The translations under genes were made by a program, and so were the position numbers. Below the pieces are notes generated by a model. That model was given only the letters and a program-made list of their open reading frames with translations, was not told where the DNA came from and searched no databases. A stretch of DNA of 64,000 bases from Takakia lepidozioides (Eukaryota; Plantae; Bryophyta). Location: positions 25,792,001 to 25,856,000 of the forward strand of contig CM060731.1 of assembly GCA_030704615.1 (NCBI GenBank), given 5' to 3'. This document shows, piece by piece, positions 1-64,000 of the stretch. Every line of letters begins with the position of its first letter. Position 1 is the first letter of the stretch.

Positions 1-109
1 CCATACACAAGGAAAGGAGGGAGCAAATAACGCCTGTCATATATCTATGTTAACTGCTCCTGTACATAGCCCCTAGAGTAGGGGTGAGGTCCATATACAT
101 GCACTTCTC

Positions 110-3100
110 TTGGAGCTCTCTTCATGTGTAGTTTTTGGGGTGAATCCCAGGATGGACAATGTGTCCTTTAAAACTACATGCTCCAGGTTAGGCTTGGATT
201 ATATGGCTAATGGTTCCATCTCGAGACTTGATAACAGAGGTACTTTGAAGGTTGCAATGCCCAAAAATGCCACTAATAGAGTCTCACATCAATTCAACCT
301 CAAAGAAGTTCGTCCCTTGACTGGCTGGAGAGCGGTCTTAGACATTGGTGATTCAATGAGGCGCTCTAGGAAGACAACCAAGGGCAGGGACTTCAACTTG
401 AAAGTTTCTAACCGGTTTGATGCACTGGATGAGGTTGATTCCAAGCAGTCAGACAGACAAACTGACCCTAAGAGTGATGAGCCTGAGCGTCGTGTAACTG
501 AAGGATTTGGTACCTTGAATGGTTTACCAATCCTTAAAAGTTTACACAAGACGAGCAAAATCTACACACGGGGTAATTGTCCCCCCCTTTCGCAGAACGT
601 TTGGCAGTCCAGGAGCAACGATAGGCTACCTAGACGACAAACAATTCATATGGCTTTAGGCTGGCACTTTCAATTTCTCAGGGCTGACTAACCAAAGGAA
701 ATAATTCGAAGTGGGACAAGTTTTTCGGGCAAATGATGTTCATATCTGTGCTGGGCAAGAGACATGGGGAACTTTGGACAAACTGGTTGGAGATGTCAAT
801 GGTTATGAATGGATCGGTAAGATGTGCGCTCTTAAGGCAGCCTCTGCCAAATGTGGTCAAAAAGGGGTTGGCTTCTCTGTCCGTGACTTCTTGTGTGACA
901 ATTGTGAAATTATCAACAAGGGTTTGCAGTATGAGCACAGTATTTGGCTAAAACTGAGACTGAAGGGCGGCGTGAATACGAAGGACCTCTTTGTTGGTTG
1001 TGTTTACAAGCCCACAGAGGGGACCCTTATTGCTGACGCAGACAAAGCCTTCAAAGACGTAAAGCTGGACTGTGTTAAGTTCCTCGCCAAAGGTCAGGTG
1101 GTCTTATTGGGTGACTTCCATGCCCGGGTGGGCAAAGGTCTTCATCAGGATGATACCATTGGGCCTTTTGGTGGGGACAAGCTGAATTCTAATGGTAGAT
1201 GGTTAATAAACTGTCTGGAATAACTTCAACTTTTGACCTTGAATAATAGGTCAGAAGGAGACCAAGTGCAGCGCACTCGTGAGAAAGCCCAAACTGGAGA
1301 ACGTTCCATTGTGGATTATATCATAATGGACAAAAATTTGTTTCCCCAGAGTGCCAGTGTGTTGATCGACAAAACTGACATTGGTACCTCTGACCACTTC
1401 CTGGTTTGGACTGAGATCAAAAGGTGTTTTCCAACACCAAACGATCTGTGAAACGTGCAATTCGGAAGTGGCGCATAGAAAAATTCCAAAATGAAGAGGT
1501 CAAGGCTGAGTATGTCCAGGCCTTGCAAGAGGCTCTCCCTCATTTCGTCCACTCGCTCCAAGACCTTCAATCTCGCTCTGGCAATGCAATGAAGTCGAAA
1601 GAGCAGTGGATTCTTGGGAGAGTGTCGTCTCCTCTGTGGCTGACAAGCTCATTTGGGAGGAAACTAATGTCTGCGGTAGAGCTGTTAATTGGTGGACCAA
1701 TGAGATTAAACTCAAGATTGGTGAGAGACTAGTCCTCTATAAAGAGTGCTGCAATTTGAATACCAACAAAGAATTGTGGGACAAGCTATACGGGAAATAA
1801 CTCAAACCACCACGGTGGTAATGACAAGATATTCTGGTTGGCCCTCCAACGTTTGTACCAGCCGAAAAACTGTCAGCAAGTACAAGCGCTGAGGACTACT
1901 AAGGGTGCAGTGGTGACTTCAATGAATGACTTTGTCAAAACCTTTGAAACCCACTATAGTATCCTTGGCAGAATTTCTGAGTCTAACAGTGAGGGGTCCT
2001 CTGAAGAATGGAAGGACAAAGTTGGAAAAACTGTTCCTATGATTCAAGACACCCTGATGAATTGGAGTAAATTTGAAAGGCTTACAACGCCCCCATTAGT
2101 TCTTCTGAGATTGCGGAAGCAATTGAGCATTTAAACGGATAAAGCTGGTGGATCTGATGGCACAGTCAACAAGCTTATCAAGCACGGTGGCGATCCCATG
2201 AGAGAGGCCCTTGTACTTCTCTTAACTTTATCTGGAGGACTGAAATGATCCCCTTTCGCTGGTGACAGGGGGTCATTGTCAATCTATACAAGAAGGGTGA
2301 CAGAGAAGAACAGGGGAACTACTGAGGCATCATGCTCCTCAATGCAGTTGGCAAGATATTTTGCAGAGTTCTAAGTACTCGTCTCGAGGTTGATCTGGAA
2401 TCTAGAGGTTGTTTCCACAAAGGCCAAGCTGGCTTTCAGCAGAACAGGGGCTGGGTGGATCATATCTTCACTCTAAGCCAGATTATCCAGGGAAGGAAAA
2501 AGAAGGGAAACCCGTCTTATTCTTGGATGTCAAAAAGGCTTATGACATGGTGGAGAGACGGTCTATGGCTCCGACTCTGGTCATGTGGGATCAGGGCAAA
2601 GATGTGGAGAGTTGTCCATAACTTGTATGCTCACACCAAAAGTTGTGTCACTGTTAATGGACAGTCTAACTTCTCTGACATAGACCAAGGTGTAGCTCAA
2701 GGATGTACCCTCTGCTGTTCAATATTTTCATCAATCAACTCCTCGAGGATGTGGAAAGTGAGGGATTTGGGTTAAGGGTGGGTGATGCCACCATACCAGC
2801 CCTTATGTTTGTGGATGACTTCGCAGGCATAGGGGAGACTCCTTCCAATCTCCAGGAGTTGATTGATTGCGCGAAGAGATATTTTGACCTTTGGGGGCTA
2901 GAGGGCTAATGTCAGTAAATGTGCAGTGGTGGCATTCAACGACCGAGGAGAGGGAGGAGGGGATCTCAAGTGGCAGCGGGGAAGCCAAGAGATTTCGGTC
3001 CTCCCCTCCTACACATACCTCGCCGTTGAGTTTTCCTCCAACTGTAATTGGGATGCACATATCCAGAAAGTTGTTCAAACTGGCAAGCACAAAGTGCTGG

Positions 3101-4168
3101 GTCTCACTAAATTTTTCCACTGCAGAGGGATCAACTCTGAGGTAAAAAAAACCATGCTTTGTCGCGTTATTAGACCTGCCTTGGAGTACGCATCTACAAT
3201 ATGGGTTGATAACTCCAACCAGGCTAAGTCTCAAGAATCCATTCAAGTGGGGGTGCTTAAGGAGTGCATGTCAGCATGCTCCAAAACATCCAAGGTGGCT
3301 GTTTGGGTCGAGTTTGGCATCCCTTCCTTAAGCTCCCGACGAGATGAATTCAAGGTCAGATGGTGGGGTCAGCTGCAACATAAGTCCAACATAAGATATC
3401 CTGAATTAATCGACTCTATATCTTGGAAGCGGGATCGCCCTGTCAAACAGGCTAAGTCCTGCTGGAAGAGAGTAGAAGAGATTCTCAAGGATCTGAATCT
3501 TAGCCCGCAAGTCTTGACCCTGCTGGATAAATCTGACTTAGAGGCTGTAGTGTCCAAAGCCATGTCTGTTCCCAGGAAATTGTCTGATGAAATGAAGTTA
3601 GGCAGAAAACTTCCCTGAACTTGTTTCCAGTCAGTGACATGGGGGAGGACATCATGGATGACCTCAAGGGTCTACCCACTCTCGACAGTACTAAGTAGAC
3701 TGAGATTTAAACTCAGGGCGGGAAGCCTACCTTTGAACAGCAAACAGAAGCAGAGAGGAAAGGGAGAGTGCACTTGCCCGTTGTGTGGGCAACCTGAAGA
3801 CAATATTCATTTCCTGATTAATTGTCCTGGGTACTCTCATGAGAGAGACGCCCCCTTCAAATCCATCAAGGGAATCGCACCTGTACCTCTGTTTACCAAC
3901 TTTGAAAGTCTCGAGGCTGAGCCAAAAGCCCAGGCCCTTTTGGGGCCTAGTTATTGGGCAAACCACACACAGCAGGTTGATGCCTGTGTAAAGGGATTTC
4001 TAGAGGTTATCTGGGAAACCGGATCAATTACTTATCCCAAGGTAAGTCTTACTACTGGCGTCAGCCCCTGAGAAAGGTAGGTTCTGTCCCTTTGTGTTCC
4101 GCTCAAACTGGGCACGGGGTCAATTGCCACAAGGCTGCGGCAAACAACATCTTATGAGTACATTCTCT
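110..4168 (+). mobile_element. Decayed non-LTR retrotransposon (LINE; APE + RT + C-terminal Cys/His knuckle, RTE/RTEX-like)
   Basis: Frameshifted ORF pieces in canonical order: AP endonuclease (GQETW, VGCVYKP, LLGDFHARVG, SIVDYII, SDHFLV; 711-1450), RT (QAGF, DHIFTL, FLDVKKAYD, GVAQGC, LMFVDD, YTYL; ~2130-3030) and CPLCGQPEDNIHFLINC (~3770-3826). 3' end set by comparison with the second copy; 5' boundary uncertain. Confidence 0.9.
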
Positions 4169-4599
4169 TGGAGCTTGCAAGGGGGTTTTGGTGGGACGTG
4201 TGATGAGTCTCACTGCAAAGCCAACTTTTGTTTTGTTGATGAGGCCTAGACCTCACATCATACAAGAAGAATAAGCCAACTCTTCCACCTCCCAATGAAC
4301 GTACTCAAGCCTGTCATCCACCGCTGCAAAGGATATGAGAAGTTCTGCTGGAGCTGCTGCTCAGTATGGATTGCAAGCCTTGAGTTAGTTAATTGTTCCT
4401 ACAGCAGCTTTTGATACAGTTCTGCAAAGTAATCTGGGCTCTTATCTCTGCTTGATACATTGAAGAAACCTACCACAAGTTTCAGATTTTGACATAAATC
4501 ACGATCCCAGATTAATCTGGACTCCTCCTTTGACACTTCCATAGAGCTCCAATATCCAAACTAGAATTAGAGCCATAACTTGATACCCATCCACCATCA

Positions 4600-5260
4600 G
4601 CCCAAGGTGGCATCATACAATTACTTGTTGTCACCCAAGAAGGGTAGGCACTGCCAATCTAAAGACCTGAGCCTCTCGTACGCCTGAAGTCTGGTGACTT
4701 TGGGCATGTTGTGCGGAAACAGAGTGGCAAGAGCTTTAACGACAGCTTGCTCTATGCCATTTGAGGAGACGACAAAGAGCTGATGGAAGGTGAACAAGGG
4801 TTTCCATTACGCCCACGGCCCTTCACAGCTCTTGTATGACTTCATAGTCCAAATGAGGCGCAGAATCATCTGCGGTGGGCGGAGAGCACTATTGAGCTGG
4901 ATTTCTCCAACCCAGAAAACAGAAAGACCAACAAATTGAGCAAATAGGCAAATATCCATACCTTTCTTTCAGCTGGAGAGGCTTCATAACCATCAACTGC
5001 AAAAACTGCCAAGGGTATACGCCCATCAGCGTAAGCCTGCATCATGTGAGGCTCGAGCAAAAGGGAAGATGAGGTGAGCATTATGAGTTCGTCCTTCATC
5101 TTTTTCTGTAATTTTTTAAGGAAACCCGAGCGACGGTTACAGGCCATTGAGGGGGAGAATTGACCCCTGAGGCGCACAGGACGAAGGCACGAAGTCTCCC
5201 AATAGATCAGGACGACATCCCCTTGGAAATATCTTTGGACACATGACCTTGTACACACTA
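4600..5260 (-). pseudogene. Possible intron-containing gene fragment of unknown family
   Basis: Frame ...DGYEASPAERK, a GT..AG intron-like segment (~4870-4960), then MILRLIWTM...LFPHNMPKVTRLQAYERL with stops. No family recognised. Confidence 0.25.
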
Positions 5261-5387
5261 GGTTGGCTCACCTTCCCACTCAAACCCTCAGAATCTGGCT
5301 GGCTATCATAAGGTCAGAGGCACTGCCATGACAGAACCCAGCTCTCCAATACTGCTTCATGTGCATCTCTCTCTCATGTCATGAAGA

Positions 5388-6390
5388 AAAACAATGCTTT
5401 GCCGCGTTATTAGCCCTGCCTTGGAGTACGCATCTGCAGTATGGGTTGATAACTCCAACCAGGCTGTCTCTAAGTAGAATCCATTCAAGTGGGGATGCTT
5501 GAGGATGCATGTCAGCGTGCGCTCCAAAACAACCAACGTGGCCGTTCGGGGTGAGTTTGGCATCCCTTCCTTAAGCTCCCGACGAGATGAATGCAAGGTC
5601 AGATGGTGAGATCAGCGACAACACATGTCCAACATCAGATACCCTAAGTTAATCGACTCTATATCTTGGAAGCAGGATCGCCCGGTCAAACAGGCTAAAA
5701 GTCCTGGCGGAAGAGAGTAGAAGAAATTCTAAGGATCTGAATCTAGGCCCGCAGGTCTTGTCCCTGCTTGGATAAATCAGACTTAGTGGCTGCCATAGTG
5801 TCCACAGCCACGTCTGTTGCCAGGAAATTGTATGATGAAAATGAAGTTAGTCAAGAAACTTCCCAAAACTTGTTTCCAGTCTGTCACATGCGAGAGGCCA
5901 TCACGGACATTGACCTCAAGGGTTTACCCACCCTCGGCACTAGACTGAAATTTAAACACAGGGCGGGAAGCCTACCTTTGAACAGCAAACAGATGCAGAG
6001 AGGAAAGGAGGGATTGCAATTGCCCGTTGTGTGGGCAACCTGAAGACAATATTCATTTTCTGATTCATTGTCCTGGGTACTCTCATGAGAGAGACGCCCT
6101 CTTCAAATCCATCAAGGGAATCGTGCCTGAACCTATGTTTGCCAACTTTGAAAGTCTCGAGGCTGAGCCAAAGGCCCATGCCCTTTTGGGGCCTGGTTAC
6201 TGGGCAAACCACACACAGCAGATTGATGCTTGTGGTGAAGGGATTTCTGGAGGATGTCTGGAAAACTCGGATTCGTCAGCCCCTGACAAAGGTAAGGTAG
6301 TTTCTGTCCCTTTATGTTCCGCTCGAACTGAGCGCCGGGTCAATGGCTACAAGGCTACGGCAAACAACGTCTTATGAGTACATTCTCTCT
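5388..6390 (+). mobile_element. 5'-truncated second copy of the same LINE (3' ~1 kb)
   Basis: Aligns by eye with ~3150-4168 (ATGCTTTG..CGTTATTAG.CCTGCCTTGGAGTACGCATCT; CGQPEDNIHFL). Both copies end in CTTATGAGTACATTCTCT. Confidence 0.9.
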
Positions 6391-6590
6391 AATGTCCTCC
6401 TCCCAATTCCGGACCTCTTCAGACTCAGACCGTCTGTGAGAATTGGAAAATTTTCCCCGCCTCCAATTCCCCTGGGGACAATTAATTTCATAAACTGTAC
6501 ACATGCATCGCATGAAATGTAACAAGAGCATATTTTGTGGTCCAGTGACGGTTTTGAACAGAGATCTCGAGCCTGAGAGAGAGACATTGC

Positions 6591-8742
6591 TCATGGAAAG
6601 GGACCAGTAACTAAGACACAATTTCCATCCTTCTTCTCTCTGGTGCTACTGGGCCTCGACAGTGCTCCCAACCGGCCCCATCGAGCTCGGCTTGTAGGAA
6701 GATACAGCAACATCTCCGGTCGTGGATGTTGGTCTGCCACCACTACCTCAACTTTCTGATGATTTTTTCTTGTCAAATGGGTCGGTCGAATCACAACGCA
6801 ATCGAGGAGTAGACCACTTCTCCATACCCCTGCTGACATCTCCGCTAATGAGAAACGGAGGTCGATAGGCCTATCCCTTGTCTCCACAACAAACTCGCCC
6901 CCATCGTATTCCAGCCATTTGTCGTCACCTGGTTACAGGTTACTCAAATCCAAGACATCAATTGGTTGTAAAATAGGTCTTGAAAGTCAGCTCTATAGAT
7001 CATTCACCCCAACAGTTTCATGTGCCTGTAGCTCTTCACATAAGCTTACTACGGTCTGTACAGGATTCAGCTCAGATCTCCATCTTTCGCTCTAACTTTG
7101 GCCCCGAAGCAAAAGTTCCTGTTTTGGTATAATTGCGTGTACGTTTGAAGCCAATAATCCTAGTTTAATGCAGAAATTCTCTTTTGAAACTACACCTCCT
7201 GCAGGAGCACAAGAAGACTAACCTTCAGGCCTATTCATGCAATCCAAATAGCGCTCAGATTCTTGATACCAGCCATCACTGGTCCACAGAGTGAATCGAT
7301 AGGGCATGGTATGCTGGAGAGTGAAGTCAGTGTTTGTCCCATGGATGGCCCGATAGATGGGTTGGACCCCAACTTGAAGACGCCACGAGAGGAGGTACGA
7401 TCCAGGTGGGAGCCAGCATTCAAGGTTACCGCTAACTTCAATTCGATCAGCTCCACTCGTATATGCTACCTCCGGAAACCTTGAAAACAGTGCATGAATA
7501 GAAACGATTCCTCAGTCTACCAAGATGCAACTGCAGCCTGATGCAATGAGGATACAACTGAATCTTTATAATGTGATAAATTGAGAATAAAGCATTACCT
7601 TATAATTTCTCAAGACTAAGAAACTGACCTGGAACCAGGCTTGGCAGGAATCCATTCCCACATGCGGTCACGCTCATGAATTCCCAAAATGGACAATGCC
7701 TTGCCTGAAAGGCTCCTGCACACGTGACCACTGGCAGCATCCACCCAGTACTCCTGTTTTCATAATGTTCAGCATGTGCAACCAATCAGAACGACCTCAT
7801 GCTCTCGTGTGACCATGCCCCAAAAACATCACATCCCAGCGAAAAACTCTTTCCCTCTCTCACTCTCTCAGTGCCTGACAGCTTACCTGCATGAGGCGCT
7901 TCCCCTTTAGGCGTCACTCATATTTCCTGAAGTGGTTTTCTTTTTTTTTCTTCTTAACGTCAAACTCAAGGCTACACTTCCATCAGTGGCCAGCCCTATT
8001 GACATCTAACCAACAAGCCCTAACCAATAGCGGCTCCATTTACTGTCTCGTTCCCGGACATTTTCAGGCAGACATATCGGGGCTTCCTGATAAAACAGTG
8101 ATCTTCTTCAAAAGGATCTGCCGATCTGCAGAAGTGGAAAGCATGACTGCACGACTGCCAAACAAGCAGGTGAAAGAAGGTCGCGTACCACGAAGTTCTC
8201 GCCAACCTGTCACATGTACCAAACCCCTCTCTCTTCTACCGGGACACTTAACACCGATTTTGTAGTGCACTGAAGTAAATCTATATTGAATGTGGCCCAG
8301 AATTGCGGAAATTGGTTTGAACTAGAGCTGCAGCATGAATAATTCGAGTCAGATAAAACGAAAATCAAATAACCTGAGTCCCATCTTCGAGCAGAAGTTT
8401 GCTGCAAAAGCAATCGTAGAGCGCCCTCTTAGAGTTGTACTGGATCATATCCGTATTTGATACCAGTTTCAGAATCTTGGAGTACTGAGGGGGCAACATT
8501 TTGTCCCATACTACATCTGATTGAGATGCTCGAAAAAACGTGCAGTTTATCAGGGAGAGCTTCGCGAGCTCTCTAGGAGATACCCATGACAAAACCAAAG
8601 CAATTACTGACTCTGGTAAGTCTGCTAGGCCTATGGTGACCCCATATTCCGCAAATCCATTCTCTATTGCTTTTGAGTCTAGCTGTTCCAGCCCGATGCT
8701 CGCTCTCTTTGTAGTAATGTCCAGCCTGATTTCCTCCCCCAT
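6591..8742 (-). CDS. F-box protein with C-terminal PP2 (phloem protein 2/Nictaba-like lectin) domain; 4 exons, 362 aa
   Basis: Exons 8742-8374 (F-box LADLPESVIALVLSW...SDVVWDKMLP), 7753-7629 (EYWVDAASGHVCRSLSGKALSILG...WEWIP..GSR), 7479-7223 (FPEVAY...LPPGSYLLSWRLQVG...RFTLWTSDG) and 6928-6591 (WLEYDGGEFVV...LRFSL...WRSGLLLDCVVIRP...stop). All introns are GT-AG; the exons total 1089 nt, in frame with no internal stop. Architecture matches plant PP2-A-type F-box proteins. Confidence 0.9.
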
Positions 8743-9970
8743 TATCTAGAGCTCTCACTCTTCGGTGCTGCAATTGCCTTTGGTCAACATGGGAATCTCC
8801 ACTGTCCGTTCTTCGTTGCTTGTTCTCCTTCACTACAGGGTGCCCTCAAATTTCAAGGTCGGTCCAGAACATCTCCAATTGACCACACTTAGTCACACCA
8901 TTCCACCTTTCCTGTTCCTCAAGCTTTCATGATGGAATCTTCACTAGAAACTAGAAACAATCCCCTTACCTAACCACTCTTGCTTGCGCTCTCTCGCTCA
9001 ATTCAGAACATACCCCAGCACTTGACCACTCCCATTCGTAACATTCCACCTTTCCGTCCCCCTTTTACAGATTCAAGCTTCACACTTGTTCTAGACCCAA
9101 CTGAGACCGCAGACCCATCTCATCTGATGAGACCATGTAGGGATCTCAAGTCTCGTCCTAGGCAGCTGACCACAAGGGAATAACAAGCATGTACAAGTCT
9201 TGAGAGCCTCCAAGGCTGTGTATAATATGCAGAGGATAACCGCAGCGATGGGATTCCGTGGGAAGACAAGAGTGGAGTGAGGGAAACCGACAAAACTCTG
9301 CAGCGGCGATCAACATCACATATCTCACACTCTCACTCCAAATTCTTATTTAAATTTAGATTCCAGCATTTTATTTTTTATTTTTTATTTTTTGGACATA
9401 ACAAGTTCCAAATATTATTATATCCGAAAAAATATTATTAAAATTATTATTTTAAGTCATAAATTGATCACAGCAGTGTCTGCAGGGAGCAGAAGAGGAC
9501 AATGGAATATTCTTATGAATAGCCTCATGATATTCTGGAATAATCTCGTTTCAAACAAAATCTGCTCACACAGAAAAAAATGCAAAACGTTGCTTGATGC
9601 ACAAGTGCAAAATCTGAAAGGACTGTATGCTCGTTTCCAGCATGTCAAATCTGCCCCACCCTCTCTTGAGAGTGACATGCTGGAACTGAAGGAGTGTAAC
9701 TCCACTTGGGATTAAAGTGGGTTATGCGAGGGGGTGTGTAACTCCACGCACAGAAGGGAGTGTAACTCACACTTGGTCTTGAAGTCCAAATGCGGCCAAG
9801 TATAAAATGGACTAAGAAGAGTCACAGGAGAGACATTGAAATTACAGGGGGGTCACACCGGCTAGTGTACCAGTATCCGTGGGTTACACTACAATAGCCT
9901 TCCATCAAAAAATCCAAACCGAATATCTCACCGCCAGCACTGCGATCACCACACCATCACGCTGACAAGT

Positions 9971-10252
9971 TGTAGGCCAGTGGTAAAGGGCATATACCAG
10001 GTCCCGAAAATGGAGGAAGGCCCCACACGTGGGCCCTTCTCCTGCATAAAGAACTGCCCGAGAATTCAACTAAAACATTAAAAAAATCGAAGTGTGGCCT
10101 TAGGAATTGGTAAGATCACTCCTCTGTTGCCACATGACCCTTAGGCTAATTCACTGGCAGTGGAACCTAGTTTGAAATACATAATGACAGGGTAGGTAGC
10201 ATTTGTGGAGCATCTTGCGCCGCGGAAGGTGCTCCCTTTAGGGGTCGGCATC
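9971..10252 (+). mobile_element. Degenerate relative of the SINE at 10812
   Basis: Shares TGTAG.CCAGTGGTAA.GGGCATATACCAGGT and GCTCCCTTT.GGG..GGCATC with 10812-10991. Confidence 0.35.
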
Positions 10253-10811
10253 CATTATGTGGCATTGGGGTTACATCTCTAATTCTGGTAATAATAAGAC
10301 CTCCTAGTCGTAAACTACGTAGCGAAGATTCCTTTCTATAACCTAATCCTTTTATTCTAACTTCAACCGACTTAATTCCTGGTCGAATAGCAGTTCACGC
10401 GGCATTCTGCAGTTGCTTGAGGAGCATAATTGGTTGAGCGACGAGATCCCTTGAACCCGGATGAACTTGAGGAGGACCAGAAACATCTGGGTGGCACTAA
10501 GTGCACTTTCCAACTGAGCTACCAACTATTGGTACCCAAATTAATTGAAAACACCTTTAAAATGGTCACTTTCCGTTGTCTAAGCCTACCATGCTAAAAT
10601 ATTATTGCATAAATGGAGTACTTCAAATCATTTGAAAAGGGTTCTTTGTATATCATTTCCTCAAGGAGGGTTTCATTAAACTTCCAGGCAACCTTTTTGG
10701 GCAGATTGAAAAAATCCACACCTTCATTGGACTTTCGCTACTTTACGAAAATTCAACTGACAACTCATGTCACCAAAAGCGCCAGTAGATATTAGGAGCC
10801 TCTTGACAACC

Positions 10812-10991
10812 AGCATGTAGCCCAGTGGTAATGGGCATATACCAGGTTGGATGTGGTTGTGGGTTCAAACCACAGTCTGGTGTGTCATGAAGGTGTCCAC
10901 CTTTCAGCTGGAAGGAAGTAGCCCTTGTGGTGAAGTGACACCATAAGCTACGCTCCCTTTGGGAGGCATCATACTTTACTTTACTTTACTT
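10812..10991 (+). mobile_element. tRNA-derived SINE-like element
   Basis: A-box-like TAGCCCAGTGG (10818), B-box-like GGTTCAAACC (10862), ~180 bp long, with a (TACTT)n tail. Confidence 0.6.
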
Positions 10992-11149
10992 CAGGAGCCT
11001 GCTTTTGCCTCCGTGGACTTGTTATAACGTGCCACCTGTTATATAGCCACTTTTCTAACCCTGCCACCTCATTACTCTCGCCACCCCGGCGCTGGCCGAA
11101 TCTACAAGTGGCCTCTGTGGCGATTTAAAATATAAAGCACTGGTTTTGT

Positions 11150-11345
11150 TGGGCGGGTCCCAGACTGGACCGGTGTCGGTTCTTTTTCAGTGTGTCAAAG
11201 TATACAGACCCGGCACTAGGATACAGGTGGACCCTGGTGAGCTGGACCCGGCGGGGGCCAAGTCAGCTTCATACCCTAGCTAACTGGCCGGGGCTGTAGG
11301 CTCAGACCCGGACCTGGACCCGGACCTGTCCCGGGGTCCAGGTCA
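11150..11345. repeat. GC-rich GACCCGG/CCGGGTC motif cluster (DNA-transposon subterminal-like)
   Basis: Many GACCCGG/GGACC copies; a similar cluster lies at ~18895-19020. No TIR/TSD pair found. Confidence 0.35.
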
Positions 11346-12376
11346 TGTTGTGATCCACTTTAGGTGTAGGTGTCTGGTTCTAACTTAGTTAAAATATTAA
11401 CATGTTCGCAGTCTCACACTTGAAGTGGATACGCGTCTCCATACGCTGCACTACTGCACCTATTCCCACCTCCCTATTGGTCGCTCCCACCGTCCCTATT
11501 TCCTTGACCTTCAAACTATTGGGTACATATACAGTAGTAGATCATAAGGAGTTACATGCTAGGATAATAATCCCTATAAGTATGCCTGTATTTTTCCAGT
11601 TTTTATATTTAATGAAATATAGAAATATTATTTCAAAGTCTTCAAAGGACTACTACCTATTGAGAACCAAGATGTGGGAAAAAAAAAAAAAAAAAAAAGT
11701 GGCACCCGGCAGTCCATGAGCTCAAAGCAGTGCATAAAAGAAGGCATCAACCCGGTCCTTCTCATCGCACTTATCATGACTCGCTAGACATGCCCAAATT
11801 TGGGAGTTCGATGTCTATCGCACACTGGGCTTTTGCTGCAGTGAATCTAAAAAAGGAAGAACACGGGGCGGGACGGAAGAATGTTAATCCTTGGGAGACC
11901 GCACCACAATCCGTTCTTGACAACACCGTCCTGGACAGTTGCTCCGGAGGTCATCCATTCCTTCCAAATTTTTCCGTGTTTAGATACGAATCAAATGCTC
12001 ATCCAACTCCCTGACTCGCTGCAAACTGCTCCAATCCGACAAGCTTCCTGCGGGCATGTAGTCCACGCATTACATATTCCGCATCACCTTCGCATTCAGC
12101 TCCTCACTTCAATCGCTCGGAATCTGAACTCGCCTACACCTAGATCTCGTCCTCTCACACCTTCCACGCACCGGCATCCTTCTGAACCCACAGCAAATCT
12201 AAGCTCCATCCTCTCTATTCAATGCACGCTGCACCGTCCCGATAGTTCCTGCACCTACTTATATATCAACGTCCACGAACCCAAGAGGGCACTCCCCAAT
12301 TCTGCCCTTCCATATGTGCTCACACACCGGCACAGACACACTGTCTACTTTTTTTCCTTATTTTTTTTTTCAGATA

Positions 12377-12622
12377 CAGGGTGTCTAGTGTCTACTCAAA
12401 AGTATCATTCATTCTTAAATTAGAGGATTATCACTCATTCTTACCTAGAGTGGGCCACTTGCACTACCCTACACCCAATATATATAGCCACTCGTACCCC
12501 TTTTCAAAATCCTTAAGAAAAACCCTGATAGGCATGTGCCACCTTTCAAAGCTCAATCGACATATTTGAACCAATATGGAATTAACATGTCGTTTGAACT
12601 TTGATTTGAACTATAAACCCTG
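12377..12622. mobile_element. Tc1/mariner-type MITE candidate
   Basis: TA|CAGGGTGTCTAGT ... ACTATAAACCCTG|TA: imperfect TIRs, TA on both flanks, 246 bp. Confidence 0.45.
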
Positions 12623-13409
12623 TATTGTTGCTCTCAGACTTGGACAGGAATGCCAAGTCTACAGTCTGGTCGCTGTTCTCTATGCATGAGGGCAGCTCTG
12701 TCCGCAGCACCCAAAAGTGTATCGCTATATCTCGCTATATCTCGCCGCCCACATTGATCATCTGATCTTTTGATCTACGGACTGCCCTCATGATCCTCTT
12801 TGATGCTAGCTTTTCTTTTTGTAAGCAAGTGCTTTCATTCATGCTGATCTAGCTTAGCCAGTAAATTAATCATCTCTACTCATGAAGCCTTGCGCGCTTG
12901 GAGTACAAAGAATTCTATTCCCTTGGGCGTGTATAGATTTTCTTGTGGATTCGAGCTCGAACAACATAGTTGGGGTTTTGAATTCGGCATCCCCGCTTTT
13001 GAATCTGTAATATGCTCTTTCTTTGACTAGCATCGATTTCAGCGGTGCTCTTTGAAGTTTGGTGGTCAGGCATATACCGTGTCAAATCAGGGCCTGCTTA
13101 GCTATGTCGATGACTCTTATATAATTTATATCCATCGCTGTTCACCCTGCTGAAACTAATGTATCACTTTCACCTAGCTGTACCGAATTAAGTACACGGT
13201 TACAGGAGGAATAATCGAACTCTTTAAGCTGATCACTTTTGTGAGATGGAGCAGCGTCTAATTGTCCAAGGCCTGCTTCTGCCTACTTGATCAGTGCGAT
13301 ATATTGCTACTGCAGTCCACCTCCAGCCATCTCACTCATGTGCTTGGGCTGAAACGCACTGTACGTGGCCTCCCTCCTGCTCGAGGCAGTAGTTCTTTTT
13401 CGGAAGCTG

Positions 13410-13670
13410 TGGTCCTGGTAAATTAAGTGCCTGATTTTGTCAAATATACTGTGCCGTCGGCGCTGCTGCTGTCCATCTACCCATGCAGGTCTCTTGTTAT
13501 AGCTATCGATCCACCGGAAGTCATACGTGATTTGGTGCTTGAAATTCGGCCCTCTTGGATCCACACCCTATCCCTGTTGCTGCAGCCATCCCTCCTCATA
13601 TATCCTCGTCTTGCTGCTTGCAGCCGACAACCACAGCCTAGAATTGTTCTAGAAAACACCCCAACCGTCC
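13410..13670 (-). repeat. Dispersed coding-like segment homologous to 58170-58440 and 59645-59820
   Basis: Peptide DPRGPNFKHQITYDFRWIDSYNKRPAWVDGQ here versus HPRGPDFKLHVTYDSLWKDRYKKPAWIDGQ at 58.3 kb; shared GAACAATTCTAGGCTGT. Confidence 0.75.
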
Positions 13671-14448
13671 TTGTCACACACTAGTTCCTAAGCTGAACTT
13701 TACAAATGTGCTGGCGAGGTCGAGAGGACGACAATGTCCAAGAAAGATCTACAGTGCATCTAGTTGTCTGCGTCTGATCTCTGTAGTCTAACAGGCTGCA
13801 TTGATGTATTCTGAAAGAGATGCCCTTGCTTTGCTGTCTACCCTATCCCATGAGCTCCGGTGGATGAACCGTTATAATGTTGGAGTCGTTCTTCGTTTCC
13901 CTTACTCCATACTCGCAAGGTTTAATGATCCATCTGGACAACGTTCATGTCATGACTACAATGGCCTGCAATGCATTAATATATTCTCATATTCCCCCCT
14001 GATTGGGTACTCAATATGTATTAAGTAAGCTGGCACCAGATAAAGTGGAACTGAACCGTCACTTACGAACTACAGATCTTCTAGGAGTTAGATAAAAAGT
14101 TGCATAACCGTCTGAAAAGGAAACTAAGCGCGGGTTAAGCGCCTTGGAAAGATACATCTTGGACTAGAAATTTTATATTAAACCGAAAAGCCAACAGTCC
14201 AGCACCAGTTGAGCAGCCGCCAGCCTGGATCAGAACAGAACTCACATCCTCAAAACTTCTTAAATTGCTTACCGTACGCAGTGGCAAATCTTGTGGAGAA
14301 CTTGATTGTAATTAACTCTGATCTGAAGGGAAGGGCGAAAGTGATCAATGCGTATACTTTGTGGTGGCTAAAGTGGGGCGTCCGAGAAACTTTATACCTC
14401 TATCTAGAGACTGATGCGCAACGAAAACAACACAAGACCAGTTTTGAC

Positions 14449-15639
14449 ATGGACTTGGACCCAAACTTGTGGGCATCTCTTCCAGAAGACCTGCAAGAGA
14501 AAATTGCTGCTCGCCTCTCCATCCCAGCCCTATTCCGGAATCTGTCAACGTGTAAGAAGTGGCAATCCTTTGCCTTTTCCTCCCATTTTATAGATATGCA
14601 ATCGGAGGTCCAGAATGCTGGGATAGAGTTCAAGGCCATACTCATCTTTCAGCACAAGGTGCAGTACTTGACGTTTGTCGCATACGATTTTGGAGCAGAA
14701 AGGTGGTGGAACATGCCTGATCTGTCATTTCTTCCTTCCACATACTCCCACATCAAATCGGGAGCAGGAGGGCTCTTTTGTATGGGGGATTACTATCTCG
14801 GATGCCGGTACTTGCCAATTTCGCTCTTGGTGTGCAATCCACTCACAAGGCAGTGGAAAAGGCTGCCTCAATCCCTAGATTGTCTGGAAGCTGTAATGAT
14901 GGCAGATCCTGTGATCCACATGGTACAAAGTGGTACAAACAAGTACAAAGTCCTCATTATTCAAAATTATCCATATCATGTGGAAATACTGAGAAGCTTG
15001 CAGGTATACGACTCGTCCACCGATGCATGGACTGCCATCCACATGAGTATCCTCCCATCCGGCACATTTCTCGTGGTGAGTCATAAGAGATTTAACATTG
15101 TCACATGTGGCAATCTCGTTTACATGGTGGTGGAAGTAGATGACGACGACGGTATGGTCACTTACGACTTGGAGATGGGTGTTTTCGTAGCCGGTTACCA
15201 GAGATTTCCTCGCGATGTGTACAGAGATTATGTAGGTCGCACAAATAACATTGTGAACTACGAGGGCTCTCTTCTTGTAGTCACGTTGTATCAACGTCAA
15301 CGTGAAACTATGACCTTCTACGAGACAGGATGCTTAGCCTTTGTCGATGTCCGAAAGTATGAACCATCTCTAAACCAGTTCTCACTCATCACACGGACGC
15401 CAAGCGACATGGATTCTCGACTGTGGGCCAACGCAGGCGACCCGTCCTCTGTTGTTGTCCAAGGAGATCATCTCATCATTAACTCCATTTCGAGGTCAAG
15501 ACTGCTGCTAAAGTTCGATTTCGTCCAGAGGATTTGGACCACAGGCATAGTGCAGAGCATCACCGACGCCCGTGAACAATATGGACTCGGCTTATTTCCG
15601 GAACTTCTTTTCGAGCCCAATCTGAGCGCTCAAGTCTAG
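14449..15639 (+). CDS. F-box protein with kelch-like/F-box-associated C-terminal domain; single exon, 396 aa
   Basis: Uninterrupted ORF. MDLDPNLWASLPEDLQEKIAARL...TCKKW F-box, then GGLFC, VCNPLTRQWKRLP, YKV and VYDSSTDAW motifs typical of plant F-box/kelch-like proteins. First ATG is at 14449. Confidence 0.88.
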   Translation: MDLDPNLWASLPEDLQEKIAARLSIPALFRNLSTCKKWQSFAFSSHFIDMQSEVQNAGIEFKAILIFQHKVQYLTFVAYDFGAERWWNMPDLSFLPSTYSHIKSGAGGLFCMGDYYLGCRYLPISLLVCNPLTRQWKRLPQSLDCLEAVMMADPVIHMVQSGTNKYKVLIIQNYPYHVEILRSLQVYDSSTDAWTAIHMSILPSGTFLVVSHKRFNIVTCGNLVYMVVEVDDDDGMVTYDLEMGVFVAGYQRFPRDVYRDYVGRTNNIVNYEGSLLVVTLYQRQRETMTFYETGCLAFVDVRKYEPSLNQFSLITRTPSDMDSRLWANAGDPSSVVVQGDHLIINSISRSRLLLKFDFVQRIWTTGIVQSITDAREQYGLGLFPELLFEPNLSAQV

Positions 15640-16383
15640 AAGTATGAAGTGTGAACTGTGTTTAGTCGTAGCAGCACAGCTGTGTGTCAGGCTTGCAAAA
15701 CCAGGCCTCTAGAAAGTAGAATAAACTTGTCCCTGTGACTCTTGCCTCTCAGAACTCCCACTGGACTTTGTGACCAACAAGATCTCAGTTGGGATGGTGC
15801 TGCTTTCATCACATTTCATTGCTCTGGGACTTTGCCTTATTACATACACTGCAGTGCATCTGGTTGGTAGGGCCATGTAGCATACATTTGATTGATACAG
15901 GGCTAAATAAACAGCTACAATCTTTGACCTCATCATAGTAATCTAAACTTGATTTAGAGTTTTTTGGTTTTTCGTTGGCTCCTCCACTCAAGAGGAGACC
16001 ACGCATCAATGTTGGAAAAGATGGATGATCCTGATATGGAAAACACCAAATATACCTCTTGCTCTTGATATTAATGAGCATCAAATATTAATTTGTATTA
16101 TTTTTATTTTATGAAATATGTTTTTAACAGTAACAGCCACCACTGGTCCTGCTCCTGCGAGGTGGGCGTGGAGCAATTGGTGCGATTCATCCTCGCAGGG
16201 AGGAGAGTGTATCGCGACCGTCCTCTTTGTCCTTTCCATCCTTGGTTCTCAAGTGGGGCTGTGTAGCAGCTCGATCCTAACGAAGCAAAGTCTTTATATG
16301 CAATAGCACAATGTTGAACTGATGTTCTTTTTAAGCAGGTTATGTTATTTGTATCTGAACAGAAGCTGGTTGCAACTGTGCAG

Positions 16384-16565
16384 GCAACCATAGACAACAT
16401 CTCTAGAAGTTTGGCTCTGGAGTGGGGAACTACAGACTATGACATTCGAACTAACGGGATTGCACCTGGCCATATAGCTGGCACCCCGGGCATGAAGAAG
16501 CCGGTGCCAGAAGAAGCTGGTTTCAAGATACATGAGTGGGTGCCCTTGGGCAAGATGGGTGACAA
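16384..16565 (+). pseudogene. DECR: Isolated exon of peroxisomal 2,4-dienoyl-CoA reductase (SDR family)
   Basis: ATIDNISRSLALEWGTTDYDIRTNGIAPGHIAGTPGM...PLGKMGDK matches the plant enzyme motif RSLALEWG.DYDIR.NGIAPGPI. Bounded by CAG| and |GTGAGT; no other exons found. Confidence 0.75.
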
Positions 16566-17089
16566 GTGAGTTTTTTGGTTTTTCGTTGTTGCTTGTTGAA
16601 AGGGGAGGGTCACTGTCTCCCAAAATTAATTGACTTTATTAAACTTGTGTTGGAGGGGAACTTATCTCATTACCAGAACTGAGATTATAGATAATACATC
16701 TCAAATTTCAAATAGCAAAATTCGTCATGTGATATAAACTTAAAGACAATTCTCTGCATTGAGTTGTTGAAGGCTTCGGCAAAAACTTGGGATGGGTTCC
16801 AAATTACATTGCCCATATAGGAAAAATAACACATTGTGTAAAAGAAAGGTATTTTTAGGTGTATTTCTTATTTGTGCGGTTTTGGGTGAGGATACCTTAA
16901 TATATGACGCCTCCCCAAGGAAGTGTAAATTATGGTCTCTTCACCCGGAAGGGCTACTGCCTTCTGATAGGAAGGTGGACACATTTGTGACACCAATCAC
17001 TGGATTGAACCGCCAGTCCCATTTCCAAGATGCTATGTGCCCATTACCACCAGGCTACAGATTGGTTGTTGCAGTATTTGTACTATTAA

Positions 17090-17897
17090 CCCTCAAGTTC
17101 CCAAGCCCTTTTTTGACTTTTTACCAATTTTGGGTACCCAGCTGCAGTAAATTGCCCCTAGAAACCTACCAAAAAATCATCAGGAGATTCCAGCCTTATA
17201 GCAATGGGCCCAGCTCATTTATGCATGACATACGAAAAAATGAGCCAAGTCCACCGTGGAAATTGTGAGATTATAGCATTGGCCCGGACCTCAAATATGA
17301 GGTCCCAAAAAAAAAGCGAGAAAGAAATTGGTTTGACCAAATCAAAACCTAGCTTTATCCAAGACCCACCATTTCCAAATCAATAGTGGAGTGGCTATGA
17401 CCCCACTAAATTGCAGGTCCAACTGATTTTTTCACCTATGGTTGCTATGCATGCAATTACATGGGGGTTGAAATCTCAAAATTGACAAGAGAAAATGTGC
17501 CTCCAAATGAAGTAATTTTTTTCTACAAAATTTTTAAAAGCCAATGGTGGATGTGTGTATGTAATGCTCACACACCACAAGGTGAAGCGCTTTTTCCAAA
17601 ATTGCTAAATTTCTGCCAAAAATGGCCTTTGGAGTGCAATCTATTTTGGGCTTGTTTACTGCCACGTCAGCGGTCAACAGCCCTTTTCAGGCCCCAAAAC
17701 GTAAATGAGAGATCTAAGATATTTTTTGTAGGTCGTAGCTTTTGTTTTTTTTTTAATTTTGTTTTTTGCATCATACTCGAGACAAATCCCTTGTCATTAA
17801 AGCTTCAGGAGTGGGCCCCATCAGACTAGATCTGCAAAAATTAGGTCGAACTGCAAATTCAAATTGACCCGTTTCAGGTCGCTTGGGAACTTAAGGG
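17090..17897. mobile_element. Non-autonomous piggyBac-like TIR element (808 bp)
   Basis: TTAA|CCCTCAAGTTCCCAAGC ... GCTTGGGAACTTAAGGG|TTAA: 17-bp TIR with 1 mismatch and TTAA on both sides. Confidence 0.8.
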
Positions 17898-20800
17898 TTA
17901 ACGATGATGCCATGCCAAAGGATCTATGTTTGTTGATGCAAAACCGATTCAAACCCATGGTACCCGCGAATTTTCAGTAGCTAAGTGGTAACGACTGTGG
18001 CTCCATGCCTGGCAACACCACTTTTGGCCCCGAGAGAATAAGTAGCCATTTATTTTTCACTAGCCAGCAAACATTTAGGGCTAATCATATGCACCTACCC
18101 CATTTGAGAGAATACGATTTGGCTTCCGATTGCGTATATTTTCTTCAACCTTGGTTTCCCTAGATTTGAAAGCCAGCACTTACTCATTTTTTCTACCAAG
18201 GCTCAAGTCCAGAGGGTCTACCAATTCTGCCATCAAAGTTGTCAAAATAATTTCCTACTTGAGTTTCGTTTTAACTAATCCATTAGATCATAACAAAACC
18301 AAATACGATATATATCTTTTACATATCTTCAACACATATGGGAACATGATTGTAGATGATACAGCTACATGTATCAGACAGATACATAAACATGTTACTG
18401 AATTGGCTCTATTGAGTAGAACATTAAATTATCAACCCTATATATATTGATCAACAAACAAGGTTAATTTGTTTCTCAAATCACTTGGTTTTCAAGCCTA
18501 TCTATCGACTGTCAAAAAACTTGACGGGAAAAAAACAATGGTTTTCATGCTCCTTCAATGACTAAAATCCTTGCCATGAAAATGGGAATTTGTGTTAGTT
18601 GACGGTAGAGGTGCAAACAAGATGCAGATTGGTTTTTATGATAAAGTATCAATTACAGATTATTATATATATATGAGACAATAACCGGAGCTAGAGTAAA
18701 TAAGAGCCTCTTCCCCTACATATGATTTTAAACTGAAGTAGGGTATATGATTGCTCCTACAGAACCTGTATAGAACATCTACCATATGTGGTACTCAGAC
18801 GGAATGTCATATTGGTAAACATTTTGATATTCCCTATGGAGTAGGGCCTTAAGGAACCCACTAGGTCCAAGTTCAGGTTTTTTCTAGAGCCAAGTCTGGG
18901 TCCGAATATGAAATTATTAAATTGGGAAAATCCGGGTCCAGAACCGGGTATTTGAACACGGGGTTGGGTAAGGGTCCGGGTAAAATTAGCGGGTTTCACG
19001 AGTTCGGGTCCGGGTCCTAGTTAATTGATGAAATAAATTAGGAAATTGAGAATAATTAGAATAAAATGGTATCTGGGTGGAGAAAAAACTAAATGCTAAT
19101 GGAAAATATTATTTTAGGACATCTTCTTTCAAGATGTACCATACATATATATGGCTCTTTCACTGATTGTATACATGATGATATAAGAATTAAAATATCA
19201 TTTAAGATCCACCCATGGTAAGAAAAATAATATGCCTCATAGGTCACCATAAAAGCAAGAAAATTGCACACCACATCACAAACAAACAATAAACCAAATG
19301 AGAGGGAAGATTATGACCGTTACCTATGAGAAGCTCAACTGAGGGAGGAGAGGCGGCGCAAGTACAAGCCTTAAGGTAAGTGCCACATTTTAATTTATGT
19401 ATTATGGAATGGGCAAACCGCTGACCATTCTAAGGCTGCAGACCTTAACCCCTAAACGCCCGCGAGGCATGCGGGGCCTAAATGATCGTTGGCTTTGCAG
19501 ATGTGGATTTCTTTTCGCGTGACGCGGGGCATTGGATTCCCTCATGAGTGCAAGTGCTTTTGGCGGGCGGCGATTCTCGCGAAGTGCGCTGCCACAGTGC
19601 GAATTAGCCACATAGCGGGAAGGGGTTGGGCTTCCCGCTTGGCTTTCTCTTCCTCTCTCACATTGCTTTGTGCTCGTGGTGGTCGTAGGTTGCCGTTGCT
19701 TCTAGTTGTCGTTGCCTTCATCACTCTATGCGAGCTGTTTTGTTTTATGCTTTAGTTTCAATACACCTTGGACTGTTGAGAGGTTAGTGCGCCGGCCCCG
19801 GATACATTCACATCAATCCACAGGGGATACATTTCTCATACAAATCTCTTCATCGGCGGCTTTGTGTGGAGTGTGGGTAAAGGCAAAGACACTATTATCC
19901 CACTTTGGGAACAATATGCCAGTATGCCTTGGCCATTGCTTTGTGAAATTTCATTCCATGAGAGGCTACTAATATAGGTAATCTCAATTTTGTCATTTTA
20001 TGATGTGCACTTACTTGTAGTAGTGTGGTGGTGGGATGGCAGCTGCATTTCAGGCCCAATTCGCAAGGAAGTGGAAGATATCATACAACTGGCCTTTACT
20101 CTTGTGGGCATGTGTACATGCGCTAATTGCATAACCTGTGTGTTGGTGTGTGTTACTATGCTGTTTGTTGTGCTTGAAACGATCGTGCTAGAGGGGTCAG
20201 ACTTCCGTACAATTATGTGTGTAGGTTGAATTGTTGTTGAACATTTGGTTACGGGGTCCCGTGGTAAGCCACCTTATTGTGTTCAGATTTTGAAGAGATG
20301 GGGCATTCGCCTTTTTGGGGTTGAACATATACTTTGCACCAGGTGGTTTGTCATTTTTTGCTTTGCACTAACATTGTTTTGCTACAACAGCTAACCTTCT
20401 TTTGATACTGCAGGTTCCTCAGGGCTATATCTTGCATTGCACTGGAGTTGTGGTGGCACTTTGGAAGACGGCTCTAACTGTACTAACATTTTCCTTTTGC
20501 ATCCATGTCTACGTGCATGCAAGCATGGTGCTCATTTTTTAACCTTGGTGTGTAGGCTTTGTCCGACCACTGCAAGGTAGTTACTTCTGAAACCTATAGC
20601 AAGTAATAAAGCTATGGCTGCAAAATCCTACAATCCAACCACCTAACCTATTATGTTGCAGTATATAGATTAATTAATTAAAAATTATAATAAAAAATCA
20701 CACAATCAAATAAATGATTTTATGGATAGTCGACTTAAATCATTAATCAATGAAGTTTCTTTTGTGCATTCATCGTTGTGATTTATCTTGGTAGTCTACA

Positions 20801-21984
20801 TTCATTGATGTGTCCAAAAGTCACATTAACTCTGAGGGGTGTGCTTGGGTGGGGATCAAGGTAGAGAGAGCTGTAACCAGAGTGGAAGGAGGTTGTAAGG
20901 CTTACCTTGTGCTTGTAATGATCACTTACAACATCATCGCATTTGGAGGCTGGCAACTGGTAGTGGCAGTTGTTATTCACGTACGACAAACCTAGCCGAA
21001 TTCGTATGTCCCTTACTGTGGCATCCAATTTTTGTTCCAGTAGGTCTGTTGTGAAGTGCAAGGCAGGCAATGACAGTTGACATAGATTGTAACAAAGTAA
21101 GCAGTTTGTCCCTCCCCCTCTCGTTATAAAACACCATTTCATTTCATTTCTCTTCACTTGCTTGCCTTCTCTCCCTCAATTGTTTTGTCCTTCCCTTGTT
21201 GCTTCAACCATTCAAAAAAATCATGGGCAAGAACCAGCACTTAAATGCCTTTGTTTGGCATATTATGCAACCTAAGGCATCTTAGGAATTAAACAACAAT
21301 AGTCACTGTTGCATTTAGCAATTACCAGAACCAGCAAGCCTTAAGTTTAGATTTCCCTATATCCAATCCATGACACCAAATAGAAAGCTATTGACTCTGA
21401 GAATGACTGAGTGCTGATGAATTAATGCTCAAAAACCAGAGTGTGCATGGCCTAGCTTTAACTACAGCTTAGGCTCCACAAAACAGGGTCCAACCATCTC
21501 AATCATTTCTCTCCAGAGATAGGCCTAATCTTCCCTCTTTGGTTCACTCCTCAATTAGGCCCAGAGCCTTACACACATACTGGTGAATAACCAAAACCAA
21601 AAACCAGAATTCAAGATCAACTGGAGAAGCAACAAGAGTGATGGCCGATGACAACAATATCAACAACGCTAGGTTATGATTTCTTTGTTCGGTTTCTTTG
21701 TTTGTGAAAGACAAATAGAATGTGTAGAAGAAGAATGTAGACAAAGCGCTTTATGGCCTGTGTCTATTTTTAGGAACTGACCAAGGAACTCTAATGCAAA
21801 CGTAGTTGTATTATGATCCCCATCAACTTTAGGAGGTACAAATCGACGCACTTTGGTCATCTTCCCAAAGATTAATTAATGGGGCAGAAGATGAGTTAAA
21901 GGATGTGGATGTTCAATCCGATACAAACATCCCACCAGAAGCCCATGACCCGGTCGCGGGTGGAGACTCTCGCTCTGATGATCC

Positions 21985-22125
21985 CATCTCATTGGAAGAG
22001 GCATGTACACTTTTATATGAAGGTTGTAAATTCTCTAAGTTTGCAGCCACCATGCTTATAATGAATCCATGCACAACACATGGGGTTACAAATGCCTTTG
22101 CAGATGAAATGTTCTCGTTTAGATG
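21985..22125 (+). pseudogene. CACTA/EnSpm transposase N-terminal fragment
   Basis: SLEEACTLLYEGCKFSKFAATMLIMNPCTTHGVTNAFADEMF resembles the conserved PLYEG...L..L...HG.S...FDE region of CACTA transposases. Confidence 0.6.
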
Positions 22126-24534
22126 TTGGAGAGGAGCAAGGCGGCATGATTCTGATGATGAATGGGAAGACAAACTCATGGAAGGTGTCGACATTGGTAC
22201 AACAAAACCAGGGAACCGGGGTGCATCCGCTGAAGTCGAACGACCAGCTCATCATACTCCTTCAAAATTGGACAGTAATGTAGAAGTACACCGCATGATT
22301 CAAGAGACTTTTTCAGATCATAGATACAACGCACACACTGAACAGAATGATAATTACATTCAACGCAAACTAATGTAGTGTGAAAAGAAGGGGCATAAAT
22401 CCCCTTCTGTCTAATTCTAATCTAGTTCTTAGTGAAGGTCTTGTTGTTATTCTGGTTCTCCCACACAGGTTGGCTACATCCATGCTGTTTATGATCAGAG
22501 TTCATAAAGCCCTCATCCATGCCGCAGCGGAAGAGAAGACATGGATGGGACAAGTGAAAGTGTTTCCTGCATAGTACAACAGGCCTGACTAGGGTTCTGT
22601 CTTGTATCAGCTAAGTTTTCATGCTGATGCAGTCACTCAAACAGCTCACCAGCAGGTTTATGATAGCCTATGAGGTCAACACTTGCACACAGTATCTGCT
22701 TGAACCCCCTTTCGTAATCACTGAAAAATGCAAGACAACATGGATCTAACATACAGTGCAGGCCTGATAATTCTCTGTAACTCATGGTCTTTCATTTATC
22801 TCTCAACTGGCCCTCCCTTCATCATTCTTTTGCTGTGCAACTCTCCCTTCTTCCCAATGTTTTCTCTCCCCTTTCTGATGCAGATACCCTGGTTCTTTCT
22901 ATCAGCCAAGGTAGCTCATTCACAGTTGTTCTACTAATCTACCCTCAACAGTGTGTATGCTGCAGACATACCTGATACCCTAATTCTAACAATTGCATGC
23001 CCTATCCCTCATTTCTAACCTATGGCAAGTGCAGCAAATCCCTTTGTTAATCTCCCTATACTGTCCAAATTGCAGGCATGCTTAACTCTAGAACCCTAAT
23101 GCACAGTTTGTTCCAGATTCAGTGTACTGAATCATAAAATCTAAAGCAAAACAAACACTATGCATTTAGTGATCGTGGGTGGGCTGCATCTGCCTTCTAT
23201 CACCATTCCCAAAGACACATGCATCATCTCACATCCTCTCTGCACCATCCTGGTTTGAAGTCCAGGCCACCATTCCATTCCATTTTTCAAAATGTTCTCA
23301 TGCTCTCTCTACCAACTCCAGAGCCCTAAAGCATTTCAGCAACATCTATCTAAGTAGAAGAAGAAGCAAAACCTTCACACTTAACTGATATATACCCCTG
23401 TTCAAGCAGTGGGTTCCATGCTCGAGCTGGCACCTCACCCTCCCTGACATCGGCCGCCCTAATACTTGCTGTCACTTGCATCCGCTGACGCTTCTCCAAA
23501 ATGAAGATCTTGCATACTAAATTCTCCATTGTCGCAGTACCCCAGTCTACATTAATCGCTAATCTTAAGAGTTCATCAAAGCCTGACAGTTCTGCTCTCT
23601 CCTGGCAGCCCCCTTACCATCTTGCCAGACAACTCTTGTTTCTCCCCTCATTACTTCTATCTTACCCTAAGATAAGATCTCCAACTTTGACAACAAGCTA
23701 CTGTGGCCACAGCCCTTATGCATATCTATAGTCGTTCCCCCCACAACTCTCCTCATCTCTCAACAGGCCTAGATCTATATCCCTTCAAGGCAGTGACAGC
23801 ACCGCCCTTCCTTTCTGTCAACAGTACATAGTGTCAAAGTGCTCAGTCCACCGCAGACCTATCCTCCAGCGATCCCCACTCTTTAAAGTAGCCTAGTGAT
23901 AATGGCACCGCCTTCCTTCATCTGGCACGAGCACATTTCACCAAGCTGTTTCCTTGTAGGCTTATCCTCCAGCAAGCTCGACGTCAAGAATTCATCAAGA
24001 CAGAAGCGGCACCGCTTCTCCTTCTGGATGGTGCACAAATTACCACGCTGCCCTGATGAGCTCATCAGGCTTCAAAGTAAATCCAGCCAGCACAGCAGGG
24101 TTAGTCACCTTTAACAAAACAGCTCTGCTAATCCATTGCAGCACCTGCACATCTTCCCGCAATCTTTTCCCTCGTCATCTTCCCCGTGAATCTAGGGCAA
24201 CATCAGATGAATGACATCCCCTTAACGAATGAAAAATACAAGGGGTTCACATCCTTCAAACATAAATGACTTAGGAAAATTCAACTCTAGGCCTCATATT
24301 TCTTCCCTGCACACCCATAAAACTCAGAGTGAGTGGCAAACATCATTCCCCCACTGGTTTCACACTACACTAAAGTCACATTACTAATACAGACGCGTCT
24401 TGAACATGCTCGACTTCCTCTTTTTCTACTAGAGAATTGGTCCAGATTAGACGCCTCCATAGCGCTGGAATGGCGCCAAGAAAAATGCGACACATAGAAA
24501 GGCCGACCACAGAGAAGGCATTGCACCACATAAG

Positions 24535-24785
24535 AGTACGAGCTCGGACACGCCTAATTTACAACCTGAACTGATTAAAAGAAGGCGCCGAGAGAACGCG
24601 CCACAGAAGATCCGCAGCTTGAACGCGCCTTCACAACCTCAACTCATAAAGAAGGCACCAAAAAAAGCGCCACAGAAGAGCGGTAGCTCGAATGCGCATT
24701 CACCATCTTTATTCATAAATAAGGCACCGAGAGAAGACTCATTCCCAACCTCAACTCACAAAGAGGACGTTGAGACAAGACGCAT
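24535..24785. repeat. Degenerate ~65-70 bp tandem repeat (3-4 copies)
   Basis: Recurring CAACCT.AACT.ATAAA.AAGGC.CC...GCGCCACAGAAGA. Confidence 0.65.
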
Positions 24786-25449
24786 GTACTTTTGAGGCTA
24801 ATTGCATGCTTTCCAATGACCACGCTTGTCAATGGACATTTATCTTAAATTTAGGGGAATGTAGCTTCATTGTAAGAGAAACAACTTTGTTCTTATGCTT
24901 AGGCTACTTGAAGGGTGTATGATCATATTGGCTGATGTCGTGCGTCTTTGAAAATTTAAAATAATAATACTAACATTTCGTCATAATATCCGACTAATCA
25001 CCACAAATGTCAAATGATATTTAAAAACATATTCTCAGTATGACTTTAATAAGCTTCATTTTAGCGTTTCGGGAATATTTTTATAAAACTTACATGAATT
25101 GAGCTTCAATAATAATAATAATAATAAATATCTATTCATTTTTATATCTCATTTACATGCCATGGAACTTAAATAAATTCATGATTTTTAACACTAGTTG
25201 GTCATTTTCAATCGGCTATTGTATCACATCACTGCTGCGATATCTAGACTCAAGCCGGCATGACAAAATACAGACTTTCATCAAAACTTCGGGCTCGACT
25301 ACTCTGCTTATACTCAAAACTGTACTACTGAGAACAGCCAAATATCCTTCTTTTGGATTTTTAGGAGATGAATGGCTTGTAGCAACTATCCAATGCATTT
25401 GAATAACCAAATACCCCATGATAAGAAAGAACAATTGTTATGCACTTGA

Positions 25450-25624
25450 GTAGGAAGCCCAGTGGTTGGATGTTTGTGCCTTGCATGTGCATAACCTAGG
25501 TGATCCCAAGTTCAATCCTTCAACATATACCCTCAAACCGTCCATTGGGCCCTCGATGGCATGTGTGTTGAGCAGTAGGCTCTGTAAATTCACTGGACAT
25601 TAAATAAACTTTATCTTATCTTAT
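25450..25624 (+). mobile_element. tRNA-derived SINE-like element (second family)
   Basis: AAGCCCAGTGG (A-box-like), AGTTCAATCC (B-box-like), TTATC-repeat tail. Confidence 0.4.
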
Positions 25625-27179
25625 ATACACTCTTTCAACTTGAAAAAAAAAAGATAAAAGATGTGATCTTAATCATAGATTATATACATGAAGATGACAC
25701 TACTATACAAAATACAAAAAAAACGTGGGTTGATATGTCATGCAATGTTTAATGTTATATATCCGACCATTACAAACATCTTATCATTGAAGATTAACTT
25801 AAATATATAGTCAAGATATCAGATTTGGTGTAAACCCGGTCATTTGTGAGTGTGACAAACTTCTTGCACACTTTAAGTAGAAGATACATGATGAAAAGAA
25901 AACAATTAGTCTATGTGGGGTTTAAAATTAATCTATGTTTGATGGCCCCCTTCCAAAAGACAATAAAATATTTTGATAAAATATTTCTATACTTGTTTGT
26001 GCATTCATGTAGTGAAAGATTGAGATTGCATGTGCATAATCCATAATTTTGTATATGTAAGTTTGATGGGGTCATTAGTGCGTATTATTAATTAGTTGAA
26101 TCTCGAGTGGATGATCTCATGAAGGAGTTGAAGCAAATGTCAGCCTACTCTTGTTCTAACAAGGGTGACGCTAGTGAATTGCACTACAAAATCTCTTTTT
26201 GTTTTATATCGTTAGTCTTAGAGGAAGAGATGTTAGTCGAGTACAATACAAAATTAACTATTCATTTGTTTCATTATACTAGTGTGACCAAATAGTTGGC
26301 TCAAAGCTAGTCATCCCCTCTTCAGAGACTTTAAAGTCGCTTTAATTTTTTCCTACAGTCGTTGGCAGTTCTAGCAACCAGTGAGTTCCTAGAGTTCTCC
26401 CTACAACAGGTGGTGATTCAAGATGTAGTTATGCCTACAGCTTGTGGCGGCACAAGCTGTCAGATAAATCATCTATTTTTTCTTTGCTTTCTTTCTGCTC
26501 TATCATTTTCTTCTAACTTTTCATGCAACTCTTCCTCTTTGCCCTCGTGATTAGCAACCTCTCATCAACTTTATCTCAACTTTATCTTGTTTTTCTAGTT
26601 TTATACTTAATTTTAGATATATCACGATTATCTACTCGATTATAAAGAAACAAATTCTCAATTAAACACTATTTTAACTAATTCTGGACTTTTGTTTGGT
26701 CCAAAAATAATATGAGAAATATGACTAAACAAAATTTATTATTGAAATAAAGCGATATATATGATTGTTTGGCTATTTTATGCACAATATAACCATGAAC
26801 AATAATCCTCCAAACATTTTTTGGAGACAATATAAGTATGTATTGTGGTTTAGAAGAAGATCCACTGCCAAGTTGACGTTCATGAAAAAAATCATGGAAT
26901 GATGCAATTAATTACACCATGATGTGAGGTCAGATATTTAAAACTTTTTGCACAAAATGGTTGTCATATCAGATGACATACAAAACCAAACATAGAACAA
27001 TCATGGCATGTGATGAAGAAGATGACATGAAAGAATGAGTCCGCATACATTGATGATAAACATTAATATTTTATTAGAGATTGCAACTTTGGCGTTGCAG
27101 TCACACATAATGTAACGTCAACTGTACATCCGTTGGACTTAATGTTATCCAGCGGCTCGAAGCCATACAACGGCTTACA

Positions 27180-28085
27180 CTAACCCATTAATATTACAGA
27201 GCCTCCTCCCAAACGGCTCACAGTAAAAGCATGTGTTTGAAGACGCCTCCGGTTACCACAACCACTTGCAACGGTCTCCGCACCAGAGGAAACGAAAATA
27301 CTTTCGGAGAACTCGAACCTAGTAGTAACATTATCATTCGAAATGTTATTTGAAACTCTACTTGTTGAATCTCTTGATGCCCTTGAAGCCTGCCGGGAAG
27401 CCCGCCATTCTTGCCAATCACGAAGGGAAATGTGGAACATTTGTAGAAAAAATAATAAAGTCAAAGTGCAAGTGGAAGACATTTTCAAGATCAAATTCTC
27501 CATAAACAACAAACAATCAGGTTCCTTTTGTTGTGGGATCCAAACACGAGGATCAACATATCTTCTATACCAAGCCCAATAGGCATGGTCACGACCAATA
27601 GGCTTACAAGAACACTTGGCAGGGTTCTCGCTGATGTAATCTACGACTGTTGAAGGTGCAGCCATTTTCAATATATATGGCCACACAGCTTTTGACATAT
27701 CATCCAGGTCAACCAAGCCCTTTGGTGATGGCTTGTATGAAATAGGGAAGAATCTAGTATTTGGTGGGTTTCGAAGGCCTTTTGATGGCTCATCATCGAC
27801 AAGGAGTATTTGTCCCTGCGTTGCAAAGGGTGTACCAGGGTACTTGGCAAGAACAGTGCGAATATCCTTTAACGAGATATTTCATCCCAGGCATAATGTA
27901 ACCTGTAGTGTCTTTGCAATCCTCAGCTGACCAGATGAAGCAAAACTTCTTTGCAATTTTCGTAGGAACTAAGCACTCGAGCATCCTACAAAGAACATCT
28001 CTTTCAGCACATGATCAGATCGCCACGTGAAAATGCATGAACGCAAGGTTGAGAAACTCCAAGAACTCAAATTCATCAGAAGCAG
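27180..28085 (-). pseudogene. NIF/FCP1-homology (HAD-like phosphatase) domain pseudogene
   Basis: EFLNLAFMHFHVAI*SCA...FCFIWSAEDC..TG...LVK/[frameshift]DIRTV...ILLVDDEPSKGLRNPPNTRFFP..Y...WPYILKM....V.DYISENP follows the FCP1-homology pattern, with one stop at the conserved W and one frameshift. Confidence 0.7.
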
Positions 28086-30583
28086 AGAAAATATTGAACA
28101 GCGTTTAGAGGACATGTGAGTCAGTTCAATTGGAAATGAAGTTGTTGCAAGTATATGAAAGATCTTCTTTGAAGACAAAATTTGATAGTAAGAAGCAACA
28201 TCTAGATAAGTAAAATCAACTTTGAAATCTATTCGTGTTAATAATTACGTCAATTCATTCTAAATGTTAAACCATCGAGTGGTTTATAACCTACTCCAAT
28301 AGTTATCATTACTCCAATCCCCTACCACGTGGATGCTGACATGACATAGTTGTCAAACCATCCGGTGGTTTATAAGCATGAATCATCTTAGTGTCGTTCC
28401 AAAAATTCATTCAGACCAAGGTAATACATATACAATGAATTATTTCGAAAGACTCTCATCCATCCCTTGCAGACTACTTGGAGCCTCCTCTGCTCGTTTT
28501 CAGAAAGACGTGCAAATATCTTTTCCATATCAATATGGTTCTAGAGGTCTTTCCTGCTCTCTCCCCACGGAAATGAATTTCTCGCCAGATCAAATGTAAG
28601 CTATGAGATGAGCGCAGAAGATGAGACATGAATGCAACGATCTAGGGTTGTAAGAAAGCATTCGCGGCGTTGGAATTCTTGAAGGTGGTATTCCCAGTGG
28701 GTGGTGTCATGTGGATGTTATAAAGTTTTTATTTGTTATTTTTTCTAACTGGACCCAGATCAAATTTTGGTGGGTAAACTTGTCAGCTCTCTTTCTCTTA
28801 CATGCATATACGCACCTACTTATTTTTCTCTCATTTGATGGAGGAGGTTGAAGACACGAGTCAAGAAACATTGTGTAGTGTTATGGGGAAAGGTAAAAGT
28901 GGACCAACTTATTAATACTTTCTCTAGAGATCCCAGTAGCTTGCTGCCATTTGTGCAGCTCGATCTGAATCTGCAGCGGCTCTGAGAAGTGCTGGAAGGA
29001 TTCCAAATGTGTGACTCCTACTATTTGTTTCTTTTGTAAACTTTAAAGCCACTTAAAGTGAGGAATGACATTCTTAAAAGTGTTTGTGGCCTGACTCGTT
29101 GCGGACCACTGTTGTATGCTTTATTAGTCCGATACACTCAATCGTCTGATACACTTACGTCCTCATTTATGTGTGTTTAATCTGGCCGAATCTATTTGTT
29201 TAACTTGGTTGACACGGGTTGTAGATTGTCATTCAAGGGATGTCACCATGTGATCCAAACTTGGTTGTTAGCAGTTGGTCGGAGGCTGTCCACCCCTATA
29301 TTGCATTAATGTGTGGAGATGTGTTTGTGTTCAAACTAATAATGGGACAGTAATATTGCTCAATGAATTTATATGAAAAAAGATTTGTATCCTGCATTTT
29401 GTGGCAAACCCCTCGTAAAATCTGTGCCAATGTTGGCTTAACTTATTGTATGTCTACAATCCCCAAAATTATCAAAATAGACTTATTTGATATTTGAAGC
29501 AATAGAAGGAGAAGTGTTGGAATAATAAATTGTGTTATACCTTAGCAATTCTGCATCAATATTGTCCACCATTTCAAAAAGCATCAAAGCTAATATAGTT
29601 GTTGATTTTAAACAATTGTAGGAGAGTTACGGGAAAGAAATTACATGGGAAAATAAGACAATAAATTGACAATAAGACAAACACAAGATGGATTAAATAT
29701 AATTTGTCGTTTTGACCTATATAACTACATCGTATACTATTGACAAAATGTGTCTATATTGAATGTATGGCTGTTCAGAATAATCTTAGGTGAAATATAC
29801 TAATATCATAGATATGTTCACAAAAGTTTGTTGCAAAATGCTAGGAATTAATATGGAGGCTGCTTAAGCAATGACAAACTATCTTGTATAAATCATGGAA
29901 ATTGGAGAGTATCATGTCATAACTTATCTGCAATTACGATGAGAGCCATTGATAACAGTAAAAAAACCACACTAATAATGTTATTAATACCACCATGGTA
30001 TTCAGATATCAACCAATATTAATGTTTTTTCCTATTATCGCAATCGGAGGAAGGCCTCAATACCAGTACCAATCTAGTATTTGTGCGATACAGTCCAACA
30101 CTACAATCAAACCTGATTTTACATAGAAAAATATAGAAGCGTCCCACGTCAAAGTCGCATAATAGAAATATTAAGGGCCATGGAATATAAGTGTCAGGCT
30201 TGGTTTGCAAAGGATTTTGCCAAAGATCGCCCTAGTGCACATTCAAATAGATGATATAATTGGAGAGAGGTGTCTAGCAAGGTCCTTCTCAATAGAAAGG
30301 GATGGCAGGGATCCTTCCTTGGTCGGCAGCCATGACCATCCTCATCTACAACTTTATGCATTCAACGCACCCCTTCCTCACAGTCCCTATCCATGTCCAA
30401 GATTGCTCTACCACCATTCATTCACCAAATTCTTCTTAATATTTCAGAAGTCGTTAATTCAGCCCACTTGCAATTATCATCTCTCCTGATCCCAGGTCAT
30501 GGCTTGCATGCAATAGTCATATGCCTTTGGACACCGTGTTTGTACGGTCGATTTTTAATACGTTTTCTTTTTTCATAGCTTAA

Positions 30584-31200
30584 CCCTTAAACGCCCACAT
30601 TGTCATGTTTGACCTTTTTTAAACCTGACCCCTCAGCCGAAAAGTCGGTGTAAAATTCGGGAAAAGCTGAATCTTTGAAAATTGACCGGACGTTCTATGG
30701 CCACCTCTTTGCTGTAACGCCCTTTGCGTCTCCCAAGTGTGAATATCAGAGCATCTTGACAGTCAGCCCTTCCGCTAAACCTTCCGGCATCGGTGCCTGT
30801 GGAGCTCCACGTGTGGGACCTTCCGCTTGCAGTACCACCTTCCGCTACCACCTTCCGGAACAAAGTGCCTATGAACCGCCATGTGTAAAACCTTCCGGTG
30901 CAGCACCACCTTCCGCAACAATCTTCCGGTGCAGAGGGAGGCTGAGCAACACGTGGGGCAATTGGGCGCCACGTCAGGGAATGCCCGGCCCGTGGGCATT
31001 CATAGGCCCTCGGGCTCCCGCCCTCGTGCCGGACCTCACGCACAGGAATGCCCTCGGCCCGAACATTCCCCCTCATGTAGATCCTGACTTAAATTCAAGA
31101 AAATCGGAAGAGATCTAGCGGTTTTGCACCCCGTCTGACATATTTTGGGTATCCTTGCAAAAAATCAATTTGCAGCTAGTTATTTTATTTTTCAGTAACG
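30584..31200. mobile_element. Truncated piggyBac-like terminus with GC-rich ACCTTCCG repeats
   Basis: TTAA|CCCTTAAACGCCC at 30580; near-identical TTAA|CCCCTAAACGCCC at 19445. No partner end found, so the right boundary is approximate. Confidence 0.4.
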
Positions 31201-33573
31201 GTTTTCAAATCTTTTTTCCATGAAAGTTACCATACAAATACATGTATTATTATACAAAGTATTCGTAGAATACTAAGATTGTAAGTAGAATATTCATACT
31301 AGACCAAAAGAGAAAGACGATGGGGGAGTACCGGTATGGCGGTGGTATATAAAGGTCTATATCAGCCTGGTCTAGTATCTCGCTAAGTATAGCATGTGTA
31401 TACATACCAGTGCATATACTAACACTTAAAACAGTCTTTTGCCTATATACCATATCACCAGTGCTATCAACACGGCTTCATGACCATGCTAGAGAGTGGC
31501 CGCTTTATAAAGTGATGGATGGTATGATTTAGAGCACTTTATAGATTTTGTCCTACATTCAGTATGCACATGATCAGCTTGTTGGATATCCAATCAGTGT
31601 GATGTAAAAATGTTGACCTATTTTCCCACACAGAATGCTTAAGAAAATATTTCCTGTTAGTTACGTTGATTATATTCATTTTTGGACGTAGGATGTGTAA
31701 GAGCTGCAGCAGAAGAAAACTACCTCACATATATCGTTGAGTTATGGTAGTGTTGGTACCAGTACTATCACCCCATAAGAATGCCGATATGCCTACGGCT
31801 GTCCCATACCAAACAAAACACACCAACACCGATGTTAATGCAACTAAGCTAATCACGATTAGGTCCCCCCTTCTTGTTCACTATCTATCTCAAATTATGT
31901 TGATTTATTACAATTAATTATCTCAGTGATACATTATCACCGCCATGGAGGAAAATGCCCACGTTGATTTGGTTGTTTACATACTTGAACACGGCCCATA
32001 TCAATAGACTCCCATCACTACTAGATAATGGGGATTTACTCATAGAACTCCCTCGATTAATTTCCCTCGCGTTTGCCACATTTTGGCTGTTTATTGGAAA
32101 TGACGATTTATTCATTTATGAGGCAAGTGGTAAGAAATGTGGGAAAAGAATGAGGATATAAATATGGGATACTTTCTTGAGCAAAAAATGAGGTAATTGT
32201 TAAAGCTTACATCAAAGCTATGTCATGTTTTACTTGTCCTTGTGACTACACTACCTCATAGTTGTAGTTTTGGTGTGAAAGTCATTTTCAGCTTTCACGA
32301 TTCGTACCATATATGTTGGTCATATCGACCTCCTTAACTATTCATGTTTATCCAAGACACTAGTACAAATAACGGGTTTCATGACATTTTTTTTTACTGT
32401 TTTCATGACTCTTTTGATCATTGTGACTCATTTCTGACTCTTTTGCAAAGAGTCAGGCAGACCGTGTCCATACGATGACTCTAATATCCGCGTCGTGAAT
32501 ATGACTCTGGGTGACATCCCCTAGTGAGTAAGATACATGACCCTGTTTTTCGTCACGTTCATGACTGTTTTCTAGCAACACACGACTCTCCCCGGACTGC
32601 GACGTGTCAATTTCAGATGATGACAGGTGTAGGGATGACGCTATCTCGCACGCATGCCACAACGAGCCACGTGTTCACGTTGAGCAATACCACGTGTTGG
32701 ATGTAGCAACTTTTCGAGAGTCATGGATCTGACTGTGGATGCGTTCATGCCCGGATACGTGGCGCTCTCTATATGGTTTCAGGTAGGAATAGGAAACTAC
32801 CCTAGTCATGAGCATGACCATTTTTAAACTGCACTACAACAGGAAACAATTACCCTCACAACCTGGTAAAAATCCATAGCCACGCTGCCAGATCAGATGT
32901 TTGCTCACCCATGCATTCCACCCCCGTGCTCCAGCCAGCTACCACCTAAATCAAACTCATAGCAATCAGCTTACAAATACCTAGCCCACAGATATTTGGA
33001 CAGAAACTAAAACAACCAGATTCTAATAGACGACCATACTGTACATTGAACCCTTGGCCATAAAACAATATGATATGCCCTCCTCACCAACAGTGCCTCA
33101 CCATACATACAAATCCTATGAGACACACATTGAAGCTATATGAAATGACTAAACATCTTGTTCTTTCGTAAGGGCCCAAACCTCCCAGAAAACGCCAGGA
33201 CTGCCAACACAACTCGTATGCAATGCCACCAAGTAATTCACCTTCAGGCCTATTTCTTCCTGGCAGCAGTCACAATATCATTCCCATGTCATACATACAC
33301 CATGTATTCCCCCTTTTGCACCCCACCACAAAAGGTCTAAGCAACAACCATTCAATAATTGCAGAAATCCTTGTTACATTCCAGGTCTAAAATATGTGCT
33401 GGACTTCAAAGGTGCTAAGCTGGTAAGAAATTGCCAGTTCCAATTCAATCAAGAAGCAAAGCTCAATTCTCCAAAAGCAACTTGTAACTCTAGCACTTGA
33501 GCACTTAAGCACTTATTTTCCATGTCCTTCCTGCCTCTGGGAAAATGCCAGTTTCATCTTCTCTCTTGCCTGT

Positions 33574-34218
33574 TGTCAAGGACGAGAACATGACTGAACA
33601 CAAATAAGATATCAGACTAGATGTACAAGACTAGACAAGAAGTCAAGGTCGGCATGGCCGGTAACATGTCACGCTCCTTTAACTGCGCCAACGTGTCTTT
33701 GACATATGGAACCTGCATTACATGGCATGGTGGGTAACCATGAATCAAGATGATCTTTATAACAATGAACAAGAGTACAAGATACTGGAACTCGACTCGA
33801 ATACTGGAATGCTGAAAACTGGACTAGAGTATCGGAAGCTGGACTGGAGTACCTTGTGTTGGCGAGATTGAAGAGTGTCCAGTCTCGCCTCTTATATATA
33901 CTGGATACTAAGAAGCTTCCCCTATAGAGGTTTCTTGATGGAGAAGTTTCCAAGATTAAACAAAAGTTTCTTGATGGAAAAACTTCCTTAAACAAAAGAG
34001 GTATCTTGATGGAGAAGTTTCTTCCAAATGAAGCTTCCTGAGCAGTTTCCCAAGTTACTCTTGGTAATTTGGTAAACTCCCGGCAACTAGGTAATTAATG
34101 ATAAATCATGATAGATCATAATAAATCACAGTAAGTCATGGTAACTTTCGGTAGCATGGTAATTTGATAACTTCTGGTATTTACTCCTGATAAGTTCTTC
34201 TGGGCTATGTCCGTGACA
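33574..34218 (-). repeat. 3' LTR of the Tcn1-like element
   Basis: TGTCAAGGACGAG...CCGTGACA; matches 56057-56213 joined to 60599-61072; preceded on - by the purine tract AGAGGAGGGGGGTGAA. Confidence 0.95.
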
Positions 34219-34819
34219 TTCACCCCCCTCCTCTAGCGCCGAGTTCCTCGAAGAGCGGTAAAATCTTGGACTTGCTTAGAGTTGGAGAAAATCCAAAGTC
34301 CGACGAATGGTACTTGCCAAATATTCGGCTCTTCGTTCTTGACTCAAATGATTTATAGGTCCCTGCAACCATTGAACCATCGATAGTGTCCAACACCTTG
34401 AACTTAGGACCACGCAGTGATTTGAGCATTCTGATTTTCGAAGCTGCCTTCAAACATGATTTCGTTGCCCTCTGGGTCCGAAGCCTCAACCTCCAACAGA
34501 ATTATCAGACTTTGAGTAGGCTCCACTTACCGTCGTACGGGGTCCAGACGAGGAAGTACTCGTCGCATTGGTGGCCCATCGTCTTGAGAGTGTCGGCGTG
34601 ATGTTGAAGGTCGTGAGAGTCGGAACGGCAGTTGGGTAAGCGACAACTCCAATATATATAGTTCCTGTGACTCCATGCTGCCAATACAAGATGCAAGAGT
34701 GCTGGAAGTGTAGCTATATATATTGTGTGGTGCTCCTTCCTCCTTAGCGTGTATCAGGTACATTGAATGTGGAGTTTTCTCCTTGAAGCTAACTTGGCTG
34801 ACATCATCGTTGTGACGTC

Positions 34820-36016
34820 TTATTGATGTGTAGCTCGGAGCTTAGCTGGATATCGTTGATGAAACTCTTGGACTTTGTCAGAGGCATTGGCGAGATTGGA
34901 TGAAGGTTCCTACGTTCGTTCGCTGATGTCGTAGCCTTTCCAATGTACGAAATACTCAAGACGTTTATACTTTGATGCGAGAGTCTAGGACTTCGTCGAC
35001 TTCATACTCAATTTCCTGATTGACTTCGATTGGTGGAGGTGATACGGAAACTCTCCCTGGAATATTCGATGGATGATACAACTCCAATAATGAAACATGA
35101 AAGACTGGATGGATGCACATACTTCGTGGGAGTTCAAGCCGAAAACTGACCGGATTTATTTGTCGAATAATTTTGAATGGTCCCAGACGTTGATAATCCA
35201 ACTTCTTTGATGGTCGCGAGGTTTGTATGTCCCGTCGAAGAAGCCACACACGGATTCCGACCTTGAACTGGGGTTGGAGTTGGCGACGTTGATCTGCATA
35301 CTCCTTGTATTGTTTTTGAGCTTCTGCGACGTATGATGTAAGCTCCTTGTGAATCGTAGCAAAATGAGTAGCAAGGGTTTCTACAGCAGGTTCCAACAGT
35401 TTTCATGTAGAAAGGGTTTGCTCAAGGATGATGACCATAATTGGAAAAAAATGGAGTTTGTTTGGTCAAAGAATGTATAGTGTTGTTGTAGGCAAACTCA
35501 GCCAATGACAGAAGGTCCGTCCAATTATCTTGGTGATAGTTCATCGTACAGCGAAGATACTGCTCCAAAATCTTGTTTACACGTTCGGTTTGACCATCAG
35601 TGTGTGGATGATTAGCAGTAGAGAGATTGATCTTAGTATCCAATATGTGAAATAATCCCCTCCAGAAATTTGATGTGAATTATGGTCCTTGATCAGATAC
35701 GATGTCCTTCGGGAGTCCATGAATGCGGTAGATATTATTGAGGAAGAGTCTTGCAGTTTCCTTGTTGGTAACCGTCTTATTACATAGAATGAAATGTGTC
35801 ATCTTCGTAAAACGATCTACAATAACAAGGATTGAATCGGTGGACTTGAAAATCTCCGTAATAAAGTCCATAGACACGGACGACCATGGACCCTTGGGAA
35901 TGGGTAATGGTTGAAGAAGGCCGTAAGGTCGATGTCGTGGTCCCTTCGCTCTAGCACACGTGTCGCAAGATTTTATAAATTCTTTCACGAGTTTCCACAT
36001 CTGCGGCCACCAATAG
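34820..36016 (-). pseudogene. Gypsy integrase core + chromodomain (decayed)
   Basis: YWWPQMW...CDTC...GLLQPLPIP..PWSSVSMDFI, IVSDQGP, HPHTDGQTERVN, GPFKI, HPVFHVSLL, EYEVDEVLDSR...YFVHWKGY. Confidence 0.92.
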
Positions 36017-36224
36017 CCTAGTTATCATTCCTGACGTGACGTGGCGCTGACACATCCGACGTGCGTCACATCACGTCGAATCCGGACGTTTACCCATGTA
36101 ATTTTTTTTTCATTTGACTTTTACGATTACTTCTACCTTTTGTAATGACATGGCAGCCACGGTGTAAAACAGACGTGGCCAATTATTAATATTTATTTAA
36201 AAAAATTAAAAATATATCCGTTTC

Positions 36225-36530
36225 TATTGGCGGTCGCATATAATTTATTATTTTTAATAAAAGCGATCGCCCATATTGGCGGTCGCTTGTAATTTAATAT
36301 TTTGTTAAATTAAGCGACCGCCAGTATTGGCGGTCGCCGGTAATTTATTTATTTTTAAATTAAGCGACCGCCCATATTGGCGGTCGTCCGTAATTTATTT
36401 ATTTTTAAATGAAGCGACCGCCCATATTGGCGGTCGCTTGTATTTTATTACATTTTAAAATAAGCGACCACCTACATTGGCCATGTGGCGGTCGCTCTTC
36501 TTGTTTTTATAAATATAACGACCGTCATGC
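36225..36530. repeat. Left subterminal array of palindromic AAGCGACCGCC-N5/6-GGCGGTCGCTT units (~50-bp period)
   Basis: About 6-7 units separated by A/T tracts. Confidence 0.9.
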
Positions 36531-36835
36531 AGCTGTCGCGTATTTTTTTTTCCTTAAAAATCGAGGGACCCGCCGTGTGGCGTTTTGTTTTTTATTTTTA
36601 ATCATGAAGCGGCGCCTCGGCCAGCCACGTGGCGAGGTGCCACGGGTCAGGAAAAATGAAACAAATGAGATGGGGAGAGGTGGTTTTAAACCCTTGACCT
36701 CTCCCATATGGGTGCGCGTGGCGAGGTGCGACTGGCCTGTCGCGCTGCGCTGACACGTGGCGAGGCGCCACTGGCCTGTCGCGCCTTTTCAAGCATTATG
36801 CCATTTTTCTTTTTTGGGGGGGGCTTGTGGGCGCC

Positions 36836-36843
36836 TATATAAA
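36836..36843 (+). promoter_or_regulatory. Putative TATA box of the kinase gene
   Basis: TATATAAA followed by a pyrimidine-rich tract, ~320 bp upstream of the ATG at 37161. Confidence 0.4.
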
Positions 36844-37160
36844 CCATTCCCCCCTCCTTTTCTGATCACTTTTGCCCCTCTTGTGGTGCGGTTCTTTGGC
36901 ATCCTGTAGTCCTTTTCGGACTTCGTTGCTTGGACACTGCCAACGGGAGGTACAAAGGTGGTTATTTGGGGGGGAGGTTTTGTCGATTTTCTATTGGTCA
37001 GTCCCACACATTTGTTCATGGTACAATCATCGTATCACCATTTTGCCGTTTCCGGATCTCCGGCGGGCTGTTTTTTGGCAGAAAACTACGAAGACACCAT
37101 CCACACGCGTTCATTGCCATTTTCTGAGGTTGGACCCTGTAGTGGGCCAAGGTTTATACA

Positions 37161-38512
37161 ATGTCGGGGGTTGTGAATTCAAGTTCTGGGGCGGGATTGT
37201 CTGGGGGGCGGATAAAGAAAAAATGTGCCCACGAGCGGGATAGTCAGGTCAACAAGCCAAACTACCCGGGACCGGATGCCTTGGATAGGGTGAAAGAAGT
37301 GGTAGTGGATTATTTCAAAGGTAGGGACATGATGAGGCTGGAGAGTGCTTATGTTAGGCATGGATGGGAGGGGTTTCAGATTTTTCAACAAAATATGGAG
37401 AGGAAAATGACAAACGCTTTGGCGGGGGCTAAGTGGATGACCGAGGGTCGAGTGCCCTCCGCCGAAGCTGAGTTAATGCGGCGTGTTGAGTATTGGGCTT
37501 GCTCGGCAAGCCAGAATTCACATCGTTGGACTAGGGTTGTCCCTTAGAAGGCGGGGTCATCGGGCGGCACAACTGGTCTTTATTACCTAAATTCTAGTGT
37601 GAAGGTGATAGAGATTTTCCCTTACAAAGAGGAAGGGTATGCTAAGGTCCGCCACTGTAGGATTGTTGGCCTTTCTACAATACCGGAGCGTTGGGAGCTA
37701 GCGGGGAAAAAACCCAAGTCCAAAAATCCAGAAAAGACGTTGAGATAACATAACGACGAATGTTTGGCAGTGAAGTTCCAGCATCCGGGTGTTATCTCAT
37801 ATTTTGCTGTTAATGCACGTGAGGTAGAGGGTTACACTCGCAGGTGGAATGGGGGGATAATACGCGACATGATGAACCTTGACAGAAAATAGGGCAACGA
37901 TTCGGACAACAGGGTGATTTTGGAACAAATGGGAACGGAAGCATAGTTCCAAGAATGTGATTGCTTGCTTCGTTTCCGGAAAGTGCGCAGTAAACTTGCA
38001 TGGGCACTGGTGTGCATCATGAATGTTGACCACAAGAACGGTGTCATGCACAACGACTTGTCCCCCGACAACATTTTGTTGCATTTTCCAGATGGCACCG
38101 AGGAGATCAAGATTGGGGTGTGTGATTGGGGCTTAGCCATCCCATTGGGCATACGCAAAGCCTCGCCATACCAGTTTGAAAACCAAGACAAGCTAGACCG
38201 GGAACTCGCGAAAAGATGGTGGGTGGAAAAAGATATTGCATCGGTTTTCAATGCAAATGTTACCCCCCCCCCCAGGACATGACGTCGGAGGCCTTTGCCG
38301 TTGGGAAGATAGCGGTACGAATAAATGGCGGCGCTCATTATGATCAAAGTATGTTCCAGGACCAATTTACGGGAGGTTGTTAGCATTCAATGCTACAAAG
38401 GTTGTACGACAACAACAAGAATGAGAGAGTCACATTAGCCCATGTAGTACTTCGGTTCATGGACAAGCCATTCAATTGGCCTGAGCCGAAAGACGTATAT
38501 AGGACGGAGTAG
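37161..38512 (+). pseudogene. Protein kinase-domain gene, intronless, disrupted by stops and a frameshift
   Basis: One frame from 37161 to 38282 through 4 stops gives EEGYAKVR (G-loop-like), ELAGK, NDECLA, QHPGVI, WNGG, HNDLSPDNILLHF (catalytic loop), VCDWGLA (DFG equivalent) and RWWV. After a poly-C frameshift it continues SEAFAVGKIA...ERVTL. Confidence 0.85.
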
Positions 38513-38595
38513 ACCATAGTCTCGTAGATATGAGATTTCTGGCGGTACAATGGTTCTTTTATGAAGACATAACTCAATTTTGATCGTGCATGTAA

Positions 38596-40181
38596 TAAAT
38601 AAAGTCTCATTGTAAATACTACATTGCATATGCTCGACCCTGGCACCTGCCATCGCAACATAAATGGTTTGTGTACTGGCTCACTGTTTATATTTGTAAT
38701 GTTCCAAGGTTTCGGATAGGGTTATGAGAAAACGATGTATTAGTTCCGTAGGAGTTAGACAACAAACGTCTCATCTCATTCAACTGTGCAACACTACCAT
38801 GAGAGGCATGGATCGGAAAGTAATAGGTGCACGTGCGACCTCCGAACGTTTGATACTAGGTCTCTACTTAAACGTGCGGAGGTCGCATGTACACCTATTA
38901 CTTTTTTATCCATGCCACTCATGGTAGTGTCGCACAGTTGAATGAGATATGGAACGTTTGTTGTCTAACTCCTATGGATCCAATATATCATTTTCTCAGT
39001 ACCCTGTCAGAAACATTGAAACATTTGTAGTTACAAACAGTGCCACAATACACGGCCGGTTTTGTTGAAATGACATTTGTGAGGTTCGAGCGTATGCAAT
39101 TTATTATTTACATCGGAATTTTATTTACTCGGGGGACCAGTACTGCTGTTGGAGCGCAACTGATGGTGTGAGTTATCTATTGATTGGAGCTGTCACAACC
39201 AATGTCAACAATCATATTTACGGTAAGGTGTTTCATGCTATTGTTGTTCCTCTAGCTGAATTCTTTAGTACTGTTTTTGCTATTCCCATGCCAACGTCCT
39301 CTGAGACTATCATGTTCAAACGGACGTATCAGCCACCCCGGCCAGCTTGCAGGCTACAGCCATGGCCCACCATAAATTGAATGAATTGGAGATTTTGTGC
39401 GAAGTTCATGGTTTCATGTTCGTGGTGGCTGATACGGAATTCGGAATATAGCACTCGCAGTGGACCTGATGTTGTTGGTATGGGAGTAGCAAAACAATTC
39501 CTAAATAATTCAACTACATGAACATCGGTAGTATGAAACACCTTGCAGTACATATGATTCTTGATATTGTTTGCACGGATTATTTGTGTTTGTGCTTTCA
39601 AGTGGTGAACATTTCCGCCATAGTACGGAAGACGTGCATTGGCCACATTAAACGGTTGATGTGATATCATTTCACAAATGTATCATATCGCATTTGTGAA
39701 AATGTATCATATGAACCGTTCCATGTGGCCTACGGGAGTCTTCAATGGGTACGAGATCAATGTGGCATACGAGATCTGCTTCCACCAACAAACATGTGAT
39801 CATTTCAGAAGCGCTAGAACTTTGAAGCGACGATGGACAAGGTTCTTCATCCAGATGTTCAATATGCTGAGGTCTTCTGTAATGTCTCTTGCTTCGTAAT
39901 GAGGTGCTTCTCCAACTCTTATTTTTTCAATGCTAATATCTTCCGTCTGGAACATATCCACACATACGTATATAACTTTAAAAAACAAATGACCATCAAA
40001 ACTGGAAGCTGGGGATGAGGCTTATAAAAGTTGAGATGGTTATTTGTTTTTTTAAGGATTTCTGTACACATATGTGGATATGTTCAAGGTGGAGAATTTT
40101 AACATATTGGATAAAGTGGACATGGAGAAGCACCGCATTACGAGGCAGGAGACACTACAAAAAGAGCTTCAAAGGGCATAT
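38596..40181. repeat. Four consecutive long imperfect inverted repeats (hairpins)
   Basis: 38596-39127, 39200-39569, 39628-39743 and 39862-40181. Arm pairs such as TAGGAGTTAGACAACAAACGT/ACGTTTGTTGTCTAACTCCTA, CGTATCAGCCACC/GGTGGCTGATACG, TTTCACAAATG/CATTTGTGAAA and GAACATATCCACA/TGTGGATATGTTC. Confidence 0.9.
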
Positions 40182-40189
40182 CATGTAAC

Positions 40190-40600
40190 AGGTCCCAGTA
40201 TAATCGAAGACGAAACCCCATTCATTCAATGGACGATTGAATGGTTGCCCATCCAAATGATTTTCGTTTGCTTTCAATCTTTGCCACTATGTTCAACATA
40301 CCATGTATCAAGTCCCGAATTAATATCAGATCAATCGAAATTCATTCGATGGCTCAACGGATGGTTGGCCATCGAAATGATTTTGGTTCACTTTGAGACT
40401 TGGCCATTATGTTCAATGTGCCAAGTAAGAGGCCCCAGAGTAATATGAGATCAATCGAAATTCGTTCAATGGGCCAACGGATGGTTGCCCATCCAAATGA
40501 TTTTCGTTCGCTTTGAAACTTGGCCAGTGTGTTCAATGTACCATCTGATACGTCCCAGTGTAATACAAGATCAATCGAAAATCGTTCGATTGTCCAATGA
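40190..40600. repeat. 120-bp tandem repeat, block 1 (~3.5 units)
   Basis: TCAATCGAAA recurs at 40331, 40451 and 40571. Confidence 0.9.
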
Positions 40601-41229
40601 GGCGTTCACTTGTCATCGGGTTTTTGTTCAATGCGAAAAAAAAATCCTGCAATGCGAGCACGACTATTGCACCCATTGAACGGATGTGGTTGAAGCCCTT
40701 CTTTTGCCCGCATGTGTGCAACACATGTGCGGAGACACAACAGACGAATAAATCATTTGCCTCCCCATCGACGCGCTCCCCCCTCAAGCCTTTCCACAAT
40801 TTAATTTAATTTAAATTTATTTTAAGCCAATAAATAGGTTTGCACTGCCTTTCAGTGGGGGTTTCTAGCACGTATCAATCTTGTTTTTGGCTCAATGTTT
40901 TTCTGCGGCTTCCAACATCCCACTGCTACTCCCCCGCCAAAATTTGGACCAACAAAAATGCCCCAAAAAAAAAGTGTTCTCTTCACTCACTATTGGAGAA
41001 CTCTCTATGAAGAGTGCATGAAGTAGAACACAAATCAAGTTTGGAGTGCAAAAAAGAGAAGAAACTGTGGTTTTGGGTCCAAATGAATTTTGATCACTCC
41101 CAAATTTGGCACGCACGTTGCATATGGCTACATTACACGCCACATTCAAAAACAGAATGAAAAAAAAATCGTGAGCACGCGAAACACAGTCCAACAGGCC
41201 CCCAAGCAATAGTAGCTCCAGCACAATAC

Positions 41230-41590
41230 ATTCAACGGGTGAACAGATGGTTGCCCATCCAATTTTTTTTTCTTAGCTTCCAATCTTTGCCAGCACGTTC
41301 GAGACACCCTCTCACAGGTCCCGGATTAATATCAAATCAATCGAAATTCATTCGATGGCTCAACGGATGGTTGGCCATTGAAATGATTTTGGTTCGCTTT
41401 GAGACTTGGCCACTATGTTCAATGTGCCATGTAAGAGGCCCCAGAGTAATATGAGTTCAATCGAAATTCGTTCAATGGACCAACGGATGGTTGCCCATCC
41501 AAATGATTTTCGTTCGCTTTGAAACTTGGCCAGTGTGTTCAATGTACCCTCTGATACGTCCCAGTATAATATGAGATCAATCGAATTTAT
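41230..41590. repeat. 120-bp tandem repeat, block 2 (~3 units)
   Basis: TCAATCGAA at 41337, 41457 and 41577; unit-for-unit copy of block 1, offset by 1006 bp. Confidence 0.9.
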
Positions 41591-42036
41591 TTTGTGCTTT
41601 GAGAACTTTGTGGGTATGTTCGTAGAAAGATCATAGATTTTGCGAAATGATTATGAAATACGCAGAGACCAGGCAAAATTTGTTTGGAAGACGACCGTTC
41701 GTAACTCGTTATAACTTATTTGTTAACATCAATTTTCCTTGTTCTCCAGCTTTCGGAGTTCATTGCGAATACCCACATACACGTCATGACCAAATATGAC
41801 ACCATTGTAAATTTGTTTACAGTGTGAACTACTTCTTCCCCATCACACGAGTGTAAATGTGAAGAAAACGTTACTTTTGCAATTGAAATTGGCAGGTGCA
41901 GCACATGTGCATCGTGTATTAACAAAATTGGTGATATACAAACTTGGCGGAATGCCATCACTGTGTTTTCCAACAATATTCAAGGTACAACAAAAATGCA
42001 TATTATATATGTACTACGATGCCAGTCATTAAAAGC

Positions 42037-44305
42037 CTAGTCGTCACTGTCCGAGGATGTGGAATTTGATGTTGTGGCCTGATTTGCACTGCCAATTGCT
42101 AGAGCTTGCGACCATGATTTCGTGGTCAATGAGGGGCCCAATGACATGTGATCAATTCTGGCCGGCATCTGCCTACTTTGCGGCAAAAGTTGACTTTCTT
42201 CTTCACTCTCACGACATGACGGAACAAGTGTTCGGGCTGCATGCAAATCGGCAACGAGGCCGTCCATATCCGGCAATACAGCCCCCGAAACACGATGAGA
42301 ACGGTCTGTTCATAATCGCCTCCATTTCTCTACAACTGCCTTGATGGTACTTTTGAAACTTTCCAACTACTTCTCGCGGGCTCTATCCCTAATCATTGTG
42401 TCGTTTCGACGATAAGCCGCCTCGTACGCATCATGAATTCGGCGTTGACATATTATAGCATCTTCCAGTTCGGACAACAACAAATGTCTCCCAATCGGTT
42501 GTCGGTCATACAATTCGTTCTCCTCCGGCACCCATGGAACTTCTGGGAGCCGGATAAACCTGGACCTTCTTTGACTCCAATGCCCTCCCAGATTGCGGCA
42601 AAACTCATCTCTCTCCCACCAATCTCGAATACCTCCCGCACATATGGTTATCCCCCAATCAGATGTGATCCAGAAATACTGGGGATCTTTGATGTATGCC
42701 GGGTTTCTGACATGTATGCCATGCATCTCTCTGTCTACATCCCATACCAAGTTCTTGCCCCAATGCACACAATTCAGAAATGTGTATGGTAGCCCATCCA
42801 ATGAGAGGTTGTGTCGATTGTACTCAAAACCTATGGGCATCCGATCCTCCAAGCCCACCAGCTCATAGAAATGGCAATGGATTGGTGTACGGCATTCTGG
42901 GCAAGCGCTCGTCCGCAAGGCTTGCGGGATAAGACATGTGAGATGGAACATATGTCCACATGATCCAAGCACATGACATCCCTTTGGGCCGTATGGATTC
43001 CTACACATCGAACAAAGTGTGCCATCTGATATCCATGACGGCAAAACTCCTCGTGGTATCTCCTCCCTCTGGGCTGGTTTGATGTGGCTGGTCATCTTTG
43101 TTGTGGTGTCCCACTTTTCCTCTATCTCCAATTCCCAGTTTATGCTTCTGTTCGACCCCAAAATTCTGTGCTCACATCGATCGAACATAGAATCCACATC
43201 TGCCCAATTGGTATACCCGACGAACACGCTTGATGCGATGCGGAGATCGTTATACCTTTACATGTTGGCATAAATGCTATTCACGCTACGGATCGACATG
43301 CGTGCGACACGTTGCAAGTCTGACAGTGCCCGCTCTACCCGTGCTTCTCTGGAGGCCAAATGGGTCGCCCATTATACCCAATTTTCTCAATCGCCATTCA
43401 ATGGGACCCATGCCTGAATCTCCAGCGTTTTGGACAAGCGCCATGCAGTTGCCATGACAATGTCCCGCTCATTTGTAACGGGTCGACATCTAATATCGGG
43501 TTCATCTCTGATTGAATGGCGACCCTCGAGCATTCCCCGGTTTCCAGTACTGGTTCTTTTCATTTTCTCCTTCTTTCATCCGCAATTCGTTGTTCCTCAA
43601 CCATGGTTTCATCGGCCACAAGGTCAATGACGTCCATAATATCCTGAATGATGAGGTCAATACTGCGATCGGGCATCGCAAACTCCGCGTCCATGTCCAC
43701 AACGTTTGTACAACAGTGCCTTCATTGTTTGGAGGCATGTCTTGTAATCTAGCTTCCAACTCGGCTATGCGCAGTGTTTGCTAGTCTAGTCGGTTCTGCA
43801 GGGTCCTGATTCGCTGGTCTCTTTCCGCTAGTTGTTCTTCTAACGTTGCAGCCGATTGTATTCCGAACTTGTCCGGGATGTACTCCAAATCGTATAACAA
43901 CCTTGCGTTCATCCTACTAGCAGTTTGCCAATTCACTGGACGCAAGAGTATGACCTCCACGTACAACATGGCTGCCTAGGTGTACGAGATTTGACCCTTT
44001 AAGAGAGGTTGACCCCACAATGTCCTAGACCTAGACTCTGCGTAATTGTTTCGGGTTTGCACGTCATGCCTATCCAAAGGCCACAATCGATTGATGTAGT
44101 ACAATTTCACGAATTTTTTGCATCTCGCCATCGGCCACCAGAACTCTTCCAGAACATCATCTCAGCCCTCTTCTGCTAGTATGCTAGGGTCACCATATAC
44201 TTCCCAATTCAAGTCTTGTCTTGACCCTTTGATTTTCTTAGGGGGCGGTCCATGTTCATTGGGGTCATCTCTTCCATGACGGTCATCGTCCTGGCCCTCT
44301 GCCAT
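42037..44305 (-). pseudogene. RING-H2 zinc-finger protein gene with coiled-coil region, disrupted
   Basis: Starts MAEGQDDD...PPPKKIK; has a heptad-like LEEQLAERDQRIRTLQNRL..RIAELEARL; the 286-aa intact stretch contains CSMC-x-CGHMFHLTC-x-CPEC (C3H2C3). Several stops/frameshifts. Confidence 0.8.
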
Positions 44306-45091
44306 TCTACAACAATCAAAACAATACTAAACGAGGTTTTCTTAAAAAACTTTACTTTAAACCCTTCCCCCGCTAAGTAGGTTTGTACGTGTCAAAATAG
44401 TTCCTAAAAGCTAATTTTGTAGAATAAAATGATCCTGGAAGCCAGAGGAGGGCCTATAGCAGCATTCTGCAACGACCTCAAGAGTCGCCCTGAATACTAA
44501 TCGAGGCATCCTGACGAGAAGATGAAGTGTTCTGCTCAGAGGTCATGTCCAGATTCAAAGACATTGGAATATTGCCTCTACACTGAGCAAAGTGGTTTTT
44601 TACCCACATAGATGCTTTACCCCAGCGCTCTTCACACTTTTATAGCCGAGGTGAGCGAACAACCGATCCTTACGATAAGAAAGCTTTAATCCACATAGGT
44701 TGCACTCAACACTACCAGTGGCATTGACAATATTCGGGATTGCCGTATATCAAGGGCTCCATTCCTCCCTCATCTTCACCTAATATCCATTCCCCTGGGA
44801 CCTAGCGATGCAAGCAACAAAAAACAGTCACCTATAAATGAATGTGTTGTGAATGTAGAGTGCAATGCGATAGCCCAACACTTCTACACCTATCAGCAAC
44901 CCAAGTGGGTCGATGTGGGTTGTAGTGTTGAGCTTATACACAATCTTCTGAAGTGGCTTTGGTGGAAACCACAACGGCAAAAGGTGCGCACCCTCCTCTT
45001 GGGCTACACTCTCGTTCAATGGAAGAGAACATCCAAAACAACCTCAAGTGTTTGCGCCAAAAGAAGTGAGGAGCTTGGTAACCCTCCTCCC

Positions 45092-45098
45092 TTATATA
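45092..45098 (-). promoter_or_regulatory. Putative TATA box of the RING gene
   Basis: TATATAA on - immediately inside the right array, upstream of the RING ORF. Confidence 0.35.
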
Positions 45099-45204
45099 TG
45101 ATCCAAGATGGATGAAAGTGAAATGAAAGTGAAATGAATAAATGACGAACCAAAAGCACCCACCCGAAAAAGGCTGTATAACCATATTTGTTGTAATTTT
45201 GAAA

Positions 45205-46395
45205 TTAAGCGATGCTAATACTAAGGTCGCTATTTTTATTTTTTATGAAAAACAAGCAACCGCCACTACTGCGGTCGCTTTTATGTCCTTTCATTTTGTG
45301 CAATATTGCGGTCACTTCTATTTTGTATATTTTTAAATTTAAGCGACCGCCCGTATGGCGGTTGCTATTGTTTTTTATTTCAATATATAATGCGATTGCC
45401 GGTATGGCGGTCGCTTCATTTGTTAATATATTTAAAATAAAGCGACAGCCAATATGGTGGTCGCTTTTATTTTTAATATTTAAAAAAAACGCGACTGCCA
45501 GTAAGACGGTCATTTTTAATCTTTATATTTTATGGCGGTCGTTTGTTTTTCTATAATTTTTTTAAATTAAGCGACCGCCCAATGGCGGTCGCTATTTTTA
45601 TTAATATTTTTGAAATTATCTGACCGCCATATGGCGGTCGCTTGTTCTGTACATATTTACAAAATTGTGCGACCGCCAATACGGCAATCGCTTGTTTTCA
45701 TTTTTAAATTAGGCGACCGCCAATGCGACCGCCAATCTTGTTTTTTTTTAAAAATAAATTGAAGCGACTGCCAAGATAGCGGTCGCTATTTCTTTTTTTA
45801 ATTTGAAAATTAAAGCGATCGCTAGTGCGACCACAAATCTTGTTTTTTTTTAAAACAAATTTGAAGCGACCGCCAATATGGCGGTCACTATTTCTTTTTC
45901 TATTTCGAAAAATAAAGCGACAACCAGTGCGACCGCCAATCTTGCTTGTAAGAAAAAAAAATTGAAGCGACCGCCAATACGGCGGTCGCTATTTCTTTTT
46001 TAATTTCGAAAAACAAAGCGATCGCCATAATTGGCGGTCGCGTTCAATTTGTTAATTTTCAAAAATATATTTGCCACCGTGCGACCGCCAATACGACCGC
46101 CAATCTTGTTCTAAAAAATAAATAAATTGAAGCGACCGCCAACATAGCGGTCGTTTTTTGTTTTTTTAATTCGAAAAATAAGGCGACCGCCAATGCGACC
46201 GCCAATCTTGCTTTAAAAAAAAAAAATTTGAAGTGACCGCCAATATGGCGGTCGCTATTTCTCGAAAAATAAGATGACCGCCACTGCGACCGCCAATCTT
46301 GCTTTAAAATAAAAAAAAATTGAAGTGACCGCCAATACGGCGGTCGCTATTTTTTTTTTTAATTTCGAAAAACAAAGCGAATTGGCGGTCGTGTT
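45205..46395. repeat. Right subterminal array of GCGACCGCC-based palindromic/direct units (~25 units, ~50-bp period)
   Basis: Same motif as 36225-36530; A/T-tract spacers. Confidence 0.92.
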
Positions 46396-46584
46396 CATTT
46401 TGTTAATTTTCAAAATGTATTTGCCACCACCACCGTATCGGCGACGTGGCTGCTTAAGTGGCAGTATTTTACCTGGTACTATTTTTACCAAAATATTTCC
46501 CGAACCTGACGTGACGGAGGTCCCGTCTGCATCAGGTCAAACGTGACCTGACGCTGACGGACGGACGTGACGCTGATAACGGGG

Positions 46585-48688
46585 ACCAATAGTCCATGGA
46601 TATCAATTCCATTGTTTTGTTGAAGCCGAAATGTCCTGCAGCCGGAAAATCATGACATGTTTGAAGAATTCGAAGTTGTGTAGGTCCTGGAGGTACATAG
46701 AGAAGTCCCTTGAAATAAAGTAAGCCATCTTTGAATTCAAAGTCGTTTGTAATATGTGGGTTGTCTCGAGGTCGATTTAGTTGACTTCGTAGTGTCGTAG
46801 CAAAATGGTCGCTCTTCAGTGCTTCCTGAATCTCCTTTATGATTTCTACATCGTCATAGGTGGACATAGATAGCATATTCAATTGGAGATTTGCTGGTTT
46901 CAAGATGATGGATTTTTGTTGGTCAAAAGCTGCATCCCCTTCCTTTGGCGCAAGATACGATCGTCGAGAAAGAGCATCTGGTTTCCTTGAAGATGTCCGG
47001 GACGGTAGGTAATAACAAAATCAAATCTTGCTAGTGACATACTCCATCTCGCTTGATGTCGATTCAAAACACGAGCACTTATAAAATACTCGAGGTTTTT
47101 GTGATCAATATAGACAGTGACATGATGTTGAGCTCCCTCCAATAGATGACGCCACTCCTCAAAAGCATCGATAATCGCTAGAAGTTCTTTGTCATGGATT
47201 TTATAATTGATCTCCGCAGCGGAAAATTTGCGAGAACGAAAACCAACAGGGTGAAGTCGGCCATCTGTACCGTATTGAGAAAGTACCACGCCAAGTGCAA
47301 AGTCCGATGCATCTACTTCCAAAAAAATGGTTTAGATGGGTCTGCATGTACCAGTATTGGAGCCGTTGTAAATGTCTGCTTCAACCTTTCAAATGCTTGG
47401 TCAGCCTTCTTGTCCCATACAAATTTGTCCTTCTCTGTAAGTCGTGTCATTGGTGCAGCAATTTTGGAGTAGTTCTTGATGAAGATTCGATAGAAATTTG
47501 CAAATCCTAGAAAACATTGTACATTTCGGACCGAAGTTGGTTTAATCCACTCGATGATGGTTTGTATTTTCTTCTGATCCATAAAGACTCATTTGTCGAA
47601 AATAATATAGCCAAAAAATTCGACTTCAGATTGATGGAAAAGACATTTTTCCAACTTGGCATATAGTCATTTTTCTCTCAATTTATCAAGGACAAGGCGT
47701 ACGTGGCGACCATGTTCTTCTTCACTTTGTGAAAATATCAAAATGTCGTCCAAATAGATAACTACAAAGTCATCTAAAAATTCTCAAAATATGTCATTCA
47801 TCATGTGTTAAAAAATTGCTGGAGCATTTGTAAGACCGAAAGGCATAACACTGTATTAAAAATGTCTGTATCTTGTGCGAAAAGCAGTCTTCCATTCGTC
47901 TCTTTCTTTTATTCGTACAAGGTTGTAAGCTCCTTTCAAGTCGATCTTTATGAAAAAATTTGCTCGTCCAAGTTATTCGAGGAGTCCGGAAATTAGCGGT
48001 AGTGGGTACGATGTTTTATAGTGACTTTATTGAGCCCACGATAGTCCACACACATGCGTACTGATCCGTCATTCTTCTTCACAAATAAGATAGGTACTCC
48101 CGTGGGGGATTTCGAATGTCGAATGAAATTCTCTGACAAATTTGACAAATTTTCATCAATGTATTCGCGTAAAGCAGCCAGCTCCGTCTGAGATAAATTG
48201 TAGATCGGGCCGAATGGTGGTTGAGCTCATTCTTGCAACTCAATTACAAAATCATAAGGTCGATGTTCTGGCAACATGTCTGCATTTTTCTTCTTGAAGA
48301 CATCCTTGAAATCTTGATATTGAGTGGGTAATGTCGAAGTACCTTGGTCTGCTGTGGTTTGATCGGAGTTGCATAAAGTGCAAATGTCGCGTCTTTCTTC
48401 ATAGCTCTCATGAAGGCTCTAGCTCCAAGAAACAGGGGTTGAATATCTTTGGTACTTTTGCATTTTTGTTTTGCCGAATTTTTTCGTGATCGCCAGTCGA
48501 TGTCAGGATTATGAAGTACAAACCAGGGAAGTCCAATGATCATAAGATTTGTTGGAGACTGGATAACATTGAAAATAATCTGTGATGCTTGATCTTTAAG
48601 CTTCACTTCAAGGGGTCGAGTTTCATGGTCAATATTTCTTGATGCTAAAGGTCGTCCATCGATGACTTCAACAAAGGCCGAGAATTTC
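46585..48688 (-). pseudogene. Gypsy pol: protease C-term, RT, RNase H, integrase HHCC (decayed)
   Basis: IIGLPW..HNPDIDW; VIYLDD (~47750); FLGFANFYRIFI; [27 protein letters not shown]; CHD..AAGHFG..KT. Confidence 0.93.
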
Positions 48689-49459
48689 TATCGCGGCCCT
48701 TTGCCTTGAGGGCAGGGGGTCGAGACGCAGAGGGGCTGCCCCTGTGGTGGGGGCGGTGGCAGCAATAGGTACGGGGGGCCTTGAGTGCCCAATGCACTCA
48801 AAGAGGCAGAGGCACTCACTAGGTGGAGCCCCGCACACCGGGTTGCGGTGGGGGTGGCTCTACAAGGGGTGGTGGTAGCTTAGAGGGACTTAGAGGGGGT
48901 GACATAGGACTCACCATGGGGCGGAGACCTTGTGGTGGGAGTCGTGGGGAGTCTTGGGACTCATCACGGTCCAATGGGGCCGTGATAGATGGGCGAAGAC
49001 TCACCGCGACTCATCAGCGGGAGTCGAGGGTCTTCGTGGTGGTTCGCCATAAAATGGCAGGGTTGTTTGTGAAACCCCCACGGATAGTCACAGAAGTATA
49101 TATAGGGAGTAGTAACCTCGAGAACGGTGCAAGCCCGTTGGTGACCAAAAATTAGTGCGTGAGCGAGCGAGCCGAAAAACGACCAAGGAGTGGGGAGCTA
49201 TTCCGGACTGCCATCTACCAAAGGGAATTTCCACTAGGCCCAAATTGGTGGAGGGTCTTTTGGTGGATCAAAGGGGGACCGTTATGTCCCGGTGAGCAGC
49301 CAAAGCTCCGAGTTGGCCCGTCGGCCAGTTTGGGAGTTAGGTGCGCACATCAAAGCGAGTAACTATGACTTGAAGAGGAGCTTACCGAAGTGAGATGCGC
49401 GACACTTGGTATCAGAGCTTAGAGTTCAGTACGCGATCATCCTTGAGATCGGCCTCATC

Positions 49460-50455
49460 ATGGGGTCGGGCAAGCCAAAGCCAAAGCGGAACGGCCCGAA
49501 AGATGATGATCCTGGTGAGCCCGATGGGGGCGACGTGTCACCGAAGTGGCAATTTGAGGAGGAGATTCATGCTTTTGAAAGCGAGGCCGTGCAAGAACGG
49601 GAGGAATCTGGGGAGTCGGAGCCCAAGGACCTCCCGGAGGCTCCGCCAGACCAACAAATGCCTCCCATGCCAGCAGCATTTTGGGAAGGGTTGTTGGCGC
49701 AATTTGGCGGGACGTTGAAAGACATGTTGAGGGCGGCTAATGCCACTTCCACTAAGGCAAAGTTAAGGTGAAGCCTAAGGAACCTGGCACCTTCGAGGGC
49801 GTCCGAAATCGGAAGGCACTCAACACCTGGCTCTTGCAGCTAGAGCAGTATTTCCGGGCGGCCAAGTTGAGTGACGAGGATCGGGTGGAAGTGGCTCCCA
49901 CCTATTTGAGGGGTTATGCTCAACAATGGTGGCAGAAACGCCTTCACGACCAAGGTCCAAACCCAGAAACCTTGAGCTAGAGTGGGTTCAAGGAACTTAT
50001 GAAGAGATAGTTTGTGCCCCTCAATGCGTCCTGGCTCGTCCGGGACAAGATGAGGAATTTGAAGCAAACGGATGACATTCGGGGATATGTTCAGGCTTTC
50101 AATGTGCTGTTGCTTGAAGTCGCGGATATGGCAGAACCAGACATGGTCTTCAACTTTGTGGCGGGACTGGCCCCATGGGCCAGGCGGAAGTTGGAGGAGA
50201 AGCCACCTAAGACTTTAAACGAGGCAACTGAAAGGGTTGAATGTTTCTTGGATGTCCCTAGGGGCGAAAGACAAGGCCGTACGGAGCTGAACCACAAGAA
50301 GACCCGGCGGGAGGGTGACTCCTTTCGACCGGAAAAGAAGTGGGATAGGCCACGCGGCGACAATGGCACGTGGAAATCAAAGGGAGGTCCTTCTCACGTC
50401 AAGGCGGCACCCGGTGCTCCGAAAGGAAAATCAAGTGCGGCGGCTTATGGCGGAC
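49460..50455 (+). pseudogene. Gag of the nested Gypsy element
   Basis: KPKEPGTFEG.RN.K.L..WL...EQYF, YLRGYAQQWW, LKQTDDIRGYV..F, FNFVAGL.PWA; frameshift and stops. Confidence 0.88.
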
Positions 50456-51790
50456 AGGAGGTAGCCTATACTATATGCGCACACGAATGCATGCATATGG
50501 AGGAATATATGCATACATACAAATTTTAGATATGCATATGAACAATTTTATATGCACAACACTTAAATAAGGGTACCCAAAAAATAAAAAAATTGTGATT
50601 CATCTAATCTTAGGGTCCATAGTCAAAATATCAAAGGATGGAATAAAAACATTCTATATAGAATATTCTGTATTCATTGTATTATTACTCCACATGGGTG
50701 AGTGTAGGAATGGGAGAGGAACATGTTGCTTTTGTGGCTTTCCAACATGAGAAAAAATGTCGAAAAATTAAAAAGTGACGAGGCACGGCTCCTTGTTAGA
50801 TACAAATGGTGAAGGTACGGGCTCTTCCAATGGTGGGAGTCTAGTTTGAAGTTCAGAATGGAGCAATGCTCAAGGAATGCTAGGGAGCTTGACAATGTGA
50901 TGGAGATGGTCCGCCTGCGCATTTGGGTAGTAAATGGCGATGGCCCGCAAGGGAATTCAATTTTACAAAAAAGACTATTGATTGGTAATCGAACCCGCAA
51001 TCTCATAACTTAAAAAACATAATCCTTACCAAACCACCACCCATTTAATCTTGTTACATAGGTTTTGTAGTATCTATATATCTATCTTCTGAAACATTTT
51101 TATTTTACAAAAACATAATGTCCACCAGAGATGGAACCCACAACCTATCGGGTATCAAGCCTCGTTCATACCACTATACTACCCATTCAGACTTGAAATA
51201 TTAATGAAATGAAACACTAATGAGATAAAGATAGTCACCCTGTGTGTACATAACTTGCCACAATACTCATAAGGGTTGATCTTACTAATATGATGAAATT
51301 TGATAGTGCTGAAGTGCATGTCAAACTTGCATTCCGGTAAAGGGATCTATTGTGCAAAGTATTACATAGATAAATCAACTGACAAGAAGATAACATGAAA
51401 TCTGATTTCAACACTGAGTCATTTGCCCCATTTGTTTTACCTTACACTAGAGAGAAAGACATGTATCTTAAAAACTAACCAAAAATTCGGATTGACAATG
51501 AGGACAATGTATTGTATATGTAATTTCTAATTACCTACATAACATCATCAGCTGATATTTCATCATCCGTGTCATAAGCCTGTGATTCAGAGGCATACAC
51601 ATCCATGAAAGCCTCAACTCTACACAACCTATCCACGGATTGTCCAGCAGTAGCTGCTCTTCGGTCAAACAACAGATCATTGGAAAGACCTACATCACGT
51701 TGCTGATGTATTGAATGCAAAGCTTGGGACTCGGCATACGAAGGTAGATAAAACGATGAAAGAGGACTTTGGGGTAGACTGTCGTAGAGA
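50456..51790. other. AT-rich foreign segment replacing PR-RT-RH in the nested Gypsy
   Basis: Abrupt composition change after gag; pol resumes at LAVFDVDIQHKPGRDNVVADALSR. Contains a tRNA-like A/B-box stretch at 51122-51183 (-). Confidence 0.7.
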
Positions 51791-53151
51791 TACTTTGGCG
51801 GTGTTCGACGTGGATATCCAGCACAAACCGGGACGGGACAATGTGGTGGCCGATGCTTTAAGTAGAAAACAACAGCTCATGTTGGTGTACAAGGGCGAGA
51901 CGACGCTCCAAAGAAAGATCCGGAAGGCTTACCGGAAGGATGAGATGGCGAAGTCCGTGATGCGGGACTTGAGGATGGGGGTTAAATCGCAGTTCCACTT
52001 GCAAAATGGACTGCTCCGGTACAAGCAAAATCGTCTCTACGTGCTGAAGGGAGGGATTAGAGATAGTCTCTTGAGAGAATGCCACGATGGCAATTGCAGA
52101 GCATTCTCATAATACCTGAATTCATTCAAAGATATACACCAAAAATTGGCACGGACTTCAGGGCCATTTCATCCCTACCAAGGAGACGGCAATGGCGCAG
52201 GAGATGGGGCGACTTTACTTCGCCCACGTCTTCAAGCATCATGGACTCCCGAAGGATATTGTCTCGGACCGCGATCCAAAGTTTACAAGTAAATTTTGGA
52301 GGGCACTTTGGAAGAAAATGGGGACAAGGCTCAAGATGAGCACTGCCTTCCGACCTACGACGGACGGGCAAACGGAAAGGGTGAATTCCGTGGTGAAGCA
52401 GATCATGCGGAATTACGTGTCAACAGACCAATCGGACTGGGTGGAGCACTTGGATGCGGCAGAGTTCTGTTATAATAACACAAAACACTCCGCAACGGGA
52501 GTTTTCTCTTTCGTATTGGTCTATGGAAAAACACCTCTGGTGCCGACCAGTTGGGCTGCCCAAGACGTTGAGGAACCGGCAGTAGCAGCGGTGCTAAAAG
52601 AACGCGAGCGTTTGTTGAAGCTCGCAAAGTACAACACTGCCAAAGCTAGGAAACGGTATGAACGACAGGCGAATCGGAAGTGGAGGGAAGTTAAGTTTGA
52701 GGCAGACACGGAGGTCTGGTTGAACATCAAGAATTTCCGACTACCTCCGGAAGTGAGTTCGAAGTTCGTACCTCCGTATGCGGGGCCCTTTCGCATCCGG
52801 AAGGTTATGAATGAGGATGTGTATGAATTGGAGCTACCGGCAAACAGCAAGGTGCATCCGGTATTCCACGTCTCCTTTTTGAAGCCTTACTTCAAAGATG
52901 AAGCGCGTCCGAATCGGCATCAAGTATTGCGTCCGCCACCTATGCTGTTGGATCATGAAAATGAACCTGAGTACGAAGTGGAGGCAGTGCTTAAGTCGAA
53001 GAGGTTCAAGAATCAAGAAACGGAGTATCTCGTGAAATGGAAGGGCTATCATCATGTGGAGGCATCTTTGGTGCGTGTCTCAGAAATGGGAAATGCATCC
53101 GAGGCGGTTGCAGCTTTCGAAGGGCGACCCCAAAAGCGGAAGAAGCGTTGA
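51791..53151 (+). pseudogene. RNase H end + integrase + chromodomain of the nested Gypsy
   Basis: HGLPKDIVSDRDPKFTS.FW, TDGQTERVN, GPFRI, HPVFHVSFLKPY, EYEVEAVL...EYLVKWKGY. The integrase N-terminal part (~52090-52165) is replaced by unrelated sequence. Confidence 0.92.
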
Positions 53152-54780
53152 TGAGGACATCAACCTTGGAGCGTGGGGGAGGAAATGCATGCTTAGCCCG
53201 GCTTAGCTAGCTCAGGAATCCGATTGCAAAAACTTGTATTGTACAAATTTTGTTATAAATGAAATGGTTTCCAAATGTTGTGCGTCCTATTTTGTTTGGA
53301 ATGGTGATGCATGGTATGGTTGGCTAGTGTATAGAATGCATGCTAGCTTACAAAAGTGGGAGAGGTAAATTGGGTTAATCGTGTATTTGCGCAGTGCCGA
53401 AATCGGAGGACTCCCATCCAAGGGGCAAGGAAACTTGCGCCTTCCTTGGGAGTTCACGTGCTAGTGCGTACATGGCGCGTGCGTGTACTATAACTGCGCT
53501 ACCGAGGGGGTTGCCTTGTAGTGTGGGCTAACGCGGAAGCTATGTGCTTCCGTTCACGTACTATAATAGTGTAGCCTCGGGACGAAGTTGTAATGCGACT
53601 TCGCGTGTTCCCGTACCTCAGGCCAACATTCCAAGGCGGACCCAATTGTAGTGATTGGGACGCACGGTTGGTTCAAGATTATCTTCCTAGTAAAAAAAGG
53701 TTCAAGGTGAACCCTTGTTCAAGGTGATGCCAAAAGTGGCATCATGAGTGGTCGCAAGCAATGTTGTTGCAGTAAGCCGATTCGATCCTCAGGGAGGATC
53801 ATTCCTTTGCCTTGAAGTGGGCCAAGAAGAGTGCACCGGGAGGAGCTTGAGAGGCTCCACCCTTGGCCGGGACTTGGAGGAAGTCGGCCGAACTAGCTAG
53901 TGGAGAGTAGAGTCAAGAGTGGGGTTTGGTTCTTTGCTATGGGATGCCATGGTGCGGAAACAAACTCCTTGATGTGGGACGCCACAACTTGGATGTTCGT
54001 TTCTATAAAATGGACAAGTCGATGAGGACATCAACTCCCTGTTGGTAGGGGTGTGTGTCGCGGCCCTTTGCCTTGAGGGCAGGGGGTCGGGACGCAGAGG
54101 GGCTGCCCCTGTGGTGGGGGTGGTGGCAGCAATAGGTACGGGGGGCTGAAGCACCCTTGAGTGCCCAAGGCACTCAAGGAGGCAGAGGTGCTCACTAGGT
54201 GGAGCCCCGCACACCGGATTGCGGTGGGGTTGGCTCCACAAGGGGTGGTGGTAGCTTAGTGGGACTTAGTGGGGGTGACATAGGACTCACCATGGGGCGG
54301 AGACCTTGTGGTGGGAGTCGTGGGGAGTCTTAGGACTCATCACGGTCCAATGGGGCCGTGGTGGGTGGGCCAAGACTCACCGCGACTCATCACCGAGAGT
54401 CGAAGGTCTTCGTGGTGGTTCGCCATAAAATGGCAGGGTTGTTTGTGAAACCCCCGCGGACAGTCACAGAAGTATATATAGGGAGTAGTAACCCCAAGAA
54501 CAGTGCAAGCCCGTTGGTAACCAAAAATTAGTGAGTGAGCGAGCGAGCCGGAAAGTGACCAAGGAGTGGGGAGCTATTCCGGACTGCCATCTACCAAAGG
54601 GAATTTCCACTAGGCCCAAATTGGTGGAGGGTCTTTTGGTGGATCAAAGGGGGACCGTTATGTCTAGGTGATCAGCCGAAGCTCCGAGTTGGCCCGGCGG
54701 CCAGTTTGGGAGTTAGGCGCGCACATCAAAGCGAATAACTATGACTTGAAGGGGAGCTTACCGAAGTGAGGTGCGCGACA

Positions 54781-56018
54781 ATTTCTTTCTTACGAGCGTT
54801 AAATTGTGTTGCTTTGCAAAGTCTTTGTCAATAAAACACGTTGAAGCGCCTGAGTCCAAAAGTGCTTCTACGGAGATATCTCGATTTTGCATCCTGATCT
54901 TTACTGGAACTGTGAAACAAGGTATAGGGTCTGGAGGTAGAAAGAGACATTTTTTTTGTGAGAAATTGTCCCTACTGTGACTGGACATCTTCGTTTTCCG
55001 ACCTCCTCGTATCGAACACTTGAGTTGTGCCCCGAGCTTTGAATCTTCACTTGTTATGGCAGTTTAATGCTATATAATCATCTTCTCCGCAATAAAGGCA
55101 TAATCCATTCGAGCGTCGTCTTTGTTTTTCTTGTGGCGTTAATGGCTTGAATCGGACAACATCAATCTGCATATGATCATTACCGGATATCTGATGAATC
55201 GTTGTATTTGGTGTCGTAGTAGCAGCGACATGCTGCGTCGTCGACCATCCACATTGCTTCTCTTGACGTCTTTCGAACAAACGATTGTCGCATGCAATGA
55301 CTTGGGTGATGAATTCGCTCAGTGTACTCACGTTTGGCATTGTCAGCAACAAATCTTTTACATCCTCTTTTAGGCCACATCGAAACTGACTAATGAGGCT
55401 CTTCTCATTCCAGTCAAGGTCGCACGCAAGTTGTCAAAATTCGGCAGCATAAATGGAAGCAAGACGTTCTCCTTGTCAAAGATTTCGCATCTTTATCTCT
55501 GCAATTCTCTCTCTATCATTCTCTCCAAACGTTGCAGTGAACTCGGACATGAATGCTTCAAAATTGTATAGTAAATGCGAATTTTTCTCTAATAGCGGTG
55601 CAAACCAAGATAGGGCAGTGCCTGATAGAAGGGTGCCCACGACTTCCACTTGAATACCTTCATCAGGGTAGCATTGTGGATGTAATCGTAGGAACAATCG
55701 TACTTGTTGAACAAAAACGCGAAATCTTGATCTCGTCCCATCAAATTTCTCAGGCATGCAGACCTTTGGTTCCCTTGTAATCTGTTGAAGATTTGGAGGA
55801 ACCGTTGCAGTAGGATTTGTTGTAGTAGGGGCTCGTAAGGTTGAAAATCCATTGTTCGACTCCTTCAACTCTGAAATTTGTTGTTGCAAATTGTTGAGAG
55901 CGTTGCCAAGATCTTGAGACTGATCAGCTTGTAGTTGGACAGTAGAGGCACGAAGTTCTTGCATCTAGAGCTGAAGACTCTGCAATGTGACGACCATTTC
56001 CGCAAATGTGCCTTCCAT
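54781..56018 (-). pseudogene. Gag, zinc knuckle and protease N-term of the Tcn1-like element
   Basis: EPKVCMPEKFDGTRSRFR.F, LLSGTALSWF.P, GLCLYCG...C, ALLDSGASTCFID. Confidence 0.92.
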
Positions 56019-56043
56019 CTTAACTAACTAAGGAACAAACTTT

Positions 56044-56054
56044 AGTCTCGCCAA
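56044..56054 (-). promoter_or_regulatory. Self-priming-type primer binding site
   Basis: TTGGCGAGACT lies 2 nt after the 5' LTR and is complementary to the LTR sequence ~30 nt downstream of the LTR TATA box. Confidence 0.7.
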
Positions 56055-56213
56055 ACTGTCAAGGACGAGAACATGACTGAACACAAACAAGATATCAGAC
56101 TAGAGGTACAAGACTAGACAAGAAGTCAAGGTCGGCATGGCTGAGTGCATGGTGGGTAACCATGAATCAAGATGATCTTTATAACAATGAACAAAAGTAC
56201 AAGATACTGGAAC

Positions 56214-59200
56214 CACTACAACAGATTCCGGCTTTAACGTCTGCCACATTTGCCCAGTCATAGCATATATGTCTACAAAATGCAAGGGGGCAGTCCTGGT
56301 TGCCATTTGTGACTAGCAGTAGTCGTATATGCCACCTTGTACTTCCGCCACGTTAGGATCTGCGGTCAAACACGTTTGACCAGATAGGGGAAGATGGTAG
56401 ATACGACTAGGAGTCATGGCCAAAACTGCAATAGGATGACGTGGGTATGGGAATGTATGACTGCCAGTATTCACAACTGCACGTGGCGATTGCCGGTTGC
56501 CCAAGGAGTGTCTACGTGGACGATGCAAACATAAATGGATGAAACATATGCAGGATGTGATTGCAAATGACGACATGTCAACATATCATTGCTCGCAGGC
56601 ACTAAGCCACACCTTGTGAATGAATGATTAGGATGAATTAGGATGAGTGAACTAGGATGAATTAGGATGACTTAGGATGAATGTGCTCGAATTTAGGGTT
56701 GTTAGGTCGCGTTAAATATGAGGATAATAAGTAGTAAAAATATTTAACTACTATTTCACTGACCAGCAGATTAACAGTAAAACTAATCGACTGCTGGTTA
56801 AGGTTAGTGAAACAAAACAACTGTATTATCTCAATGAATGATACACAAATGCCTTGTTGGCAACTATTGGATGAACGTATCAAACATAACTTTTGTGCAC
56901 TAGATGAACGTATGAACGAATGATACAACAAACGCCTTGCTGGCAACTATTGGATGAACGTATGAACGAATGATAGTGCAAATGTTGAGCTGACAGCAAT
57001 TGGATGACCTGACAGTGAAACTCATTTAAAGATTTATTTTGGATGAATGGATGAAATTTAAATGGCCAAAAAATAGAAAAACAAATGAATGGATGGATGT
57101 ATTGATGGAAAACCCAAAATCCATCCATCTATCGAGGATCTAATTTATATTAGAAAAATTCTATAGATTTTTGGTCAGGTCCAAAAAACTAAAACCAGGT
57201 CTAGGGTAAGTAGATTTCCCCTTTCTGCAGCTATCCCCCCAGAAACTGCATCAAACGGAGCTCATTTGACAAACATATGACCAACCAGGCTCTTTAAACA
57301 TAACACCCTTTAAAAAATAAAATAAAATACAAGGGAAAATCTATTTTCAATAACTTGTCTTAGTTCCCTATTCCCTGGTTCCCTAAGAATTCCCTGGACT
57401 CATGCCTGGCTCATATCTGAAAAATAACGATCTTACATTCTTAACTCAATCACTCCAAAGTGGAATTACCATGATAAAGGTAATGTCTTCTCATCCATCC
57501 AATCGTGAGTAGAGGGGACTTAGCGTTTTTTTGTCTCCCCCTGCCATCTGTTTGTTTTCTTTGTGTCGAGTTTGATCGTGAGAGACAACAATCAGGATGG
57601 AGTTGTGTTTGCTTTCTTTTAGTGTCGAGTCTGATCATGAGAGACGTCGAACATGGTGGAGCTATGTTTGTTTTATTTTAGGGTCGAGTCTGATCATGAG
57701 AGACGACGAGCGAAGCTGGTGGGATAGGGGGCAGACAGGGACTCAAACCCTAGAATCGGGACATGAAGAAATCCGTCCTGTGCGAAATCATTTCCAGCTC
57801 GGCATGATGCGAGGCCTCTTGTATGAGCCAAGCGAGAGGACAGGGCCTTGCCTATGGAGTGGGTGTGCAGGAGCGTATGCCTTGTGCAAATGTGTGAATT
57901 TTGCTTTGTTTGCCCCTGTTTTCTCTCACTTAAGTCGGAAGCAGGTTTGCTCGTCTTGGTTTCAGTAAAGGAGTTGGGTTGCTGGTCGGTTGAATCCTCC
58001 ATGGTTGAAAGAAAAGCTAGCTGCCATGACACGAGGTCAAGGACAAGTGGTAACGGCTCATTCTTCAGCACATTTCTTCTTCGACCTATTTCAACTTGTT
58101 TTGCCCTCTCACCAGACTTGGCCCTGAGATGCATATTGAATGTTGTAAGTTAGCTCGTTGATAAGTAGGGTTGGGGGTGTTTGCTGGAACAATTCTAGGC
58201 TGTCATTGTTAGCTACTAGCATGAAGGCAAAGATGTATGCTTGTTTTTTGCAGTGTCATAGAGAGTTGAAGGAGCAGGGATAGAGTGTGTGTCCAGATTC
58301 ATCCAAGAGGGCCGGATTTCAAGCTCCACGTTACCTATGATTCCCTGTGGAAGGATAGATACAAGAAACCTGCATGGATAGATGGTCAACTGGAAGCCGC
58401 AGTAGCAGCGGCACAATTGATAAAATCAGGCACTGCTAATGAAGGCACCTTCTTCAACACATTTCACCCTGTTTTCCCCTCTTATCAGAATCGGCCCTCA
58501 ATTTTCATGTTGAATTCTGTAAGTTAGCTGTTGAGTGAATGTAGTTGGGAGTGACTTTGACATGATACTGCCAATGTGACAAGGATATGCATTGAACTCA
58601 TTGGTAGCGGGATATTGAGATAATTCTTGGCCATTTGCCATCGTCAAAGCTGAAATTGTACTAGTTGTCATTCTGAACACTGCCCTGGTGGACATGTATG
58701 CCAAATGTGGGTGCAGCAAGCCTGATGCGAAGGGAGAGTTCGACAACATGGCTCAATGAGATGTGGTGTTGTGGAGTGCCATGATTGCAAGGTATGTGCA
58801 GCATGGGTGTGGGATTAAGGCTTTGGAAACCTAATAACAAATGATGTGGGAAATGATGAAGCCAGACCAGGTCATGTTCATTTGTGTTTGTAATATGCAT
58901 ATGCGAGCCTAGAAGTCCTGGGAAGGGGCCAAGAGGTTCATGGTGACATCATCAAAGTTGGAATTGTACCTGATGTCATTCTGAACATTCCCTTGGTGTA
59001 CATGTATGTCAAATGCAAGCTTGGTAGCCCTGGAAAGGACGCAACGGTCCATGGTGACATTGTCAAAGCTGGAATTGTACCACTAATGATGTCTCTAAAC
59101 ACTGCCTTGGTGGATATGTATGTCAAATGCAAGCCTGGCAGCCCTGAAAAATGGTGCAGAGGTCCACGGTAATATCGTCAAAGCTAGTATTGTATCTGAT

Positions 59201-60595
59201 GTGATTCTGAATTTTGCCGTAGTGGACATGTATGCCAAGTTTGGGTACAACTACAAGGATACAAATGACATGCAGTTTGATAATATGGTTGAATGAGATG
59301 TGGTATCAGCCTAGCCCATAATTGCACTTAACTAGAGTAGGCAATGAGTGAAGACGGGGTTCGTGTGACATCGTCCAAGCTGGAATTGAATTGATGTCGT
59401 TCTGAAATTGCCCTTGTGGTGAGGGCGTGCAGAGCAGGAGCGCGAGATGGGGCTTTGGAGACCTGAAAGCAAATGATGGGGGAAGGGGTGAAGCTCGACC
59501 ACATCATGTTTGTGTGCGTTTGCAGTGTGTGTGCAAGCTTGGCAACCCTGGAAAACACATGCAAAGAGGTACATGGTTGCATCACCAAAGCTGGAATTGT
59601 ACCAGATATAATTCTGAACAATACCTTCGTGGGCATAGATAGCTGAGGAGCAGGGATAGAGTGTGGGCGCAGATTCATCCAAGAGGGCCGGATTTTCAAG
59701 CTCCAGATTACCTATGATTCATTGTGGAAGGATAGTTAGAAGAAACCTGCATGGGTAGATGGTCAGCTGGAAGCCGTAGCAGCAGTGGCACAATTGATAA
59801 AATTAGGCACTGCTAATGAAGGTAGTGGATTGCTGAAGTTCGAGAGATGTCAGTGTATGCATCTTCTGCTCAGGCATTTGGAAGTCTACATAGACTTTGC
59901 AGCTTTGTGCATTTTTGTAGCAGCACCGGATTAGATTATGGAACGAATCTTTGAACATTAAGTCATGTTGTATTTGAATCGATGTTCAAATGTGCTTCCA
60001 TGTTTCAATGGTGTTTTCGTGTGCTTTCAATGGTGCTTTCATGTTTCAATGCTGCTAGAGTTAGGCCCATGACTACGGTCATGTACACGACTACCTCCAA
60101 TCCACAGAGCCTCCGCCACGTGCCACTTTCACCCCTCGTGTTCGCCCATACTCGTACCACGTGCAGTATCTAGAGTGCGCCATGGAAGTCATATGCTCCA
60201 GTCATAACAACCACCCCCATCCTGCATAATTTGATTCCACGTGTCATGTCCAGTCTTCTCCACGTGTTGTCCTGGGGTTAATCTGCGGAAGTCATATATG
60301 CCAGTCGTAAAGACCCTGTCGCCTTCCCTTTGACGTGACACGTGGCATATCCCTTCCGTTCCACGTGAAGTTGACATAGATTCGCAGTCGTTTACACGGT
60401 CTTATCAATGACTATGATTAGGCGTCCCCGTTGCCACGTCAACAGTGAGCTCCACAACTGGCAGATACGACTCTATGGCGCTTACGACTCATTTGTCACA
60501 ACTGACTGGGTTTATCTGACTGGGCAGTCATGCAGTCATAAAAGGCTGATACGACTGGAAAATAGCAGACGTAAAAGCCGGATTTTCTACTAGTG
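56214..60595. mobile_element. Non-autonomous Pack-type CACTA element (4382 bp) inserted in the 5' LTR
   Basis: CACTACAACAGATTCCGGCTTTAACGTCTGC ... GCAGACGTAAAAGCCGGATTTTCTACTAGTG; AAC TSD, single in the other LTR. No transposase; gene fragments inside. Confidence 0.93.
58560..59640 (+). pseudogene. PLS-class PPR gene fragments captured in the CACTA
   Basis: Repeated VHGDI.K.GIVPDVILN.ALVDMY.KC, DVVLWSAMIARYVQHG and KPDQVMFICV motifs with stops and frameshifts. Confidence 0.8.
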
Positions 60596-62076
60596 AACTC
60601 GACTCGAATACTAGAATGCTGGAAACTAGACTGGGATACCAGATACTGGAAACTGGACTAGCGTACTGGGACTGGGAACAATAGTAGCTTGAACTTGTGT
60701 TAGCGAGACTTAAGAGTGTCCAGTCTCGCCTCCTATATATACTAGCTAATAAGAAGCTTCCCTAAGAAGCTTATCCTATAGAGGTTTCTTGATGGAGAAG
60801 TTTCCAAGATTAAACAAAGGTTTCTTGATGAAAAAACTTCCTTAAACAAAGGAGGTATCTTGATGGAGAAGTTTGTTCCAAAGGAAGCTTCCTGAGCAGT
60901 TTCCCAAGTTACTCTTGGTAATTTGATGAACTCCCGGTAACTAGGTAACTAATGGTAAATCATGGTAGATCATGGTAAATCCCAATAAGTCATGATAACT
61001 TTCGGTAACATGGTAACTTGGTAACTTCTAGTATTTACTCCTGGTAAGTTCCTCTGGGCTATGTCCATGACACCTGCAACACACAGCAAAAAAATGAGAA
61101 ATGTGCATGCATGAGCTCCGACTAAGTTACATGTGTGCATCAACCGAGCTCCACCTCACTTCTCTTACCCATCTCCCACTTTCACGTGATTATTGCCATA
61201 AATCTAAACTTCATTGACAATTTTTCCTAGGTTGTAGATGACGAGTCTAGTGAGAGAAAGAGAAAGCCCATATTCAACTAATTGTCAACAAGAAACAACA
61301 GGTTTAGCGGATACAAAAAAGTCTGATTATAGTTCCAACATCACCTTTATACTCCCTTCAAACTCCCCACGGTGAACTTGGTGTTCCAATACTTTAAAGA
61401 CTATAGTCCAGTTAAGTGTCAATAAGGATGGATCGATTACCATAAGAATGCTTATGGCCACCCTTGACTTTTCCCAAAAAAGAATGAGCAAGTCATGGTT
61501 CAAACTACAATCATTTCTTCCTACACACAACGTGAGACTCATTGAATGCCCGATTCCATTCCTCTGGCTTCATCTAAGATCAACATCACACAATTTCCTA
61601 ATTTACAAGCATTGCCACAATCATTGCGACAACCAGCTAGACTACAATTGCTTTTATAACTTGAAAAATGAGGCACAAGACTGCAAAGGGTCTGTGTGAG
61701 TACCCCCCAGTGAAGCTCAAAGATTCTACAGCATAATCAAGCCAGATAAACCCTAAACTCTAGAGAGGCCTGCTTCAGCCAGACATCAAGGAAATATACA
61801 ACATACCAGCACGCCCTTTTCATCCACCACAGGCATGCCTGTAACACGCTTGTCAATCAGGACCTCTAGAGCTGTTACACAAAGCATTCAAGCCCAAAAT
61901 CAATATAGAAAGACTCAAGTCCAGCTGAATAGATATACACTATTAGCAGAGTGATAAAGTATCATCAACCCCTGCATACTTCTAGCTTTGTAGATCATTT
62001 CAAAACAATTTCACTAAGCATCTCACTCTCACCCTCATCTCACTTTGTTCTCGGCACGAACTGAAGAACTCTAAAC

Positions 62077-62780
62077 CTAGACAAGGTAAATGCTTGGAAC
62101 CACCATCAAGAATCTAAACCTAGTAGAATAAGGGAATGGATCTTTGCCCGTGGTTTCAGACCTGTTACTGATGTGATGACTGCTTCTTCCACTCGATTCT
62201 TGGGTCTTGAGCACCTGGACTTCGGACGGGGCCCCGCTTTTGCCAACAATCAGATTTTTACACCACTTCCTTGTTATATGATCCATTTTACACCGCTTCA
62301 CAAAGATGGCACCGTAAAGATAATCTTCAAACTGCCCCACGATGTTGCAAAGAGGCTGCAGCAAGACGCAGACTTCATGTCTTGTGTATCGACTGTCACC
62401 GACGTTACACACCCATAGCGATACCACACTTCCATCTTTGACCATCAGAGAAACAAAAGAGTTATCTAAAGTCGGCAGTTTTAAAGCCGGCACAACGATC
62501 CCATAACACTGAAAGCCAAGAGACGGGGTGTGAAGAACCCAATAGCCGACATTTGCAGGATGGACAAACTTCTTCACATCGTACATTAAGAAAAATCTAT
62601 ACTTTGCGATTGCGGTTGTCCCACCATCGTGAAGGATCTCTGCGAAACTCATGCCGGTTCTGCTCTGTGCTCCAAGGTAGAGGTTTGTGCTCGAAAATCC
62701 GACAACATCAACATTTTGACAATGTCCTTTACTGAGGGGTGCTAGTGAGCTTCAGTAAGGAGCATGTCATCATAGGATCC
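62077..62780 (-). pseudogene. Possible degraded F-box-type gene fragment
   Basis: 191-aa ORF with LWVCN plus an upstream out-of-frame MDP...; weak resemblance only. Confidence 0.25.
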
Positions 62781-64000
62781 ATTGGCCTGCCTGCTATGAT
62801 CTCCACAATTTGCAGCAAGCTAAAAATAAGAACTACTTCATGCAGCATTCCAACATAAATTTTCTGGACACCGCACTGAGCCCGAAATCCTAACTACTCA
62901 GCAGCCTTTCTTCCTGACTAACCAAAGCATCCCCTCGATCGCCACCTTAGTAGGCTCTGGGAGTGGGAAGAAGAGTGACATTGAGGGCGTTCTTGACAAG
63001 TATCCAAATCCTCATGTGAATGAAATCATCCAAATCCTTGCATGTAATGAAATCATCCAATTGATGAATGAAAATAATCAAAATTTCATTCATGTAATGC
63101 AATCATCCATCAATGGATTTTCATAAGAGCCATGCCAATGACCTTATCTTGGTCAAAGGGAGTTGACTACATCAATCTAAAAATTTAGAGTCATCTGCAT
63201 TATTGTTTAGAGTAATGTGCGTGACCCATTATCGCGACTCTATTCTAATCAAACGACGTTGACCGGGATAGAGGCATATACACGACCCTTTTTGGTCATT
63301 TTCGGTCGTACCCATGACATTTTTGAACCATAACGAGATGAGTCATGAAAACCATGACTCTAAAAAAAAAAAAAAAAACCATGATTCGGCGTAGTGATTA
63401 TTATATCATGTTTCACCACCACCCCAGCTTTCAATTGAACTGTCTCATTTAGATATTTAGGTATTTAATACGCATGTATGATGAAGGCAGCACTTGAACA
63501 CCGGATGAGCGCTACTGGTGTACCTGAGAAAGAGTTCGACATGAAAGATAATTGTCACTTTATCACCACGAACAATTGCTTGCTTGAGGCGATGAGGAGG
63601 TCACGACTCTGGTGCAAATTACAAAGGCAGGCGAAAAGTTGATGGGATTACTTGGGAGCAGGAGATCTTGATACTAAATCATGAGCTACATCAGGTTACC
63701 ACTGGCTGCCAGATAAGGTTTGCCTATTATTGCTTCGTGGTTTTTCTTAATCCGAGGAAATTCTGAGCTTTACCGTTTGTTGGTAGGCGTCTTTGTTATT
63801 TCACATGATGAAGCAGGCTGTGAATATCTTAAGTATGACGAGCGTCTATCAAAGAACTACGATGTTTCTATGACCGGCTTTCAAGACGAACACTTCAGAC
63901 GGGCAGGTATTTCTCATGATGTTGATGTGATTCACACATGGAAGAGTCTGATGGCTCATATGCCATAGGGGTGTGAGAACTTGCATCCGTTTTTCTCAAT

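Follow-up and report, generated by a model that had tools for sequence, protein, structure and literature searches.

A decayed, probably transposase-deleted hAT element carrying kinase and RING-H2 pseudogenes

An insertion in a Ty3/Gypsy integrase gene

The window (the whole 64-kb stretch of DNA that was analysed) contains a 10.6-kb insertion at positions 36017-46584 (10,568 bp), which is flanked on both sides by a perfect 8-bp target duplication and has the following boundaries.

36009-36016: left copy of the target-site duplication, ACCAATAG
36017-36027, plus strand: left terminal inverted repeat, CCTAGTTATCA, resembling the (C/T)AGGGTTGTC ends of related elements
46574-46584, minus strand: right terminal inverted repeat, reverse complement CCCCGTTATCA
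46585-46592: right copy of the target-site duplication, ACCAATAG

The element split a Ty3/Gypsy integrase gene within its zinc-binding domain. In Pfam searches, positions 2-31 of the Integrase_H2C2 profile were found on the right flank and positions 39-57 on the left flank, with RT_RNaseH, rve and SH3_Tf2-1 domains around the split domain. When the element and one copy of the duplication were removed, the minus strand (read by hand) was rejoined as ...ISMDYWWPQMWKLVKEFIKSCDTC... and the integrase frame was restored. An earlier note, made from the sequence alone, had proposed a one-piece insertion with an 8-bp duplication into this gene, and these results support the same conclusion, namely a DNA transposon that was inserted in one piece.

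The terminal inverted repeats are imperfect, as the earlier note had described, and agree at 9 of their 11 positions. Both the 8-bp duplication and the short terminal inverted repeats (about 5-27 bp in hAT elements) are as found in the hAT superfamily. The hAT end sequence (C/T)A(A/G)NG is not present, the element starting with CCTAG and CCCCG at its two ends, and the duplication ACCAATAG agrees with the loose hAT target consensus nTnnnnAn at the A only.

Subterminal zones, palindrome arrays and TATA boxes

Inside the inverted repeats, the two ends of the element carry similar non-coding features.

36028-36100: left subterminal zone, rich in GACGT/GTGAC, likely bound by transposase
36225-36510: left GCGACCGCC-N6-GGCGGTCGC array, 50-bp period, about 5 copies, upstream of the kinase gene
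36836-36843, plus strand: TATA box TATATAAA, 325 bp upstream of the kinase ATG
45098-45105, minus strand: TATA box TATATAAG, 325 bp upstream of the ATG of a transposase remnant
45250-46420: right array of the same palindrome, GCGACCGCC-N6-GGCGGTCGC, periods 49-102 bp, about 20 half-site pairs
46490-46573: right subterminal zone, rich in GACGT/GTGAC

Both tips, previously described as TGACG/CGTCA-rich, are indeed dense in GACGT/GTGAC-type motifs, with six to seven inside 150 bp of each end, as in three related loci (L016, L018 and L020), and are likely to be the transposase-binding ends. The palindrome arrays are also real: the 8-mer core occurs 32 times in the window, always within 36229-36487 or 45344-46384, and the expected count of the full palindrome in 64 kb is 0. 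The arrays lie about 270-600 bp upstream of both start codons and are internal in relatives too, and they appear to be promoter or regulatory modules, not transposition ends. Comparison of the regions upstream of the kinase and of the transposase remnant detected nothing alike except the arrays. A TATA box had been reported just inside each array and both boxes are present, but the right array and its TATA box (45098) head the transposase remnant, not the RING gene.

Kinase and RING-H2 pseudogenes

Two genes point inward from the ends of the element.

37161-38510, plus strand: protein-kinase pseudogene with HNDLSPDN and VCDWG motifs, four in-frame stops and one frameshift
42040-44305, minus strand: RING-H2 pseudogene, ATG at 44305, with at least seven in-frame stops, at least one frame change and a shortened middle

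The identities and the inward orientation given for these genes in the earlier note were confirmed, but both are pseudogenes, and its description of them as apparently full-length does not stand given the stops and frame changes of both and the shortened middle of the RING gene. Each begins at its own ATG and is colinear with its relatives from residue 1.

The kinase frame (37161-38279) is interrupted by stops at 37545, 37746, 37890 and 37944 and by a frameshift near 38200-38285. The HNDLSPDN and DWG motifs are kept in this broken frame, which scored 28.6 bits with Pfam against a cut-off of 31.7. A homologue at the related locus L020 passed the Pfam Pkinase cut-off (38.3 bits) and displays GGFGIV, HNDLSPNN, DWG and APE motifs; it is 38.5% identical to the product of window positions 37587-38198 (E 9e-34), and HNDLSPxN and VCDWG are common to both. 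No match to the kinase pieces was found by tblastn in any relative but L020, and a sequence search of the PDB with the L020 kinase gave no match. Judged from its motifs, the cargo kinase is a divergent predicted protein kinase.

The longest open piece of the RING pseudogene spans 43257-42370, and its middle region is about 275 codons shorter than that of its relatives, whose ORFs are complete at 1000-1200 aa. The eight zinc ligands (C-x2-C ... C-x-H-x2-H-x2-C ... C-x2-C) are invariant in an alignment of 11 sequences (A1), and a ligase role is predicted. One relative passed the zf-RING_2 cut-off, the Pfam matches being otherwise mostly sub-threshold. A homologous-protein search with the 296-aa RING ORF returned no match, a result made uninformative by the length window of the search, and an AlphaFold model of the RING and C-terminal domain (mean pLDDT 55) was too poor for fold comparison. 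A metagenome scan with the RING alignment recovered short contigs only, with no context, and for P0001 and P0002 the contigs were too short or without DNA.

Hairpins, tandem repeats and family copies

The region between the two genes is occupied by two kinds of repeat.

38690-40170: four long fold-back hairpins between the convergent genes, seen in other family copies too
40190-41600: two 120-bp tandem arrays (40241-40597 and 41242-41585) around a spacer of about 640 bp

The hairpin cluster and 120-bp repeats of the earlier note were thus recovered, with z-scores of -26 for the hairpin at 38690-39035 and -11 for that at 39185-39585. The hairpin region displayed no similarity to the remaining window or to the family proteins, and no Rfam family matched within 35000-47500. 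Because the number of contigs and their summed depth, which is not a copy number, are far higher on 40190-41600 than elsewhere on the element, this segment is probably a repeat of its own, commoner than the element in which it is nested.

Comparison with assembled contigs of the source organism was made over 35950-41949. Contigs with 80-99% likeness cover the whole of this span, indicating a multi-copy family, and the kinase region is present throughout them. Three of the kinase stops (37746, 37890 and 37944) occur in this copy alone, since every source-organism contig that covers 37746, 37891 and 37944 reads another base there. A in the window corresponds to G in the family at 84 places and T to C at 77; the opposite differences number 22 and 32, respectively. 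This copy has gathered mainly C>T and G>A changes, which broke all three of its reading frames.

A hAT transposase remnant

The third reading frame lies upstream of the RING gene on the same strand.

44484-44773, minus strand: 5' remnant of a hAT transposase gene, about 100 codons, with an N-terminal CxxC...H...C zinc-finger region, one stop and one frameshift
44306-44483, minus strand: zone separating the RING start from the last codon still recognisable as transposase; it would have to hold the internal deletion junction

Among 67 related hAT transposases (DUF659 plus Dimer_Tnp_hAT), 35 match the minus strand at about 44776-44484, and they do so by their residues of about 3-100 only (best match P0183, E 2e-9); residues beyond about 100 of the 67 proteins match nowhere in the window. 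The N-terminal motif of the remnant starts none of the seven full-length RING proteins inspected. The element was previously said to have no recognisable transposase, which holds for the catalytic domain, as searches of the element found neither a DDE nor a hAT catalytic domain, but not for the 5' end of the gene. On these alignments, the transposase appears to have been lost by deletion and not to be unrecognisable.

Pfam searches of the element's longer ORFs on the two gene strands found no MULE DDE, THAP/P, Merlin DDE or KDZ/CxC transposase. Membership in the Mutator-like, P, Merlin or KDZ-Zisupton groups was rejected, the transposases of these classes being absent and the sole transposase trace being of hAT type.

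Linkage of the cargo genes to hAT transposases in related loci

The earlier note had suggested examining the linkage of kinase and RING homologues and the dN/dS among copies. A RING homologue adjoins a hAT transposase in all six related loci (L002, L016, L017, L018, L019 and L020, on contigs from other samples). The kinase was seen in one of these loci only, L020, where it is joined to both genes in a set comprising the transposase, two RING genes and the kinase. Values of dN/dS were 0.19 for RING (L002 versus L001) and 0.25 for the transposase (L002 versus L016). Since gene order varies among the relatives (convergent, tandem or divergent), an arrangement with the transposase directly upstream of the RING gene is unproven for this family.

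The ends of the relatives read (C/T)AGGGTTGTC and are followed by the same kind of GACGT/GTGAC-rich subterminal zone. In L016, L018 and L020, TAGGG or CAGGG is followed by TTGTC, where this copy has GTTATC instead, and by this comparison the CC..GTTATC end is a variant of the lineage end (C/T)AGGGTTGTC and not a canonical start. No similarity at the DNA level was found by blastn of the element ends against the relatives. A search for a duplication and inverted ends around the relatives bounded no complete element; the left end of L018 was not found and the other contigs stop earlier.

GC-rich motif arrays precede each gene in the relatives too, and in L002, L003 and L016 the 8-mer GGCGGTCG/CGACCGCC itself is found ahead of the start of the RING gene, the transposase gene or both. 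Variant arrays were found in L016 and L018, and in L020 a further array separates the transposase ATG from the end of the element.

Origin of the element

The 8-bp duplication, the DUF659-type remnant and the (C/T)AGGGTTGTC ends of the relatives place the element in the hAT superfamily and not, as first suggested, in an uncharacterised family or superfamily of DNA transposons. Derivation from an element encoding a hAT transposase (RNase-H-like core plus hAT dimerisation domain) is indicated by the remnant and the six linked loci. The intact transposase ORF of an autonomous hAT element is absent, and because the gene is missing beyond about 100 codons, the unit is very probably a decayed, internally deleted, non-autonomous hAT copy, from a lineage whose complete members would encode a DUF659/hAT-dimerisation transposase, a RING-H2 protein of about 1000-1200 aa and, in this sub-lineage, a divergent kinase.

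The following course of events is proposed, in which the ancestral gene order, the exact deletion breakpoints and the deletion size are inferred. An internal deletion would have taken about 900 transposase codons and probably the RING gene's own upstream array too, leaving the transposase promoter (array and TATA box), the first 100 codons or so, the RING gene, the hairpin cluster and the kinase gene. Cut-and-paste insertion into the Ty3/Gypsy integrase gene made the 8-bp duplication, and movement would have been possible only with transposase supplied by full-length copies.

Alternatively, a full-length autonomous copy may have been inserted first and its transposase deleted later in place, so that the deleted form never transposed, an order of events to which we give somewhat less than an even chance. 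Internal deletions accumulate in silenced elements, and this copy is old and heavily mutated; on the other hand, hAT elements with an internal deletion and both ends retained are the classic case of a form that can still be mobilised, Ds from Ac being the example. It is highly improbable that the retained N-terminus was once a truncated repressor-type product, like KP of the P element, and that the derivative was selected as a regulator: the promoter array, TATA box, ATG and whole zinc-finger region are kept, which would suit such a role, but the remnant holds one stop and one frameshift in this copy.

Pack-type capture, in which a non-autonomous hAT element would carry, as incidental cargo, pieces of ordinary kinase and RING genes taken from the host, deserves very little credence. 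Plant DNA transposons often capture genes, and both genes are broken in this copy. Against it, every one of the closest RING relatives either neighbours a hAT transposase or comes from a short contig, metagenomic or transcript-like, and none was given a host-gene name at source; the relatives' ORFs are complete and their dN/dS is low; L020 links the same divergent kinase type to a transposase; the kinase region extends across the family contigs, with three stops confined to this copy; and both genes run colinear with their relatives from the start codon. Host-gene fragments varying between copies were not observed. Because of the RING-transposase linkage in 6 of 6 loci, the L020 kinase and the RING dN/dS of 0.19, the kinase and RING genes are regarded as dedicated cargo of the lineage, as the earlier note had held against a random Pack-type origin.

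An uncharacterised superfamily, with a transposase unrecognisable or absent by design and kinase and RING as its sole genes, would account for the missing catalytic domain and for the CC ends, atypical of hAT, but is the least credible reading in view of the hAT N-terminal remnant behind the right array and TATA box, the ties of RING and kinase homologues to hAT transposases at other loci, the canonical (C/T)AGGG ends of relatives and the hAT-like duplication.

Comparison with known elements and significance

As a decayed hAT derivative, the element resembles the maize Ac/Ds system in its 8-bp duplication, short imperfect terminal inverted repeats and short repeated subterminal motifs; Ds, an internal deletion derivative of Ac, is likewise non-autonomous and needs transposase in trans. 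The element differs in that its ends are CC and not (C/T)A and in that its transposase is of DUF659 type with a different N-terminal zinc finger. Furthermore, Ac encodes a transposase only, whereas the lineage described here adds a kinase, a RING-H2 protein, a hairpin cluster and palindrome arrays upstream of each gene. In textbook accounts a hAT element has a single gene, and a kinase plus RING cargo is unusual for the class; literature searches turned up no published account of this gene combination in a hAT element.

ToxhAT, a 14-kb fungal hAT transposon carrying ToxA, is also a large hAT-type element with non-transposase cargo. Its cargo is a recently acquired fungal host-interaction effector, whereas the kinase and RING genes are conserved across divergent plant-associated lineages under purifying selection. 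In Arabidopsis, the Mutator-like element VANDAL21 reportedly encodes an anti-silencing accessory protein, VANC, that binds arrays of short motifs within the element's own copies. By analogy, an accessory gene beside the transposase and element-specific short-motif arrays in non-coding DNA are seen in both systems, and VANC might serve as a model for how the kinase/RING cargo acts; VANDAL21 belongs to the Mutator superfamily, makes a 9-bp duplication and has a VANC that is neither a kinase nor a RING protein.

The kinase and RING proteins are putative lineage-conserved accessory proteins, which would probably modify host or element proteins in the element's favour; a role in host silencing, which the earlier note had considered, is speculation. 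More specifically, a plant-associated hAT lineage may keep a kinase and a RING-H2 ligase under purifying selection, each behind lineage-specific GC-rich motif arrays with a GGCGGTCG core common to several distant members, as a self-regulated system that phosphorylates and ubiquitinates host silencing or repair factors or the transposase itself, with deletion derivatives keeping the accessory module and borrowing transposase. This full proposal is doubtful at present. Selection on the lineage genes spans divergent members and several sample sources, and the upstream motif array of each gene is conserved.

Taken alone, this copy is dead and ordinary. Its transposase-less form is best explained as a Ds-like deletion derivative of a cargo-bearing hAT family, the lineage end consensus is now (C/T)AGGGTTGTC with the variant CC..GTTATC in this copy, and the GGCGGTCG promoter-array core common to distant relatives provides a concrete candidate binding site. 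If purifying selection maintains both a kinase and a RING ligase in a hAT lineage, this would suggest a new route to host manipulation or self-regulation by DNA transposons.

Insertion site and ends of the element

The element, which carries a protein-kinase pseudogene on the plus strand and a RING-H2 pseudogene on the minus strand, is bounded as follows.

36017-46584: element, 10,568 bp
36009-36016 and 46585-46592: 8-bp target duplication ACCAATAG, directly flanking both element ends

A scripted scan for an exact 8-bp duplication combined with inverted ends found this pair, and its only other hits were array-internal artefacts. When the element and one duplication copy were excised, the minus strand ...ISMDYW joined WPQMWKLVKEFIKSCDTC... 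in frame (read by hand), and Pfam placed positions 2-31 of the Integrase_H2C2 profile in the right flank and positions 39-57 in the left flank. The in-frame join and the division of this domain between the flanks confirmed insertion into a Ty3/Gypsy integrase, as the earlier note had described. The host gene around this domain carries RT_RNaseH upstream and rve and SH3_Tf2-1 downstream (Pfam). The element was inserted by cut-and-paste with an 8-bp duplication. The host Ty3/Gypsy element (34965-36000 and 46593-47600) is decayed too: several pieces (RNase H, integrase and SH3_Tf2-1) are still open, but stops interrupt the element.

The left element end is CCTAGTTATCA and the right end, as reverse complement, is CCCCGTTATCA, with 9 of 11 positions identical. 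A degenerate end pattern that had to be accompanied, within 150 bp, by four or more GACGT/GTGAC-type motifs was matched at just five sites: the two element ends and one end in each of three contigs from other samples, L016 (TAGGGTTGTC), L020 (CAGGGTTGTC) and L018 (CAGGGTTGTC as reverse complement). In each of these contigs the end sits just outside the transposase gene. The ends of the wider lineage are therefore canonical hAT ends, of which the CC..GTTATC of the element's family is a variant. Because both element ends carry the same variant bases, these bases probably characterise the family and are not damage acquired after insertion. The canonical (C/T)A start is the sole hAT feature that the element lacks. 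The subterminal GACGT/GTGAC repeats are putative transposase-binding sites.

Remnant of a hAT transposase

The RING ORF matched a family of 1000-1200-aa proteins, including P0001 (45% identity, E 3e-63), and another family member, P0155, adjoins on contig L002 a 1048-aa protein with DUF659 and Dimer_Tnp_hAT domains. hAT transposases were thus reached via the RING protein, and a search with the L002 transposase yielded 67 relatives. No recognisable transposase had been reported in the earlier note; however, 35 of the 67 relatives matched one place in the window, 44776-44484 on the minus strand, with residues ~3-100 only (best match P0183, E 2e-9), which identifies a 5' hAT transposase remnant. 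Residues beyond 100 of the 67 relatives had no match anywhere in the window. The alignment begins M-REEWSP, followed by a stop at the position of the relatives' W, a CxxC...YRKDRL.AHLGY...C zinc-finger region and, after a frameshift, a ...KAS..VK..F..C.GN.P... block; the seven full-length RING proteins compared all lack this motif at their start.

The transposase body has been lost from the element. Only ~180 bp separate the last recognisable transposase codon from the RING ATG. A deletion whose junction falls within 44306-44483 appears to have taken out ~900 codons of the transposase, probably along with the array that lay upstream of the RING gene. P0220, a hAT transposase of the same clade, is labelled in NCBI as belonging to a 'Bacilli bacterium' MAG, a label that probably reflects eukaryotic contamination of the metagenome bin.

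Decay of the cargo genes and other family copies

The cargo genes had been described as apparently full-length, which is contradicted by their stops, their frame changes and the shortened middle of the RING gene. From its ATG at 37161 the kinase can be followed in one reading frame, with in-frame stops at 37545, 37746, 37890 and 37944, and comparison with the L020 kinase placed a frameshift near 38200-38285. The RING gene (minus strand, ATG at 44305) aligns colinearly with P0001 from the first residue onward and contains at least seven in-frame stops and a frame change; its middle spans ~140 codons versus ~415 in relatives, and its open remainder is only a 296-codon piece (42370-43257). All three reading frames, including that of the transposase remnant, are decayed.

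Public contigs of the source organism and of one plant metagenome, with at least 80% likeness, were compared over 35950-41949, all of which they covered in thousands of pieces, 80-99% alike. Because the underlying runs hold just 170-250 million letters, the assembled contigs must represent repeated sequence. One contig matches 36012-36189 and then diverges into unlike sequence; it belongs to a further copy, which has this left end in a different flank. At positions 37746, 37891 and 37944, every covering contig differs from the window base; of the four kinase stops, three are thus unique to the window copy. Where the family has G, the window has A at 84 places (22 in reverse), and where the family has C, it has T at 77 places (32 in reverse), an excess of C>T and G>A that is the decay pattern expected for a methylated, silenced copy.

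Linkage of cargo and transposase in relatives

Related contigs from other samples carry RING and hAT transposase genes in the following arrangements.

Convergent RING and transposase: L002 and L016
Tandem, RING first: L017
Divergent RING and transposase: L018
Transposase and, ~9 kb downstream, a RING homologue: L019
Transposase, RING-like gene, kinase and RING: L020

The L020 kinase, which scored above the Pfam Pkinase cut-off, is 38.5% identical to window 37587-38198 (E 9e-34), and in both kinases HNDLSPxN replaces HRD and VCDWG replaces DFG. No kinase was found in the relative loci besides L020, which suggests that it is restricted to a sub-lineage. The L020 locus (980-14267 of metagenome contig ENA ERZ27253065) is a four-gene hAT unit in which the transposase is accompanied by a 654-aa kinase and two RING genes, one of them a 724-aa paralogue; its CAGGGTTGTC end lies at position 387.

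The dN/dS ratio was 0.19 for RING (L002 versus L001, a further related contig) and 0.25 for the transposase (L002 versus L016), so that the constraint on the accessory RING gene is at least equal to that on the transposase. The closest RING relative, P0001, is a complete 1077-aa ORF on a transcript-like 3.7-kb Logan contig of SRR11670876 with short flanks; if SRR11670876 is an RNA run, the RING gene is expressed somewhere.

Arrays, TATA boxes and internal repeats

The palindrome arrays, the hairpin cluster and the 120-bp repeats seen earlier were all recovered. The array core GGCGGTCG/CGACCGCC has 32 copies in the 64-kb window, every one of them within two arrays, 36229-36487 and 45344-46384, and the full palindrome GCGACCGCC-N6-GGCGGTCGC gave 5 matches versus 0 expected. 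Compared with shuffled sequence, the hairpins show much stronger folding (z = -26 and z = -11). The 120-bp repeats form two tandem arrays at 40190-41600 (~3 units each, 84% alike) around a ~640-bp spacer. At ~40150-41600, far more source-organism contigs and summed depth were found than in the rest of the element, although contig depth does not equal copy number; because contigs pile up there, this region is tentatively regarded as a separate, very abundant repeat, probably nested in the element.

A TATA box just inside each array had also been noted, and both were located; the right one, however, heads the transposase remnant.

36836: TATA box of the kinase gene, exactly 325 bp upstream of the kinase ATG
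45098, minus strand: TATA box of the transposase remnant, exactly 325 bp upstream of the remnant ATG

Since the TATA-to-ATG spacing equals that on the kinase side, the right array and its TATA box constitute the transposase promoter. The upstream regions of the kinase gene and the transposase remnant share no DNA similarity outside the arrays.

The same core occurs in three relatives, every time upstream of a gene start, and variant GC-rich arrays occupy the same relative position upstream of genes.

L002: core, 6 copies, each preceding the start of RING or of the transposase
L003: core, 3 copies, upstream of RING
L016: core, 2 copies, upstream of the transposase
L016 9400-9700: variant arrays CCGTCCGCC / GGCGGACGG
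L018 9100-9470: variant array CCGTCCGATCC

A different GC-rich array also precedes the L020 transposase. The other motifs at the equivalent site in L018 and L016 show that the array motif differs among lineages and that its position is retained. Because the L018 array lies far inside the element, in the interval separating its divergent RING and transposase genes, the arrays are best read not as transposition ends but as promoter or regulatory modules, which would drive or coordinate the transcription of each gene.

Classification and possible role of the cargo

In conclusion, the element is a non-autonomous member of the hAT superfamily, and this copy is dead and derives by deletion from a three-gene (kinase, RING and transposase) hAT family. 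No published description of such a family was found in the literature; the family is a variant within the known hAT superfamily. For any mobility the element would have needed transposase provided in trans, in the way that Ds relies on Ac. No close solved structure was found for the kinase, and the structure model was too poor to inform the putative accessory role. The kinase and RING proteins would be accessory proteins serving the element; their possible targets are the transposase or host factors of silencing or repair.
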